Source: Amphiscolops sp. MND2022 (lineage: Eukaryota). Taken from it: DNA of 64,000 nucleotides. Position numbers and translations under genes: made by a program. The notes beneath the pieces were generated by a model that did not search any database, was not told the DNA's origin, and was given only the letters and a program-made list of their open reading frames with translations. The stretch covers positions 69,132,001 to 69,196,000 of the forward strand of contig OZ076409.1 of NCBI GenBank assembly GCA_964187785.1, in the 5' to 3' direction. Within the stretch, counting starts at the first letter, position 1. Every line of letters starts with the position of its first letter. Below are positions 1-64,000 of this stretch, one piece after another.

Positions 1-551
1 AAACCCAAAGGGTGCGAAAGCGATTTTTGCTTTTTTGTTTCTTCGGCACTGGGCGACAGTCTTATGAGAAACTTTTTTTTCACAAAAATGTTCTCACGCT
101 GGTTTTTTCATGGGTTTGGGAGAAAAACCTTCAGGGCCCAAAGGGGTCTCCCTTTCAATTTTTTTTCAGCTGTATGAGGTGGGAATTCTTTGAAAAGTAT
201 TCTTTGACGCTTTGTAGTACTTTGCTTTTTTTAGCCTTAAGCGGGGTGACGACTTTTGCCCGATTCGTTATGAGAATTCTGGAAATACTCACGGTGACGA
301 AAGTTGCCCCTCTGGCTGAAAAATCTTTTTCTGACCAAAATGTCAACGCAGCAAAATTGGCACCCTTTGAGAAAATTTGAAAATTTTCGGGAAATAGTCG
401 CAAAGTGCCGAAAAACTTCAAAAGTTGGGCTCTTTGCAACTTTTTATTCTTGTAATATGGCACACTTCAGACTTGCCTCATTTCTTGTGCAATAAATGAC
501 AAAAATGAACAAATTGAACAAAAATATGGACCATTCAGTATTAGCACAGAC

Positions 552-896
552 AACAAGACGGGAACATCTAAAGTCGGCGGTATATCCAAGACTCAAAAAG
601 TACAGTTTTTAACAGTCTCATAGTGCCGAAAAATGTAAAAGGGATCCATCTACTTTGTAATGGTTTTGTATTTCATATTAGAGTCTCTGGATGCGTTCAA
701 AATGAAGTACTAAGTACTAGTGGTAAAAGTGCATAATGAACAAAAAGTGGTACATTTAGGGTGAACTCTTTGGCCTGACGAAAAAAACTAGCCACTGTAA
801 TAGTCGGCAACTTTTCACTAGAAAAGCGCCGACTATAAAAACTTGCCTCTGAAAGAGTCGGGCATTTTTGTCACGAAAAAGAGCCGACTAATAAAA
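552..896 (-). mobile_element. Helentron/DINE-like non-autonomous element (HINE) copy with a duplicated terminal hairpin
   Basis: AACAAGACGGGAAC..AAGTCGGCG at one end and GCGCCGACTA with a hairpin at the other. Same family as 61093-61636. Confidence 0.65.
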
Positions 897-920
897 CAGC
901 TATTTTGGTAATCTAAATTC

Positions 921-1142
921 TGTCATATTGGGTTCAAACCGGTTCAGACTACCATTTAACCTCTACCGAGATTCGGTCTACAAACTATCTAGTCTAGATA
1001 CTAGAGTTGTTTACTAACAAACTCAATCTACATTAAATTGCATTTGATACATATGTACAATTGGATTTGATAGAGAACAGTCGAAACTAGAGATATATCT
1101 TTTATTCTTTTCCATCTTAACCTAGATCTAGAGAATACAACA
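921..1142 (+). repeat. 5' LTR of element 1
   Basis: Direct repeat of 6575-6796, TG...CA ends, followed by the PBS. Confidence 0.97.
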
Positions 1143-1152
1143 TGGCGCAGTC
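1143..1152 (+). promoter_or_regulatory. Primer-binding site, tRNA-Ser type
   Basis: TGGCGCAGTC directly after the LTR. Complementary to the 3' end (...GACUGCGCCA) of invertebrate tRNA-Ser. Confidence 0.75.
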
Positions 1153-1197
1153 AGCCAATTTTTAAACCGAAACAAATTTCTTAACATAGAAAACGAA

Positions 1198-4100
1198 ATG
1201 GCAGAGGAAAATACAGTCCCAAATCTCGAAGCAAAAACCACAGACGGGAATCCGGTATTTACAGCGAGACAGTGGCTAGAAAGATTCCGGCAGTTTTGCA
1301 AACGGGAACACAAGATGGATATCACACCACTAGTGAAAGGAGAAAACATGACTGATTCCGGATGGTCCGCAAAAGAACAAGCAATTCAAGAAGATTTCTT
1401 GTGGGGGAGTGGGACCGGAAGCATTATATCAGATAACCAGGGCCGAATATAAAACGGAACCCGACAGCATAAAAGTGAAAGATTTAATCCGATTATTCAC
1501 CGAATTCTACATGCCAAAAAGAAATACATACCATAATCGCGGAGATTTCTTCTGGGCGAAACAAACAAGAGGAAACACCGGAAGACTTCTGGAGACGACT
1601 AATCGAAATCGAAAAAGAATGTAACATTAACACTATTTCAGCAGAAGAATTGTTGATATCAAAATATATGACAGTAATCACCGACAAAAAATTATGGGAC
1701 AAAATAATGAAAGAAAAAACATTAGAACTGAAGAAGATAATTGAACTGATCAAGCAAAACACATATGAGAAGAAAAACAAAAAGAACACAATACCGGAAG
1801 CTTTGATATCAACAAAAGAGAAGCAAATAATAAAGGAAGAACCAATCCAGAGAATGGAAAAAGTCGGCACAAGACCGAAAAACAGAAATTTCGGAAACCG
1901 AACATGCAGATTCTGTAATGCGCCTATTTGGACTCCTTTACATAAATGTCCCGCACTACACGCCAACTGTAACAAATGCGGTAAGAAAGGACATTACGCA
2001 AAAGTATGCAGACAGAAAATGAACAACAACCGAACGGTGAAAAGACTAACCGAAAATGAACCAAACGAATCGGACGAACCGTCAAGCGAATCCGAAGACA
2101 GCATACACCACATAAAAGAAATAAAGAAAATAGACGAAACAAACAAACACTTCACCACAACACTAAAGATCAATGGAATACCGAAAGAATTTATAATTGA
2201 TACCGGATCACCAATATCATTAATGCCACATGACGAAAGAATAACGAAATCAACCGAAATACAGAAAATAACAAATCGGTATCAAGATGTAAACAAAAAC
2301 GAAGTAAAATTCCGGGGGAAAATTCCGGTAAACGTCGAACACGAAACCAACAAACAGAAAATGGAAATCTTGATAACCGAGAGAACAGATATAACACCAT
2401 TACTGGGGATGGATTGGATGAAGAAATTCAAACTAACAATTAGCAAAATTCAATTGGCCGAAAACAACCAATCAGAACGCGAGAAAGTATTCAATAAATT
2501 TCCGGACCTGTTTGAGAACAACGAAACGATAAAAGACACCGAGATAAACATCCAATTAAAACCAGGGCACTATCCGGTTACACAAAAAGCAAGACCGATA
2601 CAACTACACCTTCAAGATGTCGGACGGGAATTAGAAAAACTAATAAAATCCGGACACCTAGAAAAAATAAACGATGTAGATGAAGACTGTTTTGTATCAC
2701 CGGTGGTAATAACAGTAAAAAGCGACAAGTCGGTGACAATAGCGCTAGACTCAAGGAAATTGAACGACAGTTGCATTAAAATGAGACCCCATATGCCAAA
2801 TATGGAAGAATTACTGAACCAAATATCGGTGGAAATAACACGCGACAGAACAGTAAAACTTTTCATATCCAAAATAGACTTGGATTACGCATACGGACAA
2901 ATGAGACTATCAGAAGAAACAAGACGACGCTGCGTATTTGCACTAACCGGAGGAAAATTCAGCGGATATTACCGGTTCAAAAAAGGGTTTTACGGACTTG
3001 CCGACAAACCCACAATATTCCAAGAAAAAATTGACCGAACACTTGAATACTGCACACCGGCATGGTTGGACGATATAATTGTGGTAACACGGGGAAGCAG
3101 ACAAGACCACGAGAAGAAACTATTCGACGTCCTAAATAAATTGGAAAAAGCCGGTTACCGAGCAAGTAAAAAGAAATCAGAATTCTTTATGAACCGGATA
3201 AAATGGTTGGGACACGAAATCTATGAGAACGGAATCAAACCGAACGAAGAAAAAGTAGAAGCAATACTGAAATTGAAATCACCGGAAAACACAAAAGAAC
3301 TAAAGTCATTTCTCGGAGCAATACAATATATGGCTAAATTTCTACCGAAACTTTCGGAACAAACCGACCGGTTGCGGAAACTATTGAAAAAGAACGACCC
3401 ATGGAAATGGGCAGAAGAACAACAGAAAGACTTCGGAAAAATAAAACAAATGTTAACCGAAGGCCCATGCTTAGCACACTACGCAAAAGATAAAGAGAAC
3501 ATAGTAACAACGGACGCCAGCACTACCGGACTGGGAATAACACTATGGCAAAAGCAAGACGACGGAAACACAAAACCGATAGCATTCGGAAGCAGATACT
3601 TAAACGATACCGAAAAGAAATATTCCATCGGTGAACTAGAACTACTAGCAGTAGTGTGGGGACTTGAGAAATTCCGATTTTTTTTATACGGAAAAAAGGT
3701 ACACCTTTATACCGACCACCAAGCACTAGAACCATTAATTAAAAGAAACCGGAGCAATAAACAATATAGTGCGCGATTAACAAGATGGTTAGACCGCTTA
3801 ACTTATTTTGATATATCGATACAACACATTGCAGGAAATAACTTGAAATTCACCGATTACCTTAGTAGAAATCCGGTAGGGGGAGCTACACCGGAGGAAA
3901 GTTACGACGAGGAATACGTCATCAACATACTATCCGAACAAGCAAAACTGAACATAAAATACGGACCAATATTCGCCGACCAATCAAAAAGCGAGAAAGC
4001 AATAACCGAGACAAAGGAGAACACATCCGAAGAACAAAATGAGAATCGCGCGAACCAATCACAGAAGAATAGAACATTCGAGAACGAAAACAACGTGAAC

Positions 4101-6408
4101 AAACACCGACGAAATAAGAAAACCACATCCGGGCAGTCCGAAATTAGCACGCTAGAGAGAAGTCATTCAACGAAAGAAGCTAAAAGTTTAAATCAAACTC
4201 AAAAGAGCAGAAAATTAAATACGGAAATTACCGAAACGGATCGTGAAAACTTTTATCACTGGGGCGCCACACGGGAAATTATGGAGATTATCCGCAGACG
4301 AAACAACAGCCCAGAGACACGCCGACTAGTCGAACAAAGAAATCAACTATCCCGGCCAGGAACATTACGACGCCGGTACGACCAATACACACAACGGACA
4401 GTATTCGCCCCATCAAGTTCTAACAAAAGGAGTAGAGAGGAGATTGCTGAAATCGATGCGGAGATAATGAGAAGAGCGAACCGACTGGGAGGCGGGTACC
4501 AACCCATGACCGAAGAACAAGATGAACCGGAAGAACTACGGGAAGAAGGTGAACTGGAAATTGAAAACGCCGAGTCCGAAGAAGACAGTATCATAATGCG
4601 GGGCGACAATATACCTATAGTAGACCTCAGCAAATACAACACGGATGGAAAGGAAGCGAAATACATCCAAATTAACCACATTGTGGGGAAACTGACCGGC
4701 AACAAGAAAATCACGGAAGAACACATAAAGAAGGCGGAATTCGAGTTCATGATGGACTTGAAGACACTTATCGCCAAAACAGCCATCGACCCGGAACTAG
4801 CCCGCGTCAGAAACAGCATCAGGAGGGAAGACCGGGAAACAATTCCGGATGGCTACCGGACAGTATTCGAAAAACTGTCAATAAGATGGGGCCTGGTTTT
4901 CGTAGACGACCAAATCGTCGTGCCAATCGACCTTAGACGAAAACTCCTAGATATCATCCACTTCGGTCACTCCGGAATAACAAAAATGAACACAGAAGCC
5001 AAAATATTCTGGTGGCCCGGAATGAAGCAGGACATCGAGAATAAAGTGAAAGACTGCACTGCTTGCCTCGCATCAGGTAAAAACCTTAATTATCAATTAC
5101 CGAAAAAACATTACGGAAAATTAGATAAATTAACCGAACCCGGCCAGGAAATAAATCGATTTTACCGAAAAATTACACAATAAAAAGATAAACGGAGATG
5201 TACAAATACTAATAGCGATAGACAGATTTAGTAAATGGCCAACCGTAAAAATCTGCAAGTCAGCGGAAACAAAAGAAGTCATAAATTTTTTATCGAGTAA
5301 CTTTAATTTATACGGAATACCCGAATAAATTAAATCCGATAAAGGAGGAGCATTTGTTTCCAGAGAATACCGAGAATTTTGCAAAAACCGAAATATTGAA
5401 ATTGAATACTGTACCCCCAGAATACATAGAACAGTAGAAAGAGCCATACAAACACTGAAGAATCTAATTATAGCAAATATGGAAGACAACACAAGCCTAA
5501 CCGAAAGTGTAAATCGAGCATTACATATAATGCGATTTACAATACATACCGGACTAAAATTAACACCATTCGAATTACATCACGGTAGAAAACCGAGAAC
5601 CGAATTAACAAATATTGTTAAAGACGGAAAATCATATCTGTCTGATTGGTCAGAACTATCTGTTTCAGCATCAAACAAACCAAAAATCCCAATCTATGTG
5701 GGCCGTGATGCGGATGGAGACATCATAAATCACCTTGTGATGGCGAGAACGAAAACAGAGGAAAAACACCTCGCCGTCGGACCAAAGTCACCGAAAAAGA
5801 AAAACTCGGTTAGATACCCCTTTCATTTTGTTGAAAAAAACTACAACAAAAAATCATTAGAAGGAAAATTCCAAAATAAAATCCAAACCGCCATAAGCGG
5901 AACCGAGAGTACCATAAAAACCGATACCGGAAAAACAATAAACCGAAAATTTATTTCGGACCCATTATTTCAGACCGAGAGAAAAATCAGAAAAGAGCCG
6001 GCCTTGCACACAACCGGCGAAATAAACCCAAAAAACCGACACTGCATACGCCGACTGGACGGGAAGTACAGCCGGTGGGATGAAATTCTCAAGGACATCC
6101 TGAACGGCAAACTGAAAATCGTCCCGAACAAAAAGCGGGCAGATAGCGATACCGAAGAAGACGATGACGACGAAGACGAAGAAATGCCGGAAGAAGCCGG
6201 AACACCAATAGTGTACGACACATCCGAGAAAGACGGGAGATACGTGCCAATACGGACGAATCCGGAAGAAGAAGACACGTTACAACTACATACCGACAGC
6301 GAAATAACGGGTGAGAAACCAAAAACACAAATAAGACGAACTAACCGAGAAAGCAAAATACCGAATAAATACGGTAGTATAACATATACCGGAAACTTTT
6401 GGGGATAG
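1198..6408 (+). pseudogene. gag-pol polyprotein of element 1 (frameshifted)
   Basis: Gag zinc knuckles CRFC...HKC and CNKCGKKGHYAKVC, protease IIDTGS, RT WLDD, RNase H TTDAS...ELELLAV...TDH, integrase H..H..CTAC zinc finger and DDE core. Frameshifts at about 1405, 1565 and 5150; TAA at 5326. Confidence 0.93.
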
Positions 6409-6545
6409 AAAATAAATGTTTAATTTATATTACAGGTACCGTGTGGACCAGACACAAGGGAATACCAAAACCCGAGACAGCACAAAAGCCAGCGGACTTT
6501 CTCCCAGAAGAATCCACAACCCCAGGACCCTCAAACCGAAATTGA
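4236..6545 (+). CDS. Predicted spliced accessory ORF nested in pol of element 1: join(4236-5076,5669-5808,5974-6310,6436-6545), about 475 aa
   Basis: GT-AG introns 5077-5668, 5809-5973 and 6311-6435 are conserved in position and phase in all three elements, and the spliced frame is open. The start codon is ACG here (ATG in elements 2 and 3); the next ATG is at 4281. Confidence 0.6.
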
Positions 6546-6574
6546 AGAAGATGCGAAAAGAATAGGGGGAGAAA

Positions 6575-6796
6575 TGTCATATTCGGTTCAAACCGGTTCA
6601 GACTACCATTTAACCTCTACCGAGATTCGGTCTACAAACTATCTAGTCTAGATACTAGAGTTGTTTACTAACAAACTCAATCTACATTAAATTACATTTG
6701 ATACATATGTACAATTGGATTTGATAGAGAACAGTCAAAACTAGAGATATAACTTTTATTCTTTTCCATCTTAACCTAGATCTAGAGAATACAACA
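6575..6796 (+). repeat. 3' LTR of element 1
   Basis: Direct repeat of 921-1142, preceded by the PPT and followed by the TSD. Confidence 0.97.
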
Positions 6797-7336
6797 AATT
6801 CAAGTATGAAAATTGGAAGATGAAAGTATTTTACTGAAACTATTGCCACATAAAGTAATGAACTTTAAATCTAGAGATCGACACATCTGCTCAAATTAGA
6901 ACTTCGTCTAACTAGTTTCGTCAGAACTGTAGTCAAGTTCAGAGGTGTCGCCTTTTGAAGATTGTTCCAATTGTCGTTGCAAAGTTTCCTGAAACAACCA
7001 ATTTTGGTGGGGTCGCTTCGAAATTTAATACTTAATTTAATTATACTTTTACTTCTCACACCTCTAATTCAAAAATATTCTATCTCATCATCAAACTTGA
7101 AGAAGAAGGAGAAAAAGATGAAGAGGAAAGAAAGAACATTTATTTCGCGCCGCCGAATAACCATTTCTGCCTTTCATCTCCTTGGAGCAAACTATGGTAC
7201 CATATTTTCAGCCAAATGTCCGTTTGAAGCTGTGCTTTCAAAGTGATTTGCTCAGAGTTGCGTGATGTGTTTGTTCTCTTGCCGTTGCGTTTTTATCGGC
7301 CAAATGAGTAAAGCTAGGCATAAAGGAGTTTCTCAA

Positions 7337-7407
7337 GTTGAGAGAGATTCGAACCTGGTACCGTCCGATTACAGGCCGAAGTGTCAAACCACTACCCCAT
7401 GCACCCC
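7337..7407 (-). repeat. tRNA-derived SINE-like head
   Basis: Minus strand has A-box-like GGTAGTGG and B-box GGTTCGAATC, but the acceptor stem is not intact. Confidence 0.4.
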
Positions 7408-8292
7408 TAAATTTAGCGATTTCTTAGCAATTGTTTTGCGAGTGCGAGTTCAACTTCACCTCATCACTAATAAAGTGAATTTCTACTCACATTTCTGGGA
7501 ACAAACTTTTAATTTTCCAGGCTTGTAACCATATGCCAGACTTTAAACTTTCTTCAAGATTACGTAATTTCATTGAGAACAAATTCCGCCACTATTACAT
7601 TGAATTGAACTGTGATTTGCTCGATTGGATCTGCTCAAGGAAAAAATTTTTTATCGAAGGTCGAAAATTTTCCGTTCCAGGAAGTTTGGTGACTGCCTCA
7701 AGTAACAGCAGATAATATTAATTTCCTGCGCTTTTCATCACTTCAAAGTAACTTTTCCAGAAATTTTTTTGAAAAGTGTCAAAACATCGATGAGTAGATG
7801 AACTCGTTCGAAGTTTCTTGAGAAAGATCTTTGATACAACCATCTTAAGGGGACATAAAATTTCAACAACATGATGTTTGAAAAAGCGCACAGCGGAAAT
7901 TGTACAGACGAAATGTCTCCATTTCTATATTGGGGAGAAATGCGAAAAATAATTGACATCAATGTTCTTCTATTTTCAAAATGTTCTGCTGATAAATGCA
8001 TCTATAGAGGACGCCATTTCAAAAATATTTTCAACTTTTAGATATTGAAATAACTGTTAAGCAATGGGAGAGCCGGACCCAATTCTAATCTAAGTATTAC
8101 ATGTTAGTTTTTGAATAAAAACCTGGAAAACTCAAAGTCTAAGGGAATAATACTTCGGCCTGTAGAAGCATGTGATGACGACGTTCGAAATGTTGTGAAA
8201 AAACTTCCACCAAATAAATTGTGCAAATGATGAAGTCTTTCTTTGATGGAAGTTTCAAAGATCTTGATTTAAACATGTTAAAGACAAAATAC

Positions 8293-10979
8293 CATGTCCA
8301 AATATCATCTTTATAGCTTTTTAAATCCTGATAGGAGATTCGGATCACCGAGCATTTCTCATTGGTTCGCCAGTTTTGAGGATATTGGTTTTCTAACGAG
8401 TTAGATACTGCGATCCAAATTTATGAAATTTCCTTAGAATTTTTATACAAGACGACCGCGGACCAGCGGGATATTTTCCGCCCCAAATCTCTTCGAAAAA
8501 GACTACTGGACAACAAATTTGTTCCTTGTTGACTCTTTTCAACATTCCAATCTACGAAGTCTGTCGAAAATTTGACAAAAAATGCATAAAAACTTTGAAA
8601 ATTGGAAAATTTTGGGTTTTTTGTCATTTTCGGTTTCAATTGATATATTTTTCATTTAGAAAACAGCCATTATCTCTTCGGAAAAGCATACTGGACAACG
8701 AATTCCTGCCATTCCTGTCACGCTGAGCGTTTTCAACATTCTAATCCACGAAGTCTATCGAAAATTTGACAAAAATTGCATAAAAACGTTAAAAATCGAA
8801 AAATTTTGGAATTTTTTTTTATCATTTTTGGGGTAATTTTTCTTTTTGAAAAAACGCATTTATCTCCTTAAAGAATACTATTGGACAACGAGTTCGTGCC
8901 TTGTTGAATGTTTTCAACATTCTAATCCACGATGTTTATCGAAAAAATGACAAAAATTGCATTAAAACGTTAAAAGTCGAAAAATTTTGGAATTTTTGTC
9001 ATTTTTTTGGTAATTTTTCTTTCAAAAAACCACATTTATCTCTTCAGAATACTATTGGACAACGAATTCGTGCCTTGTTGAACGTTTTGAATATTCTAAT
9101 CGACAATGTTTATCGAAAAATGGCAAAAAATGCATGAAAACGGTGAAAATTGGGAAAGTTTTGAATTTTTGTCATTTTCGGGGCCATTTTTGGGTCATTA
9201 TGGGGTCATTTCCGTCATTCCCAAAAAAGTCCAAAAATCTTTACAAATACATATCGCATGGAACTAAATTTATGTCAGTTGAATTCTGTGAATGTACTTC
9301 TTCATATTACGTAAACAATAATTCTTGGCAAATTTTGTAAAAAAAACCCGTTTGATTTAAATATTTTCCTTTCCCATATGAAATATGGGCGGAAAATAAC
9401 AAGGAATCAAATGATCAACGTAGTTCACTGCGATTCCATACGCAATCAAAGCGTTCATCTTTTCAATCAGTTCTCATACCTGTATCCATAAACAAGACGG
9501 GAACGTCTAAAGTCGGCGCTATATCTACGGCTTAAACAGCGCAAAGTTTTTAAAATTGTAAAAGGGGACCCTTTCGGTTTTTTGAAAATCCAGTTCGCTG
9601 CAAAATATCAAAAAACTTGAAGGGGGACCCTTTGTCGACAAAAAAATTTCGAAAAAAAATTGCACAGTGCCGAAAAATAACTCAAAAGGGGACCCTATAG
9701 TCCCGTCCGGTTTTGTATCTTACGTTAAAAATTGAGTACACGAAAGGGGGAGGACCCTTTGCACTACCTTAGATGCGTTTCCACTTGCCGGTCCAAAAGT
9801 TTAGTAGTTCTGTAAAAAGTGTCCACTACGCATACATTCTGTTATCTGACGAAAAAAAAAGAAAAAAACTTGCCACTGTAATAGTTGGTCTCATTTTGTT
9901 TGCGCCGAATAAAAATACAGTAATATATCGGATTAAACCGAATGGAATCGGACGTACGTTCAAGTTGAATTGAGTTGACTCCCTTTGCAAAGCAATAATC
10001 TATACATTCAAAATTAGAAAGCCTACTGCTTCTGTTTTGAATGGAAATTTCGATTAAAGTGTTGTAAAAACTGCTATTATCTATGGAATCTAAGTAATTC
10101 TGTGAGGCATACTTATGGTCATGATGAACATCGGAATGAGAACTCAGAAAATGATTTCTCCAAGTGTTCACGCATCTCAAGCAAACCAAAATTCTCTTAC
10201 CCTCAATTTCTCATCGAATTGTTCCATCTTGCTCCTTATTTGATTTTGTTGCAGAGTGTACCCATTTCTGGGGTGATCCATTGGCGCCGAGAGGGACCTG
10301 CTCAAGGTCATGGAGGTCTCCTGTCTCAATAATTCCCGCGCTTTTTTCTCGTCCTTGATCTTTAGGTCCCTGGATATCAAATGGATGCTGTGTGATATGG
10401 GTGTCTGCTTCAGGTAGTGAGGGTGATACGGATCGTAATCTAGGGACTTGTTTCCTGATATTTGAAAAACAAACGTCACAGACACAAGCGAAAATAATAT
10501 ATTCCTGGTTGAACTATTTACATTTCTTACTACTTTTAAAATTGTTAACCAAAAGTCGAGAAAAGCCGGGAATTGATTTCGTTTTAACAATGTTTTCTTT
10601 TTCGGAAAATAATCTCGATTTCTCTAATTTGTCAAAAATTTACTCATTGTAGGACCCGTAGGTAGACCACTTTTTGTACATATTTTTTTATAAAAGTTGG
10701 TCTCATCTCAAAAAAATCATTCAAGAGGTGAAAAAATTTAGCTACCGGCTTTTCTCAGCTCAACAGTCCTTTTGGGAAGGTGAAAAACTTACTGGGCCCA
10801 ATCCAGTAATGGTCAGAGAATTCTCGTTGAAGTTTGTCTCTCACTTTCGAAATATGCGGTGTAATTTTGGGTCTGGACAGCTCACTGAAAAAACTGTCTC
10901 TCTCTGCCGAAGTCGAACATCTGGACGATCTCCGGCTTCGTGGTTTCTTGCTGTTATCCACAGAACTCGTCTCTTCCAT
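8293..10979 (-). CDS. Unidentified multi-exon gene, 5' part: exons 10979-10793, 10454-10201, tentatively 10099-10027 and 8392-8293; 3' end unresolved
   Basis: ATG at 10979 preceded by an in-frame TAA. Donors GTAAGT (10792) and GTAAGA (10200) and acceptor TATCAG (10455) give phases 1 and 0 that join into one open frame. Two further phase-compatible exons. No recognisable domain. Confidence 0.55.
8500..9400 (+). repeat. Dispersed repeat containing about 4 tandem 173-190-bp units
   Basis: TGGACAAC recurs at about 8507, 8692, 8882 and 9055. An inverted homologous copy lies at about 53470-54250. Confidence 0.75.
9491..9915 (-). mobile_element. HINE family copy
   Basis: AACAAGACGGGAACGTCTAAAGTCGGCGC ... 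GGGACCC core ... GCGCCGAATAAAAA. Confidence 0.7.
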
Positions 10980-13499
10980 TTAAAGTTCCAGAAAATCCAC
11001 TAAATGTTTTTGAAAAGTAAATTTTTCAGAAATGACAAATAAATGTAATATGCAAAATGAATCGATTAAGCTTCTGGCTGTAAATTTCATCAACTATTTC
11101 TTGAAGATTTTCTCAACTACTTGAATATTTTTAGTAACAAAAACTGCAGAGACTTCAAAATGGGTAAGTCCAGGCACAGGCTGTTTCTTTCCTGGTAGAA
11201 ATCACTGGAAAACGTCAAAAAACAGTCGACGCCAATTTGACAGAACTCGTTCAACAAAACTTGAACTTGTGCTTAACCTGTCAGCATATCGATTTGAGCA
11301 AAATGAAGCGTAACATCTGCGCTCAACTTCTCTATCAAAGAAAATTTGTGCATTATTGTTGAAAATGCCATTGAAAATTTTTTGGAGCTGCACTTCTCGA
11401 TAGCAGAACAACTTGCTTCCTGAGGAATTGCAATTTTCAGAGAGATTTAAGAGCAACATCGTTGGTGAAGAAAAAATGATTCAGATAAAAATTGATTAAG
11501 CAATCAATTCAATAAAGGTGTCTGAAAGGAGGAACCACAAATTGGAAAATTGGAAAGGCCGCGCTCCAAGTTCAAAGATAGTTTTATCCGTTGCGTGGTC
11601 GCCGTCTGAATCACGGACGATTTAGTTTTCATTCAGAGCAAATAAGAATTTGCTATTTTTTCACACGGAAAACTTCTGACGTCACTGCTTTGTCCTTCTC
11701 TTCCAGTTTTTCCAGAGCGTTGCCAGTGTCTTTGTGGTGCTTACGATGCTCAAATAGTAAATGAAATAAATTTTTAATCATTTGATAATTTTCTTTAGAA
11801 ATGGATCGATCACCTGCGGTTCTGTGAATTATGCACTGCAACCTTTCTTGAAAATGCCAAATATCGGAGCTAGAATAAAGAACTCAACATCTTTTCCTAA
11901 ACACATTAAACGCTGTGCTTCAAGATGGGCTGTTTTGTCTACGTTTTGGTTGCAATTTTGATGAGTAAATTAATTATTAACTTTATACACGGAGGTTTTA
12001 AATGCGTATGTATACCACGATGGAATACAAAGAATTTTTTTTGTAAATTTTTCATTTATCCAATTATTTTTTAGCTGGCAGCGTCTGGTCGTGTTTGGCC
12101 TGCTTCAAACACACATTTGAAGCTGACTGAATGGTTTCAGTTTGATATTCAAGAAATGAGCAAGGAAATGTTTGCCAAAAAATCTTCGTCTTTAGCGCGG
12201 TACTTTTCCAATATTTTCCCAACTATTTCACCCTGAAACTCCTAGATTCTCCTAGAAAGTGGTTTTTATTTGCCTCTTGAACTAGTGGATAGTGCGTGTG
12301 TGGTGACTGATTCATTGAAGGAGGAGTACGAGGGTTCCAACCCGGCGCAGTGCTAACTAAATTTTTTCATTTGCAAAGGTAGACGAAATGAAATCAAAAG
12401 ATCCTCCTCCGCGTGTTTTCAACAATGTGCATCGTTTTTTTCTGGAAATTTTTTGTCCATTTTTGGACTGATTATTTTGACTATTTTTGCATAAGATCTG
12501 AATTGCATACCAGGGATTTGCCGGTTATCTTTCAGCTTTGTACTTTTTTAACAAAAGATTCGAAGAAAATTTTCGAAAAAAAAAGTTTTACTCCCTCTAA
12601 CTCTCCTGGAACTTTTTGTGATGATTCATATTTCCACTCAATCCTTCCTTGTCAGGTGTTCTGTGAGCCTTGCGTTAAACACCTTTGCGCCCATGTTTTT
12701 AGTTTATGCCTATTAAAAATGCCCAAAATATAGTGATTTTTCGAAAGATCCTTGCTACTTTGTTTTCAAATCCGTCATAGTGACTATAAAGTTTTCAAAC
12801 TGAATTCCAAAATAAATCGCCAAATTGGTTGAAAGCGTCTTCTCGGTATTTTTTCACACTTTCATTCGGGTATAAAAAAAATTTCAAGTTTGATTTTCCG
12901 AACTGTGTAACTTTTTGATAATTTTCTTTTTCCAGAAGGGTCCCCTAGTTTAGCGTACTCAGTGCTTCCAATGAAAATGAACTGTGTGAAGCCCAAAGGA
13001 CCACTCTTTGTGTTTTTTTTGCTGCCAAGCAATTTCCTGTAAGGAATTGTTTTCTTAGGGTTCTCGCGTAATGATTTATTTCATGTGAAGTGAATCATAC
13101 CAAGCCCATGTGCATGAATACTCTCTTCTGACACTTTTGCGTAGTTTTCCTTCTACAAAAGGACAGAATTGCATTTATTAATAAGAATGAAATGGAACCG
13201 AAAATGTTGTTCGTATGAAGATAATTTCGAAAAAGCCGCGTACACTGGCCAATTGTACATTTTGTGTGAATTTTTATTGAACCTTTTAGTTACAGATTGC
13301 TCTGCAATAGAGCAAAATAGTCCTTTCATTTTCCGTACGTCCGAAAATTGTGAAATTGGCAAGTCAAGATTTTTCAAATTTGCTCTAGTTATTCGATGCG
13401 TAGCTTCTTGCAACGTTCGCCTTGTTCTAGTCGTTTTAGGCTTGCAGTAACAGTCATTTGCTACATCACTGAAATGGCAGCAAGGCCTTTTTTAGTTCA

Positions 13500-15242
13500 T
13501 GTCAGCAATACGTTACTAGGGGTTGCTTGATAAACTCGATTTTGAATTTACGTCAGCATTATGTCGTAATTTGAGCAACTGAGCCTGAAATTGAATCTAC
13601 GTCAACACTGCGTCATCAGTCAAGCTGGAATTTAAGGAATCTTTTTTTGCGACAGCGTTGCTTCAAATAGGAATGATTTTTGAACGGAATTATGGTTTTT
13701 AGATTCGGATTTAAAGAACTAACCCAAAATTACAAAATTACCGTGTTTGACATGATTCAAAAAAGTCATAGATAGTGTGCAGTTTGTGATAACAAAGTGG
13801 ACCTTGATCAGAGTCCTTAAATGCATGTCTTAATAGCCCGTTTTGTTATAAACTAATTTTAGTAATCTTTGTACAGCGCGTGATGAGTGCCAAAATTTGA
13901 GCTTTTTAAATCAATACTTTTTAATGTGTGCCTTTTGTGTGCCTAATAACTTTTGTTTATTGTCGGACATCAACACGTCGTAAACTTGTAATGCGGTTAA
14001 ATGGGAGCTCATGAAATTGTGATATTGGTAACTAACGCTGAAGAAAACTGTTTGTCTTAAAATACGCTATATATTACGAAAAGCGTTCATTTCATATTAT
14101 TAGTGTCAAAAGATATATCATCCATGCTCACTCGGTAAACTTGTAATTTTATACTTTGTTTGAAGATGTCACGTCGCCCATTCTGCTGCCCACAAGATAT
14201 CAGGTTGACTTCCAGCTGTTGAGCAACCTAACTGAATACTCGCTTGTAAAATATTCCAAGTTTCCCTTCCTTGCATCATCAAAATATCCGTCTGGAGATA
14301 ATCCATAATTTTTCAGGTCAAAAATCTGAATTCTGAAGGTTAGTTCTTCACATTCTGCTTCGTCTTTCCCCGCCAATTCGAGAAGGAAATCAGGAAGTTT
14401 CAGTAAAAACCTGCGAAGCATTTCCGGTTTGATGAAACGAACTAAAATATGCCTCCTGCTTTAGAAAAGTAAAACGATGACGGAATGAATTGATATGATG
14501 ATATGTGATGACTCAAATTAATCTAACTTTATCGATGTTATGAAACCTGGCTAAATGTCGACGCAGATGAAAGTTATGAATAAATTTCATCATTAACTTA
14601 CAGTAAGTGCCTAAATCTCGAGGAAATTCAAGGTACGCGAATATAAAAGATGATGATAGGAGGAAAAATCTGCTTCGAAATTTGTATTTCAACATTTTGA
14701 AACTGTTTTTGATTTCTTAGCACTTCTAAATTGACTCTAGTTTCTCATTTTATTGATTCTAGTTACTCAAGTGTTTAAACTTGGGAAAGCAAAGTAAAAC
14801 CTCGAATTGAAACTTCTAAACTAGAATCTGCTCAATAAAGATGAATACCAGAAGCCACAAGAGGAAGGCAGCTCGACAAGAAGTTGTAAATGTCGTAAGT
14901 CCAAACGTAGTTTCTCCAGATTTTGTCGAAAACGTAGATTTAAACGATCATGACGTCTTGCTTGCGTGCACTTCTTGTCCTAAATCGCTTAGGATTGAAG
15001 GTAGCGAGTTGGTGGAAATTAGAGCGTCGCTGATAAAACAGAGAGAACTTCAGTAATCGAAACTTTGTTCATAGAGTCACAAAAGGAATCGTTAAAACTC
15101 TTAAAAGTTAGAAATGAAAAAAGCATGACAAAGTGTTTCGTGCCAGCTCAAGAAAACGAAACTTGAGACTTCTACCACATACCAACGAGGTCTGTTAGAA
15201 TAAAAAGCACCCAACACAGCGGATCGACTGTGACCTGTAACA
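13500..15242 (+). mobile_element. Degenerate long-LTR-like remnant related to 50669-52112 (left boundary approximate)
   Basis: Collinear similarity blocks (14160~51380, 14470~51697, 14620~51839). Ends in GTAACA. Contains decayed ORF MNTRSHKRKA from 14841. Confidence 0.45.
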
Positions 15243-16176
15243 GAAACTTCAACCAAAACCCTTGAAAGTTGTTTGTTTTCCCGAAATGACAGTTTGAGAT
15301 CAGGATATGGACATTGTTCACGCTTTTTCTCTCCAGGAAGTCCATATTGTTGACTAAAAAGACCAACATTTTCGGTTTTTGTGACTCGAAGTCAAGTTGG
15401 TTAAAAAATGTTTTGATCAACCTAAAATCTCTACTTATAATGGTTTACTTGGGAAAACATCAGTTTTGATGAAGCCATTCGTTTGTACATTTTTGTAAAC
15501 AAGTCTGATGGTGGGGGTGCAAAAAGACTGAAAAAATTTATGACTTACTTACTTGTCAGGTCAGACGGGGGTATCACTTCACACACACTACAGTAGATGC
15601 TTCGCATACGCTTTGCATATGTGGCTATCCAACAAACTTTATCGTATTCTGGCCAAAATATGGTTTTACACAAGTCATAATACTTTCTTCATAACATTTT
15701 TTTGATGAACATGGAAGCATATTATATCCAAAATATGGTCAACGTGATCTCAAAAAATTCCCAATGTAATGATAATCTGAAATCATAGTTGGACCGGGAG
15801 TGCTTGGCAAAAACATGTCGAGCGGGAACATTGAATTTAATGATAACATTATATATTCCAATAAATACTAACTTTGTGAAACTCCAATCCAATGTGGACG
15901 CAAAATGAGCATCAGTCCTCTTCAAGTTTGCGTTCGTTCTTTTGATCAATTAACTACACAATCGAAAAAATAAAGTATTGCTAAAAAACATTGCTATCAC
16001 ATCTCTATTGTATATGATCTAGACTAACAGAAAGTTGTGAAGTATGAAGTAGTTTGATTCTTGTTTTAAGCACCTAAGTTCACCGGAATCAAATCAAAGA
16101 CAAGCAGTCAAACATAACCACTTACCCTAGTATTAGGTAGCTTTTACTATTTTACTATTATTTTTTATCTATATCT

Positions 16177-16703
16177 AAGGCGCTATATCTAAGGCTCAAA
16201 ATTGTAATAGGGGGAACTCTTTGGGCTCTGTAAAACTCCAGTTGATTGCAAATTTTGAAAAAAAAATGAACGAAGAACCCTTTGGAGACTTTAAAAAATT
16301 TTCGAATAAAATCAAAAGATTAGAATTTTCAATAGTCTCAGTGCTGAAAAAAGTAAATGCGTGGACACTTTGGGATCCCTTGAAATTCATTTTGTTGCAA
16401 AATATTTAAAAAATTGAAACGGGACCCTTTCGTGCACTCAAAAGGTTTTCAACAAAACAGTCTCATAGTGCCGAAAAAAGTTTAAAACAACAAGATAGCC
16501 AAAGGGGGGACCATTAGTATGTTGTCGAAGTTCTGAAGGGTGGTTTGTTTGCTTTGGACGTGGCTCTGACGTTTCGAGTTCGACTATGTTTTCAACGTCG
16601 AAGTAGTTGAACAAATCAACAAAAAAGTGGACCTTATGCGTCTGAAATAACTACCCACTGTAAGAGTCGTGCACATTATCTTCTAAAATGCGCCGACTAA
16701 AAA
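16177..16703 (-). mobile_element. HINE family copy
   Basis: GCGCTATATCTAAGGCTCAAAA ... GGGACCC ... AGTCG hairpin GCGCCGACTAAAAA. Confidence 0.65.
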
Positions 16704-19700
16704 TTCAGAGACAGTTATGAAAACAAACTTTTACGAGTTTGTCTGAACAATTCCGTTACTACTGCCACCATGAAACGATCAAAAGCATTGAAAACATTGT
16801 AGTCAGCTAATACATTAGCCATTAAAGTCGTTTTTCTTTCTAGAACGCTCTCAGTATTTTCCTCTATTGACAATCGATTTTTGCCAGTTTGTTTCTACTG
16901 GACTAGCGCTACCATAGAGCAGCAAACCATAGAAGATAGCTGATTTAAAGAAAGTCATTAGAAACGTCGAAAGATATTTGCGAGGAGAAATGTGACGAGT
17001 TCTACATAAGGCCACAGAATCTCATCATTTCCTTCACTTCATAATCGATGTGCTATCGATAGAAGAGATTTTTATCCAATTGAATTCGCAGATACCTATA
17101 GGATGGTTTATAATTTACTTCAGAGAGATCCCTATTTTAATTTATCGGGTCTACATGAGCCAAAATACATTGCTTAACAGTTCCCAGCATTAACTGTTGA
17201 TTTAATCGCTGCAACTTTTTCACGGACACACTCAACTTCTCGACTAAGCTGAGGACTAATTCTTTTTCCTGATTAAAAAATAGACATTGCTTCTTCTGCT
17301 TTCTCGCAACAATCGGCAAGGTCATTGATACATGCCAGACCAGGAAAAAGTCCCGAACAGGTCCTTGTGGCACCCTTGTCTGGACAGGCTGTTTATCTTA
17401 TTCAACCGCATTAATTCTGACATATTGCTCTCGGTAACTCAGAAATTGTTCCAAATTCTTGTTAATTTTAGCCCTGATTTAATGTATCGAAGGGATTTTA
17501 ATGGTTAATAAAGACATTCGTGTCCGGTCATCTTCAACATATCTTTGTCCGGATAGCCTGGAGACATGATATTTTTGGTTGAAAGACATATTACGCTGAT
17601 ATGAGAACTTTGTTTTGAGGAGAAAGCCATCATTAGTATCAATAAAACTTTTCTGTGAATCAATAAAGACCTTCTGAGTGGACTAACCAAACCGATCGGG
17701 TGGTAGTTTTTTGGAAAACTTCGATCATTTTTTATACGTGGAAATAATTTTGTCTAATTTCATCCAATCATTTAACTCATTTCATTCAGGAAAAAACAAC
17801 AACTATTTTTTTTTCAAAAGATGAGAATATTATACTTCAAAAGCAATTTATAAATAACTGCAATCAGGAATACTTGCGTATTTCATCTGGAATTGCTTCT
17901 CAGTTTATGCCTTCTACCAAAGATTGTTTTCTTTGCAATTTTTCTGATCAAGATGTAGTAATGAAACGACTATCCAAAAGGCGTGGATAATTACCATTGA
18001 CTCCTGTCATTATTCCACGATTTCTATAGTTTGCTGATATGGGAATTTTATTTCCCAATAAATTTTTAAAATTTCTTTCAACTTTTCCTTATATACAGGT
18101 GTCTTTTCTGAAATGAGTTGTTGAGTGAGATGATTTGTCACTCTCTCGGTTTGATATGAGTTGCCACTTGATTTTAGTTGTCGCTGATTGACCTCACTCA
18201 ACGTATGGACGGACAGCCTGAAATCACGATTGGGCTAGAGTTTGGACCCTTTGGAAGCATCAATGGTCAAAACTGATCAACGAAAAACAATTATCACTTT
18301 GCTATGGGACATAAAAATTATTTAAACTTGTTTTAATTGGGGTTTTTGGCCGTAGCCAAACAAAATCAAAACCATTTTGTAATAATTCATGGCTATTGAA
18401 GCCTTTGATGCTATGAAACGTAGTTACCACAAGGAATCCGATGGAGAAAAATGTTTTTCCAAAACTTAAAAATTTTAAAACTGCAAAGACTTCACCTTAA
18501 ATATGCTTGGATTGGGGGTTTTGGCCGTAACATAGTATATTACAGCCATTTTATATGCAATTATAGCCAATAGAGCATCTGATGCGATAAAAATTGATGA
18601 TTCCTCATCAAATTGTTTTATAATATTGAGCAATTTCATCCCGTAGTACGGGCCAACACTGCAAAAAAAGAAACGACGAAGAGTTTGCTTTTCGCTCAAA
18701 CATTTGAATTTTATCTTTAAGAAGTAGTTTGACTTCATATGAAATCATGTTGATCATACAATGTTCCATATATGAGACCAAACGAGACCAAATGAGCTGA
18801 GGCATATATGCTTCAATTTCACCAAATCGTGAAAAACTTTTTATGCTTTATAGTTTTTCAGCCGAAAAAATGAATCGCGCAATAGATTGTCCAATGTGGC
18901 GATTTTTTTTTTGCTTCAGTGGCACGCTTATATGAGTTTGTTCACATGAAAAGTAGCGTCCGTGCATACAAGAACCTTCCCTTTGCCCGCAAAAACTACG
19001 TCAAATTTTGTATAACCTTTGTTTAAAACCTGAATAATTATAAGTTCAACAGCGAAATTTTCGAGCATGAAGACTCTCAAAGAATTACCCAAAATCTTGA
19101 AGTGTCCGACAACCTTTAAAAACGTGTAAAAAGTTCATGCACTGTGAACAAGGGTGGCGAAGACTATGGCACTATATACTTATATGACTAGTCTATTGTC
19201 AACCTGATATGAAATAGTTTCATGATGGTAGACTATGATAAACCTGGAATGATGCAGTATTCTTTACGACAGACTACGATCAGCCTATCATTTGTGTATG
19301 GAAAGAAAACCCAGGAAGTAGCGATTTATGACTGCTTGCAGTTCCATGCATATGGGGGGCAAAAATTTACCGTCTCAATGAAATAATTCCATAAAAGTGA
19401 TCTCATGAAACTCTTGGAATCACTCTATTGAATTATTTCATTCACACGATAAATTTACACAATGCCTGAAGCTTATGTGCCGATACTATTTTTCTTCCCA
19501 GCTTCAATTTCGTGGCTTATTTCTGAGATCACGAATCAAATTAGCATGTTCTGAGTAGAGATCTGAAAAAGGTTTTGCGTGAATTTCCAGAAATAAATTT
19601 CTCTTCAAAAATTACCCATTTTCATTCAGTATTCAAGAATTGAATCGCATTCTGTTTGCAGCACTGTCTCCTTCTACAATCTAAAGCATCGCTGTTGCGT

Positions 19701-19733
19701 GACGTAATTACAAATTCAACCAATCAGAATCAT

Positions 19734-20349
19734 CTAAACACTCGTTTTTGGTCGATCCGAAACGAGGGTCAAATTCTTGTTCAGTTTGGGAGAGTTAATA
19801 GCGGGTAGAGTTGTATCTGTATCAGCTGCACTGTCCTTTTTATTCTTTTGGTTTCCCAAAGGGTTCCATTTGTATATATTCGCCGTGTTACCCCGAGCCT
19901 TCCCAATTTGGGGCGAATCAGTTATTGAAGACCCCGGTCGTTCTTTTCCCATCAATTTGGGTCCGTTTTTGACAGGTGAGCCGTTGGGGACATTGTTATT
20001 GTTTATTCCAGCAGGAAATGTCAAAATTCCCCCTCCCCCAATTGTTTTCTTGTTTATCTGGGGACTAGTTTCAGGGGAAGTGCCAGGAACATCTTTAGAC
20101 ATTGTCACCCTTGGTTGGGTGACACGTTTCAGGATGCCAACAGGTCGGAATGTATTGTCAAACGCTCTCCCCCGAATATCACCCAGTTCGTTGTCTTCAG
20201 AAGATGGGTAGGATATTTTTGTTTGGTTAGTAGTGGGTCGATTCAAACTAGCAGGTCGTCTGCTACTGTTGATCCCATTAGGCGATGAGTCATTGCGGAT
20301 CTTGCCTGTGATTGGTCGGTTTTTGTCGAAGTAGTTGCGACAAGGTGGC
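19734..20349 (-). CDS. HUNK: HUNK last coding exon (low-complexity C-terminal tail)
   Basis: Acceptor TTTTTTCAG, 204-codon S/P/N-rich open frame ending in TAG. Confidence 0.75.
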
Positions 20350-23300
20350 CTGAAAAAACGCAAAACTTGAGGACTTGATCGACAAAAAATTTAATTTTAA
20401 AATCTCATGAACTTGTATAGAAAATGGCTAACTTCATTTTTGAAAGACTCTATGTAAGGAATCAGTATAACTGATGCATAAAAGTTGCAGAAGAGAAAAA
20501 TACAGCAAAATTGTAGAAAATTCGGTTTTTATCAAGATAAATAAAGATACTCAACAAAAATCTTTTAAAAAAATTAAAATTAGGATAATTTGCGAACATT
20601 CAATTAGACTGGAAAGATAAACTCTTAGCTAAAAATCCGGATTATATATATACCCACAAACTAACTTATTGAATGGGGTAGTTTTGGATCTCTCAAGTCC
20701 TGGGTGGGCGGGCTGTACACTTTCAGGGGGTTTGAAGTCGCTTCCTCCCGATGTTTTATTGGCTTGTCTCTCCATCGCCCGTCTGTCCGTGTGCATACCA
20801 GGGTACCGCAAAGAGGACTGAGGTTTCTGAAACGGTTAGAAACCTGAAAGTGTCATCTGAGGAAACATATAGCAGCATTTAATCGATTACCTGGAAATAT
20901 CTCGATAATAATTTTTACTGTCTCATTTCTCTTTTTAGTCGGTGACATTAATTACAGTGAATAGTTTTTTTTACATTTTTGTGACACTATAGAATTTATG
21001 CGAATGGCCCACTTTTCAAAAGAGTTTTCAAACCCCAGAGATTGGACCCCAGTAGCCATGCATGCTTCCCAAACAGATGGCTGTCGCTTCGATGTCTGCC
21101 TAGGGCTAAATGTCTTTGTTTCCAACCCTTCGACTTGTTTGGCACTGTGTGATTTTTAAATTTTTTTCCATCATTTTGGGTATTTTTTTCATGTTTATCA
21201 TAAAAAATATATTGAGGCCGCAGGTTGCCCTTCGAATATTTTTTCACCCCGAAAGTTGTGAAATTTTCCCCAAAGCCACCCGAAGCGTTTGAATGTTTTA
21301 AAGCTACCTAACATTTTTCAGCTGCAGATAATTTACCTCCAACTTATTGCAGAGCATTTTCAGTCGCTGAATAAAGTACTCACAAGCGTTACTCTCAGCA
21401 GCCAATTTGTACTTGTACAACGAAAATAGTACATTGCAACGAAATAGTTCTACAGAAGTTCTACGAAATATTATGGTGTCAAATTGAAACCATTTGGCCT
21501 AGCGAACTGAATCAAAAAGGGTTTTCTTGTTTTTCCGCGTAACATACAGTACCAGGCGAGACTAAAGTTTTTTTGGCATTGTGAGACTTTTTTCGAATTT
21601 TTTTCCTCAAAGGGTCCTCCTTTAATTTTTGTGATGCTTGGCGACAGAATGGATGTTAAAAAATCCCAAAGGGTCCCGCTTTCAGTTGTTTTCGGCATTG
21701 TGAGACTTTTTTCGAAAAAAATCACCAAAGAGTCGCCTTCAATTTTTTGATGCTTTGCAACAATGGATGTTAAAAATCAGAAAGGGTTTAGATATGGCGC
21801 CGACTTGTTTAGGACTCTAATACTATTCACAGATCCTCATTTGATTTTTTGTTACTTCCAATAGGAAACAAGCCTGGAACGGCCCAAGTCGGCGCTATAT
21901 CTAAGGCTCAAAAATAGCAAAAAGACTTCAAAGTGTCAAATATTCTTTTACAGTACCCGAAAAACCCAAACTTTGATTCGAAGTGGCGCGCCCCTTGGGA
22001 TTTTTTAACATCCATTCTCTTGCAAAATATGAAAAAAACGAAGGGGTACCCTCAGCAGACATTTGAAAAATTTGAGAAAAGTCTCACAAAGCCGAAACAA
22101 GGCACAAAAAGGTATCTGAAGTTTGAAAACGTTAGATCCGAACTTTGAAAGAAAACGTTAAATCCGAACTTTGAAAACGTTATATTTGAACTTTGAAAAC
22201 GAAACGTTTTATCCGAACTTTGCAAAGGGTACATCTGAACTTTGAAAACGTTACATCCGAACTTTGAAACGTTATATGAAGACGAACATGTTTCATTAGG
22301 CATCGGTCGTAATTTCGAATAAAGCGCCGCCATTTTAATGTAAATTAACTTCATTCACAATGTAAGCAACAAACTCGCGTTATCTTCAGCGTCTTATTTG
22401 AGAAGTGGTGATTATATCAGATGAGTAGTTGAGAAATCAATGTGTGAATACAACGTGATCGTGTCCGTAAAGAAGGGGAAATATTTTCCAATTTAATTGC
22501 AGTAGTGGAAAATGCAGTGTACTTCGACAAGATTTGCTACAGGATTCTTACTGAATTTCCTAGGTTTTTAAAAAGTTAACCTGCTTGCAAACGTGCAGCA
22601 TGTAGTTCCAGCAGTCTGAACAAGGGATTTTGAAGGACTTATTTTTAGTCGGCGCGTTTTCCTTTTAAGGATAACTGCCCGACTATAGCAGTGACCTTTT
22701 TTTCAGACTACAATCCTCACACTGATTGGTTCACTTTTTAGAAACAATCCTGATACCACCGAAGGCCAAATCCGGCCGATGCAAACTTGGGTCAAATGGT
22801 CCCCTTTCATTTTTTACTTTTTCAAGGAAACCTACAAAACAGGACGTGTCTAAAGGGTCCCCATTTGGATTTTTTTGGCACTGTGCGACTTTTTTTCGCA
22901 AATTTTTTATGTCCCCAAAGGATCCCCCTTCGAGTCTTTTGATATCTTGCAGTAGCATGTATGTTAATAAATCCAAAAGGGTCCCCCCTTTTACATTTTA
23001 CGTTATATCCGAAGTAAATAGTACTTTACTAAGGAGAAAGCGGAGGTCCAAAAATTTTGTGTTATTTCGACGTTATACTATTTTGACGTTATACCTTTGA
23101 CGTTTTACTGAGGAGGTGGCGGAGGTTCGAATAAAAGCGCTCCTGTTTGTCCCAGAACGCTGCATCCGAACGATTTAGGCGTTTCCGAGCACGAAAGGCA
23201 CCCTTTTCGTAGGCAGGGTGTTTCGCCACTTTTTGTGAATTTTTCATTTAAAAAGTCCTGAGCATATTCAAGAGTTTGCGCTTTTTGAGCCTTACGTGTG

Positions 23301-26300
23301 GGGCCGACATGAGACGTTCTTGACTTGTTATTTCAATCAAGACCACAGACTCACAATAAATAGTCCATATTTTGCAAATATGTACTAAACTCCACGATTT
23401 TTTTGTTTTTGTGACGTTTTCAACGTTTCTCACCTTTGGTAACTCATAAAACTAGAAGGAACCAAAATGTCATCGTTTGGATCTATTTCGAGTCGTAAGA
23501 TTTGTCCGAACTTTTGAATGTTTCTAAAGGGTCCCACTTTGAATACTCTGATGCTTTGCAACCTCCAAACCTCAAAGAGAAACCCCATTTAGTATTTTAG
23601 TTTTCTCAGATCAGTGGTGTCGATTTGAAGTCAATTTTTAAACGATTTTGTTTAGTGGTTCTTGTTCATTCGCTTTCCTTGGACTTTGATGCTGAGTTTT
23701 TGAAAGTGTTGTTAGGCAAACAAACCAAGAAAGAATTGCAATAGCATTTTATTGCACCTCTTTTGTCATTTACAAAAACGCTCCACATTAGATGAAATTG
23801 GAAGAAAGTGGACACCGTAGAAGTTGATAAGCGCAGCTTTTTATGGTTTTTATTACGTTTTAATTTACTTCCATTCCTCGAAATGCATTCTGTTCTCATG
23901 CCCAGCGCTGAGAACAGGCACTCATTAGTTATTAAATATGCTGCAAGAAAACAGCCAAAAAGAGCGAAAAAGGATCCTCTCAACCATTAGATGTCCATAC
24001 ATAATCGTTTCCACAAGCGAGCAATCAATTTGACCAAGACATTCAGTCGACAGCATTTTTTAAAATCCAGGTCATTGGTTATAACAACCGGTCATAAATG
24101 CCTGGATAGGTTTATTGCGGACTGCGGAAAAATCAATTTATTCGATGACGTCACGCATGACAGGTCATGAACTCTAACCTCGGTGACAGTGGTGGTGTTA
24201 CCTATGACCGTGTTCTCCCTGTGGAACTGGTTCATCTGTGTTTTGGGGTCAAACAGCACTTTGCGTTCAGTGGTTGCTATACCCAGTGCTTGGGCCTGGA
24301 AAATATTTATCAATGACACAATGATCGGTTTGAAATTTACAGTTTGCTACCATTCGTTTTCTGATCAATGGAAAACTGAATTCTCAGTTGGTATTCGATA
24401 AATTCATTTCAAAGTTGACTTGGATCAAAGGAAGGAGAAAAAGATTTGCAGTACAAAAAATTCCAATTTATGGTAGGAAAATTTTTAAATGGCTCAGTTT
24501 TCATTTGCGGTACTATCAGTAGAAGCAAAAGAAGTCAATACTAGCCAAGTATTGACTCACAGATTTTGTTTTCAAACGTGACATTATTTTGACAAATTGG
24601 TAATACCATCTATTTATATGTCGTTCTAGTTCGAGGAAAAGTTCAAGCTCAGCGGCAACTCAATATATCAAAAGTTTGACCCTATTTGTGACCTTCGTGC
24701 AAAAGGTTTCACTCACAGAGACTGTAAAAAGAGAATGAGGTCAATGCTAATCCTACCTTTGCTAGTTCATCATCGTGATCAACATTGATAACACTGTTGT
24801 TACCCTGGGTCGTCTTCTGTTTATTGACTCCTTTGAGGTCGGGGGGTTCTATCCGCCTGATGCCGGCCGTGAATGCTCCCTCGGCTGCTAAATTTCCAGC
24901 CCTGCCCAGGTGAGAATGGAGTCGCCTGATGAGGAGGTTGTATGCGGAGAAGACACTGCAACTCTGATTCTGCAGAAGAATCTTCACTGCCTGTGTTGTG
25001 TTAATCTGCAGTCGGTCCTCCATAAACTTGAGCACCGACCGGTTCAGAGACTCTGCTTTTATCTGGACAGACAAGAACCAAGATTGATGATCAATATTAA
25101 ACAGGTGCAAACACAGGCTCGGGTAGAAACGGGAGGCGGAAATTTCGTCGTCAGAAATTTCGTCGTAAGAAATTTCGTCGTATTAGCAAACCCAGAAATT
25201 TCGTCGTCAGAAAATTCGTCGTCGGAAATTTCGTCGTATTGATTAGAACAACAGCGTTCACCGAAAGATATCATTTGAATTATACAATTACTTATTTATT
25301 AAAATGAGATCTTAAGAACAAGTTTCATTTTGACACCAAAATTGAGTCAAAAAGTTAATTGCATTCAATCAACTCATCAAGACGCTTATTAAGCAATGGT
25401 ATATTTTCAGTCCTACCGGTGGAACTACTTACCGGAGCTTTACAATACAATTCAAAATTGCTCCGGGGGGAAGTTTTGCTTTTTTGTCAGAAAATTATCA
25501 AAAAATCCTTTGGTAATGGAAATTTTTGTGTCGAAAGAACTTCGTATTGGGGGGATAAGAAACAATTGTTTCTTATCCCCCAATACGAAGTTGTTTCGAC
25601 ACAAAAATTTCCATTTTCCTAAAAACCCATCGACCTCCAGAGGTGGACCATCCATGGACCTTCCCTTGTCATTGATAGTATGCCCTTGGGTCTCAATACG
25701 GTATGTGTTTCTACGATTACCAGAAATTTCGTCGTCGGAAATTTCGTCGTCAGAGATTTCGTCGCAAGAAATTTCGTCGTCGGAAATTTCGTCGTCGGAA
25801 ATTTCGTCGTCGGAAATTTCGTCGTCGGTGATTACGTTCTATAAAACGTCGCATTTTCTTTAATCAATTAGGAATCGCCTTATTATTGCGTCTTAATAAT
25901 TATCGATAATTGTGCAATAATTACTATCATTGACTACTTTTTGTTATGGTTTCGGACCTTATAACTCCTCATATACACCTTAAGGTCGTTTAATTCGACT
26001 GACATAGCCGGAATGTGAATTTTTTTATCTTTGGCTATCAAAATTAAATCTGTGCTGATATTTTGGCCGTTTTAATAAAATATTCCCATGAGAATTATCT
26101 TTCTTCTGTAGCCACTGAAGGTTGATTGCTCACTTGACTTGAACAAAGCTACAATAAAATGGAAGTTTCGAGGTCCACACATTGTTTTTTGAAGGATCTC
26201 GATTTTCCGACAATGAGGAAATTTTCTTTAAAAATTTCTCCTTGTTGATCGGGATCTGATACCGGTTTCTTTAGAACTTATTCCAGCAATTTTGATTTTT

Positions 26301-29300
26301 TTCCAGTGATTTTTGATCTCGACAAGGAATAGTTTTTGATTATATTTTGTTAGTTAAATTTGCAATAACGAGTTTCTGCCGGTGTTTTACAAGTTTTCAT
26401 TTGAGGATAAATCTGGTCGAAGAAGAATTAAAATTTAAAACAAATACTTTCCACTATTTTTGACAGTTTTCATGGTATCTGAATTTGAATTTTCAAATTT
26501 GCAACAACGTGTCTAAACAAAAAATTAATCTGACTCCAAGTTTTTAAAAACCACTAATTTGAGGCGTGTACAGGCGGTATATTTGAAGCCAAAGCTTTTT
26601 TATTTGAAAAAAAATTGAAACCCCGAAAATTAGTACTGACATCTTTATGAACACCCACCTTGTTGGGAAAAGGGGCGGGAGATAGGGTCTGTTTGTAGCC
26701 CTCGTTGATCCAGTCGTTGTTCATGGCTTCTTCCAAGGAGATCCTCTCTGTGGGGTCAGGGTTCATCAGCTTCTTCAGCAGGTCAATGCATCCTGTCACA
26801 AAATGACCCAGCATCTTAGCAACAATCTATTCAAAAGTTGAAACTGTTACGAAATATTTCACATCTTGACGAGATCCAAGGTCATAAATTTCACAAAAGG
26901 TTTTTAACAATTATATCAATTTTTGAAAACTCAAAAAAGGCAATACAAAATGAATCTTGTCAAAACTTGTGAATTACAGCGTAACAAATATCGATTGAAA
27001 GAGTTGCAAACAAGAATTCAGGGAAGAAACGTTTCTTCAAATAACGGTATTTGCAGATGGGTTTCGGTCTTCAATAAAATTCGATATTTGATAGTTTTTA
27101 CTGTTTATGAGTCTGAGTATTGTACGTTAGAACAAATCATTCACGTTTTTTTTTCAGAACACCATTGTATGAATATCTACATGGGTTCTTCGATCTCACT
27201 GTTCAATATTAACATGCAAAACTGATAAAATCATAGCAAAGACTTGACGAAAGTTCCATTACTTTTAACATAGTTCTTGCTAAGCCTTCCATCTCTTCAA
27301 GCTCAGGAGTATCCATGAATGCATGGAAATACATGAATGCTTCATGAGTGTTTCATAGATGTTTATGGTTATGATATAGAATCGGCTTCCAATGCAGTAA
27401 CCAGATAAATAGTTGGTACCGTGTCTAAACTTCATCCATAATTTATCCGGTGGAATATGACCTAAAAGCATTATGCTTGAAATATACATTATTTTTCGAC
27501 CAACAGAAAATGTTTTCTTGATTCAAGAAGAAATTCTTCGAATAATTTTAGTCAAATACATTCTAAAAAAGTTAATGAGCATGATTTGCCATGATGAACA
27601 AAAAATGAGGTAAATTATCTAAAATGATTCCTCCTCTTCTAGTGATCGCAAACCTTGAGTAATGTGATCAGGGATAGGGTTTATCTCAAAGTTCATCATT
27701 TTTTGATAGAGAACTTTTATTGAAAAGGGCTCAGCCGTGAAGGGCAACCCTCCCGTTAACATGGCATACATGTTAACGCCACTAAAATGGTTAGAACAGT
27801 TATTTCATTGAATATAAATCTGAGAAAATTAAGGTAAATGACTACTGGATTAGTGATAATCAAAATCGACTGAATAAAATTATATAGAAATGATTTACAT
27901 CTGTAGAAAAAGCTGTGTGCACACTGTTCGAACATTTTTTGACAATTTTTTTGATACCCTGAATAGAATGCAATTACATAAATTTCAAAAAAAAAGAATA
28001 TATGATGTTCCGCCTAATGAATTCTTGACAAGGGACCTCATAGAAATGTTAGAATCAAATATTTCAAGTAAAATCCCACAAAATTTCACAAACCTTAGTT
28101 ACTAACGAAATGCAACAACCACATAAATTGATGATTGACGTTTGTAGTTTTCATTTCTCAGGAGGAAACAAAAAATCCTAGTTTTGGCACGGGAATTTTT
28201 TCTACAGTCATTCTATGCCAATAGCTACTAGATGCTGGTAAAACCTGGAAAGAACTTTCCACATGACCTAGAGGTCAATACGAGTTTCTCCACAACGCGA
28301 GTGAGTTCCTCTTCGTGTACGTGGGTTCGAGTCCCGCTCTACATCAAAAATGTTAAATTCTTGCAAAGGTGAAGTGAAGACGCTCCGTTGGGGTTTATGA
28401 ACACATTTTATGCCTTTTTGAAAAAATTTTTCACCAACTAGTCCACACTTTGGCAAGAATTTCAATCAGTCCTATCCCGGGTTCACCCTCTTACTAGCAT
28501 CTTGGCTGTCTTGGCAAGATCTTACCAAATTCTTACTACATCTTGGCAACCATGGATCCCATGGCAAGATTCCTATTAAGATCTTACAAGATTCCAAGAT
28601 CGTATCTTATCACGATAGACAAAATTTTTCTTGGGAACATGGCTTTCTTGATCTTACCATCCCTAGTCGAGATTGCTGGAACTTTTTACATGCTGCATGG
28701 AAACATGCAGGCTATTTTTTTTACAAAACATGGAAAATTCTGGGAGCCTGCATGGAAACATTTTGTAGGACTAGAATGCAGCCTCCACTTTTGAATTAAA
28801 ACTGAAAACATTTCCACTTCTTCACCGCAGCGATCACTTTGTTTTCACGCGTAAGTTTCTCAAGTACGTACCTTATGTAATCACCGTTAGTCAAATAGCA
28901 CACTGAATATGACGCTACTTTGAAACTTATAATGTGAACGAAGTTTATTTGCATTGAAATCGCGGTAAAATTATTGAGGTCAGAGCTACTTTCAAAATTA
29001 GAACGGCGTCTTTATAAAACCTGTAAAACTTTGCGGCACAAATTTAGGATGCATCTTATAGGCAGCTTGATAAAATTAAATCGAATCAGTTTTAATGCAT
29101 GGACATTTATTTGAGAATTTTATAGAGTTATGGAAAATTAGCTTGGTAACCTACAAAAACACGTAAAAAGTTCAAGCAGTTCCAACCAGGGATGACAAAA
29201 TGAATACCATGGCAAGATCTTGACAAGATGTTAGCCAAGATTGTTCCAAGATCTTGCCAAGATCTTACTAAGATATCCATGGAGGGTCAACCCGGATGTC

Positions 29301-32300
29301 AAACTTCGGTATCTTTTCAAATCGAAATGTAAAAAAAAATCCGCTTCCTGATATATCGCCTTTTCTAATGAAAATGTGGTATATCCATATTTTTCAAACT
29401 TGAACCTGATTTATTTCGAGTATTTTCAGAAAAAGTTGGGGTTTCGAGTTGGGGGTAATAAGATGGAACGTTTCTTTTCCACAATTTGTATTTTGAAATC
29501 ACCGTTTCCTGTTATGAGACGAGAAAGTCCCCTTTATCCGAAATTTTAATATTCTATTACTTAGAATATCTATTACTTAGACTTCTATTAGATCTTACAA
29601 AGACGTAAATATTTTTTTCTCGAATTGCCATTGCAGAACTCTACTAGCTGATTTATAATGATTTTCAGGGACTGTTTTAGGTCAAAATAATCCCGTTACA
29701 TTTTTTGGCAATTAATTAAGGCCTGGAGGTGATTGTTTTTTTTCAAAAACATCTTATCAGTTTCCTATGCAAAATACGGCAAGGCCACTGTGCGTATTGT
29801 ATTGTATCTACGTTCGATGCCGCCACGGTGACTTCGAAACAAAATATGTGATTCTAACAGGAAGCTGTTTCTGTCTTCACAGGCTAATACGATTACTGAA
29901 TTCTGCATTGACAAGCCCACTGACGGGGAGTATGCCGGAAAATTTCAACGTTTTAATATCTAGAGGAAATTAAGTCACCATAAGGACGATATGATAGTGA
30001 AAATTGAACAAAACAGAGTTAGGAATAAATGTAATAATAATATAGTCAGACTTCTATTGCATGTATGAAACTTTTTCACCCTCGAACAAAGTTGACCCAC
30101 TTCTGCATGACTGACCCAGTGGGTCAAATGACAAAGAAATCAACTCAGCAGTTTGAAAGCAACGACCAAAGATGCATAAAAATGCGTCAAAACCATTTTA
30201 ACCTTTAACCTTTGAACAGGGAGCGGACTAAACGTATAGACGTCAAACATCTTTTCGTGAGAAAGGGAAAAGGACGGGACTCTCGTATTCCGGTACCGTG
30301 AAACCAAAGAAGTTTCGGATGACTAAAACTGTTGGAGCCGAAGTTTGCGAAAAACAGGAAATAGGTTCTTGGTACAAGAAAAACATAGAGGGTTGTTTAA
30401 AAAAGGAAAAACTCTCCGAATTTTTGAGCTGATTACGGATGTTAGCTAACCTGACTCACAACACGTAACGATGAAAAAATTTAAACATTTAAATCAAAAT
30501 TATAATTATTGAAAGATGCTTACATGCTCCAGACATCTACTTTGGGCCCATATTTGTTCTTGCCAAGAAGCTCGGGGGCGGCATAAGCAGGAGATCCACA
30601 TTGGGTGGCCTGTTGGAAATCACCTAAGCGGCCATTTTCTTCCAATTTGAAGTTGCGACTTAGTCCGAAATCTGCAAAAACACACATAAAGTTAAAATCA
30701 AGACCCGTCTGGTGTCAATAATGCATCGAAAAACGGCCTAATGATGAAGTTTCAGATCGATGAAGCATCTCTAAATGCTAAGAATTAGATTGATCTTCTC
30801 AAAATTTATCTAATCAAAGTTGAGTTTTCAAAAGCTTGATGACGTAGTTAAAAGGCTGGGTCATCTCCTGTTAGTTTGGCATTATCAGCAAAATCAATTG
30901 CAATGGTGACCACAAAATGTATGCCCAATGTGAAAATAACTCACCTATAAGCTTCATATTCTTTTTCTCGTCCAATAGTAGATTTTCCACTTTCAAATCC
31001 CTGAAAGAAAAGTATGCAATTTTTTTCCACACAACAATTATTTCAAAGTTCAGTACCTTCGAATTCAGGTGAAAAATAACTAGGAATATTGTAGATAATT
31101 TCTACGGAGGTGGTCTTTGTAACTTTTTTTGGGACATACTTTTTGCTTAAAAATCTCCGATTCTCAGCTTTCTTCTCTCAAAAATTTTTGATCTTGTATT
31201 CAATGTATATCAAAGCAATGGTATGCACTGAAACAGCCCTGCTCAATGTCTAATAGTTTCAGTCAATGAAAATTTCGAAATTTCGGGAAAGGGGAATGGA
31301 GGGGGGGGTAGTTCGGGAATACAAACCTGTGCAAGATGCCTGCCCTATGTAGATGGTCCACAGCCGATATAATCTGTCTCACATACTTCCTGGTCTCTTT
31401 TTCGGGTAAGCTCTTCCTGAAAGTTTATTCGATTGAATTCACTGAAATTATTTTTTGGCATTAATGTTTCTTCATAAACTTTTCCCGTTTTCACTCTCGT
31501 CCTACAATTTTCTAAAATTTCATTTCAAAAATTCCAATGAAAACTCGTTGTTTCAACCAAAAATGTTTGAAAAAGTTTCTATAGTTTCGAATTGAGAAAC
31601 GCGTTTTCGAAAGAGCCAAAAGACAGAAGACAAAAATGGGCTTTGATAACAAATAACAAACATGGTCCTTCAAGTGCCAAAATAAAACCAAGAAACATTA
31701 AAAAACACGATGAAAAAATGAAAAAAAAACAAGCTTTTCTGAGATATACCTGATCTTTAGGTACTCCATCATATCTCCCCCTGAGCACAGCTCCATGACG
31801 AGATAGTAACTGTTCTCTGTCTCTAAAATGTCGTACAACTGGATGATACAAGGGTGTCTGACTAGCTGCAAGATCCTACCTTCTCTGCGAAGGTTTTTGT
31901 GCACGTACGAATCTTCTTTGGCTCGCTTCTTGTCAATCACTTTAATTGCCACCTTAAATAAAACAGTTTCTGGTTGATCAATGAGTTCACTGGTTTCAGC
32001 ATTGCGAATCATTTCCAATAGCTTTTTCAAACATATTTTACCAAAGAAATTCACAAAAATGAACAGAAAATGAATGAATTGCAAAGTATGAGCTTCAGAA
32101 CTGTTGTAATCTAGCTTTATGGTTAAAGAGTATCTCAGTACAAAACTCAATTGTTTTCTAGCTTACTATACAAGCTTTCTCATAGTAGATCATCTGCGCT
32201 TAAGTGGCAGGTATTTAAATAAAAGAACATCAAATACAAGTGTAGTAGACAGTTTATAGACTAATTAAGTTAATTGTCTGCACTCTCTACATTTCCCCCC

Positions 32301-35300
32301 TCACTATTGGCTGATGTTCGGCCAATGGGTTTCTGTTCTTCTACTGTATGGCGGTAGTTCCTCCAATGGTCCAGTTGTTTATGGACGGATGACCGATCCT
32401 CGCTTGTGTGGTTGTCACGGTGAGTGTTTGTCCGTGACGTCAGTTTGCTGTCCGTTGTATGGACTAGTTGAGGTTGCTTGGTTCCGTTTCCATTTGGTTC
32501 AGGTTCAGCCTTTCTACGGTGTTTCCTGTAATCATGACATACTGGGTTATTATATCTAACAATTGGGTTAGTTTTGTTAGTCTTTTTGATCTGCGTACTG
32601 TTTTTTCTTCTTCGTGTTTAATATCTGCTTCTAATTCAGTGCTAGAGCTCAGATTACTGATCAAGTCTAATTCAGAATTTTCAAAGTTGTTCTCTTCCCC
32701 CGTTTTAGGAAAAGAAGTCAGATTTTTAAACACCTTACCATTATCATCTCTGATAAAAAGTTCATCATTCGCTTGTCTAGCGTCTTCGATAGCACGGTTG
32801 ATCTCCGTGTCTGTCATGTTGGCTGCGGTGATGGTAAGTGGGCCAGTGCTGCCCGTCCCTCCTGGTGGGGATTGGTGGGGGCTTGAGTTTCTCCGGTCTC
32901 GTATTAATTTCACTGGTCTGCCTCTGCCGTACGTACCGTTTTTCACCGTGGCGTTGTCCGGTTGGTCCGTGGTGATAGGGCTGCTTGTCTCTGGTAGCGG
33001 TATCTCGGTGTCTGATTCGATCACGTATGCCCTCTTCAGTTGTGATGGTGATCTTGTAAACCGGCCGTCTGGCCCTCTCGGCCCAGTTCCTCTGTTGTTG
33101 TTGCATTCCTGGTTAAAATTACAGATGGGTTTACTAATAGATTTCTTGTGTATTATTCTTCCGTTTGGCGTTGTTACGGTATGGTTCGTTTCCGAAATAG
33201 CTATATTCGGTTTATCTGTATATGCACTTTCGATCTTTGTTTTGTGATGTTTTTTCCTAAGAAAAGAAAAGGGTGGTTACTAACTCCTTTATCGCTTTTT
33301 CTTGTCTTCATCGGTAGCTGGTCGGAGACACAGCCAACTCCGCTGAATGAATATACCTGTAAGGTATCTGGTTTCGCTGAAATGGAATTCTTTGTTAGAT
33401 TTTTCAAGTTATCTAAGCTTAACAGATTAGAAATTTCCGTGTTTGGTTTTCGACCGTAATGTAGTTCGAATGCGGACTTCTTTAGTTTCGTGTGAGGTGT
33501 TTTTCTCATCACGTCTAATGACAAGTCTAGAGCTTTTCCGAATCGTTCTCCGGCCTTAATGTTCGTTAGAAGATTATCTTTCAGAGTTCTGACCCCTCTT
33601 TCTACTAAGCCTGTGGGGGTGTGGATGTACGGTGTTCCGTAGATCAGTTTAATGTAGTGTTTTTTGCAGAAATTGCGGAAAGTGCGGCCCGTAAACGCAG
33701 TCGCCTTATCGGTTTTAATTGTCTTTGGTATACCGTTCAGTTGAATATATTGTTCAAGGAATGTTACCGCCGTTTCCCCGTCGGTGTGTTTGCAGAAACT
33801 GGCTGCCGGCCATTTGCTGTACCGGTCAATGGATAGTAGTATATAAAATCGACGGTTATTGTCCGTGATTGGTCCGATGAAATCCAATTGGATTTCTTCG
33901 TTCGGACTATTCACCGGGGGTAGGTTATTTTTTTTCCGTGCTGGGTATGTTAGGTTTTATGCTCTTACCGGACATTTTGCAGGGGATGCAAGTTTCACAT
34001 TTTTTCTGTATGGCTTCTGTCATCTTCGGCCACCAGAAGTGTCGAGCTGCCAGAGTCATCTTATTGATGGCTGGATGTCCTTTGTGCAAAGGGCTGATGA
34101 CTGTGGTTCGGAGGTTTTTTGGTACTATAATTCTGTCTTCCATGAAAACAAGACCGAACCGGCTGGATAATTTTCTTCTGACCGTTTGATATTCATCAGG
34201 TATCATTTCGTGCTGTTGTCTTTCGAGAAATACCAGGGTTTTTAGCAAGCTGGGGTCGTTTGTGGTCTCAGTCATCAATAGCTGCAAATCCGTGGAGAAG
34301 TTCTTTTCTGTCTCCCGCACTGCGTGTTCGAGGTTCCATTCATTTCGCTCTTCTGCTGCGACTCTTGGTGCGTGTCCCATCTTTACATACTGGACACTTT
34401 TTACCCCGACGTATCGTGCCGAATTTATTGCTGGCACCTCTAGGACCGAAGGGTCTTGGTCCGTTTCCGAGTCAATCTCACCTTCTTCCATAGGGATTGG
34501 TGCGGAGGATGGGCCAGGTTTGTCCGGTTGGTGTTGGTGGACTGGGGTTGGTCGGTCCATGTCCCAATATGGGTCCACTGTCCATTGCTCGGAGTGACCG
34601 GTTTGTGGTTGATAGCCCCCTTTGTGTTGCGGTCCGATAATTTGTCGAAGGTCTTCTGGTTGTCGATTACTGGTAAGTTGTCGTAGTCGTTCCTCTATGA
34701 CTTTCCTCTCGTTGCGAAGGAATTTAGGTTCATGGTAGCGTTTCCATCTCCCCCCGGTCATGCGGTAAATTCCGGGTTTGACAATTTCTTTCCACCGAGT
34801 CGTTAGCTTGGTTATTTCGGCGGAATTAAATCTTGCTTCGATGTTTTCGATCGTTTTAGCATCCATTTTTAATGTGGTATGCTTTAAGTTTTTTAATTTG
34901 TTTGGCTTTGAGCGTGTGTGTACGGCGCTGTTAAGGCAATCAATGGCAGTTTGTTCACGCGTGTCGTTTGTCGATGGCTCGTTGTTCGATTTGCGTTCAC
35001 TTATCTCGGTACCGTTTTCTGATTGGCTCGCATGGTTGCTAAGGCAACCGTATTTGGAGATGAAGCTGTAGTGTGGAATGATATTGTTGATTACGTATTC
35101 TTCGTCGTACGTATCGTCCGCTTGTGGTGGTAATACCGGATTTCTGCTGAGATAATCCGTGAGTGCTAAGTGTTTGCCTGCTATATGGTTTACGTTGATC
35201 GTGAAACGTGCTAACCGGTCCAACCACCGTGTTAAGCGTGCGCTATATGTTTTATTGGAGCGATTTCGTTTAATTAATGGTTCTAATGCCTGGTGATCCG

Positions 35301-38300
35301 TCAAGAGTTTAATAGGTTTACCATAAATATATAGACGGAAATGTTCTAGGCCCCAAACTACTGCCAGTAGTTCGAGTTCATTGATGGCGTATTTTTTTTC
35401 TGTGTGTGATAGGAAGCGACTTGCAAAACCAATGGGTTTTAGTGTTCCGTTCGGTTGTTCTTGCCATAAGGTTGCCCCTAGGCCTTTTGTGCTCGCGTCG
35501 GTTGTTATCACGTTTGGATAATCGGAGTTGTAATGTGCTAGACACGGTATTTCCGTGATCTTTTGTTTTAAATTTTCGAAAGTCCGTGTATGTTCTTCCG
35601 TCCAGAGCCATTTGGTATTTTTTTTCAACAACTGTCTCAGACTATCGGTTTGGGCGGAAAGGTTGTCAATATATTTTGACAAATACTGGATGGCTCCCAG
35701 AAAAGATTTTAATTCCTTTTCGTTGTTCGGTTGTTTCAGTTCTTTTATAGCCAGTAGTTTGTCTTGTAACGGTCGGATTCCGGCTTGATCAATCCGGTGA
35801 CCGATCCATTCAATTTCTGTTTTGAAAAACTCGGATTTTGTCTCACTCAGTCTGTATCCAGCGTTTTCGAGTTTGGTTAGGACGTCAATTAATTCTTTCA
35901 TGTGTTCTTCTTTGGATCCTTTCGTTACCACGATGATATCATCTAGCCATGCTGGATGTTTGTTTTCCAGTGTCTGGTCGATCTTTTCTTGGAATATCGT
36001 CGGTATATCCGCTAACCCATAAAATCCTTTTAGGAAGCGGTAGTAACCGGTGAAGTTTCCTCCGGTTACGGCGAATATGCACAAGTTTCTGGCTGATTTT
36101 GAAAGTATGAGCTGACCGTAGGCATAATCTAAATCGAATTTGGAAATCCAGATTTCATCTGCTGGACCGTCTGCTATTTTTCTCGATATTCTCGAAATTA
36201 GCTCTTCCATGTTCGGCATTTGAGCTTTTCGTTTCACGGTTATTTCGTTTAGCTTTCTTGAATCTAACGCAATTTTTACGGATTTATCTTTACCGTGATG
36301 ACTGCTGGGCTCACGAAGCAATTTTCGTCAATATTGTTGGCCTTTTCAATGTGGCCTTGTTTTATTAACTTTTCTATTTCTTTTTCCACCGATTGTTGCA
36401 AATGTATCGGTATGGGTCTTCCCTTCTGTTGTATCAATTTGGCATCTTCTTTCAGTTGTATTTTCACTTCTAGCCCGTTTACTGTATGGTTTTCATTGAA
36501 CAGCTTTTTGAATTTTGTTTTTAATTTGTTACATCTGGGTCTTCTTTTATTTGATGTATTTGTGGGACGGTCGTATCGGTCTCCAGCGTTATTCCCAATT
36601 TTTTCATCCAGTCCAAACCTAGCAGAGGGTTTGTTTTCTTGGTTGTTACTAGAAGCTCCAGTTCTTTTCGTGTTCCGTTAATTTCTACTTTCGCGGTTGT
36701 TTTCCCTTCAAATCGTATCCGGTTGCCATTCACGTACCGGTATTCGGTTTCTAAGGGGTGTAACGGTGTTAACTTGTTGAATTGTGATTTTAGTATTAGC
36801 GTTACTGGTGAACCGCTGTCTATTATGAATTTAATTGGTCGGTTGTTAACCAATGCGGTGATTGTGAAGAATTCCGGTCCGTTGCTGCTCATCTACCGGG
36901 TTGAACGTATCTTTTGTTTTACTGAATGGATTGTGTTCGGTGTCCAGTCGTCTTCACCTGCGCTGCTTGTTTCACCTTCCATTAAGTGGTTTACTCTTTT
37001 GTTTGCGCGGCAGCATTTAGCGAAATGGCCAATTTTGCTACATTTTGCACATTTCTTTCCTCTGGCGGGTCATTCATGTTGGCGTGACCAGTTCGGTGCT
37101 CCGCAACGGTTGCAGTCAATCTTTTTAAATTTTGCCGGTTTTTCTAGTTGTTCTTTTGTGGTTTTTGTTTTTCGTTTGTTTACATATCGGATTTTCTTCT
37201 CTTCCTCTGTTTCGGGTGAGTCGTTTAATTTTTCGTACATATACTCATGTATTGCATCGGTTATGGCTTCTACCGACATATCACTCTTTCTAATTTTCTT
37301 TTTCAAGTCGTAATCACCGGTTGATTTACCGATCAGTGACAAAAATTTTGATGCTATGAGTTCTGCTGCGGTAACTGTTTCAAACTCGCAGTTCTTTTCC
37401 ACTTCTAATATCCGTTTCCATACATATGCTGCAGTTTCGCCGTCTTCCCGTTTCAAATCAAATCCCGTTTCAAATCAACGCTCTGCTATGGTGTACGTTC
37501 CTCTCTGGGGTGAAGTGTAGTCGGAAGGGTGTGTAGAGTTTGCTCGGTTCTCTTTCCCTGACCGTCTTTGTCATCTCCGTGATAGCATTTTGTCCGATTG
37601 CCCAGATAAAAATGTCTTTTATATCTGTTTCGAGTTGTTCACGGTATTGTGGTAGGATTTCTTTGCTGTTCGTCATGGTTGACAAATCTATGTCTTTCGT
37701 CATTTTTATATATTGGACGAATTTTCTCCACCACATGCTTGCATTGGCTTGGTCTTGCTTTTCTAGCGTGGGAATGGTGAGCTTCTGGGTGCAGTTCCGG
37801 TCTGCCGTCCTGTTCATTGTGTCGTTCGGTAACATTTGTCCATCTCGTTGTGTTCCCGTTGACGTCTGTGTGTTCTCTCCGTCTCCCGTGTTTTCGTCCA
37901 TATTGAATGGTTACTTTCTCTTTTTGGTGTGAATCGTGTATAGCTTGAACGCTATTCTGACTGCGCCATGTTGTAATCTAGCTTTATGGTTAAAGAAGTA
38001 TCTCAGTACAAAACTCAATTGTTTTCTAGCTTACTATACAAGCTTTCTGATAGTAGATCATCTGCGCTTAAGTGGCAGGTATTTAAATAAAAGAACATCA
38101 AATACAAGTGTAGTAGACAGTTTATAGACTAATTAAGTTAATTGTCTGCACTCTCTACAAGAACAGACACGGTCAAATAGCAGTTTGCAAAACATAGAAA
38201 AATCTTGCCAATGTAATAGTCGTGCGCATTTTCTGGTAAAATGTGCCGACTAAAAACGAGACATTCTAGAGGTGCTTGATTGATTCATCACCATTGATGT

Positions 38301-41294
38301 CGGCCAAGTCTTGAGAAACGATGTTTTGTTTGAAAGTGCTTATTTCAATGCTAGAACCAACATGAATACTTTGTGAAGAAGCTTATGCGATAGGTGACTG
38401 AGTGGGTTTCAAAATTATCATTTGTTTTTATTGCTTTTTCATCCTATCTTTTGTAATTGGTTATAGTTTCAATTATTGTCCAAATCCGGATTTGAATCTT
38501 CAATGCAATTCCGTACATGGGATCACATAATCAACACAACTCCATGCGATTCCAAAAATGGAACCAAGACATGCATGCTTTATTTGACATTCCATGCATG
38601 ACACCAAATGGGTCCCTTCTGGGTCCCTATGGAACTAATTAGTGTTTCGTATGGAATCATACAAAATTCATGGAATTCATAAATAATAGATATGGATACA
38701 AAATCAAAAACTAAACCTAACGTCAGAAAAATCGATTTTTTGGTTTTTATTTTTTAGAAGCATCAGGCCAACCAATTAAAGTTTGTACGGTTCAGTATCA
38801 GACTCTTTGTCACGTACGTAATATCAAGGGGTTGTTTTTTGCGCAATAAACATTACAGTTGTGTTTCAAATGTCCTTTCACTCAGACAGCGAATAAACCT
38901 TTTGATCGCAAAACAAAAATCACTTCAATTTATATTTCAGATTTTGAATTTTTTAGGCTGTTCCATGACAAAAATGACTGTGACTGTTAAATGCTGACCG
39001 CTTTCTAGCACATTCTTGTAAATTAACAAATATTCTGAATACTTGAATCAATTTACATGTAAACATCGGGACATTGTCATTTTCAAGCCCTTTTTGATAT
39101 TGAAAATTGGTATTGATCATTATAATGATCGATAACCAATTTTCAGTCTAGTTTGCTTTCATAACTATCGAAATTTTGCGTGAATTAGGTCATAATTCCA
39201 TGCATGAAACCATGGTGTTTCTTGCGATTCCACGGATAGAAACGACATGAAATTGTCGTATGGAACCGTATGGTTCCATGCATGTAACAGGATGCTGCGT
39301 TTGATCTCAATAAGAAGGAAGTTAGTTATTATACAATTTGAAGTTGAATGAACAAAAAGTGCCCATGTTGAGCTTTCCTTGAGAATCTGTAAAGATCTGT
39401 GAGCCAATTTTCCTTGAGGATCTGTAAAGATCGTGCCACTGCTACGTAAGGACAACTGCAGATCTGCAAGGATCTTTACAGATGCTCAAAGATTTTCTGT
39501 ACAGATTTTTCAGGAAAACTGTTTCCTGACCTTATAGTGAAACTATGCATTTCTTTTTTTGGGCTACTTCAATAAATATTCTTGCTGACTAAGGCTCAGT
39601 CAGTTGAAAATCTCCATCACTCAAAATTTTTGAGCAGGAAATCTTATTCCCATCTGGTGTTTTGGGAATGTTCGGTGTTGGTTATACACGTAATTTATCC
39701 ATTTCACTTGAACTTTCCAGAAGTGGTTTTTCAACTTTGAGAGGCTCGTTTGCCATATTGACTTCGTACTTTTTAATCAACTAATTTCATTTTCAAAAAC
39801 TGAATTTATGACTATTCAATTTTCGAATAATCCTGGAATATCGGTCTGCTCAATATGGGTGTTTTTTTCCAAAATTTAACATGCTCCAACATTTTATAGG
39901 TAAAAATGTACACAAACGAAACCATATTTTTATGTTGTCGATGCTTGGAATGAAACAACTCCGGAGAAAAGTTTTCGTATTCAATAAAAAATGGGAAAAT
40001 GGAAACAAAGGATACTTAGGTTATGAAACTTAAACTGATTTCTTAACTCATCTAATGTTTAAATCAAAGCTCTTAATATATGGCAGGTAAATAGCATAGT
40101 ATGTGCTTTTTGTTTGTACAATACGATGTTAATACAACTCATGATTCATACTGTGAATGACCCAAAAAAGACATTATTGCTAGAAACGATGATATTGGCG
40201 AAACATCGCGGTACTTGGAACTTCTTATTTTTCTGATGTTAAGCAAAAACTTTTTGTTTCTAATATAACTAATTCGATTGCAATTGTGAATATCTATGTT
40301 GAAGCAATGTCGTGTCATTTTTTGCTTCTTTTTCCTCAAATTAGTCAGAACGTTCACCTTTGTAGTATGGAAAATGTTTTTTTTCTGTATAATTAATGAT
40401 GCAAGCCTTGGTTCACAGACGACAACGGGCGCCAACCGGATGTCTCCAACATTTATACCTGTGGGGCAGAGACACTTTTGATTTTATGTATTCAATACAC
40501 TCTTGAAAAATTTGGAATATCAGAGAAAAAATATCTTAGATTATTTTAAAAACTTGCTCAGTAGAAATTAAAACTTTTCGGCTTCTCTCTCCGTTGTGGA
40601 GAATGATCATCTCTTGAACCGATTACGTATGAAAACTAACAACTTGTAAATGCATTCGAGTTGCTAACTGTAGTGAATTTTTCTGAATCATCGAAAAAGC
40701 CCTGAATGTAAAACTTAAACCTTGCTTGAATGCCAAAATTTAAAGAAAATCAATCTTGAACATTGAGACGACGCGTAGAGAAGCTATTCAGTTCCTTGAA
40801 TTGCACAATTGAGAATACCCCATTTTCGTAGGAATTACAAAAAGGAGGAGAGCATTTCTTATAGAATCTCAAAAAGTTATAAATGGAAGAATTGAAATGA
40901 ACATATATTCGTAATAAATAACGTAAAAAGACCCATCTAGGGAACGCTCAAAGTCCCTTTGAACGCTCAAAGTTCGTTAATTTTTTCGCCAAGAAAAAAT
41001 CCAATATCCAACCTTTTCTCCAGTGACAGTATGTAGCCCCTCCCGCACCTTCGCAAATGACCCCTCCCCCAACGTTTTGCCTAACAAGTAGTTTCCCACT
41101 CTTTTCGTATGGGGGTACTTCTCAAGAACCTCTCCGGGCACATTAGTGACCTCTTTGGGCAAAGGGGGGATTCCGGCCAGGTCTCCCAGACACGTGACTG
41201 CCCGCTTGGGGGGCTCATTGGGCACAGAATTGGGAACTGTCCCCCCTCCATTCGCAGCTGCAGCCGAAGCAGCTGCCGAGGCAGACACTGTCAT
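19734..41294 (-). CDS. HUNK: Hormonally up-regulated Neu-associated kinase orthologue (AMPK-related CAMK Ser/Thr kinase), 11 coding exons, about 746 aa
   Basis: Exons 41294-41013, 31952-31750, 31416-31327, 31000-30945, 30671-30524, 27781-27654, 26792-26659, 25062-24757, 24295-24179, 20826-20666, 20349-19734. All introns GT-AG with matching phases, 2241 nt in total. Signature KRVGNYLLGKTLGEGSFAKVREGLH-GEKVAIKVIDKKRAKEDSYVHKNLRREG-ETENSYYLVMELC, plus HRDLKVEN, DFG and TQCGSPAYAAPE. Confidence 0.93.
20666..20826 (-). CDS. HUNK: HUNK coding exon 10
   Basis: Acceptor TTTCAG, donor GTTAGT, phase 0/2 matching the last exon. Confidence 0.7.
21440..22110. mobile_element. Two partial HINE family copies in opposite orientation
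   Basis: GGCGCCGACTTGTT at about 21796-21809 and AACAAGCCTGGAACGGCCCAAGTCGGCGC at about 21867. Confidence 0.6.
22120..22278 (+). repeat. Minisatellite, about 22-bp unit (TCCGAACTTTGAAAACGTTA) x about 7
   Basis: Directly visible tandem units. Confidence 0.85.
22642..23329 (+). mobile_element. HINE family copy (opposite orientation)
   Basis: TTTTTAGTCGGCGC...CCGACTAT at the start; GCCGACATGAGACGTTCTTGACTTGTT at the end. Confidence 0.65.
24179..24295 (-). CDS. HUNK: HUNK coding exon 9
   Basis: Acceptor TTTTCCAG, donor GAG|GTTAGA, phase 0/0. Confidence 0.7.
24757..25062 (-). CDS. HUNK: HUNK coding exon 8 (UBA-like region)
   Basis: IKAESLNRSVLKFME...SAYNLL, phase 0/0, donor GTAGGA. Confidence 0.82.
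25139..25237 (+). repeat. 15-bp tandem array GAAATTTCGTCGTCR
   Basis: About 6 units. Confidence 0.9.
25515..25615. repeat. 101-bp spacerless palindrome
   Basis: Arms 25515-25565 and 25566-25615 are reverse complements with one mismatch and one G/C-run indel. Confidence 0.92.
25721..25828 (+). repeat. 15-bp tandem array GAAATTTCGTCGTCG
   Basis: About 7 units. The downstream flank is homologous to about 52850-53030. Confidence 0.9.
26659..26792 (-). CDS. HUNK: HUNK coding exon 7 (end of kinase domain)
   Basis: CIDLLKKLMNPDPTERISLEEAMNNDWINEGY...PFPNK. Confidence 0.9.
27654..27781 (-). CDS. HUNK: HUNK coding exon 6
   Basis: GVNMYAMLTGGLPFTAEPFSIKVLYQKM... Confidence 0.92.
28476..29295. mobile_element. 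Non-autonomous TIR element (CC(C)GGGTT.ACCCTC ends) containing a nested MITE at 28661-29191
   Basis: Outer TIR about 14 bp with CAAGATCTT subterminal repeats and AT flanks. Inner TIR CCCT.GT.G...TGCT.GAACTTTTTAC.TG about 32 bp with an AT duplication. Confidence 0.65.
30524..30671 (-). CDS. HUNK: HUNK coding exon 5 (activation loop)
   Basis: DFGLSR...TQCGSPAYAAPELL...DVWS, donor GTAAGC. Confidence 0.93.
30945..31000 (-). CDS. HUNK: HUNK coding exon 4
   Basis: DLKVENLLLDEKKNMKLI, donor GTGAGT. Confidence 0.92.
31327..31416 (-). CDS. HUNK: HUNK coding exon 3
   Basis: KSLPEKETRKYVRQIISAVDHLHRAGILH. Confidence 0.92.
31750..31952 (-). CDS. HUNK: HUNK coding exon 2
   Basis: VAIKVIDKK...MELCSGGDMMEYLKI, AG/GT flanks. 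Confidence 0.93.
32102..32291 (-). repeat. 3' LTR of element 2
   Basis: Direct repeat of 37969-38159. Confidence 0.96.
32464..34866 (-). CDS. Predicted spliced accessory ORF nested in pol of element 2: join(34866-33969,33376-33285,33108-32739,32525-32464), 473 aa
   Basis: ATG in AAAATGG context. Donors G|GTAAGA, A|GTTAGT, G|GTAAGG; acceptors CATTTCAG, TTAACCAG, ATTACAG. Fully open ATG to TAG although the unspliced frame is broken. Confidence 0.65.
32464..37901 (-). pseudogene. gag-pol polyprotein of element 2 (frameshifted)
   Basis: Gag CNRC..H, protease IIDSGS, RT WLDD, RNase H TTDAS, integrase H-H-CIPC and IQLDF/TDK/VER core, split across several frames. Confidence 0.92.
37969..38159 (-). 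repeat. 5' LTR of element 2
   Basis: Direct repeat of 32102-32291, adjacent to the PBS. Confidence 0.96.
39362..39859. mobile_element. MITE with CCCATGTTGAGC TIRs and 2-bp TSD (EnSpm/CACTA-like)
   Basis: CCCATGTTGAGC ... GCTCAATATGGG, flanked by TG/TG. Homologous to 60658-62014. Confidence 0.75.
41013..41294 (-). CDS. HUNK: HUNK coding exon 1 (N-terminus, Gly-rich loop)
   Basis: MTVSAS...GEGSFAKVREGLHTVTGEK. Donor AAG|GTTGGA. Upstream acceptor TTTTACACAG at 41350. Confidence 0.9.
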
Positions 41295-43002
41295 TGGTCA
41301 GTCACTCTCTCCCAAACGTGATAGCTTCTTGGACATTCATGCAGCGTTTCTGTGTAAAAATAAAATATATAAACATACAACATGATACAATATACTATGA
41401 CATAATAAATAAAACAATAAAACGGCCAAAATCGTTCGATCTCTGGTATTTATCCAACGAGGTTATCTCACCATGTGAGGTCATCTGACACGGTTAAAAT
41501 AACGATTACCCGTGCACTTGTATATTCCGAGCAACTTCTTTTGAGCATCTTCAGTTGGAATTTCCCAAACTTGGAGCCAGTTAAAAGAGACTAGAGTTCA
41601 ATTTGGTCATTGCGAAAAATTTTTCATAATCACATTTTTCAAAAAACCTTTACCAGTCCTAGTTTCGTCAAAGGGTTGTTCATATGGAAACAAATAAATT
41701 TGAAACTTCAGAGAATATACGAAAGTCATCAAGATGCAATTAACGTAATTACGAACATAAATGTAAAGTTTAATCGTAAAAAAACAACGTAATGAGTTCT
41801 CTTTGAAGATTGAAATTTCAACTAAAGTGGAAGGAAAAGTAACTTACGGTATCTGGAAATAATATGAAGATTCCAATTGTATTCGATAATATTCACATCG
41901 ATCAATCATTCAACAAAAGAGGAGAAATTACTATATGGCAAAATTGTGTAAATACTCTCAACGATTTGTAGAATATGCCCCCGGGCTGATGTTTCTATTA
42001 ATTGAACCGGCGGGGAGATTCATCGGCGTTACATTTTTTCATACCAAAAGAGCCTAATGTAATGGATTTGTGGATTTCTCTACAAATTTGATTCACAATT
42101 GATTTACTAGATGGCAATTTTGGTAACCAACGCGTGCCTTCCAAATGTTCTTTTGTTCCGAAATCCATAAAATTAAAAAGCAGATGTTTTAACGTTTTTG
42201 TGGATCAATTCAAAAAGAAATAACATCTCAACCGCATATCCAGTTTAAACAGATTGGATTATACCGACGAAGCAAAATAAACGCATGCTCATATACTCCT
42301 TTTACGTCGACAAAAAAAAACAACTTCGTCTTGAAACAAATTAGGGGAGGAGAAAAGTGAAATGACACAACTGCTTTTGCTCAGCATTCTGAAATTCAGT
42401 TATTCTGAATTGTGCACGTATTTCATGCCTTAAAGTCCAGTTAAGCATGAAAATTTTGACATCTTTAGAGTACCGAATCAGATGAAAAAAATGGTGCTTC
42501 GGTACAGATATTGCCTTTGAAGCAAATTGTTCACACCTTTCAGTTTTCAAGGGTAAATATTATTTTCGCAGGTACGATATTCAAAAAAGACGCTTTCAAT
42601 GTTGATTTTAATAATGTAAATTCAAATGTACAAAAATATTGTGACAGGTTTTCTTCAAATATCGACTCTTTAGCATTTCATTAATTTCAGTACGGTTATC
42701 CTATTTAAGAATTGGATTTTAAATGAAACAATCCTAGTAGTCAAAAACCGGCATTCTAGCAAAATTCTTCATAGAGATGAAAAATCTTTGATGATATACA
42801 TATCTTCAGCTGCTGTAGTTTGGCTAGAAATGTGAAATAGCTACATGAAAGGCTTGCGAAGAAACAAAAAAAATGAGATCACTGATTTTGAATTGATATG
42901 AATATTATTTTGCGTTTAGCATGTCAATGATCAAAAACCAACCCCATAGAACCATAATATGATCATACCATGATCATAATCACGTCACGACCTTAGGACG
43001 GC

Positions 43003-43237
43003 TGTGTCATCATCATGACCCCCTACCATAGATTTAGTACATACCGTAACATACGGGTTTAGACAGAGAGACTCGGTTGTTTACCAACAAAACTATAATT
43101 GCTGTCACTTTATGTTACCATATTTTGATACCATTATGTTGTTTAGTATAGAGAGAGATAACTTGATACTGAAAGAGATTTGAGTTGAAGTCTCAAAACA
43201 AAACCTTGTTTTAACCGTAGAATATCAGATTACAACA
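43003..43237 (+). repeat. 5' LTR of element 3
   Basis: Direct repeat of 48666-48904. Confidence 0.93.
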
Positions 43238-43300
43238 TGGCGCAGTAGCAAGATCCTATTTTTACCGTGTAAAAACCCATTTTACCCAACAAAAGAAACA

Positions 43301-46300
43301 ATGGCAACAACCACAAACAACATACTACTCCCTAATTTGAAGGCACCGGACTTGACGGAAAGAAATTATATACCCCCAAAAAATGGACCGAACGAATGAG
43401 ACACTATATCAAACGGATCCATGACATTGATATAAAACCGGCTTTATCCGGCGAAACAATGCCCACGAACAACGAATGGACGGAAAAGGAACCCACGATA
43501 AGACAAGATTTTATCTGGGGAGGCGGACCATGCGCGATAGAAATAATCTCAAAAGGAGACTTCAACACCGACCCAGACACGATCAACACCGAAAAACTAA
43601 AACAACTATTCAAAGACTACTACATGCCAAAACGCAATACCTTCCACAATCGTGGAGATTTCTTCTGGGAAAAACAAGAAGAAAATGAGACACCAGAAGA
43701 CCACTGGCGAAAATTAGTATCACTAGAAAAAGACTGCGATTTCAAAGATATCAAACAGGAAGACCTACTAATATCAAAATTCATCACCAGCATTACCGAC
43801 AAGAAATTACGGGAAAAAACACAAAACTTGAAAACCACCGTGGATTTAGTAACCCAAGACAGCTACGACAAGAGACATAAACAATCAACAACCCCCCCCA
43901 CCATTCGCAAGAGAGAAAGAAACAAAAGAGGAACCAATACAAAAAATAGCACCACGGGACAGACAAAACTACCGGAAAAAAACCGAAAAGACAACAAAAA
44001 ACAACAACTGTGGATTCTGTGGACAACAAAATTGGTCCCCACAACACGAATGCCCCGCAAAGACCGTGGAATGTAACAACTGCCACAAAATAGGACACTT
44101 CGCGAGAGTGTGCCGCACCAAAACAGACAATACAAGAAGACAGAGAGTTAACTACCACAAAGCGGCCAACAGCGAAGAAGAAGAGAGCGAACCGGAAGAA
44201 AATCAACAAATAACCCAAATTAACAAAATACTACCGGACAAAAATGATAATTACGGCATAAAATTGAAAATCAACGGGAAATATCAAAACTTTTCCATCG
44301 ACACCGGATCTCCGGTCACTATCATGCCAAACAACCCGAAACTATACAACCCAAAAGATATACACCCACTGAAAGAAAGATACCAAGACGTAAACAAAAA
44401 CGAGATCAAGCTCCTGGGAAGAGTATGGTCAAACATCGAATACAACGGCGAAACCGAAAAACTACCAATACTTATCACACAAAGCGACGACATCACACCA
44501 CTAATAGGTGTGAATTGGCTTAAACAAATACCAATTACCATCAACAAAATTCTATCGAACGAACACACCAACCAATCTAATAACATCCACCCAAAATTCC
44601 ACAAACTACTTGAAACGAACCATACAATCAAGAACGCGGAAGTGAAAATCCAAATGAAACCCAGATGTTACCCCATACAACTAAAAGCCAAACCAATACC
44701 ATACCACCTCCAGAAAGACGTAAAAAACGGACTAGACCGACTAATAAAATCCGGACACCTTGAAAGACTAGAAACAACTGAAGAAGACTGTTTTGTATCA
44801 CCCGTAGTAAGTACGATAAAGAAAGACAAGACAGTAAAAATCGCACTAGATGCACGCAAACTGAATGATAGCTCTGTGAAAAAAGACCGCATATGCCAAA
44901 CATGGAAGAATTATTAAACCAAAGATCCGCCGAACTATCAAGAAATAACCACGATCCAATCTGGATATCCGTGATAGACCTTGATTACGCCTACGGACAG
45001 ATGAAATTAGCACCGGAAACAAGCAAACACTGTAACTTCGCCGTAACCGGCGAAAACATGAATGGCTACTACCGATTCCTGAAGGGATTCTACGGTCCAG
45101 CAGATATACCAACGATTTTCCAAGAGAAAAATGATAGAACACTGGGCCACCAACTACCAGTCTGATTTGACGACATCATTATCGGAACAAAAGAAGAACA
45201 CACCCGAAAGTTTCATTCGGCACTCTCCAAACTAGAAAACGAGGGGTACCGAGCAAGCAAGAAAAAAATCAAAATTTTACCAAAAAGAAACAGTATGGCT
45301 CGGACATGCAATATCACAAGACAATATTAGACCAAACAAAAAAAACGGACGCAATCAACAAATTGAAACCCCCCACAAACACCAAAACACTAAAATCAAT
45401 TCTCGGCGCGATACAATACTTTGCAGAATTTATACCCAACATTTCTGAGAAAACCGACAACATGAGACAACTACTCAAAAAAGGAACAAAATGGGACTGG
45501 ACGACGGACAGAAATGCAGATTTCAACAAAATAAAACAAGAACTGGCAAAATTACCCTGCCTAGCACACTACATTGGTAACAAGGAAAATTTTGTCTTCA
45601 CAGATGCTAGCGACACCGGACTGGGAAAAGCACTATGGCAGAAACAAAGCAACAATGAGCTAAAACCGATCGCATTCTCCTCCAGTCGCTATCTAAGCAG
45701 CGCTGAAAAAATACTCGATCGGCGAAATAGAACTACTAGCCGTAGGGGAGAGTATTAGATTCCACCTATACGGAAAACAAGTACAACTATTCTCCGACCA
45801 CCAAGCACTGGAGCCACTTGTAAAGAGAAACAAAGCAAACAAACAATACAATGCACGACTGACACGGTGACTGGACAGATTATACCACTTCGACATCAGC
45901 CTAAAACACACCGCGGGCAAAGAAATCAAATTCACCGATTTTATTAGTTGCAATCATACCAAAAATCCGGAACCGGAAGAAAATTACGAAGAAGAACTCG
46001 TAATCAACGCCATCGCCCAACTAGCGACGGTAAACACCCAGATAGAACGGATTTTCAACCAATCAGACGGCGAGAACGAGACAAACGGAATAAACATGCA
46101 TGATACGCGCTCGCTAATTGACACGCGACGCCATCAAACAAACACCAGCCTTTATGACTCTAATTAACGTGCACAACAGCTACATCCAAATACGTACAAC
46201 AATAACCACCATTCCGAAATGGACAACGATCAACACGCACGCTATTTCCGCGTGGACGGACACCTTCGTTACCATTGGGGTGCAGACCAAGAAATCATGA

Positions 46301-48554
46301 CAACCATCAACAAAAGAGACAAATCACCCGAAACTTCGGAACTCGTTACAAGGCGAATAGAACTGGCCAAACCTGGAGCAATGAGGCCGCATTGGAATAA
46401 AAACCTGGACAGCGAATTTTACGTACCCAGACAACCGGAGGAAAACAATAGAAGAGAGATCAAACGGATCGACCTCAAACACAAAAGAAAAGAGAAAGAA
46501 TCACACATTGGCGGCGGTTATTTCAGAGACTTTGGCATCGAAATACCATGAAGAACAAGACAAGACGAAGAAACGCACAGAGACGCCGAATCAACCACCT
46601 CAAACAACTCCGAAGAGGCGATGGCAACACACGAACCTGGAGCCTACCCCGCAATACCGGTACAGGAATACCGCGACGGCCCAATCGAGGAAATAGCAGT
46701 ACACTACGTAAGAATAAATCGCGTAGTGGAAACGAAAGCAAAACGAATTAAACAACAAGAAGATAATGTGAGATCGGCCGAACTAGACTTCATGCTAGAT
46801 TTGGAGACGCTTATCAAAGAGACAACAGCCGAACCGGAACTAATTGAACTGAACTGCTGCCTAGAACACAACAAAACAAAAATGATCCCCAATGACTACA
46901 GAACGGTCGCAAAGAAACTAACCCACCGCTGGGGCATCATCATGGTCGACGACCGAATTGTCATACCGAAATCACTGAGATACGCCGCACTCAACGCCCT
47001 ACACTTTGGACATCCGGACTTCAATAAAATGTGTAGCGACGCAATGATATTCTGGTGGCCGAACATGCGGGAGGACATGCTCAGCCTGCCTAAACGCCGG
47101 TAAGAATTTGAAATGTCAAATACCACAAACCGAAAAAAAATTGAACCACCGAAAATACCGGGCAAAGAAATCCAATTGGAGTTCACGGGCAATCTACACA
47201 ATAGAAAACTATCTTCCACACCGTATATTCTAGTTGCGGTCGACAAAAACAGCCGCTGGCCGGTAACCAAAATTTGCAAAAATACAAACCACGAAACCGT
47301 AATTACATTCCTTAAAGAAGACATAATTATATACGGGGTACCGAAAGAAATAAATTCAGAAAAAGGAGGCGCCTTTATCTCAAAAGAATACAAAGAATTT
47401 TGTAAAGCGCAAAATATCAAATACATTTACGGTACCGCCAACCTACATACTGGCACCGGATTGGTCGAACGCACCATCCAATCACTGGAGAATCTGATCC
47501 TAACTAATCTGGAAGACGGACTAAACCTCCGCGAAAGTATAAATAGAGCACTATACGTCTTGAGATTCACCAAACATTCCGAAACCAAGAAGACACCGTT
47601 CGAAATACAGTTAGGACGGGCCCCAGAACCAGATTAACTAATCTAAAAAACGCTGTTTCAGTGGACTCAAAAGACCTCTCAGTATACATCACCCGAAACA
47701 CAGCCGGAGAGATCACCGACCACTTAGTCATGTCTAAGAAGAAGACGGTGGAGCCGAAATTCAGACGGAAAATGACCTTCTCCCAAACCAAAAAAACTAC
47801 GATCAATACGGTAAGTACAAACAAATTCAACTACTCATTCACATTTTATGAAAACAAAACAACAAGAAGAACTCCCTAGTAGCAAATTCAAAAATAGAAT
47901 CCCAACAGTTGTATCGGGAACGAAACATACCGTGACCACCGACAAGAATTAAATAATACACCGTAAACTGATTTCTAACCGCTATCGCTACTCTGTCAGC
48001 AAACAACAACGGTACCAACCAAACGAATAAATACATGCCAAAGTACCGCTGACCAGCCAACCTGCTCCAAAACCCTGAACAAACCGGAAACCAACGGCAC
48101 ACCCTGCATCTACAGCCGGAAAGAGGCGCCCAAACCCTCAAACCAAGAAAGAAACGAGGACTGGATAAAAAGAAAAGATCAGCCAAGAAGCAACTGGGGA
48201 CAATTTACATCCCCTACGAAGAACACCGACAAGGAAACGGATATGAACCTGAGTATCATATCAGACGACGACGACGACTTCGAGTGCTATAACAAATCCG
48301 AAGGAAAGCCGGTCCACACAAACAAAGACAACGAATTACAACTCCTTCCTAAAGAAAACAATTTGACCCCAGAACAAGGTACTAATATTGAAAAACCAAA
48401 ATCACTAGAACCAATAAGAAAATCCAAAAGGCTCCCATTCGCTAGACAAACCGAAAAACTAGGCGGAGTATCGTACCAAACAAACAAAAATAAAAAGAGA
48501 ACTGTTAATAACCGTAATGTATTACAGGAAAAGACGACGACAACAACGGACTAA
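43301..48554 (+). pseudogene. gag-pol polyprotein of element 3 (many stops and frameshifts)
   Basis: CNNCHKIGHFARVC, SIDTGS, DLDYAYGQ, FTDAS, HFGH..WWP and LVER fragments in collinear order. Confidence 0.92.
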
Positions 48555-48665
48555 AGTGAGAAGAATGACCGTACAATGCGGGAGAACAATGAAGAAATCC
48601 GTACAATACGGCACAGTGGACTGAACAAACAAACTTTTACCGGGTCACTCCGGAGGGGGGGGGGA

Positions 48666-48904
48666 TGTGACATGCCATCATCATGACCTCTACCATAGAT
48701 TTAGTACATACCGTAACATACGGGCTTAGACAGAGAGACTCGGTTGTTTACCAACAAAACTATATTTGCTGTCACTTTATGTTACCATAATTTGATACCA
48801 TTATGTTGTTTAGTATAGAGAGAGATACCTTGATATTGAAAGAGATTTGAGTTGAAGTCTCAAAACAAAACCTTGTGTTAACCGTAGAATATCAGATTAC
48901 AACA
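48666..48904 (+). repeat. 3' LTR of element 3
   Basis: Direct repeat of 43003-43237. Confidence 0.93.
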
Positions 48905-48978
48905 ACGGTGACCATGTTTCAGGATATAAACATAAAATATTCCATTATGTCTCACAGTCTGATAAGTCATGCATTAAG

Positions 48979-51900
48979 TGTCACAGTCCGCGCCCGGACT
49001 GGATTGAATTAAAAGCAAACTAAAACTAATATAGGTCACCGCTTCGCCAATACGATTGAATTTGCGTCGCGACTACGCTACGTCACAGCTATGGCAGCTA
49101 GCTAGAATTTCATTCCAAAATGTGACGTCTGCATGTCGTCTAACTTGGCAGCTAGTCAGAAATTCATTCCAAAATGTGACGTCAGCATCTCGTCTAACTT
49201 GGCAACTAGCTAGAAAGTATTCCAAATCAGACGACGATATGACGTCACAGCTATGGCAGCTAGCTAATTTTCATTCCAAATTTACGTCCACTATATCGGC
49301 TGACTAAGTGTAATACCAAATTTACGTCCACTCTACGTCCCAATTTTATAAAATTAGGCGTTTTAGTCTGTATTAAATTTAAAAGAAGCTTTATTTTACT
49401 ACGGTAAAACTAATCAAAGCTAGAATATGAATCAACGTCAACACTACGTCGCAATTTAACTAACCAAACCAAATTTTGAATCTACGTCAGTATTGACGTC
49501 GCAAATGATCAGGGTTATAACAGCCCATAGACAAAGACGACGCAGGATTGACGTCGCAAATGACCGGTTTATAACAGCCCATATACAAAGGCGACGCAAG
49601 ATTGACGTCGCAAATGACCGGGTTATAACAGCCCATAGACAAAGACGACGCAGGATTGACGTCGCAAATGACCGGTTATAACAACCCATATACAAAGACG
49701 ACGCAGTATTGACGTCGCAAATGATCAGGGTTATAACAGCCCAGTACTGATACGACGTCATTATGACGTCAACAGTGACCGCAAAAAAATGAAGTTGGCT
49801 TATCGTTAACAAAATTGACGTCATCAAAACGGTGACAAAACCTAAAGTTGGCTAATTACCAACGAAATTGACGTCGGCATAACGTCGACACAAAGGTTAT
49901 CAGGGTTAAGAATTAATCCTATAATCTATAATGACGTCATCAAAACGGTGACAAACTCAAAAGTTAGCTATGCTAACGAATTTGACGTCAGCAAAACGTT
50001 GACAACTTTGGTCAAACGAATTAATTTAATTCGAGGCCAATAAAAACGTGACGTTGGCAAAACGTCAACAATTGGGACTATAAAGGAATTAAAAGACAGC
50101 TTCTACCACCTCCCAAAAAGTGCTATACGGAACTACAGAGTGGTACCGGAAATGTCACATTCCTCTGGGAAAGCGTACAACCAAAACAATCCTCTCTTCA
50201 GTTTCGACAACCCCACGAGATATCTTCGTCCCATGAGAGTGGCCCTGTCACAGTCCGCGCCCGGCCTGGATTGTGGTTGCCAAGAGGCGCAGTTTGGACG
50301 TGATCATGGATGCATTATGAAAACAGTTAGACTATCTTATTAAACTGAAATAAACTGTGACAAGTTAAAACCATCAAAATCTAAATTATGAATGATTTCA
50401 GAACCTAAAAACATTCCGAGATAATTTCACACATTTCCGGACATGCGTAGTGATGACAGTAGAATTTTAATCATTTTCCTGCAAAATACAACCGAGACAT
50501 ATCATTGGAATTACTTGTCGCAAAAAGAACGAAACTACGTCAAAATGTAGGACTAAAGAAAACAAAAACAATTTGATAACCAATTAATTGACGGTACAAA
50601 ACTTCCCTAACAACATCTCTTTCATTTTATCAAGCCCCCGAGAACCATTCGTCCTATGAGAGTGGCCCTGTCACAGTCCGCGCCCGGACTGGATTGAATT
50701 AAAAGCAAACTAAAACTAATATAGGTCACCGCTTCGCCAATACGATTGAATTTGCGTCGCGACTACGCTACGTCACAGCTATGGCAGCTAGCTAGAATTT
50801 CATTCCAAAATGTGACGTCTGCATGTCGTCTAACTTGGCAGCTAGTCAGAAATTCATTCCAAAATGTGACGTCAGCATCTCGTCTAACTTGGCAACTAGC
50901 TAGAAAGTATTCCAAATCAGACGACGATATGACGTCACAGCTATGGCAGCTAGCTAATTTTCATTCCAAATTTACGTCCACTATATCGGCGGACTAAGTG
51001 TAATACCAAATTTACGTCCACTCTACGTCCCAATTTTATAAAATTAGGCGTTTTAGTCTGTATTAAATTTAAAAGAAGCTTTATTTTACTACGGTAAAAC
51101 TAATCAAAGCTAGAATATGAATCAACGTCAACACTACGTCGCAATTTAACTAACCAAACCAAATTTTGAATCTACGTCAGTATTGCGTCGACTAAGATTC
51201 AATTCGAACGGAACCTGGTATTTAAGCCAGGATTTTTCAGATTTACTTGAAATAACAGTGTTTGAATACGATTTACATCGAAAAGTCACAGTTTATATTC
51301 AATTTGTGTTAATAAAGTGAAGTCCAAGCTGGATTTTAAATGTACGTTTTGACTACCTAATTTCATAAGTTCATATGCTGTTTGACGATGTCACGTCGTC
51401 TTTTATTGTTGCTCAAAGGTGTTGCTCCTAACTTTAATCAGATAAATATTTATCAATTGTTGAAATATATAATTGTTTAGCCTCATGTAAGTCAGTCACT
51501 CTCTTAGCATCACCAAATTGCCTAAATCAAGATAATTAGTCATAATTTTCTTCAAGTGGAAATTCAAAATCAGGTATTAGTTGTTCACGTCAGCGTCATC
51601 TCCGCGTCGGTTTCTTACGAACCAAAGCAGAAAAACGGGGAAGTATTTCCGGTTTGACAGACTGAAGTAATATCTACTTCCTGCTTGGGAGGAAACAAAA
51701 GGACGCCGGAATGAAATGATATGATCATGATTGATGTCTAATACTAGATTAGAATTGCCGTGTCTTAAAAATTGACGATATGCTGACGAAGATCAAAGTT
51801 TTGCCGCAAAATTACAGGAAGTGACTAATATCTCGATGGAAATTAAAGTACGCGAGTATGAACAGATGATGCTAGGAGGGTATATATAGCTTGTACCTGT

Positions 51901-52112
51901 AAACTTATTCATTCAATTTCTGATTCAATCTGCTGTCTTGTATCAAATTCTACTTTGTTTTGTTAAAACAATTACTCTGCAAACTTCAATTCAAAATTGA
52001 TAAATCCGAAAATCTTTTCATCAAGAGAAGCTAGAAAAGAAGAATGTCCTTCAAAAAGCAACAAAAATGATCAAAAATGTACAGAACAACGACCCTAACA
52101 GGAGTCATAACA
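48979..52112 (+). mobile_element. Non-coding LTR-retroelement derivative (giant solo-LTR or deleted two-LTR composite)
   Basis: TG...CA termini with perfect 5-bp TSD TTAAG (48974-48978 and 52113-52117). 517-bp direct repeat 48979-49495 / 50669-51185 with 1 mismatch. Confidence 0.7.
49492..49743 (+). repeat. About 54-bp tandem repeat (ATTGACGTCGCAAATGA..GGTTATAACAGCCCAT..) x about 4.5
   Basis: Units start at about 49492, 49547, 49601, 49655 and 49708. Confidence 0.9.
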
Positions 52113-53469
52113 TTAAGTAAGATCATAGTTCGAGAAAGCATGAAATCGAGAATGAAAAATCAGACGTCGGACATGGCACCCTCCTGTTAACAAAGTTCAC
52201 GAACTACTTGCCGAGTCCTCATGCTAAATTTTCAGGGAGGCGCTCAGCTCGTGATACACATAGTACCCCACTTGACGAGACCCATGACAAATGTGAAGTA
52301 AGGTCTCGAAGCATGTGAAGAAATGAAAGCATGTAGAAAAGAAAACTAACCAATTGAAAATTTTCATAAAAGCCCCCAAAAAGACTGAATATAATCGAAA
52401 AGTTGAACACTGTTTGACTTGATAGAGAAATTAGGACTGAACATTGTTTTTTTGTCATAACCGAGTATGGTCTTCTGCAACAGTTGAATACGAAGGCTTT
52501 TCGACAATTGGATTGAAATAAGGAGTGTTTATATCCAATTAAAAGTGTCAGCAAGTAATTTCTTACTGATTAGCAAATGGCGAAAACGTCAGTGAATAAA
52601 AATCGACACCAAGTTTCTTGACCGTCAAGTTTTGAAAAACTGAGATGCTGGCAATTATTAGTAAACGATTTGTGAACCATTGATCACAAGATCAAATGTT
52701 CAAATGAGACTGTTGTTTTGCAGTTTGTATGCGTTTTCAGTGAAAGTCGTTAATTTTTCCTGAGTTTAGCTATTGAATGTAAAGAAACCGTTACTTCACT
52801 CTGGTTTTAGCGCTCAACCTGGAAACTGAGATATAGAAAAAAGGGTCGCCAAAAATTCGTTGCCAGAAATTTCGTCGTCAGTAATTACGTTCAAGAAAAC
52901 GTCGCATTTTATCTCACCTATTAGGAAAAACGTCTATTATTATTGAGTCCACTTACTAATTATCGTTAATTGTACAATTATCATTGACTACTTTTCGTTA
53001 TTGTTTGAGGGAAAAGTTTCGGACCATGTCCTTGTCCCCCCGATACACCTTGTTTCATATACCCCCCAGCACGAAAACAACTTTTATGCATGATAAAACG
53101 TCGTGGGCGAATGAAAAAAATTGATATGACTATAAATATTTATGTCATTTTTGTGAGTTTTTTCATGAAAAAGTCTGGAGCATACTTCTGAAACTTTGAC
53201 GTTTTCGAGCCTTAAGTATGGCGCCGACTTTAGACGTTCCCGTCCTGTTTATGGTTGATCTAGTATGGCGTGAATCTTCGGCAAAATTTTTTCGTGTTTT
53301 ACTTTTTCCTTGGGGTGAAATGATTATGGGGTGAAATGAACGCACACCAGTAAAATAGTTCAGGACTGAAATTATACCGTTGCTCAATAAGCGTCTTGAG
53401 TTGATTGAATGCAATAAACTTTTTTGACTTAGGTTTAGTGTCACAATGAAACTTGTTAAGATCTCATAC

Positions 53470-54250
53470 TATTATTTTCCTCACAAATTTCATATGGGAA
53501 AGAAAAATATTTAAATCAAACGGTTTTTTTACATAATTTGTCAAGCACCAAATTTATATTTGACTTTAAGAGTGTTACCCATACAATTCAACTCAAATAA
53601 ATTTAGCTTCGTGCAATTTGTATTTGTGGAGATTTCTGGACTTTTTAGTTGACCCCAAGGACCCACAGAATGACCCAGAAACGACAAAAACCAAAAATTT
53701 CCCGGTTTTGGACGTTTTTATGCATATTTTGTAAACTTTTTGATAGACATCGTGGCTTAGAATCTTGAAATACTTCAACATAGCACTAATTCGTTGTACA
53801 GTAGGCTTTTCCGAAGAGATAATTGTTGTTTTCCAAACAAACAAAAATCTAAACTTCGCACCGAAAACAACAAAAATCCAAAAAGTTTCTATGTTTCTAA
53901 CTTTTTACGCATTTTCGTCAAATTTTTGAAAGACTTCGTGGATTGGAATAGACTTCGTGGATTGGAATGTTTTAAAAGGGCAACAATGAACATGTTGGTT
54001 GTCCAGTAGTCTTTTATGAAGAGATAATTGCAATATTTTGAATGAAAAAGTATCAAATTGACACCAAAAAAGACAAAAATCTCAAAACTTTCCAATTTTC
54101 AAAGATTCTATGCATTTTTTCCCAATTTCCGACAGACTTCGTCAATTGGAACGTTGAAAAGGGTCACCAAGGACAAAATGTGTTGTCCAGTATGCTTAGA
54201 AAAGTGATAAGGGCAGTTTTTCAAACCAAAGTTGTCCGGAATTGACATTG
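53470..54250 (-). repeat. Inverted copy of the 8500-9400 repeat family
   Basis: CATATGGGAAAG..AATATTTAAATCAAACGG and GTTGTCCAGTA are reverse complements of motifs at 9350-9390 and 8505. Confidence 0.7.
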
Positions 54251-56248
54251 AAAATGACAAACGTTTCGAATTTCATCATTTTTGTTTAATTATCGTCAAA
54301 ATACCTTTGAGATTCATGGACTTGGATGTTGAAACTCCTAAGGCAAACTGGGCGAATTTGCCGTTTCGATGAGCTTTCGTCTCGAGGTAAGTTCAATTTG
54401 CAAATGAAAAATGCCTCAATTTGACCCTGAATATACGGAACAGTTTGAAGTTTTTGTCGTTTTTGATGCATTTTCTGTACAATTTTTGAGAGATTATGTT
54501 CTTAGCTCCAACACAATCAACTCAACAACGAGAGAAAGAGCCAAGCTTTACATTTTTGGAGAGAAAGTTGCATCGTTTTGCTTCAAAGACATTTCAGAAT
54601 GACTCCAAGAGGGTCGAAAAATTTGAACGTCTTTGTTTTTGTACATCTTGTGTACTTTCTGAATCATTTTGGAGACAACACGGACTGAACTCATTATACA
54701 GTAGGCCTTTGAAGGAATAATTGCAGACTTCGGTTGGAGATTGACTCAAAAGTGACTGGCAAAAATCGAAAACATCAAATTTTTTGTCGATTTCTGACCA
54801 TTTTCAGTGAATTTTTATATGAGATTAGAAAATTTCAGTCAAGTGAAAGCTTCGAAAAGCTCCAGATGATGATCCTAGGTCCGAAGCACGTTTTTCAAAA
54901 CTTGCCTAATTTATGGTGCAAAGTTTGCTCAGGTTGACCCAAATATTGGAAAAACTGATAGTTTTTTAAAAACTTCCTTAGGACATTTTGTGTACATTTT
55001 TTGATGACAAACAATAACTAAACCGGGTATCTTCAGTGGGCATTTTTGAGGAGACAGCTGCATTGTTTTGTTGGCATTGGCCACAAAAACACCCAAAAAT
55101 CAATGAAACTTTAAAAAAGCACGTTGTTTGACAAACGAATCCCAATTTTTGTTCAAACCACGAACGTTTTTGAAGAATAGAACTTCCAATAACCTGAGCG
55201 TTGAAACAATAAGGTATTCAAAACGCAATAGGGGAAAAGCGAATGAAGATCATCGAGTTTACAACAAAAGTGTCAAAGTTTCCGAATTGTCTTTATTTGC
55301 GACAACATAGTTCCGATTTTGGAACCTTCCCGAAACATTACTTCACTCAGAAACACCACAGGCTCAGGATTGAAACGTGTAGCTAGCAATAGTGTTTCGA
55401 AAGGATAACAGAGAAGTTAATTTGCACAACGTTCAAAAACTTTACTTAGCAAAACGTAACTTTCGACCACCTCGTTTGTCCAATAGTTAATTTTCAAAAA
55501 CCTCCAAGCAAAATTACTAGATATGGAATACACTTTCCAGAGGGAAATGTTTCGAGCGACGAAATTTCCGCCTCCCAGAAAAAGCGTTTTTTGAGGGAGG
55601 TAACGATCTTTTTATACAAGTGTCATTATAATTTTTTTCGGTTATCATTGTAACAAAATTGATATTTGTTTGTAAATTTACGGCCTGTTTTTTCAAATCT
55701 GACGAACCATAAACTGAAGTTAGGATGTCAATGGTTTGAAACGACAATAACTTTTATCCATCTCTTTGTTTTTCTCGAGTAATGGTTAGCAAAAGAAGCA
55801 TTATCTAGAGGTGGAAAATTACTTAGCAAGCCTAGACCGGAGACCTATGCACTACGAAAATCCAAAAATGGTTGACTTGAGGTACTTAGTTTTTTTCATG
55901 AATACTCTTAATTTCAGAGCTCCGTGGCGACGTGCTGGCACATTTACTGTCCAGAAACCTTCTCCCGTGCATGTAAGAAGTCCCCAACGTCCCTGAATAA
56001 TACTTCCTAAGTTTGAAAGCTGAAATTAGCAAAATCCAATAATTTAGACTGAAGCTCCAAGTTAACGTGGATCTTCAAAATAAGGTCAAACTGTTGGCTT
56101 TCTCGTTTCTTTCCGATTCCAGGTGAGAATATTCATCCAATCATGTCATCCATTGATACAAAACACCAGGGCAAAAATCAAAATTTTCCATATAAAATAG
56201 TGTTGAATCTTCATTTTTCTTGACGTCTGTTGTATTTTGTTATTTTGT

Positions 56249-58434
56249 GGTTACATGTCAAAATCTCCTAAGTCAAAATCTCCTAAGTTAAAATCTCCTA
56301 AGTTAAAATCTCCTAAGTTAAAATCTCCTAGACCTAAATCTCCTAGGTCAAAATCTCCTAAAATTAGAATAAAAGAAACTCATCGAAAGACAACTCGCCA
56401 ACTTAATTGAAGCGGAAAGCTGTTCGATTAAGAACAAAGGCTAACCTCGTTATATGTGGAGCGTGAGAATAATAGGCATCCCAATAAAACTGAACGCGTA
56501 TTGAAACATTGATTTACCGTTAGCAATAATATTTGACAACATGTCTGAGATTCACTTTCAAATTTAAAAGGTCACACTGTCAATCATCAAAACAATATTA
56601 TATCGAACTTGCTCAATTCCAATAATTTGCATTGCCGAACTGTCAACCATCACAATAGATCTCAATGACCGCAATTGAGTTAGAAACCTCAATGTGTCAA
56701 AGTACAGATTCTTTTCAGGTCAAATGCAGCCAAAACCTTAAAGTACCAAACAAAGTGTTTACTGTTTGTCGTTCGATTTTAAAAATTTTCAGACATATAC
56801 CTGTCGAAAGTGTGAACCTTTCTTAGCTTCATTTCTTCCTTCAGATGCTGCGTAGCATCTCAAAAAAGAAATACCTTAAGTGCAAACTTTCAATGTTTCT
56901 GACGATGGCTAAACGGCGTATTTGCTAAAAGGGAGCCAACCTTTAGTCCGAACTTGGCTTCTCGTCACAAGTGTTAACGCACTGAGATTAAATTGCCTTG
57001 TTAGTCACGTAAATACACTTAGACTGTTCCAGGAGGCTGCAAGGAACGTCAGATCAGAGACATTAAAAGTTGAATTGTCAATTTTTGCATGAAAATAAAT
57101 GCACAAAAAAATTTTTATTGTAAATGCGCCATTGCCCTCAGAAAAATCACTTTATCGTCGGAGTTGTAGTTTGAGCAAAGTCGGTATCTTTTTCTTGTTG
57201 GATTTTCTGCTCCAGCCAGTCCTTGTAGGGTGTTGAACTTGTGTACTAAGGAGTCTTTTTTAATCTGGCGCAGAAAGGTCCACAAATTGGGATGAGTTCC
57301 TTGAAACAGCGATTGCAAGCCAAAATGCCAGCCTTCAGTAGCATTGTTTGTTCGTGCCAAACCTTCTAGGGCTGACGTCGATTGATTCCATATTGAAGGG
57401 GGGAAACTTGGAGGGCGATAAACATTTCCAATTTTATGGCCGATGTACGTTTTTTGGAAGTAGCCGGCAACAGCATCAATTTTTTCTGTCAAGTCATCGC
57501 TGAGAGATAATTTTTCCACTTCAGCTATGACTTCTTCCACGGCAAGGTCGAAACCTTCCTCTTCTTCGTTAGTTGGAAGGAATGAACGCGCGGGAATCAT
57601 GCGGAGGCTCAGAGCAAGCTCTGCATGTTGTTCATAAATTGATTTCAAACCCACTGAATTTATTTTCCTCATAAATGACTGGCAAAGATGAAAAAAGCAG
57701 CCCGATAAGTTGGATGCTGGAAATTGTTTCTGGAATGCGTTCATTGCTGCCTTTTCGAAATCAAGCAATATTCTACTGGGTTGCGCCCGAGGTATTAGGA
57801 TTTTTATTGCAGCTAGCATCCGGTCATATGTTCTCTCTGTTTTGTTTGGGAGAAGAATATATACACAGGGTGGATTATATCCATTGACTGTAATATGGAT
57901 AGTAAAAAGTTGGAAAAAAATCAAATCACCGCAAGTGATGACTGTCGATTGGCATTTGAACTGCCTGTTGTAGCGGCAAATCTAATGGATGGTTGTTTTT
58001 GTTTGTTGTTTCTTAGTAAATTCGTACCCATTGTAGATCAGGGTATCTTTACTTTTGTTGGAGCGACCGATTTCAAAATTCATTTTGCACACAAATGTTT
58101 ATGGAAATAGCAAGATTGCTGGTAATTTCGGTATTTTCACACCTTTTGGTGAATCCAGTCGACCATCTTTAATTGACAATTACGTTTTCGTCACGTTACT
58201 TTAATCGCGTAAATGAAAACGGTGTGGTGGTCGTTTTAATTACCTTCAGTCATTTGTCAATTATGTAATAGTCTTTCAATGACTGTCTCAGCTATTAATG
58301 CTTAATCAAAGTTACTTTCACACTATGAAATTCAATTTAGGAGATTATGACCTAGGAGATTTAGGTCTAGGAGATTTTAGCTTAGGAGATTTAGGTCTAG
58401 GAGATTTTAACTCAGGAGATTTCGACCTGATACC
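56249..58434 (-). mobile_element. Mutator-superfamily (Phantom/Foldback-type) DNA transposon, internally deleted
   Basis: TIRs built of 15-bp tandem units AAAATCTCCTAAGTT (about 56257-56362 and inverted 58336-58427). GG...CC ends. Imperfect 8-9-bp flanking duplication GTTATTTTG/GTAATTTTG. MULE transposase remnant inside. Confidence 0.85.
57115..58083 (-). pseudogene. FLYWCH + MULE transposase remnant
   Basis: MNFEIGRSNKSKDTLIYNGYEF...H*IC....C (FLYWCH-like, TAG at 57984) in frame with FFQLFTIH...LLDFEKAAMNAF...GCFFHLCQ...RTNNATEGWH. The first catalytic Asp (DGTF) region is missing. Confidence 0.85.
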
Positions 58435-59927
58435 GTAATTTTGGTTTTGAAAATTTTATATGGTCACCAAGTTGGTTGACGTTACATCGGGAGTAACTTT
58501 TCGATGCAGTTCTGACAAGACTATGATGAATTCTAGTTTGTTTCCACTTGAAGAGTGTATCTTGGAAAAATCCTCAAGAAATGGTTACCTTCCAAGAATC
58601 TTGCACGATGTACGTTTTCTGACAAAAAATCCAGCGAGTTTAGCACGATACTTGAAGCTTTGCGTTTTTTGGTCATTTAGGCCATCCGTGTAATCAAATT
58701 AAACCATTTTTTTAAAAAACATGTAAATTATGAAAATTAACGCTAGGTGAAAGATAAAATTTTCATGTTTCTATTGAAGTTAATACAGCTTCTCAAGTCG
58801 CTGGATTTTTCAGGTATAGTTGAATTCAAAAATGTCAGTTTCTCAAATAAATCAACACATTTTGTGTTTCTTTCAGATGCATCATGTGAAATTTCGATGT
58901 ACCCAATTATCAATCTGACGATTTCAAATTTCTTCCATTTGTTTCTTTTCGCTTCCTCAGAAATCCCATTAGCAACTTCAGCACAAGATTACCTTCTAAT
59001 CCTCTGCGCAAATTAATTCGTCCTACTTCCAGTCAACCAGTTAGAACTGAGCTTTGTTCCATAGAGCCGTTCTGACATCCTCAGAATGGGGAGGATTCTC
59101 TGCAGACTGCTGCATTTGTGTGGGCATGCCTGCACATACATGCACATCTATGCCATAGCCCTAGGTGATCGATGCAACTAGGGAGAGATTAGCGACGGGC
59201 GGATTTATCGTGATACCATTTTTGGCGGGAGAATTGTTTATATTGACGTTGATTGACAACTGCGATTGACACTCTAACATGTATTAATCATTTCACACAT
59301 CAATTTTATCCGCTCTCATTTCTGACAACATCCCTCTCGTTAGCACTTCCTCTATTGCGTCATCTCATCGTCATCCGCTCTTCTTCCGCTGAACCTTTTT
59401 TCACTGTCTATAATCTCGTACTAATAGCTCCGGGTGTGTGTATACATATGCTCAAATGCGTTTATAACGACTTTTTCTACTGTTCATAATGAATCATCAT
59501 TAAATTACGCCACTATAACTACTAGTAACTAGACACCCATCTATTTTTAACACTTGAACTAGTTTGGAGAAAAGTGAACAGCCTATTGCAGCGAAATATT
59601 CACACCTGTAAAACATTCATCATTATCGAGTTGAAGTTGACAAGAATATTTCAGAGAAAAACACCTTTTGTTCGAAGTCTAGGGTTGAATGGTCACAAAA
59701 GTCCCACCTTTTTCAATAGAAAAAGAAGTCAATAACTTGAGGTTCACCGCCAGTTGATCACTCAGAATTTTAGTAATACAATTTGTTATGTAGCCAGATA
59801 TGGGATGTGTTGAAATGTGTTATCAATTGAGTTTTCTCAAGTTGAGTTTTCTATTTTTTACTATGTGTTAGGTTTTCTGTGTTGAGTTTTCTTGTGTTGA
59901 GTTCGCATGTGTTGAGTTTTACGTTTG

Positions 59928-60394
59928 CTAAGGCTCAAAAATTGCAAAAGGACTTGAAAGAGTCAAAGTATTCTTTTCATCAACACCCAATTTAAAAAAT
60001 TTTAAAGTCGAAATTTTAAATTAGAGTCGTTTTAATGCCGAAAAAAAAATTAAAAATGCGGGCCCTTTGGGATTTTCAAAATTCATTCTGTCGCAAAATT
60101 TCAAAAAGAAATTGAAGGAGGACCCTTTGTGGAAAAAATTTTTTCCCAAAAAAAGTCTCGCGATGCCGAAACAAAACTGAAATGCGGGACCCTTTGGTTT
60201 CCTCCGGTATTGTATGTTACGCGGGAAACCTTTTTGGTTCAGTTCCCTGAGCCAACAGGGGCAATTTAAAGTTTTGTAGAAACTTGTAGACTATTTTGGT
60301 CACTTCAGGTTTATCGAATTTTTTTTAAAAAAAAACACCAACAAAAACCCATGACTATAGTTGGATCTGTTCAAGAAAAGCGCCGACTAAAAAA
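59928..60394 (-). mobile_element. HINE family copy
   Basis: CTAAGGCTCAAAAA ... GGGACC ... AAGCGCCGACTAAAAAA. Confidence 0.7.
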
Positions 60395-60657
60395 CGTTAA
60401 ACTCTCTTGCTATGACTCACAGTATTTCATAACATTGTAAGTAAGTCCTCTTATAAAACTCATGTTTTTAAACTACGCTCTTCTACGGAACCCATTGTTT
60501 TAGATTATGACCCTGTTATATGTTCTATGCACGTTTATCTAGTGTGTCTCGTAGCGGCTAAGTTTTCCAAGACTTCAAAAATTTAAAAGGCAAAAAAAAT
60601 TATTGGAGGTTCTGAACTGAAGTGTCGTAAAACTTTATATGAGTTAATAAAAAGAAA

Positions 60658-62014
60658 CCCATGTTGAGCATTCCTTGAGAATCTGTACAGATCTGTGAGC
60701 CAAATTTCCTTGAGAATATGTAAAGATCGTGCCACTGCTACGTAAGGACAACTGCAGAGCTGCAAGGATCTTTACAGATTTTCAAAGATTTTCTGTACAG
60801 CTTTTTCAGGGAAAATTATTCCGGACCTTCTAGTGAAACTATGTATTTCATCTTTGAGCTTCTTCAAGAATTAGGTTAGCTGACCAAGGGTCAGTAAGTT
60901 GAAACTCTCCATCACTCAAAATTATCTAACAGGAAAACTTGTCCCCATCACTGTAGTTTTGGTGTCTCGGGGATGTTTGGTATAGGTTATACAGGGTAAT
61001 TTACTAAAATCACTTGAACTTTTCAGAAGTGGTTGTTCAACTATGAGAGGCTCGTTTGCCATATTGACTTAGTTTTGGCGAATATGATTAGGAACAAGCC
61101 GGGACCGGCCCAAGTCGGCGCCAAAGCCAAGGCTCAAAAATAGCAAAAAGACTTCCAAGCGTCAAGTATTCTTTTACAGAACTCGAAAAAATTACATTAC
61201 AAATTACTCAAAAAAATGGACCGAGTGGGCGTCGCAAAACATGAAAAAATTGAAGAAAACAAAAATTTTCATTTTCGGGAAAAAATCTCACAATGCCGAA
61301 AATAACTGAAAGGGGGGGCCTTTGGGACTTTTCAACATCCATTCTGTCGCAAAACAAAGAAAAATGCAGGGGGACCCTTTGGGGAAATTTTTTTTCGAAA
61401 AAAGTCTCGCAGTGCCGAAAAAAAATGAAAGGGGGGAGCCTTTGGTCGCCCGGTATGGTATGTTACGCGGAAAAACAGGAAAAACCTTTTTGGTTCAGTT
61501 CGCTAGACCGAATAGTGCAATTTGGTTCAATAATATTTTGTAGAACTTTTGTAGAACTATTTTGGTCAGTTCGTGTGGATAGAAAAAAAGAGTCACTATA
61601 ATAGTCGCGTTTCACTTCATGAAGCGCCGACTAAAACTCAAGACATGTGTCCACCGTGTGGGTTGATAGAGGTGTTGATAAAGTGCTGTAAGTGTAATAT
61701 TTCGGGCACATGGTTTGCTGGAGTAGTTTAAGTAATTGCTGGAAACTTGGAATACGTTATAGTAATTTATTGGTCATTTTCGTGTGGTTAATGTTTGACA
61801 AATTCTGGAATGTCTGTCAGGATCTGTACAGATTCGCACAGAAACTTTTCTGAAATTTCAATTAAGAGGCGTTTTCATTTTGTAGAGCACTTTTTAATCA
61901 ACTAATTCCAATTTCAAAACTGTTTTTATGACTGGTTAATTTTCGACAAATCCTGGAATATCTGTCAGGATCTGTACAGATCTGTAAAGATTCGCAGGGA
62001 GTGCTCAACATGGG
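60658..62014. mobile_element. MITE with 13-bp perfect TIR CCCATGTTGAGCA and 2-bp TSD AA; hosts a nested HINE
   Basis: TIRs at 60658-60670 and 62002-62014. Homologous to 39362-39859. Confidence 0.8.
61093..61636 (-). mobile_element. HINE family copy (complete), nested in the MITE
   Basis: On the minus strand: TTTT-AGTCGGCGC subTIR with hairpin partner ... GCGCCGACT subTIR, GCCG/CGGC stem-loop, TTGTT. Confidence 0.75.
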
Positions 62015-62352
62015 AAGTTAATGTTTAATACGTTATCACAAAGGAAATCAAAAAAGAACGTTCTCACATCTATACATATTAGCACCTCAAAAAATGATCT
62101 GTCCATTGATGTTCTTGATCTTGACGGTCTTGTTGAACATGTTGATTGACAATTTGGTCACTCTCTTTGCAAAAAGGAACTATATTGAAAATGCGTTTGT
62201 AGACAACCGAGGTAACTGTTGTTTTTGCAATTGTCAGCCGAAAAGAGAAAAGATTATTTACGCAAGACGATGGCTTTCATAGCTATCTTTCTTCCTCAAA
62301 ATGTTTTGCATTGGAAAGACTAAAGCTTCCCAGTAATTCTAAAGATAACAAA

Positions 62353-62843
62353 AACAAGCCGAGTCCGGCCCAAGTCGGCGCCATATCCAAGGCTCAAAAA
62401 TAGCAAAAAGACTTCCAAGTGTCAAGTATTCTATTAGAGTACTCGAAAATCGAAATTTTTTTGAAAAAATTTTTTTCGAAAAAATTACGTTACAAATTAC
62501 TCAAAAAAATGGACCGAGTGGGACCCTTTGGGACTTTTCAACATCCATTCTGTCGAAAAACATAAAAAAATGCAGGGAGGACCCTTTGAGGAATTTTTTT
62601 TCGAAAAAAAAGTCTCGCAGCGCCGAAAAAAATGAAAGGGGGAAGCCTTTGGTCGCCCGGTATGGTAGGTTACGCGAAAAAACAGAAAAAAATTTTTGGT
62701 TCAGTTCGCTAGACCAAATAGTGCAATTTGGTGCAATAATATTTTGTAGAACTTTTGTAGAACTATTTTGGTCAGTTCGTGTGGATAGAAAAAAAGTGTC
62801 ACTATAATAGTCGCGTTTCACTTCATGAAGTGCCAACTAAAAA
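62353..62843 (-). mobile_element. HINE family copy (complete)
   Basis: Closely similar to 61093-61636 over its full length. Confidence 0.75.
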
Positions 62844-64000
62844 CCTAAAAATGAAAGTGTAAGAAAAAAGTTTGATAAGGGGTTTTTGTCTCCCCTTCTG
62901 AAAACTTCTACCTGAAAACTTAGAATCCCAGGATTGCAAGACAAAAATGACGTCTTGCAAAACTTCGTTTCGACATTTTGCAGGGCGAACGTGTTTCAGC
63001 AAGAACCGTGCAATAACTGCATCGAATTTCAAGTAGCTTGCAAGGAAAACATTTTTCGAACAAAAATTTCAAGACACCTAATCAAAGGTGGCTGTTGTGA
63101 ATAAAAAATATCTAATGGTCGAACTATGACTTCCTCAAAAAATCATAGCTAAAACGAAATTATTTCTCAAAAACTTTTTTCAATATCAGTGTTTTCTGCC
63201 GTACAAGATGATTGTCGAACCTGTGCTTACGTCCTAGTTGAAACTGCGGGAGCTTTTTACATGCTGCAGGCCTGCATGCAGGGTAATTGTTTATAAAACC
63301 TAGAACATTTAGTGGTTATTCCAAAGGTAAATTTTGTAGAATTACACAGCATTTTCCACTATTGCAATTAAATTTGAACTTCAAACTTTTTTAAAGATAA
63401 GAAGAAGAAAAGCCGGCAATTTTACGGAAAGTGAGACATTAAATGGGACTTGTTTGTGGTAATTGATTTATATTTACTCTCTGGCTTATTAAGTTTAATT
63501 TCGGCTGAGTTGAATGTAAGTGGAAACTGAGACGCTCAAATTTACATCCATCTGATTGGTTAATATGCATTTTGTGGAAACCATGACACGCATTTGTCGG
63601 CATCTTGGCGGCATTTTCTCGGTCCCGGACTCCGCAAAATGAAACCGGCTAACGTATTAACCCATGTCCTCGTTCCGAAAAACGCCGATTTTTGTGGCGT
63701 GGTTTCCGCAAAATTACTGCTAAACTGCCTATTTTACACGCTTCAAGACATGTCTGCCGAATCGGAGGCCTACAGGCACGGAAATGTGTCTGTAACAATT
63801 TAGCTTGCCTATGCACTGTAATGAAAATAAATACCACTTCATCACCGACAAGACCACTTTGTATTTACACTTTGTTTTCTCAACTACTGGTCTGATGTGA
63901 TCACCGCTTCTCAAATAGGACGCTAAACATGACGCAGATTGGCTATTTATTACGTGACTGAAATTATTTTGCATTAAAATGGCCGTTAAATTGAGAGCGA

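Follow-up and report, generated by a model that had tools for sequence, protein, structure and literature searches.

Evidence for three introns within the integrase of Gypsy retrotransposons, and a candidate accessory protein

Introduction

LTR retrotransposons are usually regarded as intron-poor, with extra genes located before gag or after pol. The RNA pools of BARE and the intron of Ogre nonetheless exemplify functional introns in such elements; in copia/EVADE, BARE and Ogre alike there is one intron, which yields Gag or joins reading frames. Ty1 p22 restricts Ty1 through Gag, and the foamy-virus accessory proteins Tas and Bet have activator- or antagonist-type roles.

We analyzed a 64,000-nt stretch of DNA (the window) and conducted genome-wide searches in the 1.07-Gb assembly. 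An earlier reading of this stretch (the original prediction) had proposed that three introns inside the pol of Gypsy elements splice out the integrase core. The closest functional precedent, missing from that prediction, is CERV of the C. elegans Gypsy element Cer1. CERV is made from a spliced mRNA, has five exons, three of which are shared with gag, and is required for export of unspliced RNA (PMC10309623). In both cases, Gypsy genomic RNA keeps host-type splice sites and a multi-exon mRNA leads to an accessory protein, which has some peptides in common with the polyprotein and one exon in its own frame (PMC10309623). However, the exons described here lie within and around integrase, keep the HHCC zinc finger, drop the DDE core and include none from gag; moreover, export has been demonstrated for CERV, while for the present elements it would be an argument by analogy (PMC10309623).

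Other systems share individual features. The splicing of copia/EVADE gag is likewise a functional LTR-retrotransposon intron with spliced and unspliced RNA pools (PMC12786077). In contrast to copia/EVADE, BARE and Ogre, the present elements carry three introns within integrase, and their new C-terminal exon is under selection; copia-type gag splicing also does not fit, as a spliced genomic copy described below retains protease, RT and RNase H. Ty1i/p22 is similarly a shortened polyprotein product, probably with an internal start (PMC4599808); p22 derives from Gag, whereas the product considered here holds Integrase_H2C2 only. Foamy viruses have an internal promoter (PMC7828637), and both they and the Oikopleura Tor elements, through their env, resemble our elements in that a promoter in the coding region drives a 3' gene (PMC4402516, PMC7828637). 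In those systems the genes follow pol or env, whereas our elements have a putative promoter and exons that alternate with the modules of integrase. Word matching in the open full-text literature found no description of introns inside Gypsy integrase, which does not prove their absence.

Results

Gypsy elements in the window

The window contains three complete elements, E1, E2 and E3 (Table 1), each about 5.9-6.1 kb in length. Their assignment to Ty3/Gypsy follows from paired LTRs, a short target duplication, a primer site, a purine tract and the Pfam domain order protease, RT, RNase H, integrase. The LTRs are of the form TG...CA and are 98%, 99% and 96% identical within the E1, E2 and E3 pairs, respectively; the 5-bp target duplications are exact for E1 and E2 and have one mismatch for E3. 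In E1, the primer site is 3' of the 5' LTR and the purine tract 5' of the 3' LTR. Although the LTRs of the three elements are unrelated, they have in common the primer site TGGCGCAGT, directly after ACAACA. Among solved structures, the PFV and Ty3 integrases are the best matches. The families of E1-E3 have a single long gag-pol frame of about 1800-1900 codons, and all three Gag proteins carry a double zinc knuckle, which suggests the Mag clade as a tentative label. The integrase cores of E1, E2, E3 and a fourth family, represented by locus L071, are 41-55% identical to one another. The E1 copy is itself defective, with gag frameshifted and integrase broken.

The window also holds exons of a host kinase, presumably HUNK-like, as well as a transposase frame and repeats (Table 1). 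E2 lies in sense orientation within an intron of this kinase gene, where the strong splice sites of the element might interfere with splicing of the host transcript.

Table 1. Coordinates of features in the window
Feature	Position	Strand	Remarks
E1, complete Ty3/Gypsy LTR element	921-6796	+	LTRs 921-1142 and 6575-6796
E1 primer site	1143-1152	+	
CCAATCA box	4055-4061	+	181 nt before internal Met; second copy at 3980
Linker DNA element	4125-4150	+	near-invariant in E1-like subfamilies; 295 matches
E1 exon 1, coding part	4236-5076	+	helical domain, acidic linker, integrase N-terminal helices, HHCC zinc finger
E1 intron 1, phase 1	5077-5668	+	linker between zinc finger and core; entire DDE core
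E1 exon 2	5669-5808	+	in pol frame
E1 intron 2, phase 0	5809-5973	+	conserved block of integrase C-terminal region
E1 exon 3	5974-6310	+	short helix and acidic disordered stretch, in pol frame
E1 intron 3, phase 1	6311-6435	+	basic RR[ST]xR integrase tail; pol stop 6406-6408
E1 exon 4	6436-6545	+	35 codons beyond pol stop; purifying selection in spliced frame
E2, complete Gypsy LTR element	32102-38159	-	internal Met 34866
E2 primer site	37960-37968	-	
E2 introns	33968-33377, 33284-33109, 32738-32526	-	
E2 exon 3	32739-33108	-	
E3, complete but decayed Gypsy LTR element	43005-48904	+	
E3 primer site	43238-43247	+	
E3 introns	47100-47661, 47811-47999, 48379-48527	+	
Host protein kinase exons	41011-41200, 31748-31952, 30520-30672	-	Pfam Pkinase
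MULE transposase frame	57115-57981	-	inverted repeats about 56250-56360 and 58330-58430
Exact direct repeat, 300 nt	48979-49278 and 50669-50968		1690 nt apart
Tandem array, 15-nt unit	25196-25874		

Splice sites and their conservation

Nine donors and nine acceptors had been proposed for the three elements; all 18 are present at the positions and with the letters that were given for them. The spliced frame of E1 from position 4236 is open for 475 codons, as had also been claimed, and that of E2 for 473 codons from its internal Met. In E3 the spliced frame is broken, codon 83 of the translated stretch being the first stop. The spliced products are of similar size (475 aa in E1, 470-473 aa in E2), although exon lengths differ.

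Conservation was assessed in 30 copies of each of two families, counting the invariant dinucleotide and its close context. Each site is retained in 28-30 of the 30 E1-family copies and in 28-30 of the 30 E2-family copies, where the commonest 9-mer of donor 3 occurs in 26. Fourteen more distant loci were added: five E1-like, three E2-like, L071, four from other Gypsy clades, and L061, which was excluded from the counts because its element sequence ends roughly 300 nt past donor 1. In the E1-like subfamilies, donor 1, acceptor 1, donor 2 and acceptor 3 are found at all five loci, acceptor 2 at four (it is lost at one) and a strong donor 3 at four (it is weak at one). The sites are retained at the three E2-like loci, with acceptor 2 recorded for two of these, and all six are present in L071, where acceptor 3 has two candidates. 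At none of the four loci from other Gypsy clades was a donor found after the CxxC.

With GT donors and T-rich AG acceptors resembling those of the host, the introns have the features of U2 spliceosomal introns; the host kinase exons within the window have GT-AG junctions and T-rich acceptors. A branch-point consensus is patchy across the introns. The E2 group has a second acceptor-like TTACAG 20 nt past acceptor 1 (position 33357, minus strand, and position 647 of L067); it is out of phase with donor 1 and might provide an alternative isoform.

It is important to consider whether the protein sequence alone might dictate these sites. The original prediction had suggested examining synonymous positions, and at donor 1 this examination supported it: of 701 genomic matches, 692 encode the Gly with GGT and 9 with any other codon, and the reversed control had no matches. 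These counts come from related copies, not independent events, but cover many subfamilies. The remaining wobble positions of the donor 1 27-mer vary freely. In a control Thr-Gly-Lys 93 nt downstream in the same elements, tallied on the first 100 of 514 matches, the Gly codon is GGA in 95, GGG in 3 and GGT in 2. When synonymous codons were shuffled in one natural family copy, the five sites in the pol frame occurred together in 0 of 2000 shuffles, while each alone occurred in 2-34%. The splice sites are not forced by the protein sequence. Composition also differs within the one frame, exons having 45-55% GC and introns 30-42% in all six sequences measured.

Genomic copies lacking the introns

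We searched the genome for copies made from spliced RNA using a degenerate motif for the exon 1-exon 2 junction. There were nine matches, against none for the reversed control, and four of the nine loci (L075, L076, L077 and L078) were inspected. Intron 1 is exactly removed in all four. In L075 and L076, which are 96% and 84% identical to E1, respectively, all three introns are missing, with the junctions at the predicted bases; L078 is without introns 1 and 2, and in L077 intron 1 is gone. These reverse-transcribed copies exhibit the exact removal through an RNA step that is expected of U2 introns, and the proposal of three introns is borne out by them.

Both LTRs are present in L075, as is a target duplication, GTATC, that matches perfectly. 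Probes from gag, protease, RT and RNase H show the locus to be colinear with E1 (12 of 12, with offsets of 0-5 nt). L075 must therefore be a genuine insertion, made from a full-length RNA that was either spliced or recombined, and the integrase for this insertion is supplied in trans.

Among database proteins, P0287, from a third subfamily, has all three spliced junctions and P0373 has junction 2 alone; P0006 and P0271 correspond to L075 and L076, and so are not independent cases. P0292 was excluded: it may have lost intron 3, but its junction is about 4 residues short. The L071 family has one junction-1 match, known by its matched letters only. The same holds for one exact match in the E3 family (G000:C12:25057240), which was the one exact and E3-like match among 11 in a search whose control gave two; most rows with two mismatches in this search resemble unspliced copies from another family. 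For the E2 family, the junction-1 motif search of the genome gave no matches. The counts (nine versus about 700) suggest that spliced copies make up around 1% of inserted copies, a rough figure because the search patterns differ. Identical junction-1 matches at G000:C3:53900343 and C3:53902663 are 2.3 kb apart, perhaps through tandem duplication of a spliced copy.

Microhomology amounts to 4 nt at junction 1, 1 nt at junction 2 and 3 nt at junction 3. Given the 4 nt at junction 1, copies missing intron 1 alone could be deletions. However, the exact loss of three introns together cannot reasonably be microhomology deletion. Thus, although the demonstration from genomic sequence is indirect, it is strong, and we regard it as almost certain that the three introns inside integrase are real and that splicing has occurred.

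Selection on exon 4 and the distribution of lesions

In the spliced frame of exon 4, four E1-like subfamily sequences gave a pooled pS of 0.71, pN of 0.24 and pN/pS of 0.35. The other two frames gave pN/pS of 1.4-1.5 and contain stops. Third positions vary in 30 of the 35 codons, compared with 14 and 14 for the other positions. The length of intron 3 modulo 3 differs among subfamilies, which argues against a fixed frameshift or read-through. Purifying selection past the pol stop implies that the spliced protein is made and matters, and on this evidence the proposal that a spliced product is encoded stands. In E2-family copies, exon 4 overlaps the pol tail in a different frame.

A further argument of the original prediction, that lesions in E1 are confined to intron 1, failed when extended to other copies, as there is no consistent sparing of exons. 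The E1 family has a mild excess of lesions in introns (15 events per 1428 exon nt, 19 per 863 intron nt) and the E2 family shows the reverse (13 per 1351 and 6 per 982, in a count that leaves out 4 chimeric or truncated loci of 30). We rejected the argument, since the 16 of 30 E1-family copies with an open spliced frame, versus 9 of 30 with an open, longer pol frame, are what length alone would lead one to expect. The internal start codon at 4236 is mutated in E1 and is Met in the other 29 of 30 family copies; with its gag frameshifted as well, E1 does not count as a copy whose spliced gene has been spared. In four E1-family copies (L003, L004, L006 and L030), intron 1 has the same one-base change in length; these copies may belong to a sublineage with a defective core that was moved in trans, or else the site may be a slippage hotspot.

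The predicted spliced protein

Intron 1 begins three codons past the CxxC and covers the stretch that aligns with the foamy-virus integrase catalytic core, in agreement with the claim that splicing excises the DDE core. The conserved block within intron 2 may be SH3-like; a model of the unspliced integrase (pLDDT 34) is too poor to judge its fold. The basic RR[ST]xR tail lies inside intron 3 in all four families.

Integrase_H2C2 is the only Pfam domain of the spliced product. Its structural model (mean pLDDT 59) predicts one confident new domain of about 75 residues, comprising two helices, a hairpin and a helix, along with the integrase N-terminal helices and long, presumably disordered acidic stretches. 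Comparison of the new domain with PDB representatives gave an unclear best match (Z 5.6, rmsd 5.3 over 70 residues), comparison with the Atlas gave a best value of 0.84 and no clear match, and comparison with viral structure models gave no matches at E<=0.001, although searches that lack a clear match do not establish the fold as new. In this model and these comparisons, no likeness to Rev or to CERV, which has H, M and G domains, was found. Over exon 1, E1 and E2 are 29% identical. Homologues of the new domain, among the matches listed, are all ENA contig proteins; JGI metagenomes gave two matches to the zinc finger only, and viral contigs gave none.

Exon 3 of E2, as well as L067 and L069, contains an AT-hook-like GRGRP and an RGxDGRF motif, and exon 3 of E1 has a related LDGKY stretch. 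In one E1-family protein, P0001, an internal segment of ~120 residues in exon 1 is tandemly duplicated.

Possible origin of the spliced mRNA

Of the 71 homologues that extend upstream, 44 have a Met after the hypervariable linker, and the number grows if off-by-one placements are counted; this Met is also present in E2 and E3. In E1, the GC content rises stepwise at this internal Met. CCAATCA occurs 160 nt upstream of the Met in E2 and E3, somewhat nearer than in E1 (Table 1), and this box is a candidate internal-promoter element, weak on its own.

The otherwise variable linker between RNase H and exon 1 contains, in E1-like subfamilies, a 26-nt element about 110-85 nt upstream of the Met that hardly varies even at silent positions. 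Its Gln codon is CAG in 100 of 100 of the matches listed, versus 8 of 46 in E1 pol. We consider this element a candidate core promoter or RNA element. It was not seen in E2 or E3, folding of the linker RNA gave no structure better than shuffles in any of five stretches, and no Rfam match was found in E1. An 11-mer common to E1 and E2 is within chance.

Several other ideas were tried and rejected. A splice acceptor at the linker element would lack the T-rich tract of the other acceptors; a donor-like site in the Gag knuckle of E1, which would permit a gag-to-exon 1 splice, is missing from E2 and E3; and an ACCG enrichment noticed by eye is outside the top 4-mers. The only spliced copy traced into its 5' part, L075, is a full-length element with gag to RT unspliced, and it agrees equally well with a spliced RNA that starts in the LTR. 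On balance, we think that the conserved Met (position 4236) is probably where translation begins, and that the mRNA probably arises from a promoter inside the RNase H linker.

Discussion

We favor, with a probability of roughly 0.55, the explanation that these elements encode a functional accessory protein translated from an internal start. One Gypsy clade would thereby obtain two products from the 3' half of a single gag-pol frame. The unspliced RNA would serve as genome and encode full integrase, and the host spliceosome would remove three GT-AG introns to give an accessory protein of about 470-475 aa. This protein would begin with the new helical domain, the acidic linker and the N-terminal/HHCC domain of integrase, continue with two exons derived from linkers, and end in a peptide that exists only after splicing. 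The DDE core would be absent from it, as would the basic tail and the conserved block of the C-terminal region. A genomic RNA with three host-type introns would require either that their removal be blocked or that the RNA be exported unspliced. By analogy, we tentatively suggest, as the likeliest single role although one less probable than not, that the accessory protein acts like Rev or Cer1 CERV, as a helper for unspliced RNA. Default splicing would make this protein first, and the protein would then enable genomic RNA that retains its introns to evade splicing and exit the nucleus. Of the inserted copies, roughly 1% might derive from spliced or recombined RNA, with integrase acting in trans. 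Also speculative is the wider picture, in which the clade has built a regulatory gene reminiscent of those of complex retroviruses by converting the conserved modules of its integrase into introns and the variable linkers into exons. The gene would have an internal promoter of its own, and its product would be a Rev-like switch, evolved independently, that governs the choice between genomic and spliced RNA.

It is unlikely, in our estimation, that the spliced RNA instead starts in the 5' LTR and encodes a Gag-PR-RT-RH polyprotein with a catalytically empty tail. Splicing would then tune the integrase ratio in a single-frame element or separate translated from packaged RNA, comparably to copia and BARE, and the protease may even free the same accessory part. 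L075, a full-length spliced element, is what this explanation predicts, and the single gag-pol frame and the occurrence of partly spliced full-length forms also agree with it. However, template switching between genomic and subgenomic RNA would yield L075 as well, RT and protease stay in, hence nothing is gained in Gag excess, and the conserved Met after a hypervariable linker, the invariant linker element and the GC step are left unexplained. It is very improbable that there is no functional spliced protein and that we are dealing with tolerated cryptic sites, or with microhomology deletions in the copies that lack introns. The microhomology at junctions 1 and 3, the lack of exon sparing in inserted copies and the rarity of spliced copies might be cited in its support, but three exact GT-AG deletions occur together in separate subfamilies, homology at junction 2 is a single nucleotide, the codon bias of 692 versus 9 was accompanied by a control, exon 4 is under selection and the donor after the CxxC is missing at 4 of 4 outgroup-clade loci.

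Different functions for the protein must also be weighed. It might be a trans-dominant brake on integration that enters integrase multimers through its zinc-finger domain but brings no catalytic core. The retention of the HHCC domain and the exact omission of the core are suggestive of this, and the signs of an internal start fit the p22 scheme (PMC4599808). Yet a pure inhibitor would need neither three introns nor a selected exon 4, the clade is abundant (692 matches in one subgroup alone), and donor 1 may just be the first usable site past the new domain; we consider a brake quite improbable. We are no more inclined to see in the protein an activator of transcription or an antagonist of silencing whose expression, like that of foamy-virus accessory genes, is driven by an internal promoter. 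Acidic disordered stretches, basic clusters and the AT-hook-like GRGRP of the E2 group are compatible with such a role, and Tor elements have internal promoters (PMC4402516), but no known DNA-binding fold was matched and GRGRP is missing from E1.

The preferred explanation, an accessory protein from an internal start, describes a gene woven through integrase and kept across families that are 41-55% identical, with natural intron-loss copies as a genomic record of splicing. It suggests how a simple retroelement may acquire an accessory gene while adding no reading frame. Annotation based on ORFs misses genes of this kind, and the codon census, the search for spliced copies and the analysis of selection on a 3' exon are applicable to other genomes. 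For Gypsy elements in general, this clade would offer a second, independent case for asking how intron-containing RNA is exported.

Follow-up and report, generated by a model that had tools for sequence, protein, structure and literature searches.

The integrase of Ty3/gypsy retrotransposons is usually assumed to exist only as a cleavage product of Gag-Pol, and at the locus described here the integrase region doubles as an intron-exon gene. The window, the whole 64,000-nt stretch of DNA that we analysed, holds three Ty3/gypsy LTR elements: E1 (921-6796, plus strand), E2 (32102-38159, minus strand) and E3 (~43020-48904, plus strand). The family has thousands of candidate places in a genome of 1.07 Gb. 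In our reading, these elements splice three introns from the region of pol that encodes integrase, and the product RNA would give a catalytically dead, integrase-derived protein of ~470-490 aa, predicted to be a nuclear positive regulator of its own element; we give this reading as a whole an even chance.

E2, all of whose features lie on the minus strand, is bounded by two TG..CA LTRs of 190 and 191 nt that differ by one substitution and one indel, and is flanked by a 5-bp target-site duplication, GTTCT. The 191-nt 5' LTR (37969-38159, TG..CA) is followed by a primer-binding site (PBS), and a polypurine tract and the 3' LTR occupy 32102-32309 (LTR 32291-32102). The order of domains is that of Ty3/gypsy elements, protease-reverse transcriptase (RT)-RNase H-integrase, with Pfam matches to RT, RNase H, the H2C2 zinc domain and the rve core, and the top PDB sequence match is Ty3-G Gag-Pol. 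Named relatives are distant K02A2.6-like proteins only; judging by the double zinc knuckle, the elements may belong to the Mag clade. Several stops and frameshifts break the gag and protease region (36280-37910), and the RT and RNase H region (35090-36327; Pfam RVT_1 and RT_RNaseH) is unbroken. The RT motif of E2, WLDD, is found throughout the element lineage, whereas the next relatives have YIDD, FIDD or YLDD.

The part of pol downstream of RNase H can be divided into four exons and three introns. Exon 1 (33969-34866) starts at a conserved ATG and encodes a basic N-terminal domain specific to the lineage (~aa 1-66), an acidic disordered linker and the integrase N-terminal helices with the HHCC zinc site. 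Intron 1 (33377-33968) equals the integrase catalytic core (DDE; Pfam rve). Exon 2 (33285-33376) is in the pol frame and is separated by intron 2 (33109-33284), which holds the conserved C-terminal integrase block (PF.F.EK ... ISKP), from exon 3 (32739-33108), also in the pol frame, a low-complexity stretch with RxxxG[RKQ][FY], an AT-hook-like GRGRP motif and acidic patches. Intron 3 (32526-32738) carries the basic RR[ST]xR integrase tail, and exon 4 (32464-32525), in a frame that differs from pol, terminates the spliced ORF. The three introns measure 592, 176 and 213 nt and all run from GT to AG. As the preliminary description had it, join(34866-33969, 33376-33285, 33108-32739, 32525-32464) amounts to 898 + 92 + 370 + 62 = 1422 nt and reads from ATG to TAG over 473 aa with no internal stop. 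The homologous join of E1 (4236-5076, 5669-5808, 5974-6310 and 6436-6545, plus strand), likewise reported there, is 1428 nt long and open; its exon 4 lies behind the pol stop and its start codon has been lost, with ACG in the window copy and ATG in 28 of 29 scored family copies. In E3 the homologous exons lie at 46219-47099, 47662-47810, 48000-48378 and from 48528 on the plus strand (region 46219-48555), and exon 1 is broken by a stop at 46549 and by a deletion. Across all three elements, exons have 43-53% GC and 4-20% T and introns 30-42% GC and 18-25% T; at four-fold sites the GC step is smaller (51% versus 42%, P = 0.013, the E3 part being counted in the wrong frame after intron 1).

What had drawn attention to this join was that the 3' frameshifts of E2 break the unspliced integrase only. 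Comparison with 29 sister copies placed them at ~33936 (intron 1), ~33256 (intron 2) and ~32575 (intron 3), so that all three do fall in introns and the third, earlier called probable, is real. All three indels are in or beside A-runs. The chance of finding three of three lesions in introns is (981/2403)^3 = 0.068 in this single copy, and the RT-RNase H of E2, an 800-codon frame, is as intact as the spliced frame. The intron 2 site is also struck in six sisters, on both sides of a family-splitting in-frame indel, and therefore reflects recurrent slippage or an assembly slip. We conclude that the three intronic frameshifts reflect ordinary slippage in A-runs after insertion, or assembly slips there, and that their sparing of the exons is likely due to chance. 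The exon model that they had been thought to support stands on the intron-less genomic copies, the codon choice at splice sites and the selection on exon 4 described below, whereas the lesion pattern (P = 0.068) adds little to it.

The same lesions had suggested that defective copies are kept to supply the accessory protein, their lesions avoiding the exons. We compared 30 copies in each of three families, the best 30 of 40 scored and hence biased to full-length copies; L065 was left out as a near-duplicate, and L021 and L037 as partial. Distinct frameshifts numbered 77 in 127 kb of exons (0.61/kb), 78 in 83 kb of introns (0.94/kb) and 86 in 99 kb of RT-RNase H (0.87/kb), an overall deficit in exons (P = 0.004 against introns and 0.012 against RT-RNase H) that agrees with the supply of protein by dead copies. 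The deficit is limited to homopolymer indels (0.16, 0.42 and 0.39 per kb in exons, introns and RT-RNase H), and long homopolymer runs are scarcer in the GC-richer exons. Frameshifts outside homopolymers are spread evenly (0.45, 0.53 and 0.49 per kb; P = 0.27), with a weak residual in the two young families (5 exon, 7 intron and 10 RT events; P = 0.066). Private nonsense changes, observed against expected, were 18/20.5 in exons, 12/16.3 in introns and 16/23.4 in RT for E1 and E2 together, and 32/34.9, 17/18.0 and 16/13.3 for E3; those in exons fit the neutral expectation. The spliced frame is open in 18/29 copies of the E2 family and 13/29 of the E1 family, compared with 17/29 and 10/29 for an RT-RNase H stretch of equal length (pooled, 31/58 versus 27/58; Fisher P = 0.58), and exon 1 of six E2 sisters has suffered nine frameshift events. 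In the window itself, E1 has lost its start codon and exon 1 of E3 is broken. Inserted copies thus decay evenly, which means that dead copies are not retained as suppliers and that selection works in the replicating lineages. The idea of selected supplier copies is largely refuted and very improbable.

Codon choice at the exon borders was examined in 12 natural copies, one per subfamily, drawn from 40 loci and from sister copies and representing three lineages; their integrase cores are 53-90% identical. At donors 1 and 3 the Gly codon is GGT in all 12 representatives (background 12%), and seven other conserved Gly columns, used as a control, have GGT in 0-6 of 10-12. Acceptor 2 is CAG in 12/12 (background 21%), as against 0/12 in the single control column. 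Acceptor 1 reads TCA-G in 11 representatives and TTA-G in one, and the preceding codon ends in T in 12/12. Acceptor 3, which was placed by its motif in two lineages, reads TA[CT]AG in 12/12; it is translated once as Tyr-Arg and once as Leu-Gln, and in one case it lies beyond the pol stop. At all of these sites, copies within one lineage are not independent. All six GT-AG sites are intact in 30/30 copies of the E2 family and, site by site, in 89-100% of 148 further copies; L143, L156, L161 and L082 each deviate at a single site, and several further loci were unmappable. No donor was found at the corresponding place in three other gypsy families of the genome. These data indicate that rare codons maintain the splice sites over the 12 subfamilies. 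The conserved Gly-Lys at donor 1 was rejected as splice evidence: the GKN peptide also occurs in distant relatives, so that at this site codon choice alone counts. In three more distant relatives, P0473, P0490 and P0443, the spacer between RNase H and integrase is likewise enlarged and GKN follows the zinc site, and P0443 additionally retains the peptides around acceptors 1 and 2.

A second line of evidence comes from copies that have lost their introns. Database proteins of the element are unnamed, unspliced gene calls, with no annotated spliced model among them; one of the 296, P0241, a gene call on DNA whose exact locus lies outside the 127 places scored for one of the samples below, joins exon 3 directly to exon 4. 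Among 148 copies sampled by exon 1 protein match (72/127 + 40/144 + 36/150 places), we found 26 deletions of at least 40 nt, nine of which run from donor to acceptor, and two more such losses lay outside this filter. Exact intron loss affects five of the 148: L281 and L338 are without all three introns, L297 without introns 1 and 3, and L200 without intron 2, and in L204 donor 1 is joined to acceptor 2, a frame-breaking skip of exon 2, with intron 3 also lost. Natural queries bearing the junctions retrieved five more, L205 and L206 (intron 3) and L353, L354 and L355 (all three introns). L353 is exact at all three junctions; in L354 and L355, which are tandem neighbours, three of six junctions are a few bases off relative to sisters that are only 82% alike. 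L354 (1-2778) is also missing ~2.5 kb from the protease to exon 1. Intron by intron, exact loss was seen for intron 1 in L281/L352, L297, L338 and L353 and for intron 2 in L200, L281, L338, L353, L354 and L355; intron 3 is lost in L204, L205, L206, L281, L297, L338 and L353. In total, ten copies from all three lineages have lost one to three introns each at GT-AG borders.

In comparison with the nearest unspliced sister, the lost segment starts with GT and ends with AG, and the chance of such a donor-acceptor match is ~3e-5 per deletion. Deletion through microhomology was rejected as the origin of these copies, the homology being 1-4 nt only and three exact losses occurring in single copies. 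The intron-less copies are instead reverse transcripts of spliced full-length RNA. Those with upstream sequence retain RNase H, gag or the 5' LTR, so it is splicing of full-length RNA that they prove and not the internal promoter discussed below. Partial splicing and exon 2 skipping also occur on LTR-to-LTR RNA, to judge from the mixed losses. For the E2 lineage this record covers donor 1, donor 2, acceptor 2, donor 3 and acceptor 3; acceptor 1 and the exon 1-exon 2 junction are recorded in the E1 and E3 lineages, a pattern search for that junction giving 0 matches in the E2 lineage, and no intron-less copy was found among the copies searched of E2's own subfamily. Intron-less retro-copies offer a genome-internal record of splicing where RNA data are absent.

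Exon 4 provides the evidence for a protein product. In the E1 lineage (33 codons, seven copies), the spliced frame has a pN/pS of 0.32 versus 1.24 and 1.58 for the other two, and variable columns number 17, 15 and 30 at the three codon positions (P = 0.04). For the E2 lineage, the first seven codons, a short stretch compared in pairs that are not independent, have pS 0.71 and pN 0.10 in the spliced frame, versus 0.25 and 0.22 in the pol frame. These values indicate purifying selection on exon 4 in its own frame, even where it is placed beyond the pol stop. We rejected translation of exon 4 by read-through in the E1 lineage, since neither the length nor the frame of the interval between the pol stop and this exon is constant. 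Open joins free of internal frameshifts encode 470-478 aa despite differing exon sizes, although in the E3 lineage translation may begin 12 codons further upstream. We consider it very probable that the spliced frame is translated.

Each intron removes one conserved integrase module. Intron 1 takes out the catalytic core, intron 2 the beta-rich C-terminal block and intron 3 the basic tail, whose RR[ST]xR motif falls inside this intron in 12/12 representatives. Retained are the basic domain (aa 1-66; 16 K/R, predicted helices and a hairpin, pLDDT 53-78), the acidic, disordered linker and the integrase N-terminal helices with the HHCC site (pLDDT 71-87). RxxxG[RKQ][FY] is present in 11/12 representatives and GRGRP in 5/12, and the new C-terminal tail is neutral to acidic. 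The N-terminal part gave 426 profile matches at E < 0.001; ten of these that were looked up are unnamed gene calls, and 12 that were read are copies of the element group. RNase H and the HHCC site are 301-363 aa apart in members of the WLDD group, 165-272 aa in the next relatives and 70-107 aa in most of the distant ones. Exon 3 has no Pfam match, the ESM Atlas returned nothing beyond the zinc-binding domain, and searches of Pfam, PDB sequences and the ESM Atlas revealed no likeness to CERV, Rev or another named regulator.

How the conserved ATG is reached is a separate matter. A Met follows the hypervariable linker in all lineages, and CCAATCA stands 130-256 nt upstream of the ATG in 12/12 representatives (the ATG position in L173 being estimated), with 0.11 expected per 270 nt; in E2 this CCAAT box of a predicted promoter inside pol lies at 35020-35026. 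Conserved codons of four-fold or higher degeneracy are invariant more often in the zone before the ATG than in RT-RNase H, with 6/8 versus 16/142 in five E2-lineage copies (P = 1e-4) and 12/12 versus 49/141 in four E1-lineage copies (P = 8e-6). The longest invariant-codon run in the E2-lineage scan is a 15-nt element (35035-35049) that resembles an RFX X-box; alternatively, it could be a splice acceptor. No conserved strong donor able to feed exon 1 was found in the 5' leader, five of 12 leaders being correctly located. These features point to a second, stand-alone mRNA that probably arises from the internal CCAAT promoter and starts at the conserved ATG. An LTR-type retro-copy requires a PBS, so that such an mRNA would leave no retro-copy of this kind. 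Within exon 1 of the E2 lineage, 0/70 synonymous sites are invariant, versus 16/142 in RT and 6/70 in the integrase core.

The splice sites are used on the LTR-to-LTR genomic RNA and remove the three integrase introns. We propose that the spliced RNA is translated into an integrase-derived protein devoid of the catalytic core and that this protein would act in the nucleus, likely by helping full-length genomic RNA to be made or to be exported unspliced. The motif make-up of the product and the analogy with known systems make a regulatory role as probable as not. With strong, used splice sites in its genomic RNA, the element must get unspliced RNA out of the nucleus, and because CERV meets this need in Cer1 with a similar layout, a positive nuclear regulator is favoured. 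An RRE-like conserved RNA was sought in intron 1, where synonymous conservation was not raised (P = 0.10 and 0.64). More tentatively, and as something we think possible rather than probable, an env-less lineage may have turned into a 'complex' retroelement: a four-exon regulatory gene overprinted on integrase, whose internal NF-Y-type promoter fires first and whose product then turns on the full-length RNA or brings about its export, giving a cascade of the Tas/Rev type made from a core enzyme.

After the nuclear regulator, we rank a self-made brake, an integration cofactor, a valve that works through no protein and, last, the supplier copies dealt with above. In Ty1, copy number is limited by p22, a shortened Gag made from an internal transcript, and a product with the integrase N-terminal zinc domain might likewise co-assemble with full-length integrase and poison or limit integration. 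Retention of the HHCC domain, the precise removal of the catalytic core and the likely internal promoter all suit such a brake. In so large a family (thousands of candidate places), however, a brake acting in trans would be a public good and should be under weak selection, yet exon 4 and all six splice sites are preserved across 53-65% nucleotide identity; the new N-terminal domain and new tail would also be left unexplained, and we regard the brake as unlikely. Also unlikely, and placed below it, is an integration cofactor that accompanies the cDNA as a tether or as a subunit for nuclear import and targeting, whether produced by itself or released by processing from the end of a spliced Gag-Pol. 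Because splicing of the full-length RNA preserves the frame, a core-less Gag-Pol could be packaged, and RxxxG[RKQ][FY] (11/12) and GRGRP (5/12) are presumably minor-groove-type motifs. Full-length integrase already has both motifs, however, and the basic tail, which may serve import or chromatin binding, is spliced out.

Splicing might also do no more than reduce the output of integrase, as a dosage valve or as a sink imposed by the host, with an inert spliced protein. Partial splicing and the frame-breaking skip of exon 2 in L204 favour such a valve, but selection on the amino-acid sequence of exon 4 acts in a frame reached through splicing only, the join is in frame across three lineages, and the ATG and promoter motifs are conserved, which makes the valve improbable. 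The supplier copies come last; the lower overall density of exon frameshifts and the residual in the two young families speak for them, and the openness equal to that of RT-RNase H, the neutral nonsense changes and the homopolymer-bound deficit speak against them.

Multiply spliced or internally initiated RNAs give rise to the regulators Tas of foamy viruses and p22 of Ty1. Such RNAs are common to Rev, Tas, p22 and the gene described here, but none of those three is cut from integrase by removal of the catalytic core. Rev of complex retroviruses is a regulator made from multiply spliced RNA (PMC10309623). CERV of the C. elegans Ty3/gypsy element Cer1 is a multi-exon protein of 517 aa needed for export of the genomic RNA (PMC10309623). 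Its exons 1-3 are in the gag frame and exon 4 is in a frame of its own, as here a core-gene frame is followed by a private exon 4; both genes yield a multi-exon spliced mRNA inside an LTR retrotransposon through ordinary splice sites on genomic RNA, and the products are similar in size (517 versus ~473 aa; PMC10309623). The private last exon on the product of a multiply spliced element RNA is thus of the CERV/Rev type. CERV is assembled from gag pieces and a separate 3' ORF (PMC10309623), whereas here all exons come from the integrase region and the introns are integrase domains; unlike CERV, the gene described here likely has an internal promoter, and an export role is suggested for it by analogy.

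Tor3b and Tor4b of Oikopleura have an internal promoter, Penv, in pol, and are animal LTR elements in which, as predicted here, a pol-internal promoter drives a 3' gene (PMC4402516). As described there, that gene is an unspliced env ORF; the present elements have no env and carry a spliced integrase derivative instead. In plant Ty1/copia (EVD), conserved splice sites within a single gag-pol ORF generate shGAG, a second product from gag-pol as here, but through one intron at the protease that gives Gag, versus three integrase introns in our elements (PMC5580714). That source reports that no conserved splicing was observed in Arabidopsis Ty3/gypsy elements (PMC5580714). Spliced accessory genes, pol-internal promoters (PMC4402516) and conserved gag-pol introns (PMC5580714) are thus already known. 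In the literature searched, largely openly accessible papers and including PMC13547354, we found no multi-intron gene carved from a Ty3/gypsy integrase. In this very abundant family, the intron-exon structure is preserved across lineages whose DNA is only 53-65% identical. The gene shows how a core enzyme can give rise to an accessory gene with no capture of new DNA, and it turns the way in which env-less elements export unspliced RNA into a question testable with junction-specific probes.

E2 sits on the same strand within a 9-kb intron of a host protein-kinase gene, whose exons on the minus strand include ~41150-41013 (subdomain I-II, upstream) and 31952-31750 (VAIK, downstream), and the strong splice sites of E2 could serve the kinase transcript. 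Elsewhere in the window, an exact 300-nt direct repeat with its copies 1690 nt apart spans 48979-50968, a 54-nt tandem array lies at 49488-49743 and two 15-nt tandem arrays lie at 25122-25855 and 56242-58434, one pair being inverted; the direct repeat and the arrays are probably other mobile elements.
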